64,000 bases of DNA from assembly GCA_963849325.1 (NCBI GenBank), contig CAWKHF010000005.1, positions 1,088,001 through 1,152,000 of the forward strand. The letters are read 5' to 3'. The translations under genes were made by a program, and so were the position numbers. The notes below the pieces were generated by a model, which had not been told where the DNA came from, did not search any database, and worked only from the letters and a program-made list of their open reading frames with translations. This document shows positions 1 to 64,000 of this stretch, in pieces. The first letter of the stretch is position 1. The number at the start of each line of letters is the position of its first letter. This DNA comes from an uncultured Planctomycetota bacterium. Lineage in GTDB: Bacteria > Planctomycetota > Planctomycetia > Gemmatales > Gemmataceae.

Positions 1-236
1 ACGGTGCCGGTGGCCGTGCCCATCATGCCATCGTGCGGCCCCCGTTCGCGGAGGGTGCCGGCCGCGGACTTGACGCGCTCGCCTAGGGCGGTGGTGGCCT
101 CGTCCACGCGCTTGCCGGCGTTGGAAACCAATTCCTGGGCCTTGCCCATCGCGGCCGACGCCGCCTGCTGGACCTTCTCGCTGGCCTGGTTCGCCGCATC
201 CTCCACATTGCTCCGAATGGCGTTGGTGTCCGACAT
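1..236 (-). CDS. Small Ala-rich helical protein, DUF883/ElaB- or LEA-like (runs off the window start)
   Basis: ATG at 236 preceded by SD AAAGGAG; reads MSDTNAIRSNVEDAANQASEKVQQAASAAMGKAQELVSNAGKRVDEATTALGERVK, open to the window edge. Confidence 0.65.
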   Translation of the reverse strand, partial: MSDTNAIRSNVEDAANQASEKVQQAASAAMGKAQELVSNAGKRVDEATTALGERVKSAAGTLRERGPHDGMMGTATGT

Positions 237-460
237 GATTGTTCTCCTTTCCCGAAAACATTTCCCGACGCACGGGACATACGAAGCAAGATCGATGCCA
301 AGACCGGCGAAAGGATCGGCTGGAGCAAGCCTCGCTCCACGCTACGGCTCGGTAACAGTTTACGGGAACGAACGATGATTTGCTCAGGCGAGACTGGAAT
401 AGCTCGGCATCGGCAAGCCAAGAAGTGGGAAGGCGGGGTATCAAGACGGACGCACGGCAC

Positions 461-526
461 CTAGCGAGCGGGGGGCGTAAGCCCTCTGTTGGGTGTAACA
501 GGGGGCTTACGCCCCCCGCTCGCCAG
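461..526. repeat. REP-like palindrome, family A
   Basis: GCGAGCGGGGGGCGTAAGCCC...GGGCTTACGCCCCCCGCTCGC; related copies at 21498 and 40698. Confidence 0.85.
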
Positions 527-528
527 CC

Positions 529-2563
529 TTACTTCCTCTTCGCCGCCCTGGCTTCGAGGTACATCCCCAGCGCGTCGGCCAGGGCGGTCAGACTGCCCGG
601 ATTGGTCTTCAGCGGGACGGCCAGCGCCTTGAAGGTCTTCTCCGCCCATTCGGCGTAGCGCTCCTCGCCGGTCTTCGTCCACAGGCGGACCAGGTTGCGC
701 GCGGCGACGCTGTTGCTGGCCGGCTGGGCGCCGTCGTACTGCTCCTTGCTGCGGGCGAACAGCTTTTCGTGATCGTTGGACGTGTAGAAGAAGCCGCCGT
801 GCTCCTTGTCGCCGTGAAACTCGGACCATGATGTCCGTCAGCGTCTTCGCCTCGTCGAGCCAGCGCTTTTCGCCGGTCGCGTCGTGCAGGCCGAGCAGGC
901 CATGCACCAGGAAGGCGTAATCGTCGAGGTAGCCGTTGAGACGGGCCTCCGCCTTCTGTCCGGGAGCGGCGCCGTAGGTCCGCAGCAGTCGGCCGTCCTT
1001 GGTCCGCAAGGTCTGCAGCACGAAGTCGGCGGCGCGCACCGCGCTCTCGATCGGCTTCTTCTCGCCCAGCGCCTGCCCGGCGGCCGCCAGGCCGGCGATC
1101 ATCTGTCCGTTCCACGCCGTCAGCACCTTCGTGTCGAGGAACGGTCGCGGCCGCTTCGCCCGCACTCGAAAGAGCTTCTCGCGCAGAGGGGCGAGCCGCG
1201 CTTCGAGTTGCTCTTCCGTCATCTCGCGGTCCTTCGCCTGCTCGGCGAGCGGACGCGGCAGGGTCAGGATGTGATAGCGCGACTCGAAATTCGGCCTCGC
1301 CGTCCGCCCCGTAGACCTGTTTGAACAAATCCGTCTGCCCCTTGTCCGAGAGGACGGCGTCGATCTCCTTCGCGGTCCAGACGTAGAAGCGACCCTCCTC
1401 GCCCTCTGAGTCGGCGTCGAGCGCGGAATAAAATCCGCCCTCCGGCGAGGTCATCTCGCGGCCGATGAAGGCGATGGTTTGCTCCAGGACGCGCCGGTAT
1501 TGCGGCTTCTTCGTGGTCCGGTAGGCGTCGGCGTAGACCTCGCAGAGCTGGGCGTTGTCGTACAGCATCTTCTCGAAGTGCGGCACGGTCCAGGTGCGTT
1601 CGGTGCTGTAGCGATGGAAGCCGCCGCCGAGCTGATCGTAGATGCCGCCGCGCGCCATGTGGTCGAGCGTGACGGCGACCATGTCGTCGAGTTCCTTGGC
1701 GCGGTCCTTCGACTGACGCGCCGCGCCTCGTGCTGGAGCAGGGCCAGGCGCGACGGCATCGGGAACTTGGGGCCGCGGAAGTCGCGGGCCGGCGAGCCGA
1801 AACCGCCGTACTTGGGATCGAAGCTCTCCTTGACCTCGTCCACGGCCGCGTCGACGAGGTCGCGGTTGAGATCGAGGATCGCCGTGCCGCGCACCAGGCC
1901 TTCCAGGGCCGTACTGGTCTTCTCGGCGTTCTGGTCGGCCAGCTCCCGAACTTCCTTGGGCTTGTCCGTCCAGGCGTCCTGAACGATCTTGAAGGATGGT
2001 CTTGAAGCCGCGTACCTTGCCGCCCTCGAGCTCCTTGTCCTCGGGCGGCCAGTAGGTGCCGCCGAAGACCGGCTTGCCGTCGGCGCGTGAGGAACATCGA
2101 CAGCGGCCAGCCGCCGTTCTGCCGCGGCGGCATGACCTGCATGGCCGTCATGTAGACGTTGTCGATGTCCGGCCGTTCCTCGCGATCGACTTTGATGCAG
2201 ACGAAATCGCGGTTGAGGAGCTTGGCGATCTCCTCGTTCTCGAACGACTCGCGCTCCATGACGTGGCACCAGTGGCAGGAGCTGTAGCCGATCGACAGGA
2301 AGACGAGCTTGCCTTCCTTCTTGGCCTTGGCGAACGCTTCCTCGCCCCAGGGATACCAGTCCACGGGATTGTGGGCGTGCTGGAGGAGATAGGGGCTGGT
2401 CTCGCGGGCCAGGCGGTTGCTGTGCTTGGCCTTGGACGCGGGATTGGCCGGCGGTTCGGCCTCGGGGCTTGTCGGGGTCGGCCGGAACCATGTGGGCCAG
2501 CAGAAGGACCAGCATGCCCAATGTCAGGCCGCGGCGGAGCCAGCGCCACGTCGTTCGCAACAT
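529..2563 (-). CDS. Thioredoxin-domain protein YyaL/SPATA20 (DUF255) family, frameshifted in this sequence
   Basis: Motifs [65 protein letters not shown] and GYLDDYAF distributed over several frames. Confidence 0.9.
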
Positions 2564-2591
2564 GAGGGGTGAATCCTTAGGTGGAAAGTCA

Positions 2592-2662
2592 CCCTCTCGA
2601 CCAGCCCGGAGCGCGAGCGACGGGACAGCCCCGTCGCTCGCGCTCCGGGCTGGTCGAGAGGG
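2592..2662. repeat. REP-like palindrome, family B
   Basis: CCCTCTCGACCAGCCCGGAGCGCGAGCGACGGG / CCCGTCGCTCGCGCTCCGGGCTGGTCGAGAGGG. Confidence 0.85.
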
Positions 2663-2663
2663 A

Positions 2664-3148
2664 TCAGGGCACCGAGACCTTGACGGTCGCCGGCAGCAGG
2701 CAGCGAGCATTATCGCAGGCTTGCAGCTTGACACTCACTTCGAGGGGGTCGCTGTCCCCGCGCGTGCGCTTCACGTGGGCCTTGATCGTCAACTTGCCTT
2801 CGTAGATGTTGTACTTCACGCCGCGATCTTCGTGGACCTTGCCGGCGGGGTAGTCGATCTTGACGTCTTCGGGCTTGGCCTTGGCGTTGATGGTGACGAC
2901 CGTCTCGGCGTTGGCCAGGTCTTCGTTCTCGACCGGGTTGGCGTACAGGTGCCAGGCCTTTTCGATGTCCAGCGTGAGCGTCACCGTCTGCTTGCCGTCG
3001 GCGTCGGGCTTGTCGGCCGTGGCGTTCAGCTTGACGACGGAATCCGATTTTTTGATCTGTGCTCGCGCCGTGCCGGCCGACCCGGCGACCAGCGCCGCCA
3101 ATGCGACGGCGAGCGAACGACAACGCGACGTGAACCAGTCCGAACCAT
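2664..3148 (-). CDS. Secreted DsbD N-terminal-domain protein (frameshift in signal region)
   Basis: LDIEKAWHLYANP, IDYPAG and KLQACDNARCLLP; ATG at 3148 with SD GAGGA. Confidence 0.8.
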
Positions 3149-3315
3149 CTCGGATTCCTCCCTATATCGGGGCGTGCCACGGGGCGAACGCCGAACGTCC
3201 TGCGATACGGTCCTCGGAGTCGTCCGCGTCGCTGGGTGAAAAAGAGTGGCGACCGCGGGCCGGCTCCGGCTTATAATCGCGGAAGATATTGTACACCGTG
3301 AAGAAAGGGCAAACC

Positions 3316-4200
3316 ATGCGAAGTTTTCGGGGGCTGATGCTGGCCCTGGCGGTCGGGCTGGCAGGTACGGCGATGGCGGCGGACCCGGCCAGCTCGGCGG
3401 ACGAGCTAAAAAAGAGGGCCGAGGCAAACTGGGACACGGTCGGCGCCGGCAAGCCGGTCCTGTACGAGACGAAGCACTTCCTGGTCTGCGCTCCCGAGGC
3501 GATGGCCAAGCGGCTCAAGGACGTGGGCGAACTGCTGGAGAAGCACCACGACAAGGCGAAGGAGGCGTTGCAGTTCGAGAGGAAGGAGGAGAACAAGGGC
3601 GAGGTGCTGCCGGGCAAGGTGACGGTGTACCTGTTCCCGGAGCGCGAGCAGTTCACGGCGTTCGTGCGGCGGATCGAGGGCCGTCGCCTGTTGCCGGAGG
3701 AGACGGGCAGTTACGCGGCCGCCGACGCCAAGCTGCACGTGGCGGCCAGTCCGCCGCGGAGCAAGCAGGGTTGGTCGGTCGAGAGCCAGGCGTGCGAGCA
3801 GGCGGCGAGCCTGATGCTGGCGCGACGGGCCGGGGTCCGCACGATCCTGCCGGAGTGGTTGGTGGCCGGCTTCGGTCGGGCGACGTATTACCGCGTCGCC
3901 CCGCGCGACCGGGCAGTGCTGTCCGACCGCGGCCAGGCGGCCGCCCTGTCGCGCAAGCACAGTGCCGCCGACATCTGGGACGGCAAGGTCTCCGCCGACG
4001 AGGCCGACGCCTTGCAGGGCAGCCTGGTGGACTTCCTGGCCTACGGCCCGGCCTCGCGGGCGTTCCCGAAGTTTGTCGCCGGCTTCGCCCCGGAAGAACG
4101 AATCGAGAAGAAGACCGCCGCCCAGGCGTTCGACACTGCCGGACTCAAGCCGGATCGGATCGCCGCCAGCTGGAAAAAGTGGGTGCCGACGGCGCGCTGA
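3316..4200 (+). CDS. Secreted hypothetical protein, peptidase-MA-like fold with degenerate motif
   Basis: Signal peptide MRSFRGLMLALAVGLAGTAMA; YETKHFLV and LPEWLVAGFG; TATAAT at 3272. Confidence 0.7.
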   Translation: MRSFRGLMLALAVGLAGTAMAADPASSADELKKRAEANWDTVGAGKPVLYETKHFLVCAPEAMAKRLKDVGELLEKHHDKAKEALQFERKEENKGEVLPGKVTVYLFPEREQFTAFVRRIEGRRLLPEETGSYAAADAKLHVAASPPRSKQGWSVESQACEQAASLMLARRAGVRTILPEWLVAGFGRATYYRVAPRDRAVLSDRGQAAALSRKHSAADIWDGKVSADEADALQGSLVDFLAYGPASRAFPKFVAGFAPEERIEKKTAAQAFDTAGLKPDRIAASWKKWVPTAR

Positions 4201-4201
4201 T

Positions 4202-4260
4202 CCGAGCCGCGACCGTCAGGGAGCGGTGACGAAGACCGCTCCCTGACGGTCGCGGCTCGG
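4202..4260. repeat. REP-like palindrome, family C
   Basis: CCGAGCCGCGACCGTCAGGGAGCGG / CCGCTCCCTGACGGTCGCGGCTCGG between convergent genes. Confidence 0.85.
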
Positions 4261-4261
4261 T

Positions 4262-5404
4262 TTACGCTCCGATTTCCGCCAGCGCTCGTGCGAGATGATC
4301 GATGTCCTCGGGCGTGCTGAACGGGCCGGGGCTGACGCGAACCGTGCCTTCGGGGGCCGTCTTCAGGGCGTGATGGATATACGGGGCACAGTGCAATCCC
4401 GGCCGCACGGCCACATCGAAAGAGCTATCGAGGGTGCCCCCAAGCTCCTGCGTATCCATCGCCTCGTTGCGAAAACTGATCGTGCCGACGCGCCGGACGT
4501 GATCGCGGTGGCCGAATACCTCGTATCCCTTCATCTCGTCCAGCCGTCGCCACAGTCGTTCGACCAACTCGACCTCATGGCGATGGATGTGCTCGATCCC
4601 CCGTTGCTGAACGTAGCGGATGCCCTCAATAAGGCCGGCGACGCCGAGGACGTTGGGTGTGCCGCCTTCGAGGAAGTGGGGGAACTCGCGCGGCTGCGTC
4701 TCGCTGGACGAATCGCCGCCGGTGCCGCCCTCGCGCCACGCCGCCACGCGCGTGCGCGGGCCGGCGTAGAGGAAGCCCGTTCCTGTCGGCCCCAGCAGCG
4801 ACTTGTGACCGGGAGCGGCCAGCAGGTCGATATTCATCTCCTGGATGTCGATGGGTACGACGCCCGCCGTCTGGGCCGCATCCACCAGGAAAAGCAGATC
4901 GTGCTCGCGCGCCAGGCGTCCGATCTCAGCGATCGGCTGCACGGTGCCGAGCACGTTGCTGCCGTGCGTCAGAGCAATAAGGCGCGTTTTCTTGGTGATA
5001 GCGCGACGGAGGTCATCGGGCTGCACGGTGCCGCCGCCGTCGGCGGCCACGCGCGTCAGGCTGATGCGTCCGGCCAGCTCCATCGCTCGCAAGGGCCGAC
5101 TGACGCTGTTGTGTTCCAGGTTCGTCGTGATGACGTGATCGCCCTCGGCCAGCACGCCCTTGAAGGCCATGTTCAGGGCGTCGGTGCAGTTGAGGGTGAA
5201 GATGAAGCGCTCCGGTTCCTTGCCGTGGAAGAACTGGTTGAGCAGGTGGCGGCCCTCGTCGAGCACGTGCTCGGCGGCCAGCGCCATCTTGTGTCCGGCG
5301 CGGCCGGGGTTGGCGAGGCTCTGCCGGGCGAAGCGGTCGAGGGCTTGATAGACCGTTTCAGGCTTGGGGAAACTGGTGGCGGCGTTATCGAGGTAAATCG
5401 TCAT
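4262..5404 (-). CDS. Cysteine desulfurase family (aminotransferase class V)
   Basis: IYLDNAATS, EHNSV, VDAAQTAG, PGHKSLLGP and RPGLHCAP. Confidence 0.92.
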   Translation of the reverse strand: MTIYLDNAATSFPKPETVYQALDRFARQSLANPGRAGHKMALAAEHVLDEGRHLLNQFFHGKEPERFIFTLNCTDALNMAFKGVLAEGDHVITTNLEHNSVSRPLRAMELAGRISLTRVAADGGGTVQPDDLRRAITKKTRLIALTHGSNVLGTVQPIAEIGRLAREHDLLFLVDAAQTAGVVPIDIQEMNIDLLAAPGHKSLLGPTGTGFLYAGPRTRVAAWREGGTGGDSSSETQPREFPHFLEGGTPNVLGVAGLIEGIRYVQQRGIEHIHRHEVELVERLWRRLDEMKGYEVFGHRDHVRRVGTISFRNEAMDTQELGGTLDSSFDVAVRPGLHCAPYIHHALKTAPEGTVRVSPGPFSTPEDIDHLARALAEIGA

Positions 5405-5425
5405 GAGTTAACCGTGAATTCTCGC

Positions 5426-5710
5426 TCAGGGGACTGCGCCATTGGACCGGAAGGAAACGTAATGGACCTTGGCCACCTCAACAATTCGATCCGGCTCTCG
5501 AACCGCGAAAAGAACTAACAGCGGATAGAAAACCATTTCTCGCCTTCCCGTGGAAGATAGGGTTCCCTTCCGCTCCGGATCGTTCACCAGCTCCGCATCA
5601 ACCTCCGCCGCTGCCGTGGTAATGGCTTCGCGCTGCTGAGGATGATCGATCCAAAGCTGCGCCAGTTGGTCGAGGGCGTGCTGCAACCAAGTAACCGTGA
5701 AGCGAGTCAT
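5426..5710 (-). CDS. RelE/ParE-like toxin (putative)
   Basis: 94 aa, MTRFTVTWLQHALDQLAQLW...; 4-nt overlap with a small upstream ORF. Confidence 0.6.
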   Translation of the reverse strand: MTRFTVTWLQHALDQLAQLWIDHPQQREAITTAAAEVDAELVNDPERKGTLSSTGRREMVFYPLLVLFAVREPDRIVEVAKVHYVSFRSNGAVP

Positions 5711-5928
5711 TTCGACTCCAACGAGCGCAGATGCGCCAAAACCTGCTCCGTCGTGTAACGCGGTTCATCGGAGGCCAGATGTCGTTCAGCCTCTTCGAGA
5801 TCAGCCGGCGTGAAACCGACAAACTGGAGATAGCCGACGAGATGGCCACCGCTATCGCGCACTTCAACCTGTCTTGGTGTCTCAGCGAGGATTTTCATCT
5901 GCTCGTCGTTCAGAACGATGTGTTTCAT
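5707..5928 (-). CDS. Putative antitoxin
   Basis: MKHIVLNDEQ...EPRYTTEQVLAHLRSLE; SD AAGGAGG; translationally coupled to the toxin-like ORF. Confidence 0.6.
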   Translation of the reverse strand: MKHIVLNDEQMKILAETPRQVEVRDSGGHLVGYLQFVGFTPADLEEAERHLASDEPRYTTEQVLAHLRSLESK

Positions 5929-6084
5929 GAATGCAATCCTCCTTATACCATCAACATAACGAGAAACCTTACTGCCTGCCAGGATTGTTCTCTCACGCAC
6001 CGGACGGCAACGGATCGCTTGCGGAAACCCGGGCTACTTCATTTCCCCCGATCACCCGTCTCGCTCCACGCGCAACGGACCCCA

Positions 6085-7155
6085 TCAATGCCCGACGTAT
6101 TTGGCATACAACGTCCGCGCCTTGTCCACGTCGGCGGTCCCCTTGATAATGGCCCGACCGTCGGGGAACACCGTGAACTCATAGCTCTCGACGTTGAACT
6201 TGAGCAGGAATCGGTTGTAATTCACCTCGCCCATCTTCTCCAGGTGACGGGCCATCTCCTCGAAGTTGAGCTTGGTCGGCGTGCGGTGCGACACCTGCAC
6301 GGCATTGCGGCCGCACAGGCTGGTTGTCTGCGAACCGTGGGCGCCGTCCAGCCACTCGAAGCGGCGATGCCGGCAGCAGGGACAATCGACCTTGCCCAGC
6401 AGCGGCGCGATCTTGATGCGGCGCTGCACGTTGTCCCAGATGTCGAAGTACAGCAGTTCGCGGTTGATCCGGTCGCGTCGGCCGGTCAGGATCTTGAATG
6501 CTTCGGTCGCTTGCAGGCTGGCGATGATGTTGACCATCGGGCCGAGGACGCCGGCCGTCTCGCAGGTGCCGGCCTCGCCCGGCGCCGGGGCGGCCTCGAA
6601 AACGCAGCGCAGACACGGCGTTTCGCCGGGCAGAATGGTCATCGTCTGGCCGTGGCTGCCGATGCAGCCGCCGTAGACCCACGGTTTGCCCAGCTTCACG
6701 GCCACGTCATTGATGAGATAACGGATCTCGAAATTGTCCGTACCATCGAGGATCAGGTCGGCGTCCTGCACCAGTTCGACGATGTTGGTGCGATCGATGT
6801 CGGCGACGACGGGATCGACGTGGACGCTGGAGTTGATGGCGCCGAGCTTGCGGGCGGCGGCCTCGGCCTTGGGCAGGTTCTCGGCCACGTCATGCTCATC
6901 GAACAGCACTTGCCGTTGCAGGTTGCTCGTCTCGATGAAATCGCGGTCGATCAGGCGCAGATGGCCGACGCCGGCGCGAACCAGGGCGTTGGCCAGCACG
7001 GTGCCCAGGGCGCCGCAGCCGCACAGCGTCACGCGCGAAGCGAGCAAGCGGCGTTGGCCGTCCTCGCCGATGCCGGGGAAGCGAATTTGCCGGCTGTAGC
7101 GCTCCAGGCTCCCGTCGCTGGCGCTCCGGGCTTGGGGGGATGCGTCCGTCGTCAT
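6085..7155 (-). CDS. ThiF/MoeB family adenylyltransferase
   Basis: RYSRQ, GCGALG, DRDFIETSNLQRQ, GTDNFEIRYLIND, TPCLRC and CPCC; no rhodanese domain. Confidence 0.92.
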   Translation of the reverse strand: MTTDASPQARSASDGSLERYSRQIRFPGIGEDGQRRLLASRVTLCGCGALGTVLANALVRAGVGHLRLIDRDFIETSNLQRQVLFDEHDVAENLPKAEAAARKLGAINSSVHVDPVVADIDRTNIVELVQDADLILDGTDNFEIRYLINDVAVKLGKPWVYGGCIGSHGQTMTILPGETPCLRCVFEAAPAPGEAGTCETAGVLGPMVNIIASLQATEAFKILTGRRDRINRELLYFDIWDNVQRRIKIAPLLGKVDCPCCRHRRFEWLDGAHGSQTTSLCGRNAVQVSHRTPTKLNFEEMARHLEKMGEVNYNRFLLKFNVESYEFTVFPDGRAIIKGTADVDKARTLYAKYVGH

Positions 7156-7490
7156 GCTTCGCCTTTCTCGATGCCGAAATCCTGGAGGAAACTTTGTAGC
7201 ACCCGCACCAGTTGTTTGGGCCATTTTTCCTGTTTGGCGAACGCGATCAGGCAGGCCATGTCCTCGCGCACTTGCCGTAGCAGTGCTCCGTCGAGGCGCT
7301 GCAGGTAGCCGGCCAGGTAATGCAGCGCCTCCTCGGCGGCGGCGGCATCGACCACGGTATCGTCGGAACCGGCCAGGAATACGGTGGCGTGCAAGGCAGC
7401 CAGCAGCAGGGGGTTGACACCCAACTCGGGCGGGATCAGGGGAAAGACCGCCGCACCCTCGGGCACCTCGGCCTCGCCGGCATCGCTCAT
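7152..7490 (-). CDS. Hypothetical protein
   Basis: 112-aa ORF tightly coupled between the MoaD-like and ThiF-like genes. Confidence 0.7.
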   Translation of the reverse strand: MSDAGEAEVPEGAAVFPLIPPELGVNPLLLAALHATVFLAGSDDTVVDAAAAEEALHYLAGYLQRLDGALLRQVREDMACLIAFAKQEKWPKQLVRVLQSFLQDFGIEKGEA

Positions 7491-7491
7491 G

Positions 7492-7764
7492 TCAACCTCC
7501 GGCCACGGCGGGAATGATCGCCAGTTCGTCGCCGTCCTTGACCGGCGTGGCGAGATTATCCAGATAGCGAATGTCCTCATTATTGAGGTAGATGTTGACG
7601 AAGCGCCGCACCTGCCCGTTGTCGAAGAGGCGCTGCGTCAGGGCGGGGTACTTACTGCCCAGGGCGGCGAGGGCGGTCTGCACGTTGGTCCCGGCGACCT
7701 GCACGGACGCTTGCCCGTCGGCGTGCGGACGCATCGGCGTCGGAATATGGATGGTGATCGGCAT
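7492..7764 (-). CDS. MoaD/ThiS ubiquitin-like sulfur carrier protein
   Basis: IHIPTPMR, RRFVNIYLNNEDIRYL and C-terminal IPAVAGG. Confidence 0.92.
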   Translation of the reverse strand: MPITIHIPTPMRPHADGQASVQVAGTNVQTALAALGSKYPALTQRLFDNGQVRRFVNIYLNNEDIRYLDNLATPVKDGDELAIIPAVAGG

Positions 7765-7803
7765 GATGTTCCTCCACAAAGCGCGACAACAGAAACCAGG
7801 TCG

Positions 7804-8346
7804 TCACAGTCCAGCCGCGAGCCGGCGCGGTTTGCGGCGGACGCGGACAGCCTGGATCAACAGGGCGAGAATGACGATTTTCACCGGCAGACCCAGCAGC
7901 GCCAGGCCGGGCAACACCAGCGCGTCCACGAGGGCCAGCCCTAGGTAGATGGCTCCCGCCGTCAGGACGGCCGGCAGCGGCTGCCAACGCGCCCACCAGC
8001 CCAGGGCGAGGAAAATCAGCAATATCGCCACGCCGATCAGCAGCAGGTCGGGAATGAAGTCGGCCTTCAGCTGCTCGCGCGACACCAGCAGCGGTCCCAG
8101 GACGATCAAGCCGCCGCAGCCGATGAGGTTGACGAGAGCGGCGCTGAACAGCCAAGCGGAGGGCTGCTGGCTTGGCGTCCGCTCGGAATCGGACGCGGGT
8201 ACGGCAGCCCGCTCGTGCGAGACCGACTCGTGGCGCTGGTGTGCCAGGGAGGCGGGGGGAAGTTTCTTGCCGCAGCCCTCGCAATAGCCCGCCGACTGGA
8301 CAGCGTCGTTGTCGGCGTCGCAGTACAGACATCGTACGCGGGACAT
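7804..8346 (-). CDS. Membrane protein with N-terminal zinc ribbon
   Basis: CLYC..CEGC followed by about 4 hydrophobic segments. Confidence 0.7.
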   Translation of the reverse strand: MSRVRCLYCDADNDAVQSAGYCEGCGKKLPPASLAHQRHESVSHERAAVPASDSERTPSQQPSAWLFSAALVNLIGCGGLIVLGPLLVSREQLKADFIPDLLLIGVAILLIFLALGWWARWQPLPAVLTAGAIYLGLALVDALVLPGLALLGLPVKIVILALLIQAVRVRRKPRRLAAGL

Positions 8347-8410
8347 GGCGCGTCTCTCTTCCGGGCCACTGGCGGCTTCGCGCGACGCTAAGCCGTCAGC
8401 GGCCACCGTG

Positions 8411-9668
8411 TCACACCAGCACCGGACTCGACGCCTCGGCGATCAGACCGCTGAACTCCTCCAGCGACGGCGCGATGACGGTCGGCTCTTCCAGGTAGTC
8501 GGCCACGGCGTCCTGCGTCTTCAGGCCGTTGCCGGTGATGCACAGCACGATCTCCTCGTCGCGCGGCAGGCGACCCTGTTCGAGCAATTTGCGGGCGACG
8601 GCGAGGGTCACGCCGCCGGCCGTCTCGGCGAAGATGCCCTCGGTTCGGCCCAGCAGTGCCATCGCCTCGGCGATCTCGCGGTCGCTGACGTCCTCGGCCC
8701 AGCCGCCCGAGTCGCGGATGACCTTCGCCGCGAAATAGCCGTCGGCCGGATCGCCGATGGCCAGCGACTTGGCGATGGTGTTCGGCTTGCGCACCGGCCG
8801 ATGAGCGTCCCAGCCGTTCTTGACCGCGGCGCTGATCGGGTTGCAGCCGGTCGGCTGGGCGCCGTAGAACTTGCAGCGCGGCTGTTCGATCAGTCCGGTG
8901 CGGTGCAGCTCGGTAAACGCCTTCTGAATCTTGCCGATCAGGCTGCCGCCGGCCATCGGACAGACGACGTGTCGCGGGGTGCCGCCAGCCGAGTTGCTCG
9001 GCCATCTCGAAACCAAACGTCTTGGAACCCTCGGCGTAGAACGGCCGCAGGTTGATGTTGACGAAGCCCCAACCGTACTTGAAGGCGATCTGCGTACACA
9101 GGCGGTTGACCTCGTCGTAGGTGCCGCGGATGCCGATGACCTTCGCCCCGTAAACGCTGGTGCCGAGGATCTTGGAACGCTCCAGGTCGGCCGGCACGAG
9201 GATGTAACTCTCCAGGCCGGCGGCGGCGGCGTTGGCGGCGACGCTGTTGGCCAGGTTGCCGGTCGAGGCACAGCCCACCGTGGTCAGGCCGAGTTCGCGG
9301 GCCTTGCTCAGAGCGACGGCGACGACGCGGTCCTTGAACGACAGCGTCGGGAAGTTCACGGCGTCATTCTTGAGCCACAGCCGTTCGACGCCCAGCTCAC
9401 GGGCCAGGCGGTCGGCCGGGACCAGCGGCGTACCGCCGACCTGCCGGCCGACGGTCGGCTCGCCGTCCAGCGGCAGAAACTCCTGGTAGCGCCACATGTT
9501 GAACGGCCGCAGCTCAATCTTGGCGCGGTCGAGGGCGTCGGCGATGGCGTCGTAGTCGTAATCGACTTCGAGGGGGCCGAAGTCCTCGGTGCAGAAGTTG
9601 GTCGCCGAGATGGGGTAAGCCTGGCCGCACAGGCGGCATTTCAGGCCGCGGACGAAAGAAGAAGACAC
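8411..9668 (-). CDS. Threonine synthase-like PLP enzyme (fold type II), frameshifted near 8990
   Basis: LKNDAVNFPTLSFKDR, CASTGNLA, NINLRPFYAEGSKT and ITGNGLKT; GTG start with SD GGAGG. Confidence 0.88.
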
Positions 9669-9783
9669 GGACAATTCCTCCACAAGCCGGAGCAAGGTTC
9701 CCGAGCCGGAGGTGTGTATCGTCCAGGAGGGGTTCTCTGCGGAAGGCAGAGAGTAGAGAGGCAAGAGGCGTGCGGGGCACACG

Positions 9784-9896
9784 ATCTTATCTCTCCCGGC
9801 GCACGCCGGGTAGGAGGTAGCACCAGCATCCCCCTTGCGGAGGACCGGTTGCTGTGGCTTCACAGGGCCTAATCCCTCAGCCACTCTGGATAAGAT
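9784..9896 (-). promoter_or_regulatory. SAM-I (S-box) riboswitch
   Basis: Minus strand ATCTTATCCAGAG-TGGCTGAGGGATTAGGCCCTGTGAAGCCA-CAGCAACC...GGTGCTACCTCC...GAGAGATAAGAT matches SAM-I P1, kink-turn, pseudoknot and GCAACC motifs. Confidence 0.92.
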
Positions 9897-10076
9897 ACCC
9901 ACCAGGTTGTCAGAACATGATCTTAGGACATCGTTGTGGCAGAGGCAATGGCCACTCGGCGTTTTTTCGGGAAAGCCACGGAAGCTCCACGGCAAATCCT
10001 TCACGGGACATTGGGCGGAAGGGGACCAATGAGGTAGAATGGGGACAGATTCATTACCTACGACAGGAGCTGGCCC

Positions 10077-10319
10077 ATGCCTCCCGCCGATCTGCTGCTT
10101 ATGCTTCGCGCCCAGCCGTTTGTCCCCTTCCGTATTCATCTGTCCGATGGGACGGTGTATGAGATCCGCCATCCCGAATTGGTTTTGCTCAGCCTGGCCT
10201 CCGCGATTATCGCATTCCCGGACCCGGAACATCCCGGCTTGAATCGTTCCTGGGAGATCGTCGCCCTCCGCCACATGGTCCGCCTGGAGCGCATTGAGCC
10301 AGTCACTCAAGCCGGTTGA
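10077..10319 (+). CDS. Small planctomycete-type hypothetical protein
   Basis: AQPFVPFRIHLSDGTVYEIRHPE; SD AGGAG. Confidence 0.7.
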   Translation: MPPADLLLMLRAQPFVPFRIHLSDGTVYEIRHPELVLLSLASAIIAFPDPEHPGLNRSWEIVALRHMVRLERIEPVTQAG

Positions 10320-10338
10320 CCGACACGACCTGCTGTGG

Positions 10339-11646
10339 TCACGACCCCCACAGCCAGAGCAACAAGACGATAATCAGATTCACGCCCAGAAGCACAATCC
10401 CGATGGCGATCAGCAGCATTTTCATTCGCACCGACCAGCGCGGCGGGGCGGGTTCCGACTCCCTCTCATCGGACAAATCCATCTCCGAGGCGGAGGGGTT
10501 CGGCAAGTTATCCTCCACCGGCGGTTCGGCCTGTTCCAGAGCGGCGACCGCCTCGACGTACCACGGATCCTCTCGGCGGTCCAACGGCAGAATGGGGGCG
10601 TCCGTCGCCCAGGCGCGCAGCTCCTCCTCGACGGCCGCCGCCGAGGGTGGGCGTTCCTTCGGTTCCTTGGCCATCATCTGTTCGACAAGCCGAGCGAAGT
10701 CGGCCGGCACGGATGGGGCCAGCTCCAACAGCGGCCTCGGCTCCTCGTTGCGATGACGGCGGACCTTGTCGCGGCTGCTGCCGCCGGGGAACGGCGGTTG
10801 GCCGGTCAGGGCGAAGTACAGCGTACAGCCCAGAGCGTAAATGTCGGCCCGGCCGTCCACCCCGGCCGAATCGGTCGTCTGTTCCGGGGCGATGTAGTCC
10901 ATGGTGCCGACGATGTAACCCTGGCCGCCGATCACGCTCTCCTCGGCCTGCTCGCCCAGCATCAACGCCAGGCCGAGATCGAGCACCTTGGCATGATCGT
11001 TGGGCGTGACCATGATGTTCGACGGCTTCAGGTCGCGGTGGATCAGCCCCTGGTTGTGGGCGTGCTCCAGTCCCGAGGCGGCCTCAGCCATCAACCGAGC
11101 GGCGCGGGCGACGGACAGCGGCCCGCCCTCGGCGACGACGCGCGACAGGTTCTTGCCGGGAATGTACTCCATGGCGATGTAGTAGACGTGCTGACAAATG
11201 CCGCTCTCGTAGGTCCAGGCCAGGTGCGGATGAGCGACGCGACGGCTCATCTCCATCTCGCGCTGGAAGCGAGCCAGCAAGCGGTCTTCGTTGCGCCAGC
11301 GGCTGGGCGGCAGCAGTTTCAAGGCCACCAGTTCGCCGCTGCGCTCGTCGCGGGCCAGGTACACCGTGCTCATGCCGCCGCGACCGATCGGCGACAGGAT
11401 CTGGAAATGACCCAGGAGCAGCCCTCGGCCGGCCCCGCGCATGATCTTACTGGCCTGGAAGCGCGTCAGCTTGCCTTTGCGGACGAGGTGGTCGGCCAGG
11501 GCGCGGGGATCGTCGCGCTGTTCCTTCGGTACGTCGCGCAGCGCCTCCTGGAGCTGAGCACGGTCCAGCAGGCCGCTACGCAACACGGTCTTGAGAAAGC
11601 CCTCGACGGAGGGGAGATCGGTACGAGAAGAGGGAACCTCGGACAT
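10339..11646 (-). CDS. Ser/Thr protein kinase with C-terminal TM helix
   Basis: IGRGGMSTVY, VALK, HRDLKPSN, DLG and GTMDYIAPEQ. Confidence 0.93.
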   Translation of the reverse strand: MSEVPSSRTDLPSVEGFLKTVLRSGLLDRAQLQEALRDVPKEQRDDPRALADHLVRKGKLTRFQASKIMRGAGRGLLLGHFQILSPIGRGGMSTVYLARDERSGELVALKLLPPSRWRNEDRLLARFQREMEMSRRVAHPHLAWTYESGICQHVYYIAMEYIPGKNLSRVVAEGGPLSVARAARLMAEAASGLEHAHNQGLIHRDLKPSNIMVTPNDHAKVLDLGLALMLGEQAEESVIGGQGYIVGTMDYIAPEQTTDSAGVDGRADIYALGCTLYFALTGQPPFPGGSSRDKVRRHRNEEPRPLLELAPSVPADFARLVEQMMAKEPKERPPSAAAVEEELRAWATDAPILPLDRREDPWYVEAVAALEQAEPPVEDNLPNPSASEMDLSDERESEPAPPRWSVRMKMLLIAIGIVLLGVNLIIVLLLWLWGS

Positions 11647-11702
11647 GCGGTTTCCGGCGGTTTGGACCAGGGGCCGCTCGCGGCCCCGAACCCTGCCATC
11701 CC

Positions 11703-14266
11703 CTACTCGCGGATCTGCGCCTTGAGGACGTGCTTGAGGCGGCCCATGATTTTCTTGTGCGCGTTGCTCACTTCCTTATCTGTCAGTGTGCGGTCGTCGG
11801 CCTGATAGGTCAAGGCGTAGGCGAGGCTCTTGGTCCCGGCGGGGATGCTGTCGCCGCGGTATAGGTCGAACAGACGCAGGCCGCGGAGCAACGAACCGCC
11901 GGCGGTACGGATCTCGCCGGCCACGCGCTCGGCGGGCATGGCTTCCTCGACGATGACGGCCACGTCGCGCAGGGCAGCTGGGAAGCGCGGCACCGACTGA
12001 TACAGGGGACGCGGCAGCAGCACGCCGTGCAGCGCCTCCAGGTCGATCTCGCCGGCCAGCACCGGACGCCCGCCAAGCCGGAACGCCTCGGCGACCTTCG
12101 GATGCAATTCGCCGAAGTGGCCGAGAACGCGATCGCCCACGACCAACTCGGCGGCGCGGCCCGGATGCAGGGCCGGCACTTGGGCGGGACGATAGCTCAC
12201 GTTCGCCACGTGCAAATCGGCGAGGAGCGCTTCGAGGACGCCCTTGAGGTCGTAGAAATCCAGCATCGGCGCCGGCGCAGCGGGCGCATCACTCCAGAAC
12301 TCCGTCTGCCGAACGCCGCACAGGATGAGGGCGAGGCGGCGCGGCTCGTCGGGCAGCTTCTGGTTGGGCCGCGGCAGATAAACCGAGCCGATCTCGAATA
12401 GCCGCACGTCGTTGGTGTGTTGCAAATTCGACGCCGCCACGTCGAGCACGCCGGCGAGGAGGCTGTGCCGCATGACTTCGCGCTCGCTGCTAATGGGGTT
12501 CTGCAAACGGACGTACTCGCCCGGCGGCAGGCCCAGCGGTTTCTCGTGCTCCTCGGTCGTCAAGGCGTAGGTGATGACTTCCTGCAAGCCCAGCGCGACC
12601 AGACGGTCGCGCAGGCGCTCCTCGAAGACGAGTGGTTGATTGGTTCGCTGCTGCGGCAGCTGATCGGCCAGCAGCGTCGCCGGCAGACGATCGTAGCCGT
12701 ACAGCCGAACCAGGTCCTCAATGAGGTCCGCCGGCCCTTCCTGAATGTCGAGTCGATGCGGCGGCGCCGTCGCCCGCAGAACGTCTGCATCTCCTTCCTC
12801 GACCTGAAATTCGAGCGCCCGCAGGATGCGGACGCACTCCGCGCGTGGCAGGTCCATGCCGAGGACACGGCGGACCTCCGACATCTTCAGTTCGATGACC
12901 CGCAGCGGCAACGGTCGAGGGTAGACATCGACCAGGCCGCGACAGATCGTGGCCCCGGCGTGCGGACGCATCAACTCGGCGGCGCGCTCGACGGCGGGCT
13001 GGACCGTCTCGGGATGGATGCCCTTGCTGAAGCGCACGCTCGCCTCGCTGGGCAGGTTGAGCGCCTTCATGGTGCGGCGGATGGAAATGAAATCGAAATT
13101 GGCCGACTCCAGCAAGACGTTGCGCGTGGCGTCCGTGACCATCGTCTCGGCGCCGCCCTTGATGCCGGCCAGGGCGATTGGTCCTGCCTCATCGGCGATA
13201 ATCAGCATCTCCGTTGTCAGTTTCAAGGGGGCAGTCTTGTTGCCTTCGTCGAGCGTCGCCAACGTCTCGCCGGCGCGGGCGGGACGGATGCGAATGTGCG
13301 GCGACTTGCCGGCGGCGCGGCGCGCAGCTTATCGAAATCGAAGGCGTGCAACGGCTGGCCCCATTCCAGCAAGACGTAGTTGGTGATGTCCACGATATTG
13401 CTGATGGGCCGCATGCCGGCGTAGCTGAGGCGTCGCCGCATCCATCCCGGCGAAGGACCGATGTACACGTCTCGGAGCAGCATCGCCGCGTAACGGGCGC
13501 ACAACTTCGGGTTCTCGATGGAGACGCGCACCTGTCCCTCGATGGCCGGTCCCCCTGCTCCCCTCTCCCCCGCTTCGGGGGAGAGGGGTTGGGGGTGAGG
13601 GGGGGGCGGCAGACGCAGCGTTTGCCCCGTGAGGGCGGCGACTTCGCGGGCCACGCCGAGCATGGACAGACAGCGCGCCATGTTCGGCGTCACTTCCAGC
13701 TCCAGTACGATGTCGCCCAGGAAATCGACGGCGGGCGTGCCGGGCGCGACGTCTTCATCCAGCAGGATAATGCCCGCTTCCTTGTCGTCGTCGATGCCCA
13801 GCTCGAACGCGGAGCAGACCATCGCATCGCTGGGAATGCCGCGGATCTTCGCCGGCTTCAACTCTTGCAACGTCTTCTCGTTGCTCTTGGCATGGTGGTT
13901 GAACAGCACCGAGCCGGTCAGGGCGAGGATGACCTTCTGTCCGCAATCACCGATCTTGAGGTTCGGCGCCCCGGTGACGAGCTGCTTGGTACGGCCCTCG
14001 CCGTATTCCACAGTCGGCAGTTTCAGGTTGACGACGGCGGGATCGGGGTGCGGCTCGACTTTCTGCACGCGAGCGCTGACGATTTTGTCCGGCTGCCACA
14101 CCGGCCCGACCTCGGCGGACTTGACGCGCAGTCCCTCGGGGGGCGGCACGCCGATCAGACGGACAGCGGACACTTCCAGGCCGGCCAGAGTGAGGCGTTC
14201 GACCAACTCGGCGACGGGAACCGTCAACGGCACGTATTCCGCGAGCCACTTCAGAGGTATTTTCAT
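11703..14266 (-). CDS. pheT: Phenylalanine-tRNA ligase beta subunit (frameshift near 13260-13330)
   Basis: MKIPLKWL, LEVTPN, NIVDITNYVLLEWGQPLHAFD, RFSKG, DLIEDLVRLYGY and LFDLYRG..KSLAY. Confidence 0.95.
13560..13603. repeat. REP-like element (family F) embedded in-frame in pheT
   Basis: 44 nt identical to intergenic 37871-37914. Confidence 0.9.
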
Positions 14267-14323
14267 GGTGTCTTCTCGAATCCGTCGTGGACGTCCGCGG
14301 GACGTCGCCTCGGGTACACCCTT

Positions 14324-14353
14324 GTTATAGAGGGCGCGCCGTGCGCGGGACAA
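14324..14353 (-). promoter_or_regulatory. Putative sigma70 promoter for pheT
   Basis: TTGTCC-18 nt-TATAAC on the minus strand. Confidence 0.45.
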
Positions 14354-14469
14354 CGGCAAGCCGGCGGGCTGGACTACTCACCTTTACTCGCCCACCGAGG
14401 TAGATTACCCTCGGGGGAGAACGTGCGATCGATACGCCCTGTTCCTTGGATGCGGGAGGCAAACTCCTC

Positions 14470-15267
14470 ATGATTGTTCCGACGCCGTGGCTTTACGACC
14501 TTTCTCACATCTACCCCGAATCGGACGGGCTGCCGATGGCGGACAATACCACGCAGTATCGTTGGATGGTCACCATCAAGGGCGGCCTGGACATTCAGTA
14601 TGGCGGAGATGCCAACGTGTTCGTCGCTGGCGATCTGTTCTGGTATCCCGTCGAGGGGCACCCGGAGATCCGCGTGGCGTCGGACGTGTTGGTTGCCCTG
14701 GGTCGGCCGCGAGGCGAGCGGCGTTCGTACCTGCAATGGATGGAGGACAACGTCGCGCCGCAGGTCGTTTTCGAGATCCTCTCGCCGGGCAACACTCCGC
14801 GCGAGATGGACAACAAGCGCGAGTTTTATCAGCGCTATGGCGTCGAGGAATACTACGTCTACGATCCCGATGAACGGCATCTGGAGGGCTGGCAGCGATC
14901 CGGAGCGCTCCTGGCGGCCATCTCGACCTTGGACGGTTGGGTCAGTCCGCGTTTGGGCATTCGCTTCGACCTGTCTGCCAGGGACCTGCGGATCTTCAGC
15001 CGAGAAGGCGAATTGTTCGTCGATCCTCTCGGACTGGCGACGCAGCGCGACAGCGAGAGGCAGCAGAAAGAACAAGCCCGGCAACGCGCCGAACAGGAAC
15101 GGCAACGCGCCGAACAGGAACGACAACGCGCCGAACAGGAACGACAACGCGCCGAACAGGAACGACAGGAGAAAGAACGAGCCCAGCAACGGGAAACGGA
15201 GGCCGCCGCGCGCGCCGAACGACTCGCCGCCCAGTTGCGTGCCTTGGGCATCGAACCGGAACAATAG
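14470..15267 (+). CDS. Uma2 family (PD-(D/E)XK) putative endonuclease with coiled-coil tail
   Basis: YPESDGLPMADNTTQ, PQVVFEILSPGN, YGVEEYYVYDP and C-terminal LRALGIEP. Confidence 0.9.
   Translation: MIVPTPWLYDLSHIYPESDGLPMADNTTQYRWMVTIKGGLDIQYGGDANVFVAGDLFWYPVEGHPEIRVASDVLVALGRPRGERRSYLQWMEDNVAPQVVFEILSPGNTPREMDNKREFYQRYGVEEYYVYDPDERHLEGWQRSGALLAAISTLDGWVSPRLGIRFDLSARDLRIFSREGELFVDPLGLATQRDSERQQKEQARQRAEQERQRAEQERQRAEQERQRAEQERQEKERAQQRETEAAARAERLAAQLRALGIEPEQ
15079..15167 (+). repeat. 21-nt tandem repeat x4 (RQRAEQE)
   Basis: CG(G/A)CAACGCGCCGAACAGGAA repeated four times. Confidence 0.9.
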
Positions 15268-15298
15268 ATCCGGAAAAACGTTCAGCCGCGAAACGGCG

Positions 15299-16321
15299 TC
15301 AGGTGCCGAATTGCTGTAAGAAGCGTAGATCGTTGGCCCAGAATTGGCGGATGTCGTCGATGGCATAAGTCAGCATGGCGATGCGCTCCGGTCCCATGCC
15401 GAAGGCGAAGCCGCTGAACCGTTCCGGATCGTAGCCGCCGTTCCGCAAGACGACCGGATGGACCATGCCGGCGCCGAGGATCTCCAGCCAGCCGCTCCGT
15501 TTGCACAAGCCGCAGCCGGCGCCGGCGCAGACGATGCAGTCCATGTCCACCTCGATCGACGGCTCGGTGAACGGGAAGTAGCTGGAGCGGATACGCACCT
15601 GGCGCCGATCGCCGAACAGGCGGCGCGCGAAGGCGATGAGCGTGCCCTTCAAGTCGGCCATCGTCACGCGCTGTCCGATGGCCAATCCCTCGACCTGGTG
15701 GAACATGATCTCGCTGCGCGGCGTGATGGCCTCGTAGCGGTAGCACATGCCCGGCAGGATAACGCGGATCGGCTGCGGACACAGTTCACGCATGACGTGG
15801 ATCTGGCCCGGCGACGTGTGCGTCCGCAGCAGTACGCCGGGCGTCGTCGTGTGGAAGGTGTCCCACATGTCGCGCGCCGGATGGTGCTCCGGCATGTTGA
15901 GCAGGCCGAAGTTCGTCTCGTCGTCCTCGACCTCGGGGCTGCGATACACCTGGAAGCCCAGGTCGGCGAAGATGGCGTAGATGGCCCGCAGCGTCTGCGT
16001 CGAGATGTGTAATCGGCCGCGCCGCGCCGGCCGGCCCGGCAGCGTCACGTCGAGAGATTCCGACGCCAGGCTGCGGGCCAGGCTGCGTTCCTTCATGGCG
16101 GCGTCGGCGGCTTCGTAAGCCGAGGTCAGCTTCTTCTTCAGTTCGTTGGCCTGTCGCCCATACGCCGGGCGCTCGGTGGGTGGCAAGCCACCGGTCTTCC
16201 TGACCGCTTCCTCGACTTCACCCTTAAGGTATCGAGCATTCCAGGCGCACAGCGCCGCTTCGTCGGCACAAGCCTGCAAGTCCGCGAGCGCCCGTTGTTC
16301 CAGAGATGCGAGGTCGGACAT
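15299..16321 (-). CDS. pheS: Phenylalanine-tRNA ligase alpha subunit
   Basis: HHPARDMWDTF, LLRTHTSPGQ, FHQVEGL, YFPFTEPS and GFAFGMGPER. Confidence 0.97.
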   Translation of the reverse strand: MSDLASLEQRALADLQACADEAALCAWNARYLKGEVEEAVRKTGGLPPTERPAYGRQANELKKKLTSAYEAADAAMKERSLARSLASESLDVTLPGRPARRGRLHISTQTLRAIYAIFADLGFQVYRSPEVEDDETNFGLLNMPEHHPARDMWDTFHTTTPGVLLRTHTSPGQIHVMRELCPQPIRVILPGMCYRYEAITPRSEIMFHQVEGLAIGQRVTMADLKGTLIAFARRLFGDRRQVRIRSSYFPFTEPSIEVDMDCIVCAGAGCGLCKRSGWLEILGAGMVHPVVLRNGGYDPERFSGFAFGMGPERIAMLTYAIDDIRQFWANDLRFLQQFGT

Positions 16322-16339
16322 GATGTTCAGGGAGTCGTC

Positions 16340-16393
16340 GGAACCCGCAGCGTTAGCGAGGGAAGTGCGGCCCTCGCTAACGCTGCGGGTTCC
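16340..16393. repeat. REP-like palindrome, family D
   Basis: GGAACCCGCAGCGTTAGCGAGGG / CCCTCGCTAACGCTGCGGGTTCC. Confidence 0.8.
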
Positions 16394-16400
16394 GTTCGTT

Positions 16401-16757
16401 CTAAGGCAGGTTCGCCTTCGCCAACTCGACGATCTTGGTAAACGTATCGGGGTCGTGTACGGCCAGGTTGGCGAGCGTCTTGCGGTTCAACTCGACCTGC
16501 GCGCGCTGCAGGCCGGCGATGAGTTGGCCGTAACGCAGGCCGCGCATGCGACAGGCAGCGTTGATGCGCACGATCCACAGACGGCGGAACTCGCGTTTGC
16601 GGACGCGCCGATCGCGGAAGGCGTACACGCGGGCGCGGATGAGCGTCACCACCGCCTGCCGATACAGATGGTGCCGGCTCAGGCGGAACCCCTTGGTCAA
16701 TCGGCGCATGCGTTTGCGGCCGCGAAGGACCGTCTTGCCGCTGCGTGCTCGTGTCAT
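16401..16757 (-). CDS. rplT: 50S ribosomal protein L20
   Basis: AFRDRRVRKREFRRLWIVRINAA and LNRKTLANLA. Confidence 0.97.
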   Translation of the reverse strand: MTRARSGKTVLRGRKRMRRLTKGFRLSRHHLYRQAVVTLIRARVYAFRDRRVRKREFRRLWIVRINAACRMRGLRYGQLIAGLQRAQVELNRKTLANLAVHDPDTFTKIVELAKANLP

Positions 16758-16787
16758 GAAAAAAACTCCCTTGGCGGTCAATCTTTC

Positions 16788-16839
16788 CGAGCCTGAAGCG
16801 TAAGCGAAGAGATACTCTTCGCTTACGCTTCAGGCTCGG
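16788..16839. repeat. REP-like palindrome, family E
   Basis: CCGAGCCTGAAGCGTAAGCGAAG / CTTCGCTTACGCTTCAGGCTCGG; copies at 18290, 49179 and 51788. Confidence 0.85.
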
Positions 16840-16857
16840 GCAAGAACTCGTCTGGCG

Positions 16858-17058
16858 CTAGGCCTTGCCGCCCATGGCCTTGATGTACGTGCGCGACAGC
16901 TTGCCGCCGTCCACGATGACACCGCGCAACTGGCGCTTGCGCTTGCCGGTCTTGTGACTGAGCAAGTGCTTCTTGCCGGCCTGCCGGCGTTTCAGCTTCC
17001 CCGAAGCGGTCACGCGGAAGCGCTTCTTCGAGGCCTTGTGCGTTTTCATCTTGGGCAT
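16858..17058 (-). CDS. rpmI: 50S ribosomal protein L35
   Basis: [21 protein letters not shown]. Confidence 0.97.
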
Positions 17059-17161
17059 GGTTTGTGCCCCTCCCTTTCCATCCACTCCGCCGGGATGTCC
17101 GGGGAGAACCCTAATTGTAGAAGAAAAACGCGCGCGCGGGCAGGGGGGAAAAGAATCGGCG

Positions 17162-17707
17162 TCATGCTTTCGACGCCTTGGGGGCGAGCATGGCCGTCAT
17201 TCGTTTGCCCTCCATCGACGGCGCTTTTTCGATCTTGGCCACGTCCGCCAGCTTTTCCAGGATGCCGTCGATGATGCGTCGGCCCTCCTCGATGTGCTGC
17301 AATTCGCGGCCGCGAAACAGCACGTTGACCAGAACCTTGTCGTTGTGCTCCAGGAACTTGCGGGCCTGGTTGATCTTGGTATCGACGTCGTGTTCGCCGG
17401 TCTTGGGCCGGACGCGGATCTCCTTGAGCTTCTGCTGATGGACCTTGGTTTTGGTCTTCTTGTGCGACTGCTGATAGCGGAACTTGCCGTAGTCGAGGAT
17501 CTTGCACACCGGCGGCCGCTCGTTGGCGGCGACCTCGACGAGGTCCAGTTGCGCTTCGCGGGCCATCTCCATCGCTTGCGACGTGGGCACCACGCCGAGC
17601 TGTTCGCCGTTGACCCCGATCAGGCGAACCGGACTGATGCGGATTTGTTCGTTGATCCGCAAACCACGGTCGTGCGGCTGCTGCGAATGACGGTCGAAGG
17701 GGGGAAT
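17162..17707 (-). CDS. infC: Translation initiation factor IF-3 (predicted AUU start)
   Basis: [26 protein letters not shown] and FRGRE; in-frame ATT 8 nt after SD AAAGGAG. Confidence 0.95.
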
Positions 17708-17955
17708 ACCTCGATCTCCTTTCGGAAAGGGACGCCCATTCGGACCGACGCTCGCCGGGCCGATGGCCCGGTCCACACGGATCGGCACGCGGCGATCCTC
17801 TTGCGTCGGCCGGAGGGAGGCGTCCGGTTCGTTGTCCTGGCGTGCCGGACCTTCCGGATAAAGACACGCCGGCGGAGGGAAGAGTTCACCGCCGGCCTTG
17901 GTGAAACTTTAACATCGAGAGACGTTGCAGGGAAGCCCCTTCCGCTCGGTCCCGT

Positions 17956-17982
17956 GAACCTTTGGTCGGATTGCTCCGTCTA
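17956..17982 (+). promoter_or_regulatory. Putative ECF-sigma promoter for the tRNA cluster
   Basis: GAACCT-16 nt-GTCTA, about 50 nt upstream of the first tRNA. Confidence 0.5.
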
Positions 17983-18032
17983 TCTCCTGTCCGGCCGAGA
18001 CACAGCGATTCACGCGGACGGCACGGATCGAT

Positions 18033-18108
18033 CCGGATGTAGGAGAGCCTGGTTGCATCCGCCGGCCCTGGAAGCCGGACCACGCTGGTTCAAATCCAGC
18101 CATCCGGA
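18033..18108 (+). tRNA. tRNA-Pro(TGG)-like, non-canonical anticodon loop
   Basis: Acceptor CCGGATG/CATCCGG plus A73; anticodon stem CCGGC/GCCGG with loop CCTGGAA; T-arm GCTGG TTCAAAT CCAGC; no encoded CCA. Confidence 0.75.
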
Positions 18109-18116
18109 CTGCATAC

Positions 18117-18202
18117 GGAAGGGCGAGCCAATTGGCGATGGCACCCCGCTCGAAACGGGGCGAGGCCGCAAGCCCTTGAGGGTTCGACTCCCTCTCCTTC
18201 CG
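18117..18202 (+). tRNA. tRNA-Ser(CGA)
   Basis: Acceptor GGAAGGG/TCCTTCC plus G73; CCCCG CTCGAAA CGGGG; long variable arm; GAGGG TTCGACT CCCTC; C at position 8. Confidence 0.85.
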
Positions 18203-18207
18203 CTGTC

Positions 18208-18277
18208 GGAGGGTCGCCGACGGGTGGCAAACCGCCCTGCTAAGGTGGTTCAGAAGGTTCGACTCCTTCACCTTCCG
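18208..18277 (+). tRNA. tRNA-Ser(GCT)-like minimal tRNA lacking the variable arm
   Basis: Acceptor GGAGGGT/ACCTTCC plus G73; ACCGCC CTGCTAA GGTGGT; only TCA before T-arm GAAGG TTCGACT CCTTC. Confidence 0.65.
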
Positions 18278-18289
18278 CTGAAGTCCTCG

Positions 18290-18337
18290 GAGCCTGAAGC
18301 GTAAGCGAAGGTTGCTCTTCGCTTACGCTTCAGGCTC
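18290..18337. repeat. REP-like palindrome, family E
   Basis: GAGCCTGAAGCGTAAGCGAAG / CTTCGCTTACGCTTCAGGCTC. Confidence 0.85.
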
Positions 18338-18362
18338 CGACGGAATCTCGTTGGTCCTGACT

Positions 18363-20148
18363 CTAGGGTTTGGCGATCTTCCCCTTGCGGAAGAGGTGGT
18401 CGGCGCGCTCGGCTTCCGCGGCGCTGATGAGTCCGTCGCCGTCGGCGTCGATCTGGCGAAACTCCTCGTCGGTGCCGAGAAATTCCCGACGCGATACGTC
18501 GCCGTCGTGGTTGTGGTCCATCTTGCGGAACCAGCGCGGGCCGGCGGTTCGCTCGGGCAACTGCGGCTCGTTGGCGCCCATGCGGCGGATAACGACGGCG
18601 CGCGGGGCGAACTGGTTGCCCGACGCCGGCCCTTGCCGCACGTCCACTCGATACTTGTGCGGTATCTCGCCGCGGCTGATACCGCCATCGTCGTCGCGGT
18701 CGAGCTGATCGATCAGCGAGACCATTTGCCGCAACTCGCGCAGGCTGAGCCGCCCGTCGCCGTTGGCGTCCACCAGGTCGAACAGACCCTTGCCCTGGTC
18801 CCGCACGGCCAGCGAGGCGCAGCTCCGCATGGCGCTCTCCTGCAACTCCTTCATCTTGTCCAGGTAGGCGACGATTTCCTTCTCGAACAGCTTGCCGTCG
18901 CCGTCGCGGTCCATCATCGGGAACAGGTTGCGATAGAGCGGATTTTGCTCCGCCTCCTTCTTGTCGAGGTAGCCGTTGTTATCGCGGTCGGCCATGCGGA
19001 ACTGGGCGAGATACTGCTGGCGTAGTCGAAACGCAAACTGAGGCTCCGTGGATGTGATTCCTCGGCCCAGTTCGATCTGCGTGGTGCCGAACTCCAGTAG
19101 CAAGGTCTCGTCTGATCCCGGACGAACTTGCTGGGTTCGAGGCGACGAGCGGTCCTTGGTTTGGTCCAACTCTACCGCCTTCTCCTTGTCGCTCTTGTTG
19201 CCGAGATGAACGCGGAACACCAGGTCGGGCGGCCGCTGGGCGAAGCGCGACAGTTCCTCGCTGTCCAGGGCGCCGTCCTCGTCGGCGTCGAGGCGGGCGA
19301 AGGCCGCTTCCTCCATGCCGAGATCCTGTCGGGTGAGCTTGCGGACGGCCGACCGTTTCCCCTTGGGGGCGTAGTGGTTCAACAACTCTCGGGCCAGCTG
19401 CTTGTTGCCTGGACCGGGAGTGACCATGACGAAGGGGACATCGTTGACGGGCTGCTGCTTCTCGTAGGAATAAACTGCCTCCCCTTGCGAACCGCTCGGG
19501 GCGTTGCCGCTCATCTCGCGGATGCTGACCATGTCGTCATCGTCATCGTCCAGCTTGGGCAGAAGGGCAGACGCCCGGCCCAACTCCTCGCGCGAGAGCT
19601 TGCCGTCCTTGTTGGTGTCGAGCAGGGCGAACAGCTTTTCGTTGAGAGCGTCATTGGAGAGCGGTTGAGCTCTGTCCGCATAAGTCGCACGACGAGGACT
19701 TGCTGCTGCTGCTGGAGTCCGCCCGTGCGGAACTGGAACGGCGTGGCGCCGATGCGGCGATACCAGTCGGCCAGCTCCGCGCGCGTGATCTTGCCGTCGC
19801 GGTTTTGGTCCAGCGCGCCGGGGAAGTTGGGCCGCTGGCCGACGAAATTGGGAGCGTTGTTGAACAGCACTTGCATCGGCGGCACGCGGGCCGCTTCCTC
19901 TTTGCTCAGCACGCCATCGCCGTTCTGATCCAGGTAAGCGAACAGCTTACCCATGAAATCCTCCCACACGTCGAGCAGCGGCTTGCCGTCGATGCGGACG
20001 TGGAAGCGCATCAACACCGGACCTTTGTCGCCCAGGTAAACGAAGTCCTGCACGTCGCGCTCCGGGGACAGCTTTCGGGGCGGCGCCGGCGGTCAGGCCG
20101 AAACCGAGGACGGCCAGCACGGCGGCGATCCAGAAGGGAGTTCCTCAT
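18363..20148 (-). CDS. Secreted multi-EF-hand protein (frameshifted)
   Basis: Many DxDxDG loops: DQNGDGVLSKEE, DRDNNGYLDKKE, DANGDGRLSLRE, DHNHDGDVSRRE. Confidence 0.85.
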
Positions 20149-21477
20149 GCGACCACCTCCTTGACGGGCTTGGCCGTGGGTTCGACGAGGCGGATCGGCC
20201 GGCCGACGTTGGAGTTGTTCTGCTTGCGGATGTCCAATCCCAGAGCGAGGCCGATGGTGCCGAGCAGATCGGGCACTTCCACCTTGCGTTCCTCGACGGA
20301 CATGCCGTCGGGGCTGGTCTTGCCGACGACTTGCCCGCCCTTGATGCCGCCGCCGGCCAGCACCGTGGACCAGGAGACGGCCCAGTGATCGCGGCCGGTG
20401 CGCTCCGTGGCGATCTTCGGCGTGCGGCCGAACTCGCCCATCCACACGATGAGCGTGGAGTCGAGCAGCCCCTTGGCCTTGAGGTCGTCCATCAGCGTCG
20501 CCCAGGCCGGGTCGAGCGTGCCGCTGAGCCGCTTGACCTGGTCGAAGTTCTGGTTATGCGTGTCCCAGCCGTTGAGGCTCACTTCGACGAACGGCACGCC
20601 GCGCTCGACGAGACGGCGAGCCAGCAGACAGCCCTGGCCGAACAGGTTGCGGCCGTACGGCGTCGCGCAGCTTGGCCGGCTCTTCGTCGAGGTTGAACGC
20701 CTTGACGGCGGCGGAGCGCATCATGGTGACGGCCCGCTGGTAGGCGGTGCGGTGGCTCTGGGCGGCGATGCTGGCGTGCTGGGCCAGGAAGTCCTGCTCC
20801 ATCTCATCGAGCATCTGCAAACGCGCCGCCGCGCGCTTGGCGTTGACGTCGCCGGGCAGGTCGAGGTCTTGCACGCGCAGCGCCTGGGCCACGTCGCCGC
20901 CGCGCTGCGGGCCGAGGCCGTTGCCGTTCTCGCCGACGATCAGAGGAGCGTACTGCGGCCCGAGGAAGCCGGGCGTGTAGGCGGCGGGATTGAGGAAACG
21001 GAACGGCGCGATGCTGACGAAGCTGGGCAGCTCGGCGTCGGGGCGCTCCAGCTCCTTGGCCACGAACGAGCCGAGCGGCGGATACTGGATCGGCCCGCCC
21101 GGCAGGCGGCCGGTACGGAGGTAATAGGTGGCGCGGCCGTGGTCGGCCTCCTTGGTACTCATCGAGCGGACCAGCACCATGTCTTTCATGTGCGTGGCGA
21201 GCTTGGGCAGGTGCTCGCTGATCTTGATGCCGGGCACGCTGGTGGCGATCTCCTTGTAGGGGCCGCCGTTGGCGTGGCCGGGCTTGAGATCGAAGGTATC
21301 CATCTGGCTGGGTCCGCCGGCCATCCACAGGAGGATGCACGCGCGTTTGCGTTCGGGGCTGGTGGCCGTGGCGGCGGCCAGGTTCTCCAGCCAGCCGGAC
21401 ATCGAGTAACCAATGACGCCGGCCGACGACAGCGTCAACCATTCGCGCCGCGACAGGTGATTCGAGGGGAGGGTCAT
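20145..21477 (-). CDS. DUF1501 domain protein (frameshift near 20660)
   Basis: SRREWL, LWMAGGPSQMDTFDLKP, WDTH, WMGEFGRTPKI and GRDHW. Confidence 0.9.
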
Positions 21478-21497
21478 GAGGGGATCTCCTGCGATTT

Positions 21498-21561
21498 GGC
21501 GAGCGGGGGGCGTCAGCCCCCTGTCTGGCGCTCAACAGGGGGCTAACGCCCCCCGCTCGCC
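21498..21561. repeat. REP-like palindrome, family A
   Basis: GGCGAGCGGGGGGCGTCAGCCCCCTG / CAGGGGGCTAACGCCCCCCGCTCGCC. Confidence 0.85.
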
Positions 21562-21567
21562 CATGAG

Positions 21568-23215
21568 TCAATGATTGAGGAAGAATTCGCCGCTGTTGAG
21601 CAGCACCCAAAACACGTCGGCCAGGGCTTGGTTGTACCGTTTGTCCTTGTCGGCCGAGGTCGCGGTAGCCTTGTCGTCGGACGAGCCGCCGCTTTCGACG
21701 TACCGGACCATGCGCGACAGTTCTTTCGGCGTCGGCTTGCGGGCCAGCGCCGCCAGGTAGAGCGTCTCGACGCGCTCGGCCGTGTCCATGAAGGGAGCGT
21801 CGAGCAGGGCGGCCAGCGTCTCGCTGCGCTCCAGGTGGGTCGCCTCGGACGTGATCTGATCCGTTCATCAGCGACAGCGCTTGCAGGATGGACGTCTGCA
21901 CCTCGGTCGCCTGGTCGCTGGTGTTGGCGAACTGGGTCAGGAAGCGGCCGCGCGCCCCTGATTGCCGAAGAACGGATTGTTGTTGCGGTTGCCCGTCTCG
22001 CGGTAGCCGGTCGCCTGGGCGACGCTGTCGAACAGTTGCTCGGCGGACAGACCGCGCAGCGGCATGCGGGCGAAATGATGCGGGTCGTCCTGGCTGTCGT
22101 GCGTGGACCGAGCTGCCGAGCTGGTAGGCCCGGCTGGCCGTGATGGCGCGGATGAGGAACTTCAAGTCGAAGTCGTGGGCGGCGAACTGGCGGGCCAGCT
22201 CGTCGAGCAGCTCGGGATGGCTGGCCGGGTGCTCGCCGCCGACCATCTCATCGACCGGGTCGATGATGCCGGTGCCGAAGAAGTAACCCCACAGGCGGTT
22301 GACCGCCGCCCGCGCGAAATAGGGGTTGTCCTTGCTGGTCATCCACTCGGCCAAGGTGGAGCGGGCGCTGGTGTTGAACTTCCATTTCGGCTGCGTGCCG
22401 TCGAGGAATGCGGCCTGCACGACGCGCTCGGTGCCGGGGATGGTCAGCTCGCGGCGGTCGGCGACCTCGCGGCCGGCGGCCACGAAATCGCCGTTTCCCT
22501 GCCGTTGCAGGCTGGCGAAGAAGGCGGCGTAAGCTCCAGAACTGATCGCGCTTCCACTCCGCGAACGGGTGATTGTGGCACTGGGCGCATTCGATCTTCA
22601 CGCCCAGAAACAGCCGCGCCGAGGCGGCGGCCAGGTTCTCCGGCTTGACCTCCTTGGCCAGGTAGAAGGCGATCGGCGTCGGTTCGCCGCCTTGCTGCCC
22701 GAAGGGATTGCGGCCCTGTCCGTTCATCGGCGCCGTGAGCAGTTCGCGCACCAGAACGTCGTAGGGCGTGTTCTGCTGGAGTTTCTTGTGCAGCCAGGCC
22801 TCGAAGCCGGGGGCGAGGAAACGCGCCTGCAAGCTCGCCGTCGTCTCGGGCAAGAGCAGGGCGCGCCAGACGTTGGTGAAGTGCGTGACGTAGCGCGGCC
22901 CGGCGAGCAGCTGCTCGACCAGGCGCTGCCGCTTGTCGGGCCGTCTTGTCGTCGAGGAAGCGGCGCACCTCGGCGACGGAGGGGATGCGTCCGGCCAGGT
23001 CGAGATAAACGCGGCGGACGAACTCGGCGTCCGTCGCCGGGGGTGCCGGCTGGACCTTGTCGGCGGCTCCAACCGTCCGCGAGGGCACGATCGATCCGAG
23101 CGGCCAGCGCCATCACGTCCGGGTCGGACGCCGCGCCGGGGGCCGCCTGTGCCGCCGTGTACAGGCCGGCCAGCGCGACACAGCCGCTCATCAGCCATAA
23201 TGGAAGACGGATCAT
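21568..23215 (-). CDS. DUF1549/DUF1553 domain protein (multiple frameshifts)
   Basis: EFVRRVYLDLAGRIP, CAQCHNHPF, NPYFARAAVNRLW, SHPELLD and WVLLNSGEFFLNH. Confidence 0.88.
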
Positions 23216-23276
23216 GAAGAGACCTCCTTCGCCGAGGGGCCGCGTGCAGCTTGGCATCAAGCCGCACGCGGCAGCG

Positions 23277-25237
23277 TTACGGAGCTTTCCGCCGCCGGGT
23301 ACTCTCGACGCGCGGCGCCGCGCCGAGCGACCATAACTTGACGATTCCATCGTCACTCACGGACGCCAGGTTGTTGCCGTCCGGGGCGAAGCATACGCAG
23401 CGGATGCCTCGGACGTGCCCCTCGAAGACGCGCACGGTTCGGGCGGTGGCGACGTCCCAGAGCCGCAGTTCTCCGGGGATCGCGTTCTGGTAATGCCCGC
23501 TGGCCGTCGCCAGCGTCTTGCCGTCCGGGGCGAAGGCGAGGCTGAGGAAGCCACAACGCTGCCCTTGCAGGCGGCCCTTGATTTGGCCGGTAGCGGTATC
23601 CCACAGCCGCACGGACTGGTCCCAGCTGGCCGTCGCCACCGTTTTGCCGTCCGGCGCGAACGTCACGGCCTCGACGCCCTCCCTGTGCCCTTTGAGTTCC
23701 AGCCGCAGCTTGCCCTCCACCGCGTCCCACAGCCGGGCCGTGTGGTCCTTGCTCGCCGTGGCGATCGTCTTGCCGTCCGGGGCGAACGCCACGGACAGCA
23801 CCCAGTCCGGGTGTCCCTCGAACGTCCTCACATCCTTACCTGTCGCCAGCTCCCACAGTTTCGCCGTCTTGTCGAGACTGCCCGTGACCAGCATTCGACC
23901 GTCCGGGGAGAACGCCAGCGAGTTAACGCCTCCCTTATGTCCCTTCAAAACGCGGAGGACTTTCCCCGTCGCCAGATCGCGCAGCTGGACGTTGTTGTCG
24001 AAACAGCCGGTCGCCAGCATTTTGCCGTCGGGCGAGAAGGCGACGTAGCGCAGGCCCTTCGCCTCCTGGACGGCGACGCGCTCCTTGCCCGTGGCCGGGT
24101 CCCACAGTTTCAGTTCGCCGCCCTTGTCCATGCCGCTGACCGTGGCGAGGGTCCGACCGTCGGGCGAAAGGCCGCGAACCAGCCTTGATCGGGGTGAGCC
24201 TGGAGTGTGAGCCGGGCCTTCTGCGGAAGCGCGATCGGCGTCCACAGCTTGATCGTGCGATCGAGTCCCGCGGACACGAGCCGCTTTCCGTCGGGGGAGA
24301 AGACGATGCCGGTGACGGCGTCGTTGTGACCGCGCAGCTGGCTACGCTGACTGCCGGCGGCCGGATCCCACAGGACGATCGTGTTGTCTCCGCCGCCGCT
24401 GGCCAGGGTCTTGCCCGCGGGCGAGAACACCAGGGTCATTACCTCGGCGTTATGGCCCTTGAGCGTGGACCGCTCGCTCTTGCCGGCCACGTCCCACAGT
24501 TTGATTACCTGATCGTCGCCACCGGAGGCCAGGGTCTTGCCATCCGGGCTGAAGGCCACGGCGCGAACGGCGCCTTCGTGGCCCTTGAGCGTGACAGGTT
24601 CGCCGTCGCCGGTCATCGGCCACAACTTGAGGGTGCGATCACTGCTGCCGGAAGCGAGCGTCTGGCCGTCCGGTGAGAAAGCGAGAGCGCGGATGGATGC
24701 CTTGTGGCCTTTGAGAATACGCAGCGCTTTGCCCGTGGCGGGATCCCAGAGGCGGATGGTTTTGTCGTAGCTGCCGCTGGCCAGCGTCTTACCGTCGGGA
24801 GAGAAGGCGACAGCGTAGACCCAACTGGTGTGGCCCTCCAGCGTGCGGATTTCCTTGCCGGTCGCTGCGTCCCACAGCTTGATATTCTGATCCGGACTGC
24901 CGCTGGCGAGGAGCTTGCCGTCGGGCGAAAACGCCAGGCACTGCACGGCATCGGTGTGCCCGCTGAGTCGATGCAGCAAGTCGCCGGAGGCGGCGTCGCG
25001 CAGGTGAATGGTCTGATCGTCCAGCGCGGTGGCGAGGATCTTGCCGTCGGGGGAAGAGGCCAGGGCCAGGATTTGAGGCGCCATGTTGTTGTTGGCGCCG
25101 AGCAGGTTTGTCGGCTGCGCATTGAACCGGGTCGGTTCCTCGGCCTTCGGCGTTTCCGCCTTGGTGAGCGCGAGAGGCAGACCGAGAGACAGCAGGAGCA
25201 TACCGGCGAGCATCAGCCACAACCGAAGACGGACCAT
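23277..25237 (-). CDS. Secreted WD40-repeat protein, about two beta-propellers (frameshift near 24180)
   Basis: Signal peptide; repeated GH..V..AFSPDG..LAS...D..KLWD. Confidence 0.88.
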
Positions 25238-25262
25238 GAGGAGAGACCTCCTTTGTTGTTCT

Positions 25263-28202
25263 TCACGGAGAGACCGACGTTGTCGGCGCGGCTTTCGTCA
25301 TCGTCCGCGCCGGCTGTTCGTCGGTGAGCGACCATACGCGGATGGGGAAGTCCTTGCCGCCAGCGACGGGTTTGCCGCCCTCGTTCCGCCCTCCGCCGCC
25401 AGAAACGACCTGTCGGCCGTCGGGCAAGAATTTCACGGTGCAAACGTAGCCGCTTTGTCGGAAAATCTTCCGTTGCTGCCCCGTGGCCACGTCCCAGCAG
25501 CGCACGGTGCCATCGTAGCCGCCCGACAGAAGGCTATGTCCGTCCGGCGACACGTCCAAGCAGAGAACGCCGCCAGCGTGTCCCTGGAAGGTCCGCAACA
25601 GTTTGCCGCTTTCGATGTCCCATAACTGAATGACATTCGGGCCGGCCGTGCGAACCGCCTGGTGCGCGCTGGGCATCCAGGCCACGCAGTCGGTCCCTCC
25701 CCTGGGTCCGGACTGAAATTGGCGCAGTTGTTTGCCGCTGTCCACGTCCCACAACCGCATCATGTCGTCTCGACCGCCGGACAGAAAGCGTCGGCCATCG
25801 CTTGCGAAGCGCACGCTGCGGACCCAGTTGGTGTGGCCCTCGAACTTGCGGACTTCGCGACCGTTCTCGACCTCCCACAGACGGATGGTCTTGTCCCGGC
25901 CGCCGGACAGCACGTGCCGTCCATCCGGCGCGAAATCCAGGGCGTAAATGGCGCCGACGTGGCCGTGGAAGCGCCGCAGTTCGGCGCCCGTCTCCACGTC
26001 CCACAGGAAGGCCACGCCGCCGACGCCGGCCGAAACCGCCTGCTTGCCGTCCGGCGAAAGAGCTACCGCCTGGATCTCATTGGGCTGTTCGTTCGGCCCT
26101 TTGTCCACCGGCGGCGTCTCGGCCCGGAAGACGCGGAGTTCCTTGCCGGTCTGGAAGTCCCACAATCGCGCTGACTTGTCGCCTTGCGGCCAACCGCTGC
26201 CCGAAAATAGACGACGACCATCTCGGGAAATAACCAGGCTGAACACCGGACCCGTGTGTCCGCGCAACAGACGGATCGGCGCCGGTGCCGCCTGCCAGAC
26301 CTTCACCGAGTTGTCCAGGCTGGCCGACACGAGCCGCCGGCCGTCCGCGAACAGCAATCCCGTGATCGCGTTGCCGTGGCCATTCAGTCGGCTGCGCTGG
26401 CTGCCGGTCACGGCATCCCACAAGATGATCGTGTTGTCCGCGCCGCCGCTGGCCAGGGTCTTGCCCCGCGGCGAAAACGTCAGCGTCGTTACCTCCGCCC
26501 CGTGTCCTTTCAGGGTTGCTCGCTCGCTCTGCTTCGCCACGTCCCACAGTTTGATGGTGCGATCATCGCTGCCGGAGGCCAGGGTTTTGCCGTCCGGGCT
26601 GAAGGCGAGAGCACGGATCGCGTCCTCGTGGCCCTTGAGCGTGACGGGTCCGTCCTCGCCGGTCATCGGCCACAATTTGATGGCGCGATCGCTGCTGCCG
26701 GAAGCGAGCGTCCGGCCGTCCGGTGAGAAAGCGAGCGTTCGGATGGATGCTTTGTGCCCCTTCAGAATGCGCAACAATTGGCCCGTAGCCGGATCCCACA
26801 AGTGGATGGTCTTGTCATAGCTGCCGCTGGCCAACGTCTTGCCGTCCGGCGCGAACGCGACTGTGTAGATCCAGCTGAGGTGGCCTTTCAGCGTGTGGAC
26901 CTCCTGGCCGGTCGCCGCGTCCCACAGCTTGATCTTCTGATCGGGACTGCCGCTGGCCAGGAGTTTGCCATCCGGCGAATACGCCAGGCAGGTGACGACG
27001 TCGGCATGACCCTTGAGGACGTGGCGCTGGGTCCCGGTGGCCAGCTCGCAGATCTGCACGCCACCATTCTCGCCGGCGATGGCCACGCTCTTGCCGTCGG
27101 GTGAGTACGCCAGGGCGAGGACGGGCTGCGGCTCGAAGCGGCGCTCCTGCGTCCGCAGCGTGGCCAACTCCTTGCCTTCCACCACGTCCCATAGCTTCGC
27201 CGTGCCCTCATTGTTCCCCGCGGCCAGGCGTTTGCTATCGGGGGAGAAAGCCAATCCCCAAACGGCGCCGGTCTGGTTGTCGAGGAGGGGCCGTTCCTCC
27301 AGGGTGACGGCATGCCACAACTTCACTTTGCTGTTGTCCGCCGAGGCCGCCAGCGTCTTGCCGTCGGGCGAATACCTCACGCACCTCACGCTTCCTCCCG
27401 GACCCGGCAGCGTCGTTCGCTCCTGACCCGTGGCGGCATCCCACAGCTTCACCGTGCCGTCCCAACCGGCCGTGGCGACGGTCTTGCCATCCGGGGAAAA
27501 GGTGACGAACTCCACCGCATTGGCATGTCCGGTAAGCGTCGTCTGACTTTTGCCGCCGGCCACGTCCCACAGGATGGCGCTGCGATCCGCGCTCACCGAG
27601 GCCAGCGTCTTGCCGTCGGGAGAGAAGGCCACGCACAGGACGATGCCGGTGTGCCCCTGGAGGCGCAGCCGCTGCTTTCGCGTGTCCACGTCCCAGACGG
27701 TCACGACCTTGTCCAGCCCGGCCGCCGCCAGCATCCTGCCGTCCGAGGAGAAGGCGACGGCGTTGACGCCGGCCGTGTGTCCCTCAAGGGTGGCACGCAT
27801 CGCCCCGGTCGCCGGATCGCGCAGCTTCACGGTGCCGTCGAACTCGCCGGTAGCCAGGATCTTGCCATCGGGAGAGAAAGCGACCGAGCGCACGACATGG
27901 GGCAGCGGGACCGTGACGGCCAATCGCTCCCTGGTCAGATCCCAGAGGCGAAGTTCGCCGGTTTTCGAGTTGGCGCCGCGACCGGCGGCCATTGCCAGGA
28001 GCTTGCCGTCGGGGGAGAAAGCCACGCTGTCCACGGGAAGGATACGGCCTTGAAGAGAGGTCGGATTGGGCAGGAACGACTCGGCCTCCTCGCGCGGCTT
28101 GGCCCGCGCCGCCGGCTGTTTCTTCGTCTCCGTCTGAGCGAAGTTCGACTGCGGCGCCAGCAAAAACAGACCCAAGAGCACAAGCCAACGAGAACGAACC
28201 AT
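25263..28202 (-). CDS. Secreted WD40-repeat protein, about three propellers
   Basis: 979 aa with signal peptide and about 21 WD40 repeats; paralog of its neighbours. Confidence 0.93.
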   Translation of the reverse strand: MVRSRWLVLLGLFLLAPQSNFAQTETKKQPAARAKPREEAESFLPNPTSLQGRILPVDSVAFSPDGKLLAMAAGRGANSKTGELRLWDLTRERLAVTVPLPHVVRSVAFSPDGKILATGEFDGTVKLRDPATGAMRATLEGHTAGVNAVAFSSDGRMLAAAGLDKVVTVWDVDTRKQRLRLQGHTGIVLCVAFSPDGKTLASVSADRSAILWDVAGGKSQTTLTGHANAVEFVTFSPDGKTVATAGWDGTVKLWDAATGQERTTLPGPGGSVRCVRYSPDGKTLAASADNSKVKLWHAVTLEERPLLDNQTGAVWGLAFSPDSKRLAAGNNEGTAKLWDVVEGKELATLRTQERRFEPQPVLALAYSPDGKSVAIAGENGGVQICELATGTQRHVLKGHADVVTCLAYSPDGKLLASGSPDQKIKLWDAATGQEVHTLKGHLSWIYTVAFAPDGKTLASGSYDKTIHLWDPATGQLLRILKGHKASIRTLAFSPDGRTLASGSSDRAIKLWPMTGEDGPVTLKGHEDAIRALAFSPDGKTLASGSDDRTIKLWDVAKQSERATLKGHGAEVTTLTFSPRGKTLASGGADNTIILWDAVTGSQRSRLNGHGNAITGLLFADGRRLVSASLDNSVKVWQAAPAPIRLLRGHTGPVFSLVISRDGRRLFSGSGWPQGDKSARLWDFQTGKELRVFRAETPPVDKGPNEQPNEIQAVALSPDGKQAVSAGVGGVAFLWDVETGAELRRFHGHVGAIYALDFAPDGRHVLSGGRDKTIRLWEVENGREVRKFEGHTNWVRSVRFASDGRRFLSGGRDDMMRLWDVDSGKQLRQFQSGPRGGTDCVAWMPSAHQAVRTAGPNVIQLWDIESGKLLRTFQGHAGGVLCLDVSPDGHSLLSGGYDGTVRCWDVATGQQRKIFRQSGYVCTVKFLPDGRQVVSGGGGRNEGGKPVAGGKDFPIRVWSLTDEQPARTMTKAAPTTSVSP

Positions 28203-28269
28203 GAACGAACCTCCTTCTCTCGATACCTACCCATTCCTCGTCGTCGATCTGTTCCGCTCGCGGCCCCAA

Positions 28270-31194
28270 TTACTTTCGCACGGCCGCTTTCTTCATGGCC
28301 TGTGGCGGCGGTTCGTCGGTGAGCGACCAGACGCGGATGGGGAAGTCCGTGCCGCCGGCGACGTACTTGCCGCCGCCCTCTCCCCGTCCTCCGCCGGCGG
28401 TGATGGCCTGTCGGCCGTCGGGCGAGAACTTCACGACCCAAACGAAGCCGGTTTGTCGGAAGAGCTTGCGTTGTTGTCCCGTGGCCGCATCCCACCAGCG
28501 CACCGTGCCGTCGTAGCCGCATGACAGGATACTGTGGCCGTCCGGCGCGGCATCGACGGAAGTGACGCCGCCCGCGTGCCCCTGGAAAGTCCGCACCAGT
28601 TCGCCGCTTTCGACGTTCCATAACTGAATGACGCTCCCGCCGGCCGCGCAAATGGCCTGGCGCTGGTCGGGCATCCAGGCCACGCTATGAATCCATCCCT
28701 GCGTTTGCTGGAACGAACGCAGTTGTTTGCCGCCCTCCACGTCCCACAGCCGCAGCACGCCGTCTCGACCACCGGACAGAAAACGTCGGCCGTCGCGGGC
28801 GAAACGCACGCTGCGGACCCAGTCGGTATGGCCCTCGAACTTGCGAACTTCTCGACCGTTCTCGACCTCCCACAGACGGATGGTCTTATCGCGGCCGCCG
28901 GACAGCAGATGTCGCCCGTCCGGGGCGAAGTCCAGGGCGTTGATGGCGCCGACGTGGCCGTGGAAGCGCCGCAGCTCGGCGCCGGTCTCCACGTCCCAGA
29001 GAAAGACTACGCCGCCGACGCCGGCCGAAACCGCCTGCTTGCCGTCCGGCGAAAAGGCTACCGCGCCGATCTCATTAGGCTGTTCGCGCGGCCCCTTGTC
29101 CACCGCCGACGTGACACCCCGGAAGATGCGGAGTTCCTTGCTCGTTTTCAGGTCCCATAAGCGCACCGTCTTGTCCCCCTCGGGCCAACCGCTGCCCGAG
29201 AGCAGACGACGACCATCGCGGGAAATAACCAGGCTGACTACCGGGCCGGTATGACCACGCAGCAGACGAATCGGCGTCGGCGCTGCCTGCCAGATCTTCA
29301 CCGTGTTGTCCAGGCTGGATGATACGAGCCGTCGGCCGCCGGCGAAGGTCAATCCCGTGACGGCGTTGCCGTGGCCATTCAACCGACTGCGTTGGCTGCC
29401 GGTCGCGGCGTCCCACAAGAAGATGGCGTTGTCGGCGCCGCCACTGGCCAGGGTCTTGCCGGCCGGAGAGAAGGCCAGTGTTGTTACTTCCGCTGTGTGT
29501 CTCTTCAGGGTGGCCCGCTCGCTCTTCTTCGCCATGTCCCACAGCTTGATGGTGCGATCGTCGCTGCCGGAGGCCAGGGTTTGGCCGTCTGGACTGAAGG
29601 CGAGAACCCGTATGGCGTCTTCGTGTCCCTTGAGCGTGACGGGTTCGCTGTCGCCGCTCATCGGCCACAACTTGATGGCGCGATCGCTGCTGCCGGAAGC
29701 GAGTGTCTGACCGTCCGGTGAGAAAGCCAGAGCGCGGATGGATGCTTTGTGACCCTTGAGAATACGTAGTGTTTTGCCCGTGGCGGGCTCCCATAAGCGG
29801 ATAGTTTTGTCGTAGCTGCCGCTGGCCAACGTCTTGCCGTCGGGCGTGAAGGCCAGAGCGTAGACCCAACTGCTGTGGCCCTCCAGCGTGCGAACCTCTT
29901 GGCCGGTCGCCGCGTCCCACAGCTTGATCTTCTGATCGGGACTGCCGCTAGCCAACATCTTGCCGTCCGGCGAATACGCCAGGCAAGTAACCGCGTCGGC
30001 ATGTCCCTTGAGGACGTGACGCTGAATTCCGGTGGCCAACTCGCACAGTTGCACGCTGCCGTTCTCCCCGGCGATGGCCACGCTTTGGCCGTCGGGTGAG
30101 TACGCCAGCGCGAGGACCGGCTGCGGCTCGAAGCGGCGTTCCTTTGTCCGCAGCGTGGCCAACTCCTTGCCTTCCGCCACGTCCCACAGCTTCGCCGTGC
30201 CCTCGTTGCATCCCGTAGCTAAGCGTTTACTATCGGGAGAGAAGGCCAATCCCCAAACAGAGGGAGTCTGGTTGTCGAGGAGAATTCGTTCCTCCAGGGT
30301 GACGGCATCCCACAGTTTCACCTGGCGGTTGTTTCCCGAGGCCGCCAACGTCTTGCCGTCGGGCGAATACCTCACGCACATCACGCTTCCCCCCGGCCCA
30401 GGCAGCGTCTTTCGCTCCTGACCCGTGGCGGCATCCCACAGCTTCACCGTGCCGTCCCAACTGGCCGTGGCGACCGTCTTGCCATCCGGGGAAAAGGTGA
30501 CGAACTCCACGCCATTGGCATGTCCGGTAAGCGTCGTCCGACTTTTGCCGCCGGCCACGTCCCACAAGAGGGCGCGTCGATCGCGGCCGACCGAGGCCAG
30601 CGTCTTGCCGTCGGGAGAAAAGGCGACGCAAAAGACCCGGTCGCTATGCTCCTGGAGGCGCAGCCGCTGCTTTCGCGTGTCCACGTCCCAGACCGTCACA
30701 ACGTTGTCCAGCCCAGCCGCCGCCAGCATCTTGCCGTCCGGCGAGAAGGCGACGCCATTCACCCCGGCCGTGTGTCCGCGCAGGGTGGCGCGAACCGCCC
30801 CCGTAGCCGGGTCGCGCAGCTGCACCGTGTTGTCCAATTCGGCGGTAGCCAGCACCTTGCCGTCGGGGGAAAAGGCGACCGAGCGCACGATGTGGGGCAC
30901 CGGGACCGTGGCGATCCGTCGATCCTTGTTTAGGTCCCACAGGTGAAGCTCGCCTATCGATTGTCCGCCCCGACCGCCGACCATCGCCAGGAGCTTGCCG
31001 TCGGGCGAAAACGCCACGCTGTCCACGGTGAGAACGCGACCCTGGAGAGCAGCGGGATTGGGCAGAAACGACTCGGCCTCCTCTTGGGACTCGGCCTTCG
31101 CCGCCGACTGCTTCTTCGCCTCCGTCTGAGCGAGGTTGGGTTGCGGCGCCAGCACGAACAGACCCGCGAGCACAAGCCAACGAGAACGAACCAT
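28270..31194 (-). CDS. Secreted WD40-repeat protein, about three propellers
   Basis: 974 aa, colinear with 25263-28202. Confidence 0.93.
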   Translation of the reverse strand: MVRSRWLVLAGLFVLAPQPNLAQTEAKKQSAAKAESQEEAESFLPNPAALQGRVLTVDSVAFSPDGKLLAMVGGRGGQSIGELHLWDLNKDRRIATVPVPHIVRSVAFSPDGKVLATAELDNTVQLRDPATGAVRATLRGHTAGVNGVAFSPDGKMLAAAGLDNVVTVWDVDTRKQRLRLQEHSDRVFCVAFSPDGKTLASVGRDRRALLWDVAGGKSRTTLTGHANGVEFVTFSPDGKTVATASWDGTVKLWDAATGQERKTLPGPGGSVMCVRYSPDGKTLAASGNNRQVKLWDAVTLEERILLDNQTPSVWGLAFSPDSKRLATGCNEGTAKLWDVAEGKELATLRTKERRFEPQPVLALAYSPDGQSVAIAGENGSVQLCELATGIQRHVLKGHADAVTCLAYSPDGKMLASGSPDQKIKLWDAATGQEVRTLEGHSSWVYALAFTPDGKTLASGSYDKTIRLWEPATGKTLRILKGHKASIRALAFSPDGQTLASGSSDRAIKLWPMSGDSEPVTLKGHEDAIRVLAFSPDGQTLASGSDDRTIKLWDMAKKSERATLKRHTAEVTTLAFSPAGKTLASGGADNAIFLWDAATGSQRSRLNGHGNAVTGLTFAGGRRLVSSSLDNTVKIWQAAPTPIRLLRGHTGPVVSLVISRDGRRLLSGSGWPEGDKTVRLWDLKTSKELRIFRGVTSAVDKGPREQPNEIGAVAFSPDGKQAVSAGVGGVVFLWDVETGAELRRFHGHVGAINALDFAPDGRHLLSGGRDKTIRLWEVENGREVRKFEGHTDWVRSVRFARDGRRFLSGGRDGVLRLWDVEGGKQLRSFQQTQGWIHSVAWMPDQRQAICAAGGSVIQLWNVESGELVRTFQGHAGGVTSVDAAPDGHSILSCGYDGTVRWWDAATGQQRKLFRQTGFVWVVKFSPDGRQAITAGGGRGEGGGKYVAGGTDFPIRVWSLTDEPPPQAMKKAAVRK

Positions 31195-31271
31195 GAACGA
31201 ACCTCCTTCAATCGAGACGTGTCCTCTTCTCGTCGTCGATCCGTCCCTCTCACTGACGCTCGCGGCCCCCG

Positions 31272-34200
31272 TTACTTTCGCGCGGCCGCTTTCTTCATGG
31301 TCCGCGCCGGCGGTTCGTCGGCGAGCGACCAGACGCGGATGGGGAAGTCCGTGCCGCCGGCGACGTACTTGCCGTCGCCCGCACTCCGCCCTCCGCCGGC
31401 GGTGAAGGCCTGTCGGCCGTCGAGAGAGAACTTCACGGCCCGCGTGAAATAGTTATGCGGGAAAAGTTTGCGCTGCTGGCCGGTGTCCGCGTCCCACAAG
31501 CGCACGGAGAAATCGTAGCCGCACGACAGAATCCGATGGCCGTCCGGCGACACGTCCACGCCGGTGACGCCGTAGACGTGCCCCTGGAAGGTCCGCAGCA
31601 ACTCGCCGCGCTCGACGTCCCACAACTGCAAGACGCTGCCGCCGGCCCCGCAGACGGCCCGGCGATTGTCGGGCATCCAGGCCACGCACTCCGTCCATCC
31701 CTTCGGTCCGGCCTGGAACGAACGCAGTGGTTTGTCCTTCTCGATGTCCCACAAGCGCATCATCCCATCTCGGCCGCCGGACAGGAAGCGCCGGCCGTCG
31801 CCTGCCAAGCGCACACTGCGGACCCATTCCGTATGTCCCTCGAACTTACGAACCTGACGGCCGGTCTTGACGTCCCAGAGACGGATGCTCTTGTCCTCCC
31901 CAGCGGAGAGCACGTGCCGTCCGTCCGGTGCGAAGTCGAGTCCGGAAACGATGCCGGCGTGGCCGTGGAAACGTCGCCGTTCCGCGCCTGTCTCCACGTC
32001 CCACAGGATCACGACACCGCCGACGCCGGCCGAGACGGCTTGCTTGCCGTCCGGCGAAAAAGCCACGGCCTCGATCTGATGGGGTTGTTCTCCCGCTCGA
32101 AAGACGCGAAGTTCCTTGCCCGTTTTCAGATCCCATAAGCGCACCGTCTTGTCCCCCTCGGGCCAACCGCTGCCCGAGAGCAGACGACGACCATCGCGGG
32201 AAATAACCAGGCTGATCACCGGGCCGGTATGTCCGCGCAGCAGACGAATCGGCGCCAGTGCCGCCCGCCAGATCTTTACCGTATTGTCCAGGCTGGATGA
32301 TACGAGCCGTCGGCCGTCCGCGAACCTCAAGCCCGTGACGGCGTTGCTGTGGCCATTCAATCGACTGCGTTGGCTGCCGGTCGCGGCGTCCCAAAGCAGG
32401 ATGGCGTTGTCGGCGCCGCCGCTGGCCAGGGTCTTGCCCGCGGGCGAGAAGGCCAGCGTCATGACCTCGGCGTTGTGGCCCTTGAGCGTGGCCCGCTCGC
32501 TCTTGCCGGCCACGTCCCACAACTTGATTACCTGATCGTCGCCGCCGGAGGCCAGCGTTTTGCCATCCGGGCTGAAGGCCAGGGTGCGAATCGCGCCTTC
32601 ATGTCCCTTGAGCGTGACGGGTTCGCCGTCGCCGCTCATCGGCCACAATTTGATGGCGCGATCGCTGCTGCCGGAAGCGAGCGTCTGGCCGTCCGGTGAG
32701 AAAGCGAGAGCTCGGATGGATGCTTTGTGCCCCTTGAGAATACGCAGCAATTTGCCCGTGAGGGGATCCCAGAGGCGGATGGTTTTGTCGTAGCTGCCGC
32801 TGGCCAGCGTCTTGCCGTCGGGCGTGAAGGCCAGAGCGTAGACCCAACTGCTGTGGCCCTCCAGCGTGCGGATTTCCTGGCCGGTCGCCGCGTCCCACAG
32901 CTTGATCTTCTGATCGGGACTGCCGCTGGCCAGGAGTTTGCCGTCCGGCGAATACGCCAGGCAAGTAACCACGTCGGCATGTCCCTTGAGGACGTGACGC
33001 TGAATTCCGGTGGCCAGCTCGCACATCTGCACGCTGCCGTTCTCGCCGGCGATGGCCACGCTCTTACCGTCGGGCGAAGAGGCCAGCGCGAGGACCGGCT
33101 GCGGCTCGAAGCGACGCTCCCTCACCGGCCGCACTGTGGCCAACTCCTTGCCTTCCGTCACGTCCCACAGCTTCACCGTCCCCTCATTATTCCCTGCCGC
33201 CAGGCGTTTGCTATCGGGAGAGATGGCCAATCCCCAAACGGTGGAAGTCTGGTTGTCGAGGAGGGTCCGTTCCTCCAGGGTGACGGCATCCCACAGCTTC
33301 ACCTGACCATTGCCTCCCGAGGCCGCCAGCGTCTTGCCGTCTGGCGAATATTTCACGCACATCACGCTTCCTCCCGGACCCGGCAGCGTCTTTTGCTCCT
33401 GGCCCGTGGCGGCATCCCAGAGTTTCACCCGACCATCCCAACTGGACGTGGCGATGGTCTTGCCATCCGGGGAAAAGGTGACGCACTCCACCGCATTGGC
33501 ATGTCCGGCAAGAGTGGTCCGGACCTTGCCCGTGCCCGCATCCCACAGGATGGCGCTGCGATCCTTGCTCGCCGAGGCCAACGTCTTGCCGTCGGGAGAG
33601 AAGGCCACGCACAGGACCATGTCGGTGTGTCCCTGCAAGCGCAGCCGTTGCTTTCGCGTGTCCACGTCCCAGACGGTCACGACCTTGTCCAGCCCGGCCG
33701 CCGCCAGCATCCTGCCGTCCGGCGCGAAGGCGACGGCGTTGACGCCGATCGTGTGCCCCTCAAGGGCGGCACGCATCGCCCCGGTCGCCGGGTCGCGTAG
33801 CTTCACGGTGCCGTCGAACTCGCCGGTAGCCAGGATCTTGCCATCGGGAGAGAAGGCCACCGAGCGCACGACATGAGGCAGCGGGACCGTGACGGCCAGT
33901 CGATCTTTGTTGATGTCCCACAGACGAAGCTCGCCCGCTCCCGAGTTGACGCCGCGACCGGCGGCCATGGCCAGGAGCTTGCCGTCGGGGGAGAAAGCCA
34001 CGCTGTCCACGGGAAGGATGCGGCCCTGAAGAGAGGTTGGATTGGGCAGGAACGACTCGGCCTCTCCTTGCGTCTCCGTCTTCGCCGCCGGCTGCTTCTT
34101 CGCCTCGGTGTCGCCGGCCGGCTTCGTTTCCGTCTGGGCCAGGTTCGGCCGCAGCGCCAGCAACAGCAGACCGGCCAGTATGAGTATCCCTCTTCCCGAC

Positions 34201-35300
34201 CGCGACAATTGTTTGGGAGCGCCACCGTCCATGATGAGTCTCAACCTCCGTTTGAGTAGTTCGATGCCGGCCAGGCCACTCGCCATCGCCGGCAGAGGCC
34301 AGCGATCCTCCGCCAGGAAATCGAGGGTGTTGAGGATGGCAGCGGCATAAGTCCGCGCCGGCACCTCGCCGACCACCCAGGCATCGCAGCATTCTTCCTC
34401 GTGGACGTGCAGGCGCCGGCGAGCCAGCCACACTACAGGATACCACCAATACAGCGCCGAGACGACAAGCTCCAACCAGCGCACCCAGTGGTCGCGCCGC
34501 CGGACGTGCGCCAGCTCGTGCGCCAGCAGACTGCCGCGCTCCGCCGGATCGAGTCGTTCGAGCAGCTTTGTCGGGAAGAAGATCCGCACTCGGCCAACCG
34601 CCGCCCACACCAGCGGCGGCAGCGGTCCCGGCAACAGCCCTATCTCCGGGCAGCGTCTTAACCCCATGTGTCGGGCCAGGCAACGGGCCTGCTCCTGAAC
34701 GTCGGCGTCCGCGGGGCGAGCGTACCGCAACAGACGCTGAAAGCGGACGATGTACGTGCTGCCCCAGGCGAGCCAGACCGCGACCCCCGCCAGCCAAACG
34801 ACGCCGAGCAGGGAAACACACCCTTGCAAGCTCCGAGACTGCGGCTCGATGCCCTTCGCCGACGGAATCGCCGCAGGGGCGGAGGCCGGCTTCACCAGGG
34901 TATATTCGATGTCCGACGGGTCGAGGGCGGGCGGCGCGCTCGCCTTCTTTCGCTGCGGAAGCCCTGCTCTCGCCGGCTTGACCCGGAGAGGAACCAAGGG
35001 CGCCGCTCCTTCGGCTTCGCTCGTCCAAAGGATCGGCTCGGCCGGATCGGAAGAGGGCAGCGTGACAATCACGTGCTCCATTGCCGCCGGCGCCATCTCG
35101 GCGGGAGCAGCCGGTTCTTGCGGCAGATGGGCGACGGTCACGGGCCACAAGGGCGGCGTGACGAGTTTGAGCAGGACCAGCAGCCAGAGGCCATGCAGCA
35201 CTGCGGGCCGCCGGCAGAATCGGCCGACGAGCACGGCGACAAGAGCGAGCACGCCGGCACAGACGGCGTTGGCCAGACCGATAGGTACGAGCGCGGACAT
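31272..35300 (-). CDS. BlaR1/M56 metallopeptidase fused to a triple WD40 propeller
   Basis: LWLLVLLKLVTPP, LAHELAHVRRRDH, WWYPVVW, EECCD and LKRRL, then a TM helix and WD40 repeats. Confidence 0.93.
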   Translation of the reverse strand: MSALVPIGLANAVCAGVLALVAVLVGRFCRRPAVLHGLWLLVLLKLVTPPLWPVTVAHLPQEPAAPAEMAPAAMEHVIVTLPSSDPAEPILWTSEAEGAAPLVPLRVKPARAGLPQRKKASAPPALDPSDIEYTLVKPASAPAAIPSAKGIEPQSRSLQGCVSLLGVVWLAGVAVWLAWGSTYIVRFQRLLRYARPADADVQEQARCLARHMGLRRCPEIGLLPGPLPPLVWAAVGRVRIFFPTKLLERLDPAERGSLLAHELAHVRRRDHWVRWLELVVSALYWWYPVVWLARRRLHVHEEECCDAWVVGEVPARTYAAAILNTLDFLAEDRWPLPAMASGLAGIELLKRRLRLIMDGGAPKQLSRSGRGILILAGLLLLALRPNLAQTETKPAGDTEAKKQPAAKTETQGEAESFLPNPTSLQGRILPVDSVAFSPDGKLLAMAAGRGVNSGAGELRLWDINKDRLAVTVPLPHVVRSVAFSPDGKILATGEFDGTVKLRDPATGAMRAALEGHTIGVNAVAFAPDGRMLAAAGLDKVVTVWDVDTRKQRLRLQGHTDMVLCVAFSPDGKTLASASKDRSAILWDAGTGKVRTTLAGHANAVECVTFSPDGKTIATSSWDGRVKLWDAATGQEQKTLPGPGGSVMCVKYSPDGKTLAASGGNGQVKLWDAVTLEERTLLDNQTSTVWGLAISPDSKRLAAGNNEGTVKLWDVTEGKELATVRPVRERRFEPQPVLALASSPDGKSVAIAGENGSVQMCELATGIQRHVLKGHADVVTCLAYSPDGKLLASGSPDQKIKLWDAATGQEIRTLEGHSSWVYALAFTPDGKTLASGSYDKTIRLWDPLTGKLLRILKGHKASIRALAFSPDGQTLASGSSDRAIKLWPMSGDGEPVTLKGHEGAIRTLAFSPDGKTLASGGDDQVIKLWDVAGKSERATLKGHNAEVMTLAFSPAGKTLASGGADNAILLWDAATGSQRSRLNGHSNAVTGLRFADGRRLVSSSLDNTVKIWRAALAPIRLLRGHTGPVISLVISRDGRRLLSGSGWPEGDKTVRLWDLKTGKELRVFRAGEQPHQIEAVAFSPDGKQAVSAGVGGVVILWDVETGAERRRFHGHAGIVSGLDFAPDGRHVLSAGEDKSIRLWDVKTGRQVRKFEGHTEWVRSVRLAGDGRRFLSGGRDGMMRLWDIEKDKPLRSFQAGPKGWTECVAWMPDNRRAVCGAGGSVLQLWDVERGELLRTFQGHVYGVTGVDVSPDGHRILSCGYDFSVRLWDADTGQQRKLFPHNYFTRAVKFSLDGRQAFTAGGGRSAGDGKYVAGGTDFPIRVWSLADEPPARTMKKAAARK

Positions 35301-35325
35301 GATGTGGTCCTCGGCGCGAGGGGTG

Positions 35326-35724
35326 TCACTTCGATTTGTTCTTGCGATCGAGCTGGTCGATAAGGTCGCGCAGTTCGCGGCGTTCCCTGGAGGACAGCGC
35401 CTCGGCGCGGACCAGGTGCGTCAGCAGCGGCGCCATCAGTCCGCCGCACAGCTTCTCGGCCATGGCCCGCAAGCGATGGCCGACGAGCGTGTCGCGGTCG
35501 GTGCGGGCCCGGAAGCGGTGAGCGTGGCCGCTGCGGTCGCGTTCGACGTGGCCCTTGCCTTCCAGGCGTTCGAGCAGCTTCTGCACCGTCGCATAGTGGG
35601 CGTCGTTGCCCTCGGGATAAAGAACGTCGGTCAACTGGCGAATGTTGGCCGAGCCGCGGTCCCACAGCACTTGCAGGACCGCCAACTCGGCGTCGGTGAC
35701 GTCTTGCGGGACTTTCTCCGTCAT
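35326..35724 (-). CDS. BlaI/MecI/CopY family repressor
   Basis: TDAELAVLQVLW, YATVQKLLERLEGKGHV and LSSRERRELRDLI. Confidence 0.93.
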   Translation of the reverse strand: MTEKVPQDVTDAELAVLQVLWDRGSANIRQLTDVLYPEGNDAHYATVQKLLERLEGKGHVERDRSGHAHRFRARTDRDTLVGHRLRAMAEKLCGGLMAPLLTHLVRAEALSSRERRELRDLIDQLDRKNKSK

Positions 35725-35761
35725 TGCGGAACACCCTGCCTCGGGTTGGTGAAGGAAACTG

Positions 35762-35811
35762 AGACAATGCGTCTGAGAGATGAGACTAAGACAGGTTGTC
35801 TGGGAAGTCAA
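35762..35811 (-). promoter_or_regulatory. sigma70 promoter with two putative BlaI-type operators
   Basis: TTGACT-17 nt-TAGTCT; palindromes AGACAGGTTGTCT (35789-35801) and AGACAATGCGTCT (35762-35774). Confidence 0.75.
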
Positions 35812-35847
35812 GAGGTTTTTTGGAGACAGGGCGATTTTTCCGGATCG

Positions 35848-35900
35848 GAGCCGTGAGCGTCAGCGAGCGGGACTGACCGCTCGCTGACGCTCGCGGCTCG
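35848..35900. repeat. REP-like palindrome (family C variant)
   Basis: GAGCCGTGAGCGTCAGCGAGCGG / CCGCTCGCTGACGCTCGCGGCTC. Confidence 0.8.
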
Positions 35901-35926
35901 GACCTGGTAATGTTTCCTAGCGCGGC

Positions 35927-36970
35927 TCAGGAGAGGTTGACGGGACGGGAGTACAGCCGATCCAGCACGGTGCCGCTCGCCGCCTGCAGTGCCAGGTGCT
36001 CGACCATCGGCGCCCAGCGTCCGCCCGCCAGACCGTCGGCGAGGAGGGCGGCCCCCTGGGCGGCGTGCTTCACCCACGCTCCCAACAAAGGCTCCAGGAC
36101 CAACACGGGGGCGAGCAGACCGAGATCCAGCGCCACTTGTTCCACTAGATCCGGCTCACTCTCCAGCAATCGCCCCGACAGCACCACTTCCTCGAACTTC
36201 GTCACCGCCCGCAAGCCGGCCACCGCCTTCCGCAGCGATTCGCGGAACAGCTGACGGGCCATCGCCGCGTCCGGGATCGAGGCCACTCCGCCCGCGAACA
36301 AATCGCGCTTTTGTAAGGGAGAAAGCAGATACGCCAATTCGCCATCCCACGCTCCGCAGCCGCGCCATCCCGGTGGACCGCTCGTCCCGCCCAGGCCGTC
36401 CACGATGCGCCCGCCGTTAAGGACCAGGCAGGCCGTGAAGGCCGAACCCAGTTCGACGACACAGCCGTGATAGGCACTCCATTCGATGTCCAACTTCCGT
36501 GTCCGCTGCGCCAGCGCCAGGGCGGCGACGCACAGCTTGTCGGCGGTGCCCAGGTCGATGCGGTTGATCTTGCGATGGGCCGGCACCGTCGGCAGGTGCA
36601 TGACGCCGGGCAGAAAGACGATGGGCAAGTCGGAGGCCCGCAGCGCTCGCAGCAGCGACGAAAAGCCGAGGACGCCCTGGCGCCCGGCGTCGTCGGGTCC
36701 GCGTTCGTCCGGCCGAACGAGCGTCATCAGGGCGAGGTCGCGCTCCGTGCAGTCGGCGCGGCGGACCAGCGGCAGACCGTAGCCGGAAGGTCCGGCGATG
36801 AGGTGAAAGGGGCCGCGTTCGCTCAGCCAGCGGACGGGCAGAGCGGGATCGGCTTGCAGTTCTTGAGGTGTGAAGCGACACTGTTCGCCGACGACGCCGT
36901 CTTCGAGAATGACGACGTCGAGACTGCTGCTGCCGGGATCGGTGCCGGCCACGCGGATCGACGCTGCCAT
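35927..36970 (-). CDS. DUF1464 family protein (ASKHA fold, C1-cluster associated)
   Basis: RVAGTDPGSSSLD, AGPSGYGLP, HRKINRIDLGTADK and VKHAAQGAALLADGLAGG. Confidence 0.8.
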   Translation of the reverse strand: MAASIRVAGTDPGSSSLDVVILEDGVVGEQCRFTPQELQADPALPVRWLSERGPFHLIAGPSGYGLPLVRRADCTERDLALMTLVRPDERGPDDAGRQGVLGFSSLLRALRASDLPIVFLPGVMHLPTVPAHRKINRIDLGTADKLCVAALALAQRTRKLDIEWSAYHGCVVELGSAFTACLVLNGGRIVDGLGGTSGPPGWRGCGAWDGELAYLLSPLQKRDLFAGGVASIPDAAMARQLFRESLRKAVAGLRAVTKFEEVVLSGRLLESEPDLVEQVALDLGLLAPVLVLEPLLGAWVKHAAQGAALLADGLAGGRWAPMVEHLALQAASGTVLDRLYSRPVNLS

Positions 36971-37839
36971 CAAAGGCCCTCGCCCAGGGCGTAAACCTGC
37001 TCGGCGTCCAGCACCTGATCGTTGCGCTCGAACAGGCGAGCGATGGCGGCCTTGTGGATCTTCATCTTGGTATCGCCGACGCCGACGGCGCCGTAAGCGA
37101 CGACACCGTCGCGCTCGGCGCCCTTGTCGATGACGTTGACGCCTTCGATACCCGTGGGCGGCACGGCGTTGAGGTCGATCATCACGCGCAGGCTTGGACA
37201 ATCGCGGCGGGCGTCGCGCGGCAGGAGGGTGATGCCGGCGGCGCCGGCGGCGACAACCAGGTTGCGCTGGTCGAGGGCGGAGGCGAGGTCGCCGGCCCAG
37301 TCGGTTGCGGCCGGCTCCAGTCGAGCGTCCGGCACCCGAGCGCGGATCGCCTCGGCCACGGCCGCCGCCTTCGCCAGTTGCCGCGAGCCGATGCAAACGT
37401 CGGCGCCTTGTCGCGCCAGCAGCAGGGCCACGCGCTGGCCAACCGGGCCGGTGCCGCCCAGCACCAGCGCCTTGGCCGTCTTCAGATCCAGGTGTCGCGC
37501 CGCCGCCCGCACCGCCGCCGCCGCCGTGGTGTTGGCCCCGTTGGCGTCGAGCAGGACCGACACGCGCAAGCCGAACTGCGGCAGCATGTGCTTGCACGCC
37601 TCGGCCAGCAGTTTCTCGCCCAGGGCCACGTCACTGCCGCCCAGAAACAACGCCGTGCGATGCAGGTCCTTCGGCCCCCGCGTGAAGATGGCCCCGTGGA
37701 CCTTCTCGCGCACCGTCTCCGGCCTCACGCCGCCGTAACTGAGCACCTCGTCGGCGCCGGCGTCGTAGGCGACGACGCGGTCGAACACGCTGGGGTGCGG
37801 ATCGCTGTCGAGTTGGATGAGGAGCTTGCGTTTTTCCAC
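36970..37839 (-). CDS. Methylene-H4MPT/H4F dehydrogenase (MtdA/MtdC type)
   Basis: PSVFDRVVAYDAG, VHGAIFTRG, DANGANTTAAAA, GGTGPVG and DLNAVPP. Confidence 0.9.
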   Translation of the reverse strand: MEKRKLLIQLDSDPHPSVFDRVVAYDAGADEVLSYGGVRPETVREKVHGAIFTRGPKDLHRTALFLGGSDVALGEKLLAEACKHMLPQFGLRVSVLLDANGANTTAAAAVRAAARHLDLKTAKALVLGGTGPVGQRVALLLARQGADVCIGSRQLAKAAAVAEAIRARVPDARLEPAATDWAGDLASALDQRNLVVAAGAAGITLLPRDARRDCPSLRVMIDLNAVPPTGIEGVNVIDKGAERDGVVAYGAVGVGDTKMKIHKAAIARLFERNDQVLDAEQVYALGEGL

Positions 37840-37870
37840 GGTCCCCTCCCTTGAGAGCCTGTTCCGAAAG

Positions 37871-37968
37871 CCCCTCTCCCCCGCTTCGGGGGAGAGGGGT
37901 TGGGGGTGAGGGGGAGGAGTGGCCCCCTCACCCCCAACCCCTCTCCCCCGAAGCGGGGGAGAGGGGAG
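37871..37968. repeat. REP-like palindrome, family F (inverted doublet)
   Basis: CCCCTCTCCCCCGCTTCGGGGGAGAGGGGTTGGGGGTGAGGGGG followed by its inverted copy. Confidence 0.9.
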
Positions 37969-38003
37969 CTTAAGGAATATACTCTGAGGCCGCAAGCGCG
38001 CCG

Positions 38004-38810
38004 TTAATACTTGGCCATCTGGGCCTCGTGCGCCGCTTCCTTCTTGCGCCCGAGCCGGTCGAGCACATCCTTGACGCCGTCCAGCAGCATGCGCAGGTCG
38101 CTGTTGATGGCGAGGAACTGCCAGCCTTCCTCGATGCGTGCCTGTGCTTCCTCGGAGCTGAAGCAGTGGACGCCGGCGGCGACGCCGTGCTTCTTGCAGG
38201 TTGCCAGGATGTGCTTCATCGCCTGGGCCGTGGCCTCGCCGCTGGGTGGTTTGCCGTCCTTGCTCCGCATACTGGCCGCCAGGTCGTTGGGTCCGACGAA
38301 GATGGCGTCGATGCCCGGCACGGAGAAAATGCTGTCGGCGTTCTCGACGGCCTGGATGTGCTCGCATTGCAGGACGACGAGCAGTTCGTCGTTGGCGCGG
38401 GCGAAGTAATCGACGGCGGTGCCGCCGAAGTTGAGGGCGTGAACGCTGCCGCCGACGCTGCGCGTTCCGAACGGCGGATACAGGACGGCACTGACGGCAT
38501 CCAGCGCTTCCTGCCGGCTGTTGACCATCGGCACGACGATGCCGTGTGCTCCGTTGTCCAGGGCGCGTTTGATGTTCTCGTGGCGGTTGGACGGCACCCG
38601 CGCCAGGGCGATGCAGCCGGCGTCGGCGATGGACGCGAACATGTGCGTGGCCGTCTCCCAATCGACCAGCGTATGCTCGATGTCCACGGTCAGCCAGGCG
38701 AAGCCGGCGCGGGCCAGGAAACGCGAGACGATGACGCTGCCCAACGACAGCCAGGTGCCGACGGACGGCTGGCCGGCCTTCAACGCTCGCTTGACGGGGT
38801 TGGCGCGCAT
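38004..38810 (-). CDS. HpcH/HpaI aldolase family
   Basis: VDIEH, KRALDNGAHGIVVPMV, YPPFGTR and DAIFVGPNDL. Confidence 0.9.
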   Translation of the reverse strand: MRANPVKRALKAGQPSVGTWLSLGSVIVSRFLARAGFAWLTVDIEHTLVDWETATHMFASIADAGCIALARVPSNRHENIKRALDNGAHGIVVPMVNSRQEALDAVSAVLYPPFGTRSVGGSVHALNFGGTAVDYFARANDELLVVLQCEHIQAVENADSIFSVPGIDAIFVGPNDLAASMRSKDGKPPSGEATAQAMKHILATCKKHGVAAGVHCFSSEEAQARIEEGWQFLAINSDLRMLLDGVKDVLDRLGRKKEAAHEAQMAKY

Positions 38811-38852
38811 GGTGTTCTCCTCGGGGCCGTCGGCGACGGCGGCTGGGGTGGA

Positions 38853-39041
38853 TCAATCTTCCTCGAAGCGGCGCCGCGGCCGATAGGCCGGTTTGCGCCG
38901 CGGCGGCGGCTTGGTGTGGCTGCCGTGCGGTTCATCCTCCTCGACGGAGGCCATGTCGTCCTCATCGTGGAAATGAGGATCTTCGTACTCCTTGTGGAGA
39001 CGCGGCCTGGGCGTCTCCGGGGTTGGTGGCGAGTCGCTCAT
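38853..39041 (-). CDS. Small charged hypothetical protein
   Basis: MSDSPPTPETPRPRLHKEYEDPHFHDEDD...; SD GAGG. Confidence 0.5.
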   Translation of the reverse strand: MSDSPPTPETPRPRLHKEYEDPHFHDEDDMASVEEDEPHGSHTKPPPRRKPAYRPRRRFEED

Positions 39042-39222
39042 GTGCCTGTTCCTCGCGGCGAACCTCGATGGCTGGCCCCTCAAGGGCATGAACGAATAAC
39101 CTGCCGCAATTATACGACCTCGCCACGGCGCCGCGCAGGGGTGGTCCTCCGAAGTGTCCTGTCTTCGCCGACCCCGCTCGGACGGCCTCTCCCCGCTATA
39201 ATGGTCCAGGGAGGTGACGCCG

Positions 39223-39465
39223 ATGCAAACCGCTTTGCGGATGGAAACCACGGTCCTGCCGGGCCATCGTCTCGAACTCAGCGCCCCGGAACTACCCGAA
39301 GGGGCCAAGGTCGAGGTCATCGTTATCTTGCCGGAGAAACCGTCGCCGCGCCGGATGTCCATGCTGGAATTTGTGGAATCGTTACCGCCGGGGCCTCGGG
39401 CCTTTCCCACCTGGGAGGAGTACGAAAGGCACTTGCAGGAGGAGAAAGATGCATGGGAGCGCTAA
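39223..39465 (+). CDS. Putative antitoxin (VapB-like)
   Basis: TTVLPGHRLE...GAKVEVIV...LQEEKDAWER; TATAAT and SD GGAGG upstream; overlaps the PIN gene. Confidence 0.7.
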   Translation: MQTALRMETTVLPGHRLELSAPELPEGAKVEVIVILPEKPSPRRMSMLEFVESLPPGPRAFPTWEEYERHLQEEKDAWER

Positions 39466-39896
39466 ACCTGCCTGCTTCCGGCCTGGTTTATCTCGACGCC
39501 AACCCGATCATCTACACCGTGGAGAAACATCCCGTTTACGGGCCGCTGCTTCAATCGTTGTGGCAGGCCGCCCAGGCCAAGACCATCGAAGTAATCAGCA
39601 GCGAGCTGGCGCTCATGGAGACCCTGGTTGGTCCGTTAAAAAACGGCAATACCATCCAGGAGCGCCAGTATGAACAGGCGCTCCTGGGGACGGACATGCG
39701 TCTAATCCCCATCACACAAGCCATTCTGCGCGAAGCAGCCCGCTTGCGGGCAACCACCAAGCTGAGAACCCCTGACGCCCTGCACGCGGCCACAGCTCAG
39801 CAAGTAGGCTGCGTGCTCTTTGTCACCAACGATGCCGGCTTCCGGGGCCTGGCGGGTCTCCCTCTAGTGATTCTGGACGACTTGCGGACGCCTTGA
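39453..39896 (+). CDS. PIN-domain VapC toxin
   Basis: VYLDANPIIY, LRTPDALHAATA and FVTND. Confidence 0.88.
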   Translation: MGALNLPASGLVYLDANPIIYTVEKHPVYGPLLQSLWQAAQAKTIEVISSELALMETLVGPLKNGNTIQERQYEQALLGTDMRLIPITQAILREAARLRATTKLRTPDALHAATAQQVGCVLFVTNDAGFRGLAGLPLVILDDLRTP

Positions 39897-39913
39897 ACGC
39901 CCCGATGACGAAC

Positions 39914-40669
39914 TCACGTCAGCGTATTTCCCCCGTTTACGGACAGTTTTTGCCCGGTAATGAAGCGGGCGCCGTCGGAGGCGAGGAACGCCACCGCCTC
40001 GGCCACGTCGTCCGGCTCGCCCATGTGCTTCATCGGCACCAGCGCGGCGTAAGCGTCCTTCGACTCCTGCGAATCCTTGGCGTGGCGCTCCGTCGGAATC
40101 CAGCCCGGCGCGACGAGGTTCACCGTGATTTGCCAGGGGGCCAATTCCATCGCCCACGACCGCATCAGGCCGAGCTGCGCCCCCTTGGCCGATACGTAAT
40201 TCGAGAACTCCGGCACGCCGCGCTCGAACACTTCCGAGCCGATGTGAATGATCCGCCCATAGCGCCGTTCCTTCATCGACGGCAGCACGGCCCTGGCCAG
40301 CAGCACGGGACTTTTGACGAAGAACTCCAGCTGATCCAGACAGTGCCGCCAGGTCAGGTCGTCGAGGCGGATGAACGGCTGCGGTCCCGTGGCGTTGAGG
40401 ACCAGGATGTCGAGGGGGCCGAACGCCTTCGTCACCTGCGCCACCATGCCGGAGACGGCGGCCTCGTCGCGCACGTCGGCCTGGAAGACCTCGGCGCCGC
40501 CGCCGGCCTGGCGGACCTCGTCGAGTAACTGCCGGGCCTTTTGCGGACTACCGAAGTAGTTGATGGCCACCTGTGCGCCGCACGCCGCCAGCTTGCGAGC
40601 GATGGCCGCTCCCAGGCCGCGCGACGCTCCCGTTACCAGGGCCGTTTTTCCGCGTAAATCGTGTGTCAT
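39914..40669 (-). CDS. SDR family oxidoreductase
   Basis: VTGASRGLG, YVSAK, VNLVAPG and ITGQ.L.VNGG. Confidence 0.92.
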   Translation of the reverse strand: MTHDLRGKTALVTGASRGLGAAIARKLAACGAQVAINYFGSPQKARQLLDEVRQAGGGAEVFQADVRDEAAVSGMVAQVTKAFGPLDILVLNATGPQPFIRLDDLTWRHCLDQLEFFVKSPVLLARAVLPSMKERRYGRIIHIGSEVFERGVPEFSNYVSAKGAQLGLMRSWAMELAPWQITVNLVAPGWIPTERHAKDSQESKDAYAALVPMKHMGEPDDVAEAVAFLASDGARFITGQKLSVNGGNTLT

Positions 40670-40697
40670 TTCGGTATCCTTCACTGTGCAAATTCCT

Positions 40698-40754
40698 GAG
40701 CGGGGGCGTCAGCCCCCTGAGCGATGCGAACTCAGGGGGCTGACGCCCCCGCTC
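40698..40754. repeat. REP-like palindrome, family A
   Basis: GAGCGGGGGCGTCAGCCCCCTGAG / CTCAGGGGGCTGACGCCCCCGCTC. Confidence 0.85.
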
Positions 40755-41920
40755 AGGTCGTCAATGAGTCGCCGGTCTGCGTGCGACGCCGATACTGGCC
40801 GGGGGTCTGCCCGGTCTCGCGTTTGAAGACGACACTGAGATATTCGGGGTGTTCGTAGCCGGCCAACTCGGCGATGCGTTCCAGGGGCAAATCGGTCTCG
40901 GCCAGCAGCTGCTTGACACGCTTGAGCTGCACGGCGCGAATCTCGGCCTGGGGCGAACGGCCCAGATACTTGCGGAAGCGTCGTTCGAGGATGGTCCGCG
41001 ACAGCGGCACGTGCCGCAGTACTTCGTGTACCGTCACGCCGCGGCAGGCGTTCTCGCGGATGTAGCGCACGGCGAGGGCGATGTGCGGATCGTCGATGGC
41101 GAGAACGTCGGTGGATTGCCGCGTCGCCACGCCGAGTGGTTCAATGCACTCGTGCAGCCGTCGCGGTTTGGCGCCGGCCATCAGACGATCCAGCAGCGCC
41201 GCCGCCTCGTAGCCGACGCGCTCCGGGTTGGGCACCACGCTCGACAGCGGCGGATCGCACAATTCACAGAGCAACACATCATCGTCCACGCCGAGGACGG
41301 CGACTTCCTCCGGCACACTCAGACCGATGCGCTGACAGGCGTCGAGGACGTGCTGGCCGCGCGAGTCGTTGCAGGCGAAGACGCCCAGCGGGCGGGGCCG
41401 GTCGCGCAGCCAGTCGCCGATGCGCGACTGCTCCAGTTCCCACGGATGGGCGTGCCGTCCGCCCCACGGCGATTCGTACACCGCGCAGTTCGGCCCGGCC
41501 ACGCCCAGCGCCTGCCGAAACCCTTCCAGGCGTTGCCGCGACCAGGCGTGGCCGGTGAAGCCGCACGCCGCGAAGTGACGAAAGCCGCGCTCCAGCAAAT
41601 GCTCGGCGGCCAGAACGTCCGATGGCCCCATGGTCCGACTCGATCTGCGGCAGTCCCAGGCCGGCATGCACGTCATTGAGGTTGACGACCGGGATGCGTT
41701 TCTTGCGCAGCAGCTCGGCCAACGGCGGATCGGTCATCCGGCTGATGATGCCGTCGCCGCGCCAGTCCTTGAGCCAGCTCGGCGGAGCGGCCCCCAGCTC
41801 GCGCAGCTCCAGAAAGACCGACCACGGTTGATGCGAGCGCAGGTAACGGATGATGCCGCGCAGGATCTGCCGGCCGTAGATCTGCGAGGTTTCCACCATC
41901 AGAGCGACGTGAGGCCGCAT
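40753..41920 (-). CDS. XylR-type regulator (LacI-like sensor plus AraC HTH), frameshift near 41620
   Basis: YGRQILRGI, VPEEVAVLGVD, RQSTDVLA, LERRF and FKRETGQTPGQYR. Confidence 0.9.
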
Positions 41921-42459
41921 AACGGATCCTGCCTCTTTTCCGACGCTTCACGCCATCCGTCGTTACCACTCCTATTGTGGCCCCAGAGGCAACCATTCTC
42001 AACCCGATTGTCCGCCCGTCGTTCTCTTCTCGGTCGTACCAATGTCGGCGCGTTGAGGAGGCAGGCAAAGGAACTCAAAACGAATACGCTGATTCTCATG
42101 GACAGGCCCACAACGCGACGTTAACGTAAGGTCAAGAGCGTAGAAAGGATCGTCCCTTCGCGGCGAATCGGCACGGTTTTTGAATATTAATTAACCGTTG
42201 CGCCCATCCGAAAGGTAGGGGACCGCTCACGCCGCCCCGCTCGCCTTATCCGGTTGGATAAATCCATGCAAGATTCGGGTACGGACCCGATACTTGATAT
42301 AGGGGAGGAAAGCAAGGTGGACGCATTTCCCCTGCTGGCCGCGCTCAACCATCGGGAGCAAGGGCACGCATGGAACGGCCCATGCCTTTTCTTGCGCGAG
42401 AATTCCATCCTGTTTTTTCTTGTCCGTCTTTTCTTGTTTCTTTTCCAAGGAGTCTCGTG

Positions 42460-43338
42460 ATGTTTCAATTGCCTTTCGGGAAACGCTCGCGTGGCTTCAC
42501 GCTGATTGAGCTGCTGGTGGTGATCGCCATCATCGCCATCCTCATCGGTTTGCTTCTGCCGGCGGTGCAAAAGGTCCGCGAGGCCGCTGCACGCACCCAG
42601 GGCGTCAACAACCTCAAACAGCTGGGCCTGGGTATGCAGAACCACCACGATACGCTCAACTGTCTGCCCGACGCGGGTTCGGGCCAAGGTGTTTGGCCCA
42701 CCGCCCTGCTCATGGGTACGGCGCAGCCGGGGCCTTGGTGCTACCAGATCCTGCCTTTCATCGAGCAACAGAATCTCTGGCAGAATTGGGTGACCGGGAA
42801 AAATAATCCGGGGATTGGGGTAAAAGTGTTCATGGACCCCGGCCGCGGACGGCCCGCGACGGATAGCAATGGCTACGCCCGCACGGATTACGCTATCAAC
42901 AGCACGCCCTGGTTTCCTGGCGTCGGCGGTGCCCAGGGGCCGACCGTCAACACGAGCTGTACCGGGGGCAACGTCCACTCCAAGTCGCCCCTGACCCTGA
43001 TGGGCATCCCGGACGGAACCTCGACCACGATGTTCCTGGGAGAGAAAGCGGTGCCCTCCACTGCCTATAACAACAACGTGGGCAACTGGGACGACTCCGC
43101 CTTCCAGTCCTACGGGGGCGACCAGCGCAATGGGATTTACAGCTTCCAGGACAATGCCTATAAGGTTCCTCTTTATGGAACCTGCAACGGCGGCCCGTGG
43201 TGGGGTGCGCCCTACTCCGGCGGCTTCCCGATCGGCATGTACGATGGCAGTGTGCGCATGATGCAGTACGATGCGAGCGCCGGCTACCTCCAGGCTCTCC
43301 TCACCTCCAACGCGGGTGACATCTACACGGGTCCATGA
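42460..43338 (+). CDS. DUF1559 prepilin-type N-methylation protein
   Basis: [46 protein letters not shown] and DGSVR. Confidence 0.93.
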
Positions 43339-43362
43339 TCCGAGCTTCGGCGCAGGAAACGA

Positions 43363-43447
43363 ACCGAGCCGCGACCGTAACCGAGCCGCGACCGTCAGGG
43401 AGCGGAGGAAAGCTCACTCCTCCGCTCCCTGACGGTCGCGGCTCGGT
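43363..43447. repeat. REP-like palindrome, family C, with a duplicated left end
   Basis: ACCGAGCCGCGACCGT repeated twice, then GGGAGCGGAGG / CCTCCGCTCCCTGACGGTCGCGGCTCGG. Confidence 0.85.
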
Positions 43448-43592
43448 TCTCGTGGGGTCATGGTCTCCCGTCAGCCGCAAACGATCTCAAGAAAAGTACG
43501 TCGATTCTCATGGCGTAGTCCCCGGCGCGGCTGTATGGTAAAGAGGTGCCCTGCCGGAACCTCCCGCCTGGCGTCGCATTGGAATAGGCTCC

Positions 43593-46112
43593 ATGACACG
43601 AGTTCATTTTCTCCGCCGCGTAGGTGGCGGCGGCCGACTTCTCGGATGGTTGGCCGGTTCGCTGCTGCTGGCGGCGACGGTGCGCGGGGCGGATCCGGCG
43701 GCGCAACCGTCTGGGGAGGCGCTGCGTTTCTTCGAGTTGCGCGTTCGTCCGGTGCTGGTGGACCACTGTTACAAGTGTCACGCCGACAAGAAACAGCGCG
43801 GCGGTCTACGCCTGGATTCGCGCGACGCCTTGATGACCGGCGGCGATCAGGGCGCGGCGATCGTGCCGGGCAAGCCCGACGATAGTTTGCTCCTCAAGGC
43901 CGTGCGCCACGAGGACGAACTGAAAATGCCGCCCTCGAAGAAACTGACGAAAGAACAGATCGCCGACCTGACGCAGTGGGTGAAGATGGGCGCGCCCTGG
44001 CCGACAGGAGGCGCGAGCGCTCCGGTCACAGGCAAGCGCGAATTCCAGATCGGCGAGCGCGAGCGCGCTCACTGGGCGTTCCAGCCGGTCCAGCAGCCGG
44101 CGATACCGGCCGTCAAGGATCGGGGATGGGTGGCCAACCCCATCGATGCCTTCCTCCTGGCGAAGCTCGAAGCGAAAGGTTTTTCGCCCAATCCGCCGGC
44201 GACGAAGCGACAACTGATTCGGCGAGTCTACTACGACCTGACGGGAATGCCGCCGACGCCGCGCGAGGTCGAGGAGTTTGTCGCCGACCCGTCGCCGCGT
44301 GCCTACGAGGAGCGGATTGATCGACTGCTGGCCTCGCCGCACTACGGCGAGAAGTGGGGCCGTCACTGGCTCGACCTGGTGCGCTTCGCCGAGACCAACA
44401 GTTACGAACGCGACGGCCGCAAGCCCAACGCCTGGCGCTACCGCGATTACGTCATCCGCTCGTTCAACGACGACAAACCCTATGACCGCTTCCTTCGCGA
44501 ACAACTGGCCGGCGACGAGATGCCCGACGGCGGGACGGACGGTCTGATCGCCACCGGCTACTATCGTCTGGGCATCTGGGACGACGAACCGACCGACCGC
44601 GAACAAGCTCGCTACGATGGACTGGACGACATCGTGGCGACGACGGGGCAAGTCTTTCTCGGGCTGACCGTCGATTGCGCTCGCTGCCACGATCACAAGA
44701 TCGATCCGATTCCGCAGAAGGATTACTATCGGCTGCTGTCGTTCTTCCACAACATCAATCCCTACCGCAACGGCGGACCCACCGATGAGGCGCTGATCGA
44801 AGCCGATCCGGTCGGCAAGCGCGCCTACGAGGACCGGGTCCGCGCCCACGAGCAGAGGCGCGAGGAACTGCAAGCTGCCCTGGCCGTGTTCGAGACGGAT
44901 TTCCGCAAGCTCTACGAGCAGGTCCACGGCGGGAGCGTCGCGTCGAACGACTTGTCGAGCCGGATCGATGCCGAAGGCGCGAAGTTACTCGGCGACGAGC
45001 GTTTTCGGCATTACCGCGAGCAGCGGCGCGAGCTGCGAACGCTGTTGCGGACGAAGGTGGCCGGCGAAATGGCCCTGTGCGTCACCGAGTCCGGTTCGCG
45101 GGCGCCGGACACGTTCGTCCTCGTCCGCGGCAATCCGCACGTCCAGGGCGACAAGGTCGAACCGGCTTTCCCCGTCGTCCTCGGCGGCGTCCGTCCGGTC
45201 CTTCCGCCGCCGCCGCCCGAGGCGAAAACGACCGGCCGCCGTCGCGTGTTGGCCGACTGGATGGTGTCGCCGGACAATCCGCTGACCGCTCGCGTCATGG
45301 TCAACCGCATCTGGCAATACCACTTCGGCCGCGGCATCGTCCGTTCGTCGAGCAACTTCGGTCTGCAAGGCGACAGACCGACGCATCCCGAACTGCTCGA
45401 CTGGTTGGCCGACGAATTCGTGCGTCGCGGCTGGAGCCTGAAAACCCTGCACCGGCTCATCCTCACGTCGAGCGCCTATCGCATGTCGTCGCGGACCAAT
45501 GACAAGACATTGTCAGCCGATCCGGCGAACGATCTCTTCGGACGTTTCGACATGCGCCGCCTGACGGCCGAGGAGGTCCGCGACTCGATCCTGGCGTTGA
45601 GCGGCACGCTGAACCGCAAGATGTACGGACCCGGCGTGTACACGGCGATCCCGCGCGAAGTGCTGGCCGGGCAATCGATGCCGGGCAACGGCTGGGGCCA
45701 ATCGCCCTTCGAGGAGGAGTGCCGCCGCAGTGTCTACGTCCACGTCAAACGCTCGCTGTTGACACCGATCCTCGAAAGCTTCGACGCGGGCGAGACGGAT
45801 CGCTCCACGCCGGTGCGCTTCGTCACGACGCAGCCGACGCAGGCGCTGGCACTGCTCAATGGCGACTTCGTCAACACACAGGCGGGTCTGTTCGCCGACC
45901 GTCTCCGCCGCGAGGCCGGGTTCGATGTCCCGAAGCAGGTTCGCCTCGCCTTAACGTTGGCCACCACCCGGCCGCCCACAGACGACGAGATCCGCCGCGG
46001 CGTGGCCCTGATCGCCGACCTGCAAACGAGAGAGGGCATCGTTGCCGAGCAGGCGCTGAGATATTTCTGTCTGGTCGTGCTGAACTTGAACGAGTTAGTT
46101 TATCTGGATTGA
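43593..46112 (+). CDS. Planctomycete cytochrome c / DUF1549 / DUF1553 protein
   Basis: CYKCH, HWAF, YGEKWGRHWLD, CARCHDHK and NPLTARVMVNRIWQYHFGRG. Confidence 0.94.
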   Translation: MTRVHFLRRVGGGGRLLGWLAGSLLLAATVRGADPAAQPSGEALRFFELRVRPVLVDHCYKCHADKKQRGGLRLDSRDALMTGGDQGAAIVPGKPDDSLLLKAVRHEDELKMPPSKKLTKEQIADLTQWVKMGAPWPTGGASAPVTGKREFQIGERERAHWAFQPVQQPAIPAVKDRGWVANPIDAFLLAKLEAKGFSPNPPATKRQLIRRVYYDLTGMPPTPREVEEFVADPSPRAYEERIDRLLASPHYGEKWGRHWLDLVRFAETNSYERDGRKPNAWRYRDYVIRSFNDDKPYDRFLREQLAGDEMPDGGTDGLIATGYYRLGIWDDEPTDREQARYDGLDDIVATTGQVFLGLTVDCARCHDHKIDPIPQKDYYRLLSFFHNINPYRNGGPTDEALIEADPVGKRAYEDRVRAHEQRREELQAALAVFETDFRKLYEQVHGGSVASNDLSSRIDAEGAKLLGDERFRHYREQRRELRTLLRTKVAGEMALCVTESGSRAPDTFVLVRGNPHVQGDKVEPAFPVVLGGVRPVLPPPPPEAKTTGRRRVLADWMVSPDNPLTARVMVNRIWQYHFGRGIVRSSSNFGLQGDRPTHPELLDWLADEFVRRGWSLKTLHRLILTSSAYRMSSRTNDKTLSADPANDLFGRFDMRRLTAEEVRDSILALSGTLNRKMYGPGVYTAIPREVLAGQSMPGNGWGQSPFEEECRRSVYVHVKRSLLTPILESFDAGETDRSTPVRFVTTQPTQALALLNGDFVNTQAGLFADRLRREAGFDVPKQVRLALTLATTRPPTDDEIRRGVALIADLQTREGIVAEQALRYFCLVVLNLNELVYLD

Positions 46113-46135
46113 GACAAAGAAAAGCGTAACCGGCT

Positions 46136-46432
46136 GTGCCAACCGATGCGGAGATCATCGCGGGTATTCAAGCTCCTGGCAGGTATAATGCCCATACCGG
46201 ATCGGAAGCCGAAGCGCGCCGACTGCTACAACAAGCCATGCCCGATGCGATCGAACTTCCTCTCGCAACGTCGGGGCAAGCCTATCCGAATCCGCCACGA
46301 GGTTGCAAGAAATGGTATCAGCGGCATCCACCGGAACCTAGCGTCGGCCATGACCGACCGCACTTCAAGTACGCGGACTGGACGCGCGGCAAGAAGGGAA
46401 GAGGAGGAAGCTGGGGGCACATCGAGTTCTAA
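46136..46432 (+). CDS. Small hypothetical protein, possible orphan toxin domain
   Basis: 98 aa, His-rich C-terminal HPPEP..GHDRPHFKY...WGHIEF. Confidence 0.5.
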   Translation: MPTDAEIIAGIQAPGRYNAHTGSEAEARRLLQQAMPDAIELPLATSGQAYPNPPRGCKKWYQRHPPEPSVGHDRPHFKYADWTRGKKGRGGSWGHIEF

Positions 46433-46477
46433 CTCATCGGGTCGAGGAATGAGGGGAGGAATGGAGGAGGTGCCATT

Positions 46478-46720
46478 ATGTCCTACGCGCTTGAAGTGTA
46501 TTACCGACCGCCCGCTGACCCAAACAAAGAAACGGCACTGCTGGTATGTATCGCGGAGCTTGGCGGGCGATTGGACTATCGAGAGGAGCCGAACGGCAAA
46601 CCTCGGGAGAGTATTTGCCTGACCTACGAATTCGATGATTTCGACCAGGCCGCCGCTGCCGCCGAGTGCTTGCGTCAACGGGGAGAGTACGTGGAAGGGC
46701 CACAAGACTACGGTCCCTGA
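46478..46720 (+). CDS. Small acidic hypothetical protein, possible immunity protein
   Basis: 80 aa; strong SD GGAGGT. Confidence 0.6.
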   Translation: MSYALEVYYRPPADPNKETALLVCIAELGGRLDYREEPNGKPRESICLTYEFDDFDQAAAAAECLRQRGEYVEGPQDYGP

Positions 46721-46785
46721 TCGAGTTCGTGGAAAACCGGGCCTGGTAATGCGAATCGCTTGAACGAGACGATGGGAGACCGATC

Positions 46786-48271
46786 ATGACGGGTTCTTCT
46801 CCGACTTCATCCCGAACCGCTCCGGCGTTCTGCCGTCGCACCCGACGTGAATTCCTCTGGGAAGCCGGCGCCGGTTTCACCGGCCTCGCCTTGACGGGAT
46901 TGATGTCGCTGGATGGCTTCTTCGCCAATCAGGCCATCGCCGCCGACGGCGTCACGAAGTTCGGCAACCCCCTCGCTCCCAAGAAAGCGCCGCGGCCGGC
47001 CAAGGCCAAAAGCGTGATCTTCCTGTTCATGTACGGCGGACCCAGCCAGGTCGATACCTTCGATTACAAGCCCAAGCTGTACGAACTGGACGGCAAGACG
47101 ATCCCGGTGAAAACGTTCGGTCGCGGCGGCCGCAAGAACCAGGGTCGCGTCGTCGGGCCGAAGTGGAAATTCAAGCAATATGGCCGATCCGGCAAGTGGG
47201 TCAGCGACCTGTTCCCGCACCTGGCAACGCGCGTCGATGACATCGCTTTTTTGCACTCGATGACGGCGGATTCGCCGATCCACGGCTCGGCGATGCTGCA
47301 AATGAACACGGGCAAGATCCTGTCCGGCAGTCCGTGCCTCGGTTCGTGGGTCAACTACGGACTGGGCAGCGTCAACGAAAATCTGCCCGGCTTCGTCGTC
47401 ATGCTCGATCCGACCGGCGGTCCCATCAGCGGCGCCAAGAACTGGTCGAGCGGCTACATGCCGGCCAGTTACCAGGGAACCATCCTGCGCCTCGGCCGGC
47501 GCTCCGGTGTTGAACCTGCGTCGCCCCGACTGTATGAGTGAAGCCGCCCAGCGCCGCCTGCTCGACACGCTGCACGATTACAACGCCGAGCATCAGACGC
47601 CGCGCGCCGACAACAGCAACCTCGCCGCGCGCATCGCCAGCTACGAAATGGCCTTCAAGATGCAGCGGCACGCCCCCGAGGCGGTCGAGCTTGCCAAGGA
47701 AACCGAGGCGACGAAGGAGATGTATGGCCTGAACGACAAGCGAACGCGCGATTTCGGTACGCGCTGTCTGCTGGCCCGCCGTCTCGTCGAGCGCGGCGTC
47801 CGCTTCGTGCAGCTGTACGCGGGCGGCGCGCACAACGACGACAACTGGGACGCCCACGGCGACCTGGTGAAGAACCACACGTACCACGCCGGCCGCACCG
47901 ACAAGCCGATCGCGGCCCTGCTTCAGGATCTGAAACGTCGCGGCCTGCTCGACTCGACGCTGGTGATCTGGGGTGGCGAGTTCGGTCGCCAACCGACCGC
48001 CGAATACGCGATGGGCACCGGCCGCGATCACAACGCCTACGGCTTTACGATGTGGCTGGCCGGCGGCGGCATCAAAGGGGGCGTCAGCGTCGGCGAGACC
48101 GATGAACTCGGTTCTTCCGCCGTGGTCGATCGCCTGCATGTCAAGAACCTGCACGCCACCGTACTGACCCAGCTCGGCTTCGATCCGAACGGGTTGACGT
48201 ATTTCTACGGCGGACTCGATCAGAAGTTGGTCGGCGTCGAGGGGGCCGAGGCGATCCGACAGATTATTTGA
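46786..48271 (+). CDS. DUF1501 domain protein (frameshift near 47495)
   Basis: TRREFL, FLFMYGGPSQVDTFDYKP, WDAH, WGGEFGR and GRDHN. Confidence 0.92.
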
Positions 48272-49151
48272 CGGGCACCGGTCGCGGTGCCGTCTTGTCG
48301 GGTCCGGCGACTGTGCGTCCCAGCGCGATGGAGAGGAACCACTCGGCGCCGGGTCCGTCGGCGATGGCCTGCTGATACTTGTGCAGGACGTGCAGCAAGC
48401 GTTGACTGCCCGGCAGCTCCGGGCGCGTGGCCATTTGCACGAGGGCGTCCGGCAGTGCGGTCATCAGGTAGCGGGCCGCCTCCGCCTTGTCTTCGCCGAC
48501 GCTTTTGTCGGCGTACTTACTGACCGCTTTCTCCAGCACGCGACCCGCACTGATTTTCTGGAGGGCGGCGAGATCCGCCGCCGCGAGGACGAGGGCGCGA
48601 TACGACTCCTCGCCCGACAACGCCGCCTGGAAACGAACATCACGCACGAAGTTGACCGTGTATTTCGTCTCGCCGCGTCGCGTCGCATCGACGTGGTGGA
48701 AGATTTCGTGATGCAGCGTCGTCGGCAGCTGGGTGTCGCTGTAATAGGCGGCGGCGAGGGCGTTCTTGCCGTTGTAGATGCCGAAATAGCGATAGCCCTT
48801 CAGCCGCTCGTCGTAAGGTCGGAAGCCGTCGCCCTGGTGCGAGACGCAAGCGGCGAAGACGCCGACTGCCTTCAGTCCCATTTTCTCCAGGTAGCGCGGC
48901 GGCAACTTGTGGATTTCACGCAGGACGATTCGCGCCGCCCGTAGACGCCCCTCGGCGTCCAGCGGCGGCATGACGTCGTGATAGGCGCCCTCTGGCAAAT
49001 CCGTGGCCGTGAAAACCAGACGGGCGCCGGAATAGTCGGTGAATGCCTTCTGGAGCAGGGTGACCGATTCCGCGCCCGGCTCACGGCCGTGGAGAAAAGG
49101 AGCAACGCCTGCCGACAGGACGAGGGCGAGGACGGGAGACAGACGCTTCAC
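48264..49151 (-). CDS. Secreted protein with HExxH motif (putative zinc metallopeptidase)
   Basis: Signal peptide; TLHHEIFHHVD; downstream EDKAE. Confidence 0.65.
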   Translation of the reverse strand: MKRLSPVLALVLSAGVAPFLHGREPGAESVTLLQKAFTDYSGARLVFTATDLPEGAYHDVMPPLDAEGRLRAARIVLREIHKLPPRYLEKMGLKAVGVFAACVSHQGDGFRPYDERLKGYRYFGIYNGKNALAAAYYSDTQLPTTLHHEIFHHVDATRRGETKYTVNFVRDVRFQAALSGEESYRALVLAAADLAALQKISAGRVLEKAVSKYADKSVGEDKAEAARYLMTALPDALVQMATRPELPGSQRLLHVLHKYQQAIADGPGAEWFLSIALGRTVAGPDKTAPRPVPVK

Positions 49152-49178
49152 GTTGGACTCCTCTTCACGCCGCACTCT

Positions 49179-49231
49179 TCCGAGCCTGAAGCGTAAGCGA
49201 AGAGTTTCCTTCGCTTACGCTTCAGGCTCGG
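49179..49231. repeat. REP-like palindrome, family E
   Basis: TCCGAGCCTGAAGCGTAAGCGAAG / CTTCGCTTACGCTTCAGGCTCGGA. Confidence 0.85.
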
Positions 49232-49247
49232 ACCCAAAACTTTTGCC

Positions 49248-50496
49248 CTACGAAATCGGCGTCTTCTCCACCTGCTGGTTAGCGTACTTAAAATAATTGT
49301 CCCAGGTCCAGTCCAGCATTTCCAGCGCCTTGTCGATCGGCTGGGCGTGGTAGGCGTCGCCGGCCTTGCGGACGATCTTCAAGCGCTCCAGCTTGGCCAG
49401 GGCGTCGCCGATCTCGAAATCGACCTTCAAGTTGGCGCTGCCTTCCAGATACATCTCGACGTAATCGTCGAGCTGCGCCGCCGTCCAGCCTTCCGGCGGC
49501 GCGTACTTCCACAGGCAGAAGTAGGCCAGGAACGTCTCGCGGCACTCCTGCTCCTCGGCCTCATCGAGCAGGCGCATGAGCACGCCGGTGTTGTTATCGA
49601 GGCTCTTGAAATACAGGCTTTTGGTCAACTTCAAGCTGTAATCCTGCTTCTTGACCTGGTAGCTGTGGTAAGACTTGTAGCCGTAGCCGCCCAGGGCAGC
49701 GGCCACACCCCAGGTGGCCGCGGCGCCGATGCCCGACGCCAGCGCCCCCATCTCCAGCTTGCTCAACTTCGGCACGATCTGACTGCCGATCTCCCAGAGC
49801 ATGATGCTGACGCCCCCCACCAGCGGATAGGCGATCATCGCCTTGTCCAGCCGCGTCATGCGCACCCGCGCCGGGCAGCAGCATGTCCTGGTCGGCCTTG
49901 GGAATGTCCTTGAAAATCTTCAGGTACACCCGCGACGTATCGATGTCGTGGTCCAGCCGCTTGTGCGGCCGCAGCTTCACGATCAGGACCAGGCGCTGGT
50001 ACAGCGGGACATGCCATTCCTCCTTGCGCCACAACTTCGACCACGAACGCCGGTGCATGCGGCCCATCACGTCGCCGCGGACGAACACTTCCAGGCGCTC
50101 GAACATGCCGAGATCGACGTGCGTGTGGACGCCCGAGATGGTGGCGACCTCCTGGAGCGCCTCCATCATCTCGTCGCGGCCCAGCCGCTTGAAGTTGGCC
50201 CGCTCCATCAATGCCGTGAACTTCTGAAACAGCCGTTCCTCGTCCTGGTCCCGCTCCTCGGCGGAGGCGGGTCGGAGGGACTTCGTGTCGGCGTCCGGGT
50301 CGAACGGCGCATAAGAATCCTTCAACTCCTCCAGCTGTTTGAGATACTCAAAGTGGAATACCGATGAGACGAGGATACAGAACTGTCGGAACGACTCGCG
50401 CTCGGCGGCCGGCAGTTGTTTGTCCTTGCAGAGCAGTTCGATCAGGTCGCTCTTGCGCAGCGGGATGAAGTGCTCGCGGTCCTTGTACTCGGCCAT
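49248..50496 (-). CDS. TMEM143/DUF3754 family protein (frameshift near 49865)
   Basis: EHFIP, Y.PFDPD, LKIFKDIPKAD, LYFKSLDNNTGV, EAEEQE and VDFEIGDALAKL. Confidence 0.8.
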
Positions 50497-50532
50497 GGAC
50501 GAACCCTCCCAGGTGGCGTCAGTCGAAGCGTT

Positions 50533-51764
50533 TCAATGTGCCTTTTGTTCTCCGTTGGCGCCCATGCGCGACGGATACAGCAACGGGTGATTTCCGCCGG
50601 GTTGCAGCATCTCCACGGCCCGCGCCAGCGGCAGGGCGCGGCAACGACCATCCGCCTCCTCAATGAGATGCAAGCGCCGCAGTTGCGTCAGGGCCGCGTT
50701 GTTGCGGCACAAGAGGGCGAGATCGGCGTAGCGATCGAGGTACAATTCGACCGAGGCGTCGAGGTCGGCCGCGGTCCAGCCCTCCGCGCCGGCGTAGCGC
50801 CACAGGCACCAGTAGGCCAGGATGACCAGGCGGCACTCCTGCTCCTCGGCCTCGTCGAAGCAGGCGCATCAGGACGCCAGCGTTACTGTCGAGGTTCTGG
50901 AAATACAGGCTCTGCGTCAGCGTCAAATGGTAGCGCTGCTTGGTCTGCTGATAACCGTAGAAGGACTTGTAGCCGTAGCCGATGCCGCCGGCGGCCAGCG
51001 CCCACATCGTATTGGGCGACGACAGGGAGCGCTCGAGGACCGCGGCCATGTCCTGCAGGACGTTCCACGCCGCCAGGGCCAGGCCGCTGAGCAACGGCAG
51101 ACCGATCTTGCCGCGATCCAGTCGGCTCAATCGCACTCGCGCCGGGCAGCAGCATCAGCACGTCCAGCTTGGGAATGTCCTTGAACAGCTTCAGGTAGAC
51201 GTTCTGCGTATCGATCGGCCCGCGCAAACGAGGGTGCGGACGCAGCTTGAGGACCAGCACGAGGCGACGGTAGATCGGCACCTCCGCCTCCTCCAGACGG
51301 TTGAGCCGATACCAGCGGCGACGGCTGCGCGTCTGCACCGTGGCGCCGCGGGCGAAGATGGCAACGTGCTCGAAGGCGCCGAAGTCCACGTCCATGTGGA
51401 CGCCCCAATCGCTGGCGCGATCGAGGGCCGGCTCGATTTCGCCACGGCTGAGATGCTTGAACCCGGCACGTTCGAGCAGCCAGCCCAGGTCGCTCAGCAG
51501 CCCGTTGAGGCGCGCCTGTCGTTGCTCGGCGCTGGGCGGGAGAAGGCTGGTCGTGTCGCTGTCGGGATCGAAGGGCAGATAATCGCGTTTCAATTCCTGT
51601 AGCCGGCGGTGATACTCGCCGTGGTAGAGAATCGATACCCGCTCGCAGAAGGAGCGAAATAGCTCGCGGTCCTTCTCTGGGACCGCTCGGTCGGTGCAAA
51701 GCAGGTCGATCAACTCGCTCCGCGCCAAGGGGATGAAGTGTTCGGGGGCGGTCGAGGATTCCAT
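50533..51764 (-). CDS. TMEM143/DUF3754 family paralog (frameshifted)
   Basis: EHFIP, YLPFDPD, LKLFKDIPKLD and LYFQNLDSNAGV. Confidence 0.78.
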
Positions 51765-51787
51765 AGCGACGATTCCAAATATTTTTA

Positions 51788-51845
51788 TCCGAGCCTGAAG
51801 CGTAAGCGAAGGAATGGCTCTCTTCGCTAACGCTTCAGGTTCGGA
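51788..51845. repeat. REP-like palindrome, family E (imperfect)
   Basis: TCCGAGCCTGAAGCGTAAGCGAAG / CTTCGCTAACGCTTCAGGTTCGGA. Confidence 0.8.
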
Positions 51846-51858
51846 ATCGTTTGGGCGC

Positions 51859-52719
51859 CTACCACTCCAGCGCTTCCAGCCGGTCCTCCGGCGAGGTAAT
51901 CAACTCGTCGGCCAGTCGATCGAGGGCGCTCTGTACCTCGCTCATGCGCTCGGGGCGGTTGGCGGCGTTGAACGACAGGCAGCGATGAATCAGCTCGGCC
52001 AGGGCCGGCGGAGTCTGGGGGTCACACTCCGCAACCGGCTTGAGCATCCGCGTCCACATCTTGGCCTCGATGGGCAGACCGCCCTCCTTCTGGACCACGC
52101 TCGGCGGCAGGCGGAATGTTACCATGCGGTACATCGTCGCTCCGAGGTTGTAAATGTCGGTGCGTTCGTTGACCGTCTTGTGCGTGGCTTGCTCGGGGGC
52201 CATGTATTCCGGGGTGCCCTGCAAGCGGTGTTTGCCTTCGCCCTGGACCGTCGCCAGGCCGTAGTCGAGAATCTTCACGTCGCCGGAGCGGCTGAGCATG
52301 ATGTTGTTCGGCTTGAGGTCGGCGTGGTACACCTTGCGGCGGTGCATGTGGACCAGGCCGTCGGCCACGCACTTGAAGACCTGCACCAGCTTCGGCATCG
52401 GCATGGCCGGGCAGGTGTCGAGCGTCTTGCCGTTGACGTACTCGATCAGCAGATGCACCTTGCGGATGCGGAACAGCCAATCCTTGAGCGTCTCCAGGGC
52501 GTAGACCTTGATGAGGTTCTTGTGGTCGAGCATCTGCGCGACGCGGAACTCGTGCTGGGCCTGTTCCAGAAACTTGTGGTCCTCTTTGCTCCGAATGGGG
52601 ACGACCTTGAGGGCGTAGTTACGGCCGTCGGCGCTGCGATGGACGTGCAGGATGGTGCTGTGCGCCCCCGAGCCGAGGGTGCCGAGAATCTGAAATCGAC
52701 CGATACGAAAGTCACTCAT
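51859..52719 (-). CDS. Cytoplasmic Ser/Thr protein kinase
   Basis: LGSGAHS, YALK, HADLKPNN, DYG and GTPEYMAPEQ. Confidence 0.92.
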   Translation of the reverse strand: MSDFRIGRFQILGTLGSGAHSTILHVHRSADGRNYALKVVPIRSKEDHKFLEQAQHEFRVAQMLDHKNLIKVYALETLKDWLFRIRKVHLLIEYVNGKTLDTCPAMPMPKLVQVFKCVADGLVHMHRRKVYHADLKPNNIMLSRSGDVKILDYGLATVQGEGKHRLQGTPEYMAPEQATHKTVNERTDIYNLGATMYRMVTFRLPPSVVQKEGGLPIEAKMWTRMLKPVAECDPQTPPALAELIHRCLSFNAANRPERMSEVQSALDRLADELITSPEDRLEALEW

Positions 52720-52795
52720 GTTATCCGCTGTCCGCTGTGCGCTGTCTGCTCGCCGCGAGAAACTATGGTATCATGCGGGAGGGCGAGGCGGAAGA

Positions 52796-54202
52796 ATGAA
52801 GATCGAGCAACGGACCGCGGACCTGGAGGCGCTGACGCAGAGTTACGGCCGCGAGATCTTCGCGCGGCTGGGCCGAACCGGCGCCGTGCCGTTTTCGCCG
52901 TCGTGGTGGGACGAACGGCTCATGGAATGGAGCATGGGCGATGAAGCGGTCAAGCTCCAGTTGTTCCGCTTCGTCGATGTGCTGCCGCTGTTGCGTTCGC
53001 CGGAGTCGATCGCGCGTCATCTGCGCGAATACTTCGGCGAGGCCCGCGAGCGTCTGCCCGGCTGGCTGACGTTCGGCCTGCGCTGGCTGCCCCGTCACGG
53101 CCTGTTCGGCCGACTGCTGGCGAAGACGGCGTATCGCTCGGCCGAGCGCCTGGCCCGCAAGTTCATCGCCGGCTCGAACCTGAACGAAGCGCTCGACGCC
53201 ATCGCCCGGCTGCGGCGGCGCTCGCTGGCCTTCACCATCGACCGCCTCGGCGAAGCGACCATCACCGAGGCGCGAGGCCGAGCAGGCACAGGCGGAATAC
53301 CTCGATCTCCTCAACGGTCTGAGCCGCGAGGTCAACACCTGGCCGGCCAACGATCTCATCGACCGCGACGATCGCGGCCCGCTGCCGCGCGTCAATGTCT
53401 CGGTCAAGCTGTCGGCCCTGTACAGCCAGTTCGATCCGATCGACCCGGAGGGCACCAGCCAGGCCGTGCGTCGTCGTCTGCGGCCGATCCTGCACGCCGC
53501 CCGCGCTCAGTCCGCCTTCGTCAACATCGACATGGAGCAATACGCCTTCAAGGATCTCACGCTGCGATATTCCGCGAGGTGCTCGACGAAGACGACTTCC
53601 GCGACTGGCCGGACGTGGGCATCGCCATCCAGGCGTATCTGCGCGACACGGCCCACGATCTCGAAGACTTGGCGGCGTGGGCGCAGCGACGCGGCACGCC
53701 GGTGACGGTGCGGCTGGTCAAGGGAGCGTACTGGGATTACGAGACGATCCTGTCGGCCCAGCAGGGTTGGCCGAATCCGGTGTGGGCGCACAAGTGGGAG
53801 ACCGACGCCAACTACGAGCGCCTGACCGAGTTCCTGATCGACAACCGCCGTTGGCTGCGTCCGGCGTTCGGCAGTCACAACGTCCGCAGCCTGGCTCGCG
53901 GCCTCGCCCTGGCGCAGCTGCGCGGCCTGCCGCCGGGCAGCATCGAATGGCAAATGCTCTACGGCATGGCCGAGCCGATCAAGGACACCCTCGTGCGGCT
54001 CGGCCAGCGCGTGCGGGTATACACACCGTATGGGCAACTGTTGCCGGGGATGGCGTACCTGGTGCGCCGCTTGCTCGAAAACACGGCCAACGAATCGTTC
54101 CTGCGAGCCAGCTTCACCGAGCACGTGCCCGAGGAGCAGTTGCTCCGTAATCCCCTCGAAGACGGGCGGGTGTCGCGCGTAGAATGGGCGCTGGGCCACT
54201 GA
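52796..54202 (+). CDS. putA: Proline dehydrogenase (PutA N-terminal half), with compensating frameshifts
   Basis: KLQLFRFVDVLP, VNIDMEQY, IQAYL, VRLVKGAYWDYE, GSHN and AYLVRRLLENTANESF. Confidence 0.88.
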   Translation: MKIEQRTADLEALTQSYGREIFARLGRTGAVPFSPSWWDERLMEWSMGDEAVKLQLFRFVDVLPLLRSPESIARHLREYFGEARERLPGWLTFGLRWLPRHGLFGRLLAKTAYRSAERLARKFIAGSNLNEALDAIARLRRRSLAFTIDRLGEATITEARGRAGTGGIPRSPQRSEPRGQHLAGQRSHRPRRSRPAAARQCLGQAVGPVQPVRSDRPGGHQPGRASSSAADPARRPRSVRLRQHRHGAIRLQGSHAAIFREVLDEDDFRDWPDVGIAIQAYLRDTAHDLEDLAAWAQRRGTPVTVRLVKGAYWDYETILSAQQGWPNPVWAHKWETDANYERLTEFLIDNRRWLRPAFGSHNVRSLARGLALAQLRGLPPGSIEWQMLYGMAEPIKDTLVRLGQRVRVYTPYGQLLPGMAYLVRRLLENTANESFLRASFTEHVPEEQLLRNPLEDGRVSRVEWALGH

Positions 54203-54225
54203 TAGCCGCGGTGCGGAGGGCGACC

Positions 54226-54990
54226 ATGCCAATCCACGACTGGACTCGCGTCGATGCGGGTATCTTTCACGCCTTTCACCACGATTGGATCACCGAGATC
54301 GCGCGTGCGCTCAACCGCGGCCTTCTGCCGGCCGCGTATTACGCACTGCCCGAACAACTCGCCGGCGGTCTCGGACCCGACGTGTTGAGCTTGCGCAGAC
54401 CGAGTGGGAATGGCGCATCGCCGAACGCCGGTCCCCCGGAGGGAGGCGTAGCCCTTGCGGTGTCGCCACCGAAAGTCCGCATCCGAATGCACTCCGAAGC
54501 GAATCGATATGCGGCCAAGGCGAAAGCGGTGACGATTCGCCACGTGAGCGACCATCAGGTGGTGGCGATGGTGGAGATCCTTTCGCCGGGGAACAAGAAC
54601 AATCAGAATGGATTGAATGCCTTTGTGCGGAAAGCGCACGAAGCCCTCGCCGCTGGGATCCACCTGTTACTCGTCGATCTGTTCCCGCCTGGCCCGCGCG
54701 ACCCGCAAGGGATTCACCGTGCCGTCTGGGGCGACGATTGCGACGCGGACTACACTCTTCCCGCGGACAAACCCTTGACGTGCGTTGCTTACCTCGGCGG
54801 TGCCGACTCCGAAGCCTTCATCGAACTGGTTGCCGTTGGAGACAACCTGCTCGACATGCCGCTCTTTTTGACAGCGGAGGTGTACGTTTCCGTGCCGCTC
54901 GAAGCGACCTACCAGTCGGCGTGGGAGGGCATGCCGGCATACTGGCGCGACGTACTCACGGCCAGGCCGGAGCCGAGGGATAGCCCGTAA
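54226..54990 (+). CDS. DUF4058 family protein (restriction-endonuclease-like fold)
   Basis: MPIHDWTRVDAGIFHAFH, EILSPGNK and GIHLLLVDLFPPGPRDPQGIH. Confidence 0.8.
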   Translation: MPIHDWTRVDAGIFHAFHHDWITEIARALNRGLLPAAYYALPEQLAGGLGPDVLSLRRPSGNGASPNAGPPEGGVALAVSPPKVRIRMHSEANRYAAKAKAVTIRHVSDHQVVAMVEILSPGNKNNQNGLNAFVRKAHEALAAGIHLLLVDLFPPGPRDPQGIHRAVWGDDCDADYTLPADKPLTCVAYLGGADSEAFIELVAVGDNLLDMPLFLTAEVYVSVPLEATYQSAWEGMPAYWRDVLTARPEPRDSP

Positions 54991-55042
54991 GGGATGGGAA
55001 AGGAGGAGGACGCCGGAAACGCCGGTGGCCGCGTATACAGCC

Positions 55043-56641
55043 ATGAACCGTGACCTCCCGTCTTTCCGGGTCGAACCGCTGACCGACTTCGGCCGCGCCG
55101 AGACCCGCCAAATGATGCAGACAGCCCTCGCCCAGGTGTCGGCGCAGCTGGGCCGAACCTATCCCGTGGTGATCCGCAATCAAGCGCTCGGCGGCACAAC
55201 CTTCGATTCGGTGAATCCATCGCACAGCAAGCAAATCGTCGGCCGTTGCGGACGGGCCAGCGTCGAGCAGACACAGGAGGCCGTCGCCGCCGCCAAGACA
55301 GCATTTCCAGCATGGCGCGATACCCCGCCGGCGCAGCGTGCCGATTTCCTGTTCGCGGCGGCGAAGGTGATGCGGCGACGACGTTTCGAGCTGGCCGCCT
55401 GGCAGGTATACGAGTGCGGCAAGCCGTGGCGCGAGGCCGACGCCGACGTCGCCGAGAGCATCGATTATTGCGAGTTCTACGGCCGCGAGATGCTGCGCCT
55501 GGCCGTGCCGCGGCGGCGCGACGTGCCGGGAGAGGAGAACGTCTATTTCTACGAGCCGCGCGGCGTCACCGTCGTCATCGCGCCGTGGAACTTCCCCCTG
55601 GCCATCCTATGCGGCATGACCACCGCCGCCCTCGTCACCGGCAACCCCGTCGTCATGAAGCCGGCCGAGCAGTCCGCCGTCATCGGCGCCAAGCTCATGG
55701 AGGTGTTTCAGGACGTCGGGTTGCCTCCCGGCGTAGTCGCTTATTTGCCGGGCGTCGGCGAGGAGATCGGCCCGGCGCTCGTCGATCATCCCGACGTGGC
55801 CATGATCGCCTTCACCGGCTCGCGCGGCGTCGGCCTGCACATCAACCGCCAGGCGGCGGAAGTGCGGCCGGGACAGGACCACATCAAGCGCGTCCTCGCC
55901 GAGTTGGGCGGCAAGAACGCCATCATCATCGACGACGACGCCGACATGGACGAGGCCGTACACGGTACCGTCGCCAGCGCCTTCGGCTACGCCGGCCAGA
56001 AGTGTTCCGCGTGCAGCCGGGTCATCGTTCCCGAGTCGCTGCACGATGCCTTCGTCGCCCGCCTGGTCGAGGCGACGCGCAGCCTCACGCATCGGCCCCG
56101 CCGAGGACCCGGCTGCACCGTCGGGCCTGTCATCGACGCCGATGCCTACCAGCGCATCCTCGCCACCATCGAGAAGGGCAAGGGCCAGGGCCGGCTCGTC
56201 TACGCCGGCGACGTCGGCGCCTTGAAGGAGGAGGGCTACTACGTCGCGCCGCACATCTTCGATGACGTGAAGCCGGAGGCGAGTCTCGCTCAGGAAGAAA
56301 TCTTCGGTCCCGTCCTGGCGGTGCTGCGGGCGCGCGACCTCGATCACGCTCTGGAGATCGCCAACGGCACGACGTACGCGCTGACCGGCGGACTGTTCTC
56401 GCGCAGTCCCGAACACATCGCGCGCGTCAAGCGCGAGTTTCGCGTCGGCAACCTGTACATCAATCGCAAGATCACCGGCGCCCTGGTCGATCGCCAGCCG
56501 TTCGGCGGTTTCAAGATGTCGGGCATCGGCTCCAAGGCGGGCGGGCCGGATTACTTGTTGCAATTCGTCCTGCCGCGTACTATTACGGAGAACACCCTCC
56601 GCCGCGGCTTCGCCCCGGACGTCGGGGCCACGGAGTTGTGA
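55043..56641 (+). CDS. pruA: L-glutamate gamma-semialdehyde (P5C) dehydrogenase
   Basis: IAPWNFPLAI, FTGS, ELGGKN, GQKCSACSR, EEIFGP and GSKAGGPDYL. Confidence 0.92.
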   Translation: MNRDLPSFRVEPLTDFGRAETRQMMQTALAQVSAQLGRTYPVVIRNQALGGTTFDSVNPSHSKQIVGRCGRASVEQTQEAVAAAKTAFPAWRDTPPAQRADFLFAAAKVMRRRRFELAAWQVYECGKPWREADADVAESIDYCEFYGREMLRLAVPRRRDVPGEENVYFYEPRGVTVVIAPWNFPLAILCGMTTAALVTGNPVVMKPAEQSAVIGAKLMEVFQDVGLPPGVVAYLPGVGEEIGPALVDHPDVAMIAFTGSRGVGLHINRQAAEVRPGQDHIKRVLAELGGKNAIIIDDDADMDEAVHGTVASAFGYAGQKCSACSRVIVPESLHDAFVARLVEATRSLTHRPRRGPGCTVGPVIDADAYQRILATIEKGKGQGRLVYAGDVGALKEEGYYVAPHIFDDVKPEASLAQEEIFGPVLAVLRARDLDHALEIANGTTYALTGGLFSRSPEHIARVKREFRVGNLYINRKITGALVDRQPFGGFKMSGIGSKAGGPDYLLQFVLPRTITENTLRRGFAPDVGATEL

Positions 56642-56692
56642 CGGAACCGGATGCCTTCCCTGCCAGGCAACATTTTTCCGCGAGGACGCCTG

Positions 56693-57650
56693 ATGAAACA
56701 TGCTCTCTCGATTCTCGGTCTGCTCCTCCTCGCCGGGCACCCGGTCCTGGCCGACGCGCCCAAGGAATTCAAGGGACACGACGCCCTGGTCTACAGTCTG
56801 TGCCTTCAGCCCCGACGGCAAGACGCTCGCCACCGCCGGCTTCGACAACACCGTCAAGCTGTGGGACTTCGCCAGCGGGAAGGTGGTCCGCACCCTGAAT
56901 GGGCACACCGGCCCGGTCTACTGCGTCGCCTTCAGCAAGGACGGCAAGCTCCTGGCCTCGTCGAGCCTGGACAAGACCATCCGCCTGTGGAATCCCGCCG
57001 ACGGCAAGCTCCTCCGCGAGCTGAAGGGCCACACCGACATTGTTGATAGCGTCGCCTTCAGCCCCGACGGCAAGCTGCTCGCCTCGGGCAGCGCCGACAA
57101 GAGTGTGCGTCTGTGGAACCCCGCCGACGGCAAGGAGGTGAAGAACCTCGGCACGCATGCCAATCACGTCTACAGCGTCGCCTTCAGCCCCGACGGCAAA
57201 CGCCTGGCCTCGGGCGGAGCGGACACGGTCATCAAACTCTGGGACGTGGCGGCGCAGAAGGAGGCCAGCACGCTCAAGCTGCCGGCGGGGACCGTGACCA
57301 GCGCCGTGACCGGCGTCGTCTTCACGCCGGATAGCCAGCAGCTCGTGTCGATCGGCCAGGACCGTTTCGTGCGGCTGTGGAACGTCCAGACGGCGGCGCA
57401 GGTCAAGGAGATGGGTCCGACGCCCGATGACCTGTACGGCGTGGCCTTCTCGCACGACGGCAAATCGTTGGCGACGAGCGGTTACGCCGGTTACATCACG
57501 CTCTGGGATCTCGCCGCCGGCAAGGCGCTGGTGTCGCGCAAGCTCAAGGCGTTCGGCGCCTACTGCATCGCCTTCACGCCGGACGGCAAATCCGTCGTCA
57601 CCGGCCACGACAATCACAACTGCTACCTCAACCCGCTCAGCGCGCCGTGA
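56693..57650 (+). CDS. Secreted WD40 protein, single propeller (frameshift near 56800)
   Basis: Signal peptide MKHALSILGLLLLAG; about 7 WD40 repeats. Confidence 0.88.
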
Positions 57651-57735
57651 GGTTCGCGCTGCGGAGCATTTCTTCTTGGGCCAACGCTCCGAATCGATTA
57701 CACTCGATTCCGTAGACACGCCAGGGAGGAAGGAC

Positions 57736-59136
57736 ATGCTCAGCCTCTACGACAAGGGAACGCGACTGTGCGACGGCCTGACACGGCGCGAGTGGCTGCG
57801 CGTCGGCGGCCTGGGTGCGCTCGGCCTGTCTCTCCCGGCCCTGCTGGGGGAACGGACGCAGGCGGCACCGGCGAGTGGTTCGTCTTTCGGCAAGGCCAAG
57901 GCGTGCATCCTGCTCTTCCACCTGGGCGGGCCGCCGCAGCATGAGACCTGGGATCCCAAGGACGACGCCCCGGTCGAGATTCGCGGCGAGCTGAAGTCCA
58001 TCGCCAGCAACGTCCCCGGCATCCGCGTCGGCGAGTTGATGCCGCGCACGGCCCGCCTGCTCGACCGCATCTGCGTGCTGCGCGCCATGTCCACCGGGGA
58101 CAACGCCCATTCGTCGAGCGGCTACTGGATGCTCACCGGCGTGCCGCACCAGCCGATGAACTCGGAGAATGCCAAGCCGGGCGCTCCCAACGATTGGCCC
58201 TGCACCGCCGCCATCGTCAATCGCCTGCGTGCCGGCAAGAGCGGCCTGCCGGCGACGGTGTCGCTGCCCGAACCGATCTGGAACACCGGCATGATTTTCT
58301 GGCCGGGCCAGGACGGCGGCTTCCTCGGCCGCACCGCCGATCCGTGGATGGTCCGCTGTGACCCGTCCACGCCGAGCTTCCAGATCCCCGGACTGAGCCT
58401 GTCCCCGGAGGTGTCCGCCGAACGCCTGGGCGGCCGTTTGTCGCTCTTGCAGCAGGTAAACCGCCGCCTCGACGCGGTCGAGCGCGGCGAGGCCATCGCG
58501 CGCTTCGACCACCGCAGCCGGCAAGCGTTCGACCTGCTTCGCGCCGGCAAGGCCCGTCGCGCCTTCGACCTGGAGCGCGAGCCGCCGGCCCTGCGCGACC
58601 GCTATGGCCGCAACCGCTGGGGGCAGAGCGTGCTGCTGGCCCGACGCCTGGTCGAGTCCGGCGTGTCGCTGGTGCAGGTCAACTGGACGCGCATGCCCGG
58701 CGATACCGACGACAGCCCCGCCTGGGACACGCACAACCGCAACGCCCAGCGCCTGAAGAACAATCTGATGCCGCCGATGGACCTGGCTTATTCCGCCCTG
58801 CTGGAAGACCTGGAAGCGCGAGGGCTGCTTCACGAGACGTTGGTGGTATGGATGGGCGAGTTCGGACGCTCGCCCAAGATCAACCGTGGCGGCGGACGCG
58901 ATCACTGGGGCCGCGTCTTCTCGGTGGCCCTGGCCGGCGGCGGCGTCCGCGGCGGACAGGTACTCGGCGCCTCCGACAAGACCGGCGGTCTGCCGCGCGA
59001 GGGCCGCGTCCAACCACAAGACCTGACGGCGACGGTCTTCCACTGCCTGGGCCACGAAGCGCACACCGAGATTCACGACACGCTCGGTCGGCCGCTGGCC
59101 ATCAGCCGCGGCGAGGTCCTTCGCCAGGCCGTGTAG
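57736..59136 (+). CDS. DUF1501 domain protein
   Basis: CDGLTRREWLRVG, GGPPQHETWDPK, WDTH, GEFGRSPKIN and GRDHW. Confidence 0.93.
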   Translation: MLSLYDKGTRLCDGLTRREWLRVGGLGALGLSLPALLGERTQAAPASGSSFGKAKACILLFHLGGPPQHETWDPKDDAPVEIRGELKSIASNVPGIRVGELMPRTARLLDRICVLRAMSTGDNAHSSSGYWMLTGVPHQPMNSENAKPGAPNDWPCTAAIVNRLRAGKSGLPATVSLPEPIWNTGMIFWPGQDGGFLGRTADPWMVRCDPSTPSFQIPGLSLSPEVSAERLGGRLSLLQQVNRRLDAVERGEAIARFDHRSRQAFDLLRAGKARRAFDLEREPPALRDRYGRNRWGQSVLLARRLVESGVSLVQVNWTRMPGDTDDSPAWDTHNRNAQRLKNNLMPPMDLAYSALLEDLEARGLLHETLVVWMGEFGRSPKINRGGGRDHWGRVFSVALAGGGVRGGQVLGASDKTGGLPREGRVQPQDLTATVFHCLGHEAHTEIHDTLGRPLAISRGEVLRQAV

Positions 59137-59137
59137 A

Positions 59138-59204
59138 CCAGCCGCGAGCGCCAGCGAGCGGGAACACCGCTCCCTGACGGTCGCGGCTCGGACGGTCGCG
59201 GCTC
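59138..59204. repeat. REP-like palindrome, family C (degenerate)
   Basis: CCGCTCCCTGACGGTCGCGGCTCG with a duplicated GACGGTCGCGGCTCG. Confidence 0.7.
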
Positions 59205-59297
59205 GTCTGGAACTTGCTCTGGGAGGTCATCACCAGCCCCGCTATGATAGCTCGGCGCACCCGCGACGGGGCGCCGATGGTTTCTCAGGTGGACACG

Positions 59298-59937
59298 ATG
59301 ACCTCACCGCAACGTCGCCGGACGGACGGTTCTCGCCCCGCCGCGCGCCTGACCAAGGCCGAGCGCAAGCGTCAGCTCCTCGCCCATGCCAAACACCTGT
59401 TCGTCACCCAGGGCTATCACGCCACGACCACCGAGAAGATCGCCCAGGCCGCCGGCGTCAGCGAGCCGGTGCTGTACCGTCACTTCGACAGCAAGAAAGC
59501 CCTGTTCCTGGAAGTGCTCGAAGAGGTCCGCGCCGCCACCCTCGAACGCTGGCGCGAGGAGACAGCCGGCCTGACCGACCCCCTGGCCAAATTGCACGCC
59601 ATCGCCGATATGTACCTCGGCTCGACGCGGGCGCACGCCGTCGAGTTCCGCATCATGCACCGCACCCTCGTCGAGGCCGACGACGAGGAGATCGTCGCCC
59701 TGCTGCGCTCCTTCTATCTGGACAGCGAAGGGTTGCTGACGAAGATCATCGCCGAGGGGCAGCAAGCCGGCGTCTTCCGGCGCTCGCTCGATCCGCGCCG
59801 GCGCCTGGGAGATGATCCGCACCGCCCTGGGATACACGCTGACCCTGCCGCTCGGCATCCCGCTATTCGCCGAGGAAAACTACATCCCCCAGGCCATCGA
59901 CTGCCTGCTGCACTGCCTGCTGAAAACGGACGTTTAG
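59298..59937 (+). CDS. TetR/AcrR family regulator (frameshift near 59800)
   Basis: GYHATTTEKIAQAAGVSEPVLYRHFDSKKALF. Confidence 0.9.
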
Positions 59938-59986
59938 CCGCGACGCGCAGTGGAGCGCAGCGCTCCGCTGCGCGTCGCGGCTAAAC
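59932..59986. repeat. Palindrome between convergent genes (REP-like, possible terminator)
   Basis: TTTAGCCGCGACGCGCAGTGGAGCG / CGCTCCGCTGCGCGTCGCGGCTAAA. Confidence 0.75.
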
Positions 59987-59994
59987 GAGATTGG

Positions 59995-60315
59995 TCAGGT
60001 CGGCTCGATGATGACGGCCAATCCCTTGCTGGCGAACTGCTCGGCGTACAGCTCGGCGCGTTCGAGGTAGGTTGTCAGGACGACGGAGCGGCCACAGTGG
60101 TAGGCCTCCCACATCTTGTGCGTCGCTTCGGCGCGGGGGAAGCGGGTCAGTTCCATGACGCTGCGGACGATGAACATGAGGTCGTCGATCGCGCTCTGCA
60201 GCAGAATCACCTTGTACCGCGGCATCGCATTTTTCTTCTCGATAGGGCATTGACGGGCACTGAACTGACTGGGACGGCGCGGCATGTCTGGACGTTCGGC
60301 GTTGGGCAGGCTCAT
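59995..60315 (-). CDS. ClpS-like adaptor, divergent
   Basis: PRYKVILL...MFIV..VMELT....EA...MWEA...GRSVVLTT..ERAELYAEQF. Confidence 0.7.
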   Translation of the reverse strand: MSLPNAERPDMPRRPSQFSARQCPIEKKNAMPRYKVILLQSAIDDLMFIVRSVMELTRFPRAEATHKMWEAYHCGRSVVLTTYLERAELYAEQFASKGLAVIIEPT

Positions 60316-60583
60316 GAGTGGACCCCTTCTCTCGGTTGGCGAGTGTAGAGAAAGGAGCGTTGGTGCCAACACGCGGACCTCACTCCACCCCCATTATAAA
60401 TCCGCGACGGGGGCATTCCCAGACGGACCTCGTGCGCCGCTGGTGAAGAGCCAGGGAAGGGAGTTCCGAATGTATCGCTTAATCCGAAAATAACGAGGTC
60501 CAATGGCAAAAGATGAGCGGCGGAAGCATGGTCTCGGCATCGAAAAAACGGTATTGGGCGTTCAGCTGCGCCGGCTCAAAAAG

Positions 60584-61191
60584 AAAGTCCACGGGCCGGC
60601 CTGTAAGCCGGGTCCTGTCCCGCGTCGAGCGCGGGGACGGTCATTTCTCTGGTCTGCCGGTTGCCCGGCAGCTTAAGCGACCTACCCGAGGGTCGTAACG
60701 GGCCGGACCAGCCCTGCCCCCTTATTTGGTCTTGCTCCCGGTGGGGTTTGCCGAGCCAGCCTGTCACCAGGCTGCTGGTGCGCTCTTACTAAAAGTCTCC
60801 GCCAACTCTGCCGCCCTTTACTGGATGTACCTGTGCAAATAGGTGCTATTGAAGTAGAGCCGGACGGTTCCCATCGGCCGCTTCCATCGTGAGAAACGCT
60901 TCCTGCCTCATCTTGGTTACATCCTCGCAAAGGGCGGCAGAGTCAACGAAGACTCGCACCTTTTCACCCTTACCTGATCCCGGCTAGAGCCGGGCCATCG
61001 GCGGTATCCTTTCTGTTGCACTTTCCCGGTCCTTCGTTCATCCCCCTCCCGATGGGAGAAGGGGAACTTCGGACGGTGGGCGTTACCCACCACCGCGTCC
61101 TGTGGAGCCCGGACTTTCCTCCCTCCGCTTCCCCGCCGAGGGGTCTCGGCGGCTTGGCGGACAGCGACCGTCCGGCCGACCCGTGGACTTT
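60584..61191 (-). ncRNA. rnpB: RNase P RNA (type A) with a large insertion
   Basis: GAGGAAAGTCCGGGCTCC, GGAAAGTGCAACAGAAA, GGGTGAAAAGGTGCG, GTAAGAGCGCACC, GGCAAACCCC and ACAGGACCCGGCTTA; P1 GTCCACGGG/CCCGTGGAC; TATAAT at 61196-61201. Confidence 0.96.
60790..60954 (-). other. 165-nt insertion in the rnpB P13 loop, closed by a 28-bp stem
   Basis: Splits conserved GGTGCG|GTAAGAGCGCACC; arms 60794-60821 and 60927-60954 are complementary. Confidence 0.9.
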
Positions 61192-61252
61192 CGCTATTAT
61201 AGCGGACAGCGGGCAAGCGGGGGCGGTTCGGGAGAAGAGGACGAATCCGGAC

Positions 61253-62182
61253 ATGGCGGCTCACACAATTGACTGGGACGCGACTCCGCCCGACGAGTGC
61301 CGCGGCGGGGTGGTGTCCATCGGTAATTTCGACGGCGTGCATCGCGGTCATGCCGCCCTGCTGGCCGAGCTGCGCCGCCAGGCCGAGGAGATCGGTGGGC
61401 CGGCCATCGCCTTGACGTTCGAGCCGCACCCGATCGACCTGCTCCGTCCCGGTCAGTCGCCGCCGCTGTTGACCACGGCGGAGGACCGCGCCCGATTGCT
61501 GCAAGAGTTGGGCGCCGATCACGTCCTCGTCCTGCGAATTACCCAGGAGATGCTGGCGCTGCGGGCGGCGGAGTTCTTCGCTCGGGTGATCCAGGAACAC
61601 CTGGCCGCTCGGGCGCTGGTGGAGGGCCCTAACTTCGGCTTCGGTCGCGGCCGTGAGGGTGACGTACACACGCTGGCGCGACTGTGCGAGCCGGCCGGCG
61701 TCCGATTGACGGTCGTTCCGCCGGTCATCCTTGATGGCGTCGAAGTGTCCAGCAGCCGGGTGCGCTCCGCTCTGACGGCCGGCGCCGTCCGCGAAGCCGC
61801 GGCCTTGCTGGGACGTCCCTACCGGCTGCACGGCCTCGTCGGCACCGGACAGCGGCGCGGACAAAAACTCGGCTTCCCGACCGCCAACCTCGAACCGATG
61901 CGCACCCTCGTCCCCGGCGACGGCGTGTACGCGGTGCGCGTGCCCCACCAAGGAAAAATGTGGACGGGCGCGGCCAACGTCGGTCCGAATCCGACCTTCG
62001 GCGAAAACGCTCGCAAAGTCGAGGTCCATCTGATCGATTTCCGGGGCGACCTCTACGGTCGTCCGCTGGCCGTGGATTTCATCGAGCGCCTGCGCGATAC
62101 GCGGTCCTTCGGCAGTGCTGGGGAGTTAGTCGAACAACTCCGCCGCGATGTCGAGGGTGCCCGGTCGGCGGCGGGGCACTGA
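61253..62182 (+). CDS. ribF: Bifunctional riboflavin kinase/FAD synthetase
   Basis: IGNFDGVHRGH, TFEPHP, VSSSRVR, LGFPTANL, NVGPNPTF and EVHL. Confidence 0.96.
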   Translation: MAAHTIDWDATPPDECRGGVVSIGNFDGVHRGHAALLAELRRQAEEIGGPAIALTFEPHPIDLLRPGQSPPLLTTAEDRARLLQELGADHVLVLRITQEMLALRAAEFFARVIQEHLAARALVEGPNFGFGRGREGDVHTLARLCEPAGVRLTVVPPVILDGVEVSSSRVRSALTAGAVREAAALLGRPYRLHGLVGTGQRRGQKLGFPTANLEPMRTLVPGDGVYAVRVPHQGKMWTGAANVGPNPTFGENARKVEVHLIDFRGDLYGRPLAVDFIERLRDTRSFGSAGELVEQLRRDVEGARSAAGH

Positions 62183-62195
62183 CAGCGAGGTGACA

Positions 62196-63903
62196 ATGAC
62201 AGCGAGTGAACCGCCCGGGAACGATGCGGCGTCTCTGCCGCCGACGCGCCGCCATCTCTTGCGGCTGCTGGCTGGCCTGGGCGTCGGCTCGGCCGTGTTT
62301 CACCGTGCCCTGGCCGCCGACGCCGAGAAGGCGGCCCAGGTAACACCCGAGATGATTCGGCAGGCCGAGTGGATCTCGGGAATCACCCTCTCCGACGAGG
62401 ACCGCAAGACGGTCGCCAACAGCGTCAACCACGCCTTGAAAGCGTTCGAGGCGATGCGGTCGATCAAGCTCGCCAATGAAATCCCGCCGGCGCTATCGTT
62501 CCACCCGGCGCCGTGGTTGCCGCCCTCCGGCGAACCTCTTCGCCGCAACGTCGAACCGACCGTGCAGGCGGTCCCGAAGAAACCCGACGCGGCCGAGGAT
62601 CTGGCCTTCCTGCCCGTCACCGCCCTGGCGGCCCTGGTCCGCGCTCGCCAGGTATCGTCCGTCGAATTGACGAAGCTCTCTCTCGAACGGCTGCGGAAAT
62701 ACGATCCCGTCCTGCGCTGCGTGGTGAGTTCTACGGAAGACCTGGCCCTGAAGCAGGCGGAGCGCCGCCGACCGCGAAATCGCCGCGGGTCGCTACCGAG
62801 GGCCGTTGCACGGCATCCCCTGGGGCGCGAAAGACCTCATCGCCTATCCCGGCTACAAGACCACCTGGGGGGCGGCCCCGTTCAAGGAACAGGTGATCGA
62901 CACCAAGGCGACGGTGGCCCGGCGTCTGGAGGAGGCGGGCGCAGTCCTCGTGGCCAAGCTGACGCTGGGGGCGCTGGCGATGGGTGATCGCTGGTTCGGC
63001 GGCATGACGCGCAATCCGTGGGATCCGCGAAGAGGCTCCAGCGGCTCGTCGGCCGGGCCGGCGTCGGCGACGGCCGCTGCACTGGTCGGCTTCGCCATCG
63101 GCAGCGAGACGCTGGGCAGCATCGTTTCGCCGTCGCGCGTTTGCGGCGTCACCGGCCTGCGTCCGACCTTTGGCCGCGTCAGCCGGCACGGCTGCATGAC
63201 CTTGGCGTGGAGCATGGACAAGCTCGGTCCCCTGTGTCGCTCCGTCGAGGACTGCGCCCTCGTCTTCGCCGCCATCCACGGCTTCGACGGACTCGATCCC
63301 AGCGCGGTCGATCGTCCGTTCGCCTGGCCGCCGCGCCGCGATCTGCGCACATTAAAGGTCGGTTACGTTGAGAAGGCGGGTGCGGAGCGGGCCGAACTGC
63401 GCGTGCTCCGCGACCTCGGCGTCCGCCTGGTGCCGATCGAACTGCCGACGAAGTATCCGCTGGGACCGCTGACGCTGATCCTCGACACTGAGGCGGCGGC
63501 GGTCTTCGACGAGCTGACGCGCCAGGGCGTCACGGAGGGCCTCAACGCCTGGCCGCGCATCTTCCGCCAGGGCCAGTTCGTGCCGGCCGTCGAATATCTC
63601 CGCGCCAATCGCATCCGCACGCTGGTCATGCGCGAGATGGACGACGTGATGCGGCAAGTGGATCTTTATGTCGGCGGCAATGATCTGCTGCTGACCAACC
63701 TGACGGGACACCCGACCGTCGTACTGCCCAACGGCTTCCGCAAGTCCGGCGATGTCGAATTGCCAACGTCGATCGCCTTCACGGGCCGGCTCTACGGCGA
63801 GACGGAGTTGCTGGCGGTGGCCCATGCCTACCAGCAGGCGACCGGGCATCACCTCAAGCGACCGCCGATGGACAAGGTGACGCCGGAAGCAGAGAAGAAG
63901 TGA
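62196..63903 (+). CDS. Amidase signature family protein with Tat signal (frameshift near 62765)
   Basis: TRRHLL, HGIPWGAKD, GSSGSSAG, GSETLGSIVSP and GLRPTFGRVSR. Confidence 0.9.
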
Positions 63904-64000
63904 GCGACGGGGCCGAGGTCCCGTTCAACGGGATTTCGGAAGAGCTTGGCTCTCGTGCGGTAAGGGAGGATTGGACGAGGGAGGGCCGTCTGTATCCGGC

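Follow-up and report, generated by a model that had tools for sequence, protein, structure and literature searches.

Why should a gene for a BlaR1-type sensor be followed by three genes that repeat its presumed sensing half without its protease? The question is posed by a 64,000-nucleotide stretch of DNA (the window) from a soil planctomycete, an uncultured Gemmataceae bacterium. An earlier note had read in it a blaI gene, an M56 domain joined to three WD40 propellers, two colinear three-propeller copies, and a two-propeller copy. This gene order is borne out (Table 1). Gene 4 does encode two propellers, although the second is of a separate type, P4, and not a copy of propeller 3.

Table 1. 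Positions of the features in the window; the coordinates of the two shared tracts are approximate.
Feature	Position	Strand	Description
Two dyads, CAGACnnnnTGTCT	35789-35802 and 35762-35775 (span 35762-35802)	-	upstream of blaI
blaI	35326-35724	-	BlaI/MecI-family winged-helix repressor, 132 aa; PF03965, E 2e-24
Gene 1	31272-35300	-	M56 (BlaR1-type) zinc-protease membrane sensor, 1342 aa, 21 WD40 blades
Gene 1 ectodomain	L1-P1 34031-33129; P2 33116-32241; P3 32240-31275	-	
P1 block, genes 1 and 3 closest	gene 1 ~33585-34085; gene 3 ~27609-28109	-	
P2 tract, genes 1 and 4	gene 1 ~32462-32962; gene 4 ~24439-24940	-	DNA identity 0.89-0.94; derived by hand from alignment columns
Gene 2	28270-31194	-	protease-less copy, predicted exported, 974 aa, 21 blades
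Gene 2 modules	signal peptide-L1-P1 31047-30139; P2 30138-29263; P3 29262-28273	-	
Gene 3	25263-28202	-	protease-less copy, predicted exported, 979 aa; signal peptide-L1-P1-P2-P3, 21 blades
Gene 4	23277-25237	-	protease-less, two propellers, 14 blades, one frameshift
Gene 4 modules	signal peptide-L2-P2 25129-24227; P4 about 24211-23280	-	
Chimeric 5' end of gene 4	25211-25262	-	PSD start joined to gene 1 helix
PSD gene (PSCyt2/DUF1549 + PSD1/DUF1553)	21568-23215	-	located by tblastn with the intact G006 orthologue
DUF1501 gene	20145-21477	-	closes the conserved gene string; one frameshift

The sensor, its promoter and its relatives

Residues 148-353 of the gene 1 product match the M56 family (PF05569, E 6.9e-30), and the zinc motif HExxH, HELAH at residue 261, is kept in all four orthologues checked. 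Hydropathy places hydrophobic segments at residues 7-25, 33-56, 160-185 and 365-389, which reproduces the layout of BlaR1 and MecR1: four segments, of which the last separates the protease loop from the sensor domain. The membrane orientation is presumably that of the BlaR1 family. The C-terminal 950 residues form 21 WD40 blades and do not resemble a penicillin-binding (class D β-lactamase-like) sensor domain. Genes 1-3 each encode 21 blades, equivalent to three seven-bladed propellers, and genes 2 and 3 are colinear with the gene 1 ectodomain and lack M56. An AlphaFold model of the gene 2 product is all-β with 83 strands (mean pLDDT 86.2), and its best solved match is the Nostoc protein 2YMU (E 1.8e-52, 41% identity); blade counts, model and match all describe seven-bladed WD40 propellers. 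Against solved chains, phmmer matched the blaI product to Staphylococcus aureus BlaI (1sd4, E 5e-9) and to MecI and returned no match for the M56 part at E<=0.01.

The locus shares with the staphylococcal BlaI/BlaR1 and MecI/MecR1 systems an adjoining BlaI-family repressor gene, an M56 HExxH motif between segments 3 and 4 with the sensor domain after the last, and two dyad operators (here predicted) at the promoter. It differs in having three WD40 propellers instead of a penicillin-binding fold, in its dyad (AGAC-N5-GTCT) and in the genes downstream, PSD and DUF1501 rather than a β-lactamase or PBP2a. Staphylococcal BlaI/MecI dyads are of the TACA/TGTA type. That system, too, has protease-less relatives of its sensor domain, the class D β-lactamases. 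We infer that gene 1 works like BlaR1, yet is no β-lactam sensor. The term one-component sensor, used in the earlier note, does not suit it, because BlaI/BlaR1 is a two-protein system.

The two dyads upstream of blaI overlap and come after a TTGAC -35 box, and both dyads and layout are kept in all seven aligned upstream regions of orthologous loci; no such dyad precedes genes 2-4 or PSD in the window. The gene for a repressor of the BlaI/MecI family (PF03965, 1sd4 match) lies next to dyads at its own putative promoter, and the dyads and the TTGAC box are likely, as judged from sequence, to be the operon promoter with candidate BlaI operators. A promoter scan returned no sigma-70-like site; the conserved TTGAC box is visible by eye in the alignment. 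Terminator-like sites numbered 17 (12.1 +/- 3.9 in shuffles), none of them on the coding strand in the intergenic gaps.

The PSD gene of the window is broken into at least five frame pieces and is the orthologue of the gene directly after the sensor in G006, G007 and the metagenome contig L111. The PSD orthologues of L111 and G006 carry PF07583 and PF07587, and the next gene carries PF07394 (E about 1e-108); the window copies match these orthologues piecewise, which identifies the pair as PSD and DUF1501. One published account has DUF1501 genes often neighbouring WD40 genes in Planctomycetes (PMC5587647). Indel errors occur in the assembly, as where pheT is split over two frames, so that single-base details are unsafe, including the 1-nt shift near 24160-24172 through which gene 4 reads in two frames.

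Gene 1 belongs among the M56-WD40 fusions of Gemmataceae and other Planctomycetota, which databases name 'M56 family metallopeptidase' or 'WD40 repeat protein/beta-lactamase regulating signal transducer'. Roughly nine-tenths of the 120 top-ranked relatives listed combine PF05569 with WD40 families, at 822-2345 aa, and a literature search found no publication on the fusion. The accessible portions of two papers describe planctomycete ECF sigma-WD40 and Ser/Thr kinase-WD40 proteins that likewise join a cytoplasmic signalling module through a membrane span to long periplasmic WD40 arrays; free ectodomain paralogues and propeller swapping go unmentioned in those portions (PMC11032199, PMC8567305). 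The output here differs, being a protease predicted to act on a repressor.

The genome contigs searched contained 11 M56-WD40 loci, each with a lone sensor. Among the loci examined, tandem protease-less copies occur only in this window and in L111, which comes from another species and carries blaI, a P1-P2-P3 sensor, free P1-P2-P4 and PX-P2-P3 proteins, PSD and DUF1501 (sensor versus gene 1, 67% protein identity and dS 0.88). In L135 the sensor is adjoined by an older colinear free paralogue, making two clear arrays and one older pair; many sensors have no free copy, and in G006 and G007 the sensor stands alone. Second WD40 genes in L152 and L023 were rejected as ectodomain paralogues (at most 31% identity; one is a kinase). 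The 120 matches listed in a search with gene 2 include no protein that lacks the protease and exceeds 60% identity; since even genes 2 and 3 and the L111 free copies are missing from that list, it does not count against further free copies.

Mis-joined repeats could also yield an array or a mosaic, and the assembly is indeed prone to indels, while no short contig of a public sequencing run bridges a gene junction. We nevertheless regard an artefact as very improbable, since the copies diverge by 17-19% in DNA, too much for confusion during assembly, and an independent metagenome contig is organised identically. That run contains 6% of the sampled words and yielded 29 short contigs, and it has no bearing on alternative mosaics or on absence. 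Six of the contigs agree with the window without a difference over stretches of 151-264 bases, in genes 1 and 3 and at the blaI junction, a weak argument because the run may be the source sample.

Tandem duplication and exchange at two scales

The starts of the protease-less genes record their origin. The ribosome site and first nine codons of gene 4 resemble the 5' end of PSD (39 of 43 aligned bases agree, with one 2-nt gap), and the codons that follow align with gene 1's last membrane helix (27/36). Genes 2 and 3 start in the same chimeric way, their first 16 coding bases being those of the PSD start of L111. Such a chimera of PSD start and sensor helix is the junction of a tandem duplication; a duplication whose unit reached from the last membrane helix of the sensor into the first PSD codons created the protease-less genes. 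Behind the PSD start this helix would now act as a signal peptide, and further duplication gave the present array. Every copy opens with a strong AAGGAGG ribosome site and a start codon, followed by an N-terminus that resembles a signal peptide; given these features and dN/dS values of 0.23-0.30, the copies look like expressed, exported proteins.

The earlier note had also described patchy identity, and all four motif-sharing patterns that it quoted are present in the translations: NPTSLQGRILPVDSV..AAGRG is common to genes 1 and 3, GHSSWVYALAFTPDG to genes 1 and 2, and GGDDQVIKLWDVAGKSER..GHNAEVMTL to genes 1 and 4, and genes 2 and 3 share a VDKGP.EQPNEI loop that is deleted in gene 1. The closest pair shifts along the genes beyond chance (permutation p<1e-4), by tests written for this analysis. 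The 650 two-against-one sites among genes 1-3 split 227/208/215 over the three possible pairs and fall into 316 runs against 434 +/- 12 expected, with none of 10000 shuffles reaching the observed value. With a fourth sequence as outgroup the split is 34/37/23, in 43 runs against 62.5 +/- 4.5 (0/10000), and with the G007 orthologue it is 49/28/52 (p=0.013); global p values for the three pairs are <0.0002, 0.0004 and 0.0026. Propeller 1 is most alike in genes 1 and 3, with DNA identity in the P1 block of 0.83-0.95 for genes 1/3 versus 0.74-0.91 for genes 1/2; portions of propellers 2 and 3 make genes 1 and 2 the closest pair. Over 1763 nt, gene 4 follows the 3' two thirds of the ectodomain of the G006 sensor colinearly, at 77.6% DNA identity, and its propeller-2 core has 88-95% protein identity to gene 1, with flanks that follow the G006 orthologue. 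On the evidence of these alignments, exchange among the copies is real and involves the sensor gene itself.

A second scale of exchange emerges from the relatives. The G006 sensor is PX-P2-P4, P0007 is P1-P2-P3, and the sensors of G007 and six further loci are P2-P3, so that the ectodomain is modular across the relatives, with an N-terminal P1, PX or none, a constant central P2 and a C-terminal P3 or P4; six combinations were observed. The P2 tree splits by upstream neighbour (P1-linked clade, 100/98; G007-type clade, 99/98), and the P3 of an L111 free copy joins that of the G007 sensor (100/99) rather than that of the sensor beside it on the contig. In all three trees genes 1-3 cluster by genome (P1 100/99, P2 99/97, P3 82/91), a pattern that would fit recent duplication and homogenisation equally. 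The copies and the sensor have swapped sequence through homologous recombination both as conversion tracts of a few hundred bases within this genome and as whole propellers exchanged around the conserved P2 across lineages. Protease-linked propellers vary by species and alternative propellers are housed in protease-less copies; 'reservoir of modules' thus describes them fairly, taken over evolutionary time.

Of the recurrent gene conversion that had been proposed, the exchange between copies stands; nothing points to recurrent or recent transfer, as the longest identical runs are only 50-61 bp and even the blocks of highest similarity have a dS of about 0.1-0.3. A longest identical tract of just 61 bp indicates that the exchange is old. 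In the last third of P3 the copies are as distant from each other (DNA identity 0.76-0.81) as from the G007 orthologue (0.73-0.77), which leaves their age uncertain.

Selection and the possible role of the free propellers

Purifying selection acts on all copies: dN/dS is 0.23-0.28 among genes 1-3 and 0.24-0.30 for both halves of gene 4 (against orthologous modules) and for the L111 copies. These values bear on the idea that genes 2-4 are redundant duplicates heading for loss and their mosaic functionally meaningless. Gene 4, PSD and DUF1501 are frameshifted in this assembly, and G006 and G007 manage with a lone sensor; yet the essential pheT is frameshifted too, so that the frameshifts are largely assembly errors, genes 2 and 3 stay open over 974 and 979 codons at a dS of about 0.45, both halves of gene 4 are constrained, and a second organism retains two free copies. 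We therefore consider such a neutral aftermath unlikely.

Differences between the copies cluster at blade positions 5-7, 9-10, 23, 27-28 and 35, placed by HMM register rather than by model coordinates, and these include the expected top-face loops after GH and after the Asp turn. At the putative top-face codons dN/dS is 0.27-0.51, and no 50-codon window exceeds 1 save the last, where dS is just 0.07. The suggestion that the ligand surface is being diversified thus finds no positive selection behind it. Repetitive or hypervariable WD40 proteins (2YMU, HET-E/NWD) show similar loop variation after GH and the Asp turn, but near-identical blades are lacking here (no tandem repeat scored >=50), and, unlike in HET-E/NWD, amino-acid changes are not in excess at the putative face and exchange involves genes and whole propellers, not blades.

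These data also weigh on a selected cassette system, in which the copies would be kept mainly as donors and frequent conversion would re-tool the ligand face of the sensor, as in pilE/pilS or vlsE cassettes or the hypervariable WD40 domains of fungal HET-E/NWD. Silent-cassette systems have promoterless or truncated donors and frequent unidirectional conversion into one expression site. Participation of the sensor gene in exchange would suit such a system, as would the storage of P4 and PX in free copies beside the sensor in two organisms, the concentration of differences at blade positions including the expected top-face loops, and a putative face dN/dS that is higher in pairs with the sensor (0.46-0.51) than for genes 2/3 (0.27). 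The copies are nonetheless complete genes under full-length constraint that carry a ribosome site, a start and an export signal apiece, and so are not silent cassettes; even the putative face stays below a dN/dS of 1, the short identical tracts and the residual dS make exchange rare and old, a free copy is absent beside most related sensors, and neither a recombinase or reverse transcriptase nor near-identical repeats were found nearby. A cassette system is accordingly quite improbable. Nothing in the sequence demonstrates fast or programmed switching, and the mosaic is a side effect of tandem paralogues slowly exchanging sequence, not the work of a programmed diversity generator.

The locus is thus probably a BlaI/BlaR1-type operon shaped by tandem duplication, slow exchange and purifying selection, with co-induced free propellers. 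By analogy with the family, BlaI would repress the operon through the two conserved dyads until a propeller-bound signal switched on the M56 protease, which would remove BlaI, and genes 1-4, PSD and DUF1501 would be induced together. The exported free propeller proteins would bind the sensor's own or related periplasmic partners and so tune, buffer or extend the response; they may serve as decoys or co-receptors. More speculative, and in our view doubtful, is a mix-and-match kit with P2 as recombination handle, in which P1/PX and P3/P4 would be traded through P2 between the protease-linked receptor and the free exported proteins. In this way lineages would redirect a BlaR1-type switch to new periplasmic ligands, and free copies made from the BlaI-controlled promoter would give feedback by competing or cooperating with the receptor for ligands.

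On the operon account that we favour, the locus shows duplication, gene conversion and the swapping of propellers, all over evolutionary time, in a Gemmataceae family that is widely annotated yet unstudied. Few unexplained signalling architectures are commoner in Gemmataceae than M56-WD40 proteins. The locus documents how a receptor ectodomain was freed as a putatively exported protein through one duplication junction. Because six combinations surround one constant propeller, the outer propellers are likely the specificity parts and P2 likely a constant partner site. The conserved two-dyad promoter could serve to report the signal, and the steady linkage to PSD and DUF1501 connects the sensor with one of the phylum's largest families of unknown function.

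Architecture and predicted regulation of the array

The array lies on the minus strand throughout (blaI and genes 1–4) in a window of 61–69% G+C, and the earlier note had read its domains correctly: blaI, a BlaR1-type M56 sensor with a WD40 ectodomain (gene 1), and three protease-less copies (genes 2–4). The Peptidase_M56 match of gene 1 (E 6.9e-30) falls within its first 420 residues, which also contain HELAH at residue 261; of their four hydrophobic segments, the fourth spans residues 365–389. By a blade HMM built in this analysis, genes 1–3 have 21 WD40 blades apiece. The AlphaFold model of gene 2 is all-beta (83 strands, mean pLDDT 86.2, first 37 residues disordered), and the solved structure that matches it best is 2YMU, a Nostoc protein of two propellers (E 1.8e-52). 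Genes 1–4 are separated by 77, 67 and 25 bases, with AAGGAGG at the end of each gap ahead of the ATG. The N-termini of genes 2 and 3 bear a short hydrophobic stretch, below the 19-residue membrane-helix threshold, that fits a predicted cleavable signal peptide ending ..PNLA/QTE; the stretch in gene 4 is longer. Gene 1 alone lacks nine residues of a ..VDKGP.EQPNEI.. loop between blades 15 and 16, which is kept in genes 2 and 3, the sensor of the related genome G007 and both P3-bearing proteins of the metagenome contig L111.

Features of the array, its surroundings and related loci (window positions unless a contig is named; G000 is the genome of the window)
Feature	Position	Strand	Description
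blaI	35326–35724	-	PF03965 (penicillinase-repressor family), E 2e-24; S. aureus BlaI 1sd4, E 5e-9
Gene 1	31272–35300	-	1342 aa
Gene 2	28270–31194	-	974 aa
Gene 3	25263–28202	-	979 aa
Gene 4	23277–25237	-	two frames; one-base shift near 24160–24172
PSD	21568–23215		downstream of array
Loop deletion	~32140–32200		gene 1
CAGACnnnnTGTCT dyads	35789–35802 and 35762–35775		upstream of blaI
GCCGCGAGCGTCAG	35884		part of long palindrome upstream of blaI
GCCGCGAGCGTCAG	31253		gene 1–gene 2 gap
PALP enzyme gene	8391–10373		split between two frames
pheT	11706–14377		split between two frames
Another DUF1501 gene	46750–48268		split between two frames
PSCyt1/PSCyt2/PSD1, then DUF1501	43542–48268		further planctomycete-type pair
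317-aa WD40 protein, then DUF1501	56697–59133		further planctomycete-type pair
CAGACnnnnTGTCT dyads	G000 C1:483892–484053		three times in 160 bases
CAGACnnnnTGTCT dyad	G000 C2:284889		about 750 bases upstream of another M56 gene
CAGACnnnnTGTCT dyad	G000 C7:273235		further site
Fifth relative	G000 C2:387269–391151	+	outside window; ~1290 aa
L135 pair	L135 3684–13506		1557-aa exported WD40 protein directly upstream of 1697-aa M56-WD40 sensor

The gene downstream of the array is PSD (PSCyt2/DUF1549 plus PSD1/DUF1553), followed by DUF1501, identities established from the intact orthologues and from a tblastn search of the window. Single-base indel errors are evident in the assembly (14 contigs, 84.7% complete by markers): the essential pheT, a PALP enzyme gene and another DUF1501 gene each fall into two frames, with the break at matching Pfam profile positions. 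The frameshift in gene 4 is therefore probably an artefact. By tblastn, the array's PSD gene is in at least five pieces and its DUF1501 in two. PSD has four frame changes in 1.65 kb versus about nine in the whole 64-kb window, an excess that could reflect either real decay or a locally poor consensus.

In all seven orthologous loci CAGACnnnnTGTCT overlaps a TTGAC box upstream of blaI and recurs 27 bases further downstream. Across both strands of the genome the pattern has 16 matches, where about 10 would be expected, and some of them lie close to other M56 loci; a genome-wide search placed none ahead of genes 2–4 or PSD. The dyad may be an operator type shared by several BlaI/M56 pairs of this genome. 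Since the intergenic gaps contain no terminator-like site, the simplest reading would be one BlaI-controlled transcript from blaI to DUF1501. A second element, GCCGCGAGCGTCAG, is present 48 times in the genome and, in degenerate form, in the gene 2–gene 3 gap; it looks like a REP-type dispersed element.

Related arrays and the origin of the free copies

Among 41 related genomes, a close orthologue of the M56 part is present only in G006 (66% identity) and G007 (63%), both of the same genus and both with E below 1e-140. There PSD and DUF1501 come straight after the sensor, and neither locus has a free WD40 copy. M56-WD40 fusion is a common, annotated but unstudied architecture, as sensors with 14–32 blades occur in 11 of 79 species-collection loci; PF05569 and WD40 also co-occur in about nine in ten of the best 120 database relatives of gene 1, and our literature searches found no paper on the fusion. 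Periplasmic WD40 arrays are described on planctomycete kinases and ECF sigma factors (PMC11032199, PMC8567305), and DUF1501 is described as a frequent neighbour of WD40 genes (PMC5587647). None of the 11 loci has a separate downstream WD40 gene on the sensor strand; one, L039, shows just an overlapping 387-aa frame.

A metagenome scan of 79 loci found at least one WD40 frame in 37 and two in 3. The contig L111 carries, in order, blaI, a sensor, two protease-less copies (963 and 967 aa, starting MxRxRW.. as in the window), PSD and DUF1501. At 67% identity and a dS of 0.88 between its sensor and gene 1, this contig comes from another species, so the window array has a counterpart elsewhere and is no accident of assembly. 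On contig L135 a sensor is likewise accompanied by a free ectodomain paralogue, but an older one: the two are colinear and 50% and 42% identical over two stretches of 630–650 residues. L152, one of the three two-frame loci, was rejected as an array, its second WD40 gene being unrelated.

At its N-terminus each protease-less gene can be aligned to gene 1 over the last membrane helix and the linker (RS.R..L.LAGL..LA..PNLAQTE). The 5' end of gene 4, from the ribosome site through codon nine, matches the beginning of the downstream PSD (39 of 43 bases in an alignment with a single 2-nt gap), after which its codons match the gene 1 helix (27/36). Genes 2 and 3 have a diverged form of this PSD-like start, and their first 16 coding bases equal the PSD start on L111, from another organism. 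A tandem duplication running from the sensor helix to the first PSD codons would yield exactly that junction, which is why the chimeric start can be regarded as the birth mark of the protease-less genes.

Patchy identity and propeller exchange

The earlier note had described patchy motif sharing among the genes, and all four of its patterns were found in the translations. Overall DNA identity between pairs of genes 1–3 is 0.81–0.83, with 100-base windows spanning 0.43–0.97 and the closest pair switching repeatedly along the alignment. The 650 two-against-one sites divide 227/208/215 over the three pairs and form 316 runs, versus 434 ± 12 when shuffled (0 of 10000 shuffles reach this value). 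Because region-specific rate differences could mimic such clustering, outgroups were added. With a more distant paralogue on contig C2 of the same genome (76% DNA identity), derived-state sites number 34/37/23 and fall in blocks (0 of 10000 shuffles); with the G007 orthologue they number 49/28/52 (p=0.013). By these site tests no one tree fits all segments, and a Sawyer-type test gives significant runs for all three pairs (p<0.0002, 0.0004 and 0.0026), so that the mosaic is real and statistically solid. The longest perfectly shared runs are only 50–61 bp. Values of dS per 50-codon window range from 0.07 to about 1.0, indicating that the exchanges are real and of various, mostly old ages. In the last third of P3, genes 1–3 are as distant from each other as from G007.

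When the proteins were cut into propellers and compared, the types separated sharply, with 55–90% identity within a type and 29–50% between types.

Propeller order (P1, PX, N-terminal types; P2, central; P3, P4, C-terminal types)
Order	Proteins
P1-P2-P3	genes 1, 2 and 3; the protein P0007; L111 sensor
P2-P4	gene 4
P1-P2-P4 and PX-P2-P3	the two L111 free copies
PX-P2-P4	G006 sensor
P2-P3	G007 and six further sensors
P1-P2 plus two other propellers	C2 paralogue

P2 is thus constant; around it, P1 or PX is found with P3 or P4 in every one of the four possible pairings, and two short forms also occur. The P2 tree tracks the upstream neighbour (P1-linked clade 100/98, G007-type clade 99/98), and P3 of the PX-P2-P3 copy on L111 clusters with the G007 sensor (100/99) rather than with that of its own contig. 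Genes 1–3 cluster by genome in each module tree (P1 100/99, P2 99/97, P3 82/91). Gene 4, too, is mosaic in composition. The linker, the first P2 blade (0.88) and P4 go with the G006 sensor, with 77.6% DNA identity over 1763 colinear bases, and its P2 core is 88–95% identical to gene 1 in protein. The genome of the window holds four copies of P1, five of P2, three of P3 and one of P4, and the module count found no PX in it. The fifth relative, on C2, consists of a signal anchor, L1 (the linker before P1), P1, P2 and two unrelated propellers; it has no adjoining blaI, is read in two frames, and shares 76% DNA identity with gene 2 over P1 and part of P2, rising to 0.85–0.90 at the P2 start.

Selection and the mode of exchange

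Ratios of dN/dS are 0.23–0.28 among genes 1–3, and 0.24–0.30 for the L111 copies and for each half of gene 4 when set against orthologous modules. Differences between copies cluster at blade positions 5–7 (after GH), 9–10, 23, 27–28 (after the Asp turn) and 35. Positions 5–7, 25 and 27–28 should, going by general WD40 structure and not by coordinates, lie on the top face. At these putative top-face positions dN/dS is 0.27–0.51, versus 0.13–0.16 elsewhere, a pattern that suggests loosened constraint rather than positive selection. Values peak at 0.5–0.8 in P3 blades 19–20. No tandem repeat was detected that might point to a dedicated exchange mechanism, and the window showed neither a recombinase nor a reverse transcriptase.

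The suggestion that recurrent conversion actively diversifies the ligand surface is thus unsupported, given the age of the conversion tracts and dN/dS in the purifying range. The evidence supports instead a slow evolutionary exchange: a tandem duplication that left a chimeric junction, conversion tracts of old date and swaps of whole propellers around P2. These took place inside a selectively maintained array of a sensor plus free ectodomains, in which the free copies might serve as decoys or co-receptors.

Follow-up and report, generated by a model that had tools for sequence, protein, structure and literature searches.

The window analysed here is a 64,000-nt stretch of DNA from a member of the Gemmataceae, and it carries a bacterial type A RNase P RNA gene (rnpB) at 60588..61183 on the minus strand, the strand on which all features described below lie. 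The Rfam model RF00010 (RNaseP_bact_a) matched the minus strand from 61183 to 60588 over the whole of the model (positions 1-367) with 223.4 bits and an E-value of 3.3e-71, against a gathering score of 100, and the RNA has the type A helices P4, P10-P14 and P15-P18. In the Rfam alignment, the P13 strands GGUGCG (60955..60960) and CGCACC (60777..60782) are separated by 172 nt versus 7 nt in the model, the extra nucleotides in L13 amounting to 165 (60790-60954). Directly after GGUGCG, the insert begins with a 5' arm, AGUCUUCGUUGACUCUGCCGCCCUUUGC (60927..60954), which pairs over 28 bp with a 3' arm, GUAAAGGGCGGCAGAGUUGGCGGAGACU (60794..60821). The 4-nt linker UUUA (60790..60793) leads from the 3' arm to the native L13 loop GUAAGAG (60783..60789), which is intact and identical to that of relatives with an uninterrupted P13. 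The linker is common to all insert-bearing relatives found by the pattern search described below. Minimum free energy folds of the insert contain a second helix of 7 bp (5' strand GGAUGUA, 60918..60924, pairing with 60823-60829), and a small internal loop lies between it and the 28-bp stem.

All 28 arm positions form standard pairs, five of which (pairs 6, 9, 10, 11 and 27) are not Watson-Crick and are all G-U in the rnpB sense strand. The 28-bp duplex stacks directly on P13, and the insertion thus sits at a helix tip and has long-duplex ends. At the DNA level, a repeat search found the arms as an inverted repeat (60794-60819 / 60929-60954) that is 85% complementary. The fold of positions 60775-60970 reached -94.6 kcal/mol, versus -60.3 +/- 4.1 kcal/mol in 200 shuffled sequences, none of which folded as well (z -8.4). 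The 105-nt interior of the insert has a GC content of 52.4%, compared with 67.1% in the rest of rnpB and 65.3% in the window. A preliminary description of this DNA had claimed a 165-nt interruption of P13 right after GGTGCG, an uninterrupted 28-bp end helix departing from perfect complementarity only by G-U pairs, and an interior less GC-rich than its flanks, all of which held in the present analysis. The AGT that it noted at both borders is indeed present, but is trivial: at the left border it is part of the arm, and at the right border it is made up of the last linker base and the native GUAAGAG.

The preliminary description had also raised the possibility of a second intact rnpB elsewhere in the genome. 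A single RF00010 match was obtained genome-wide in the window's genome (G000), which makes the interrupted gene the sole copy found in the assembly. Since this genome has one rnpB, encodes rnpA and yielded no HARP, we take the rnpB with the 165-nt insert to be a working gene. Neither a target-site duplication nor a flanking direct repeat was found at the insert. In the 8.16-Mb assembly, there was no second copy of the insert; the search returned the self-match and 15 short hits (15-37 nt, E of at least 0.05), two of which were the insert's own arms matching one another on the opposite strand. The exact 165-nt form is known from one assembly, and none of the public sequencing runs contained the window's exact sequence, the best of them having no more than 0.20 of the sampled words.

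Eight related loci, three from genomes and five from metagenomes, were collected with the sequence pattern GRAGACTTTTAGTAAGAGCGCACC, and in all eight the insert either stands immediately 3' of GGTGCG or the partial contig stops within the insert. A related Gemmataceae contig (L044) carries a 608-nt insert at the same site, with the same arms and an intact open reading frame (ORF) of 196 amino acids, and a partial locus (L051) has the same intact form. Three loci (L046, L047 and L050) have an insert of 123 nt, and three others (L045, L048 and L049) one of 32 nt. The deletion junctions of the short forms (165, 123 and 32 nt) differ, and these forms are thus products of independent deletions. The window's 5' arm is identical to that of L046 at 28 of 28 positions and to that of L044 at 27 of 28. 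Among the arms of the window, L044 and L046, five positions on four pairs vary, including one double compensatory change from C-G to U-A, and all 28 pairs remain standard in each. Contigs from soil RNA libraries vary at 60799, 60815 and 60820, with states already seen in these three sets of arms. In the intact element of L044, about 50 nt of non-coding sequence precede the start codon, the 3' arm is coding, and the ORF reads through the arm to a stop codon that lies in P14 of the host; more distant relatives appear to use the UAA of the native loop GUAAGAG as their stop. The intact ORF was found in one of 252 genomes of the family, once in that genome and in rnpB only. This genome (G006) has 6% contamination and contains a second, partial rnpB contig, and the rnpB with the full 608 nt may therefore not be the cell's sole working copy. 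Interrupted and uninterrupted P13 stems coexist in genera g40, g49, g57, g87, g88, g93 and g97. One fixed site, a presence/absence polymorphism and relics devoid of the ORF (in a size series of 608, 165, 123 and 32 nt), which are the marks of a homing cycle, were thus all found. Outside the family, a profile of the ORF had no match in 15 genomes of the sister family or in 400 sampled genomes of other Planctomycetota.

Both ends of the L044 ORF are recognisable in the window's insert. A remnant of the 5' end of this endonuclease-like ORF, of about 10 codons, lies at 60881..60911 and begins with an AUG at 60911-60909, as read by eye against the L044 ORF start, ATGAAGCAGGAACTGGTCATCACGGTGGAAG. 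It is followed at 60880..60881 by a deletion junction, at which, going by the insert sizes of 608 nt (L044) and 165 nt, about 443 nt of the L044 ORF are missing; across it, the ends of the ORF no longer share a reading frame. There is a GAAG microhomology at this junction, and two RNA-library contigs of a relative match the window as far as 60884, the GAAG edge. The last 21 codons of the ORF remain at 60818..60880 and end at a premature TAA (60820-60818) that falls within the 3' arm; in the intact element, this arm encodes the C-terminal residues of the protein. Positions 152-197 of the ORF-family profile matched the window at 60767-60904 with an E-value of 2.8e-11 and one internal TAA. From GGCTCTAC through the arm end, the window is identical to L044 at 58 of 68 positions and to L046 at 63 of 68.

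The intact ORF is, judging from its substitution pattern, under strong purifying selection and functional: dN/dS between L044 and L051 is 0.084 over 125 codons, with a dS of 0.51. The encoded protein of L044 (P0001) has 13 homologues, down to 46% identity, and belongs to a family of 137 members. It combines an N-terminal helix-turn-helix (HTH) with a single LAGLIDADG-like domain, whose motif reads LEAMALGIWLGEG; W76, L77, G78, E79, G80 and T81 are invariant in the 13 sequences, and E79 and G80 occur in at least 90% of 77 family sequences. At the end of the motif helix there is thus a conserved acidic residue with Gly next to it, as in LAGLIDADG enzymes. A profile of the 77 sequences matched I-DmoI with an E-value of 6.6e-4, the only significant match outside the N-terminal HTH, and aligned GEG with the AEG of its second motif (GLYVAEGD). 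The AF2 model of P0001 has a mean pLDDT of 84. In VIA-align comparisons with this model, the endonuclease domain of the TliVMA intein ranked best (Z 8.4, rmsd 3.6, 94 aligned residues), followed by I-DmoI (6.8), E-DreI (6.5), WhiA (6.2, 5.7 and 5.6), I-Vdi141I (5.4), an intein endonuclease (5.3), I-Tsp061I (5.1) and I-MsoI (5.1). Ten of the eleven best rows have the LAGLIDADG fold, with Z from 8.4 to 5.1, which is middling by the tool's own scale, and the model together with these middling scores points to an alpha-beta-beta-alpha-beta-beta-alpha fold.

Curated libraries miss this protein. P0001 had no match in Pfam or NCBIfam, and no Pfam LAGLIDADG family (LAGLIDADG_1/2/3) matched it or any of its 13 close homologues; one of 135 relatives gave a sub-threshold match to LAGLIDADG_3 (E-value 0.0037; 17.9 bits, the cut-off being 22.5). 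Because the curated profiles do not reach it, we regard P0001 as a divergent branch outside the curated LAGLIDADG families. Foldseek against the PDB gave nothing at E up to 0.001 (the best hit, with an E-value of 0.012, was unrelated), and neither phmmer nor the 13-sequence profile returned anything relevant from the PDB. The ESM Atlas offered only leads, in the form of unnamed or HTH clusters commonest in Omnitrophota and Minisyncoccota. Modelled as a homodimer, P0001 scored 0.76 versus 0.13 for the best control; three runs shared at least 86% of contacts, the partner pLDDT was at least 80, and the predicted interface is symmetric and formed by residues 66-79, the motif helix. Of 30 proteins solved as same-chain pairs, 20 reach the mark used here, compared with 1 of 23 single-chain structures, and the pass may reflect mere likeness to LAGLIDADG dimers, as these are among the solved structures. 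Considering the models, P0001 is predicted to be a homodimeric homing endonuclease, whose target would be rnpB alleles without the element.

Based on these results, we propose that the 165-nt insert is probably the degenerate relic of an intron-less intervening sequence that bore a homing endonuclease and occupied L13 of Gemmataceae rnpB. The intact element would consist of two pairing 28-nt arms, a short leader after the 5' arm and a gene of 196 codons, with no self-splicing core. The homodimeric endonuclease would cut rnpB genes that are free of the element, and repair would then copy the element in. The host would tolerate it because the arms zip up, re-closing P13, and leave the docking loop GUAAGAG in place, so that the ribozyme still folds. 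In the lineage of the window, the loss of about 443 nt, bounded by two GAAG repeats, would have taken out the middle of the gene and broken the frame. The remainder would be a long hairpin that protrudes from L13 in the sole RNase P RNA of the cell, presumably with no function of its own.

Other readings of the locus were weighed against this proposal. The protein could be a domesticated LAGLIDADG factor, for instance a maturase or chaperone that helps the interrupted ribozyme, or a DNA-binding protein like WhiA, in which case the relic would reflect a lost function. WhiA, a non-nuclease protein with LAGLIDADG and HTH domains, is indeed among the fold matches listed above, and the strong selection on the ORF would suit a host function. 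To our knowledge, WhiA does not have the LAGLIDADG catalytic residues, whereas the E79 of P0001 is conserved in its family and aligns with the Glu of the second I-DmoI motif. LAGLIDADG proteins can act as RNA maturases, according to PMC11270868, but three independent losses of the gene and its intactness in a single genome of the family are the pattern of a dispensable selfish gene, and we consider a domesticated factor improbable.

A second alternative is a lineage-specific expansion, in which P13 would have grown at its present site and the insert would benefit RNase P, for example through extra tertiary contacts or protein binding, the ORF being a passenger or a chance frame. A greatly enlarged domain of this kind had been among the readings offered in the preliminary description, which also mentioned shorter P13 inserts in Gemmata. 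Such a small 'P13 insert' in Gemmata RNase P RNA was reportedly described by Butler and Fuerst in 2004 (IJSEM 54:1333, cited in PMC2858038, PMC4334474 and PMC9945441). In agreement with this, 16 of the 35 rnpB genes of relatives that were inspected have an insert of 15-19 nt, composed of a hairpin of 10-14 nt followed by UUAAU, at the same nucleotide as the element, i.e., directly 3' of the 5' strand of P13. Of 252 genomes of the family, 142 have the UUAAU-GUAAGAG junction, and a search for intermediates of 20-50 nt before UUAAU found none in the 252. The uniform size argues for a conserved native hairpin; it may have served the element as a landing pad, or it may be the last scar that the element left. 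This distribution favours growth in place, as do the very large P12 expansions that also occur in RNase P RNAs of the family and the pair-preserving changes by which the long stem is kept. On the other hand, the window's insert shares the position of the Gemmata-type insert but not its size (165 versus 15-19 nt), its stem (AGUCUUCG/CGGAGACU versus GGGGAC/GUCCC), its linker (UUUA versus UUAAU) or its neighbouring P13 pair (C-G versus G-C). Its interior consists of two ends of a protein gene, intact at the same site in a relative, that are joined out of frame and carry a premature stop, and an ORF with this dN/dS and family size is no chance frame. Three close relatives differ by independent deletion (608, 123 and 32 nt), unlike a functional RNA domain. 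In view of this, an expansion grown in place is very unlikely, and the enlarged domain of the preliminary description finds no support in the content of the insert.

Just as unlikely, in our assessment, is a true intron, whose excision and religation would depend on a self-splicing core that escaped recognition or on an enzyme of the host. LAGLIDADG genes reside mostly in introns or inteins, the top structural matches of P0001 include the archaeal intron enzymes I-DmoI, I-Vdi141I and I-Tsp061I, and an ORF held in the loop of a basal stem recalls the archaeal rRNA and tRNA introns that carry LAGLIDADG genes. In these archaeal introns, a splicing endonuclease cuts at a bulge-helix-bulge and the exons are ligated. 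By inspection, the rnpB element, unlike them, has no bulge-helix-bulge, since P13 is stacked directly on the arm at the 5' junction and the 3' junction has 11 single-stranded nt, and the splicing endonuclease PF01974 was not found in the 84.7%-complete genome. Models of group I and group II introns gave no match at E up to 1 in L044, nor did the group I model RF00028 in L044, L046, L051 and L045; besides RNase P, no Rfam family reached an E-value of 1e-4 in L044. The roughly 50 nt of non-coding sequence and a coding 3' arm offer too little room for a ribozyme core. Besides, contigs of a relative in RNA libraries span the 3' junction, from the ORF into P13/P14, although they extend only 29 nt beyond the junction and may stem from DNA carry-over. 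The remaining idea, a transposon or (as in the preliminary description) a domesticated MITE with 28-bp terminal inverted repeats, or else an assembly artefact, can practically be dismissed: the ends are an inverted repeat in the DNA and the N-terminal HTH resembles that of transposases with weak E-values, but the insert is single in its genome, as is the intact form in its own, it lies at a fixed rnpB site with no target duplication and with every imperfection a G-U in the sense strand, and its arms occur in several independent assemblies, the exact 165-nt form in one.

The distribution of the element among hosts is patchy. In a tree of the rnpB core, the element-bearing genes do not form one group; three changes are needed, at least two of them forced by well-supported branches, and a single clade of element-bearing genes was not rejected by the AU test (p 0.22). 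The elements of the window and L046 are 93-97% identical (63 of 68 and 37 of 38 positions), and ClpS of the L046 host is 62% identical to the window's, compared with 76-83% for ClpS of the window's congeners. Both genera include congeners that have, instead of the element, the P13 pair GGUGGG/CCCACC and the mini-hairpin, and the flanking P13 pair travels together with the element. Between L044 and L051, the dS of the ORF is 0.51, which is not far below the 0.84 of the neighbouring clpS, a clpS comparison that covers three loci only. The element may have spread horizontally, with these sequence comparisons pointing both ways.

The genome of the window encodes RNase III, and the 28-bp duplex may be cut by this enzyme, giving a ribozyme assembled from two pieces, or the hairpin may be retained in a continuous RNA of about 596 nt; we judge the two outcomes to have roughly equal chances. 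Four soil metatranscriptomes were examined as Logan contigs of mixed communities, in which RNA ends are not visible. Strong depth in these data derived from the conserved portions of rnpB in other organisms. Joints leaving out 163-165 nt (60789/60790-60954/60955) were considered as excision products and rejected; other letters (hairpins of 14-28 nt) stand between the two sides, and the joints are thus alleles of other species.

The closest known parallels are the endonuclease-bearing insertions in rRNA genes and the intervening sequences (IVSs) of 23S rRNA that are cut by RNase III. As described in PMC11270868 (2024), the former likewise lie in an essential structural-RNA gene and encode a single-domain LAGLIDADG-type protein, shown or predicted to be a homodimer, as is predicted here. 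Both they and the rnpB element are patchy, with ORF-less and fragmented forms, which that source interprets by a cycle of gain, degeneration and loss. They differ in the host gene (16S and 23S rRNA versus rnpB, here in the Planctomycetota), in the group I/II-like RNA, of which none was found in the rnpB element, and in the protein, to which an N-terminal HTH is added here and which the Pfam LAGLIDADG models fail to detect. In the same account, activity was demonstrated for I-ShaI, whereas the endonuclease of the rnpB element is predicted from sequence and model. Bacterial 23S rRNA IVSs, again according to PMC11270868, are cut out by RNase III with no religation and are thought to spread horizontally. 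They share with the rnpB element the position at a helix tip, the long end duplex, the sporadic occurrence and a host RNA that works; their excision and the fragmentation of the host RNA were demonstrated, whereas for the rnpB element both would be predictions, and the intact rnpB element differs from them in carrying an endonuclease-like gene. The preliminary description had suggested an rRNA-IVS-like element as a further reading, and this came closest, as the mobile-looking character, the helix tip and the long duplex ends all fit; the relic of an endonuclease gene was not foreseen in it.

RNase P RNA, a classic model in the study of how RNA is structured and evolves, is one of the two universal ribozymes. 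Insertions that bear endonucleases have been described in genes for rRNA, tRNA and proteins. A full-text literature search found no description of such an insertion in rnpB; one paper (PMC6582537) mentions both rnpB and homing endonucleases, in unrelated contexts. As a tentative extension of our proposal, possible but on balance doubtful, the Gemmataceae may harbour an undescribed class of intron-less homing elements in an RNase P stem-loop, whose arms would both re-close P13 and form an RNase III site, releasing the endonuclease mRNA and leaving a two-piece RNase P RNA. The palindromic DNA of P13 would be the target of the symmetric homodimer, the small P13 insert of 142 of the 252 genomes would be its footprint or landing pad, and distant members of the protein family would do likewise in tRNA genes.

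If the proposed origin of the insert is true, the specificity domain of RNase P can accommodate a translated insertion of 600 nt at L13, and a lineage-specific feature of the planctomycete RNase P RNA can be given an origin or a purpose. The series of 608, 165, 123, 32 and 19 nt in the Gemmataceae would then serve as a test of how much baggage the ribozyme can bear, and of two-piece function in vivo. The proposal would also add a divergent HTH-LAGLIDADG family, missed by profile libraries, with a presumably palindromic target in an RNA gene. For annotation, the insert would explain rnpB covariance matches that are split or under-scored as well as 'hypothetical proteins' called within rnpB; the rnpB of L044 was scored by RF00010 in two pieces, of 90 and 66 bits.

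The gene for RNase P RNA (rnpB) in the window matches the Rfam type-A RNase P model at full length (61183-60588, minus strand; 223.4 bits, E 3.3e-71), and the two strands of P13, GGUGCG (60960-60955) and CGCACC (60782-60777), are separated by 172 nt instead of the 7 nt of the model. The 165 extra nucleotides (60790-60954), which agree exactly with the interruption right after GGUGCG reported in the preliminary description, comprise a 28-nt 5' arm (60954-60927), a 105-nt interior (60926-60822), a complementary 28-nt 3' arm (60821-60794) and the 4-nt linker UUUA (60793-60790). The native L13 loop, GUAAGAG (60789-60783), follows untouched, all of these features lying on the minus strand. The uninterrupted end helix described earlier was recovered with all 28 of its 28 positions paired; its five departures are G-U pairs on the rnpB strand, which would become A-C mismatches if read on the opposite strand. 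The fold of 60775-60970 is much more stable than that of shuffled sequences (z -8.4), and the interior is indeed GC-poor (52.4% vs 67.1% for the remainder of rnpB). Taken with the homologous loci described below, we consider it probable that this insert is the relic of a homing-endonuclease-gene element in rnpB.

The idea of a repeat or domesticated MITE finds no backing, since a genome search with the 172-nt stretch recovered no second copy, the matches besides itself and arm against arm being of 15-26 nt with E ≥ 0.05. The possibility that a second intact rnpB would make this copy a pseudogene was likewise not borne out: a single rnpB was found in the 8.16-Mb, 14-contig assembly, rnpA is encoded there, and no HARP-type protein-only RNase P was detected in it (completeness 84.7%). 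Most probably, then, the interrupted gene is the one in use.

In a survey of relatives, 41 genomes were searched, 37 matched, and genes were taken from 34, giving 35 with the window. The P13 loop is uninterrupted (0-1 extra nt) in 16 of these 35 genes, while another 16 carry 15-19 extra nt, consisting of a 10-14-nt hairpin (e.g., GGGGAC-UUCG-GUCCC) and UUAAU directly after the P13 5' strand. The remaining three are the window (165 nt), a gene unplaceable by motif, and genome G001, whose 32-nt insert has ends resembling the window arms (AGUCUUCG ... CGGAGACU-UUUA). Because of this resemblance, the 3' junction was used as a pattern on public genome and metagenome contigs, yielding eight loci, of which two carry the title Gemmataceae bacterium, with the insertion nucleotide and the arms identical in placement in all eight. 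Locus L044 holds a 608-nt insert with an intact gene and L051, on a short contig, has the same form; the insert measures 123 nt in L046, L047 and L050, and 32 nt, as in G001, in L045, L048 and L049. Identical sequences met under other genome handles (L044 = L052, L046 = L058/L059, L045 = L038) were counted once.

The interior of L044 contains an open frame of 196 codons (888-1478, minus strand), the ATG of which lies 16 nt past the 5' arm; the 3' arm, linker, L13 and P13 supply its last codons, and a UGA in P14 ends it. The window interior matches the start of this ORF (AUG at 60911-60909, about 10 codons) and, beyond a break at 60881/60880, aligns with its last 21 codons. Besides, a profile of the ORF family matches window positions 60767-60904 (E 2.8e-11, with one internal TAA). 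The break sits at GAAG, present at both deletion ends in L044, and with a net 443 nt lost, the ORF ends no longer share a frame. Another junction (..GCAGG/CUCUAC..) is seen in the 123-nt form, and a third in the 32-nt form, where most of the arms are gone as well. One ancestral element was thus shortened by deletion three times independently. Two soil RNA-library contigs (658 and 230 nt; ~90-93% identical) align to the window up to 60884, starting at 60761 or 60795, and continue with 534 and 140 non-matching nucleotides, which is the expectation for a relative with an intact ORF placed on the deleted window.

Comparison of the window with L044 and L046 shows five variable arm positions, which fall on four pairs, and pairing stays standard throughout: A-U or G-C replaces G-U in three pairs, and in one a change on both sides turns C-G into U-A. 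The soil contigs carry the same arm states. The stem is thus under RNA-level selection; since the 3' arm is coding in the intact element and the 5' arm is not, conservation of the former may partly be protein-level.

The 196-aa product of the L044 ORF, P0001, has no Pfam or NCBIfam match. Its 13 close homologues (82-88% and 46-52% identity) are all labelled hypothetical, and 137 relatives were found at E ≤ 0.001 among 1.84 billion representatives. Between L044 and L051 the dN/dS is 0.084 (125 codons, dS 0.51), so the ORF is functional where intact. In the AlphaFold model (mean pLDDT 84), the N-terminal domain consists of three helices and the C-terminal domain is alpha/beta. Foldseek gave no match to the PDB at E ≤ 0.001 for this model; an exhaustive structural alignment ranked LAGLIDADG proteins on top, with Z values that the tool's own scale rates as middling: the TliVMA intein endonuclease domain (8.4; rmsd 3.6, 94 aligned), I-DmoI (6.8), E-DreI (6.5), WhiA (6.2, 5.7 and 5.6), I-Vdi141I (5.4), an intein endonuclease (5.3), I-Tsp061I and I-MsoI (both 5.1) and, lower, I-CreI (4.7) and I-CeuI (4.6). 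Residues 1-50 structurally match HTH DNA-binding domains, which are also recognisable at the N-terminus of many relatives. Independently of structure, a profile of 77 family members matches I-DmoI (E 6.6e-4) and aligns the family motif G-L-Y-x-G-E-G to its second LAGLIDADG motif; the Glu of this motif, E79, is invariant in the close homologues and near-invariant in the wide set. LAGLIDADG_3 gave even a sub-threshold match for just one of 135 relatives. Modelled as a homodimer, the protein clears its controls (0.76 vs 0.13), the motif helices (residues 66-79) packing symmetrically as in solved single-domain enzymes, a likeness that may be all that the pass reflects. We conclude that P0001 is a divergent HTH and single-LAGLIDADG protein and most likely a homodimeric endonuclease, its activity being a prediction. 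As a lead only, the nearest ESM Atlas clusters by language-model features are unnamed proteins of ~200-230 aa, commonest in Candidatus Omnitrophota, and clusters carrying HTH_23, found mostly in Minisyncoccota, a CPR phylum in which rRNA insertions with endonuclease genes are known.

Other close homologues sit in rnpB as well, judging from their termini. An N-terminal extension reading ..VRVFVDSAALC.. occurs in four of the 13 (P0003, P0005-P0007); it is what the P13 5' strand and 5' arm encode when translated in the manner of L044's GTG-started frame. The C-terminal tails of P0006, P0007 and P0013 (48% identical) read by eye as rnpB from P14 onward in another frame. The proteins P0009-P0011, P0015, P0016 and P0019 end in ..LM; the codons would be UUA-AUG, with the UAA of GUAAGAG as the stop, in other words the UUAAU-GUAAGAG junction found in mini-hairpin alleles. 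More distant homologues also occur near tRNA genes. In the region L055:1247-1915, one (profile E 5.5e-9; 211 aa from GTG, or ~170 aa from an ATG at 1366) directly follows tRNA-Glu(UUC) (1247-1321), and a partial copy of the tRNA T-arm and 3' end lies past the ORF (~1882-1915). L054 has this arrangement on the opposite strand. The layout suggests insertion of a related endonuclease gene at a tRNA gene, the 3' part of the target having been duplicated. In the region L056:1290-1915, a homologue (ORF 1363-1863, 166 aa) has a T-arm-like sequence, ..UUCGAAUCCCGUCGGGGUCA.., on both flanks, and an ARAGORN tRNA-Tyr (1824-1908), possibly a miscall, overlaps the ORF end.

The UUAAU-GUAAGAG junction is present in 142 of 252 Gemmataceae genomes (58 of 90 genera) and the uninterrupted P13 in 42 (27 genera), both coexisting within seven genera. 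None of the 252 genomes has 20-50 nt before UUAAU, and all 16 mini-hairpin genes inspected total 15-19 nt, a uniformity that suggests a conserved native hairpin rather than a random deletion scar. A 'P13 insert' is reportedly found in Gemmata, and we take it to be perhaps this mini-hairpin. The ..LM-stop ends of the distant ORFs link ORF-bearing elements to exactly this junction; the mini-hairpin may be the landing pad of the element or its footprint.

The intact ORF was found in one of the 252 Gemmataceae genomes, with relics in the window and G072; it was absent from 15 genomes of the sister family and from 400 sampled genomes of other Planctomycetota. By genome-tool grouping the element occurs in two genera, one with G000 (the genome of the window), G001 and G006, the other with G072. 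Congeners in both have the mini-hairpin and the P13 pair GGUGGG/CCCACC, whereas element-bearers have GGUGCG/CGCACC and a P14 that follows the host; the element thus seems to carry a few flanking bases along. The window and L046 elements are identical at 63/68 and 37/38 positions, while for ClpS, whose gene neighbours rnpB, identity is 62% between these hosts and 76-83% between the window and its congeners. On an insert-free rnpB tree the four element-bearing genes need three changes, well-supported branches forcing at least two. Against this, the AU test did not reject their grouping in one clade (p 0.22), and in the one comparable pair the ORF is not strikingly less diverged at synonymous sites (0.51) than clpS (0.84). 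Overall, horizontal spread is likely. In G006, the intact element (L052) is on contig C117, and a second, partial rnpB of mini-hairpin type (L043; model 14-318) is at the end of C347; with 6% contamination and a 10.6-Mb assembly, this bin may combine two populations.

An intron was rejected. No group I model matched L044 at E ≤ 1, nothing beyond RNase P matched it convincingly at permissive thresholds (the RNase P model giving two partial matches of 90 and 66 bits), and a few dozen nucleotides of the element are non-coding. Besides, no bulge-helix-bulge was seen at the insert junctions, and no splicing endonuclease gene was found in the window's genome (completeness 84.7%).

The insertion was shown to be site-specific and single-copy, to bear an ORF and pairing arms, and to decay by independent deletions with the arms kept. 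The protein would cut element-free rnpB alleles, repair then copying the element in, and the P13 hairpin would, as a DNA palindrome (6-bp arms, 7-bp spacer), suit a symmetric homodimer. L13 docks on P12 in RNase P RNA; by re-closing P13 the arms would let the ribozyme fold and leave GUAAGAG available for this docking. The relic in the window is probably neutral baggage. RNase III is encoded in the genome and the 28-bp duplex is a plausible substrate; a cut would leave two pieces (~230 and ~205 nt) that P13 and the stub of the stem hold together, and we regard this two-piece RNA and a continuous 596-nt RNA as about equally likely. On the RNA side, the sole hint comes from contigs of a relative that extend from the ORF over the 3' junction to no more than 29 nt past it, and these could be DNA carry-over or precursor.

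We know of no selfish element of this kind in rnpB, and no report of one appeared in the full-text literature, with few subscription journals covered; a homing-endonuclease relic there would greatly interest those who study RNase P or mobile elements. According to one report (PMC11270868), insertions in CPR rRNA genes encode single-domain, homodimeric LAGLIDADG enzymes and the IVSs of 23S rRNA are cut by RNase III. The rnpB element shares its logic with the former and its RNA architecture with the latter; with archaeal rRNA introns bearing I-DmoI-like genes it shares protein kinship. It differs from all three in its host gene, and from the CPR insertions and archaeal introns in being without a splicing apparatus. 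The rRNA-IVS-like element was the nearest of the earlier ideas, although its probable content, an endonuclease-gene relic, had not been foreseen.

Elsewhere in the window rnpB, at 61027-61074 and 61130-61165, P9 (36 nt vs 2 in the model) and P3 (20 extra nt) are also enlarged; P9 length variants are numerous among soil contigs, with joints skipping 34-46 nt. A TATAAT hexamer (61196-61201, minus strand), 13 nt upstream of the Rfam match start, may be the -10 box of the rnpB promoter, which in intact elements would drive the ORF too. P12 is hugely expanded in G009 (L041; gene of 654 nt) and G022 (L039; 514 nt) into long stems of tandem short repeats, GTGGTTA-type units pairing with TAACCAC in the former and GAGTGAC/GTGAAAA in the latter, a second, unrelated route of RNase P RNA growth in Gemmataceae. 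The window also holds an ordinary SAM-I riboswitch (9784-9896, minus strand; 84 bits) and two ordinary adjacent tRNA genes (18033-18108 and 18117-18202, plus strand).
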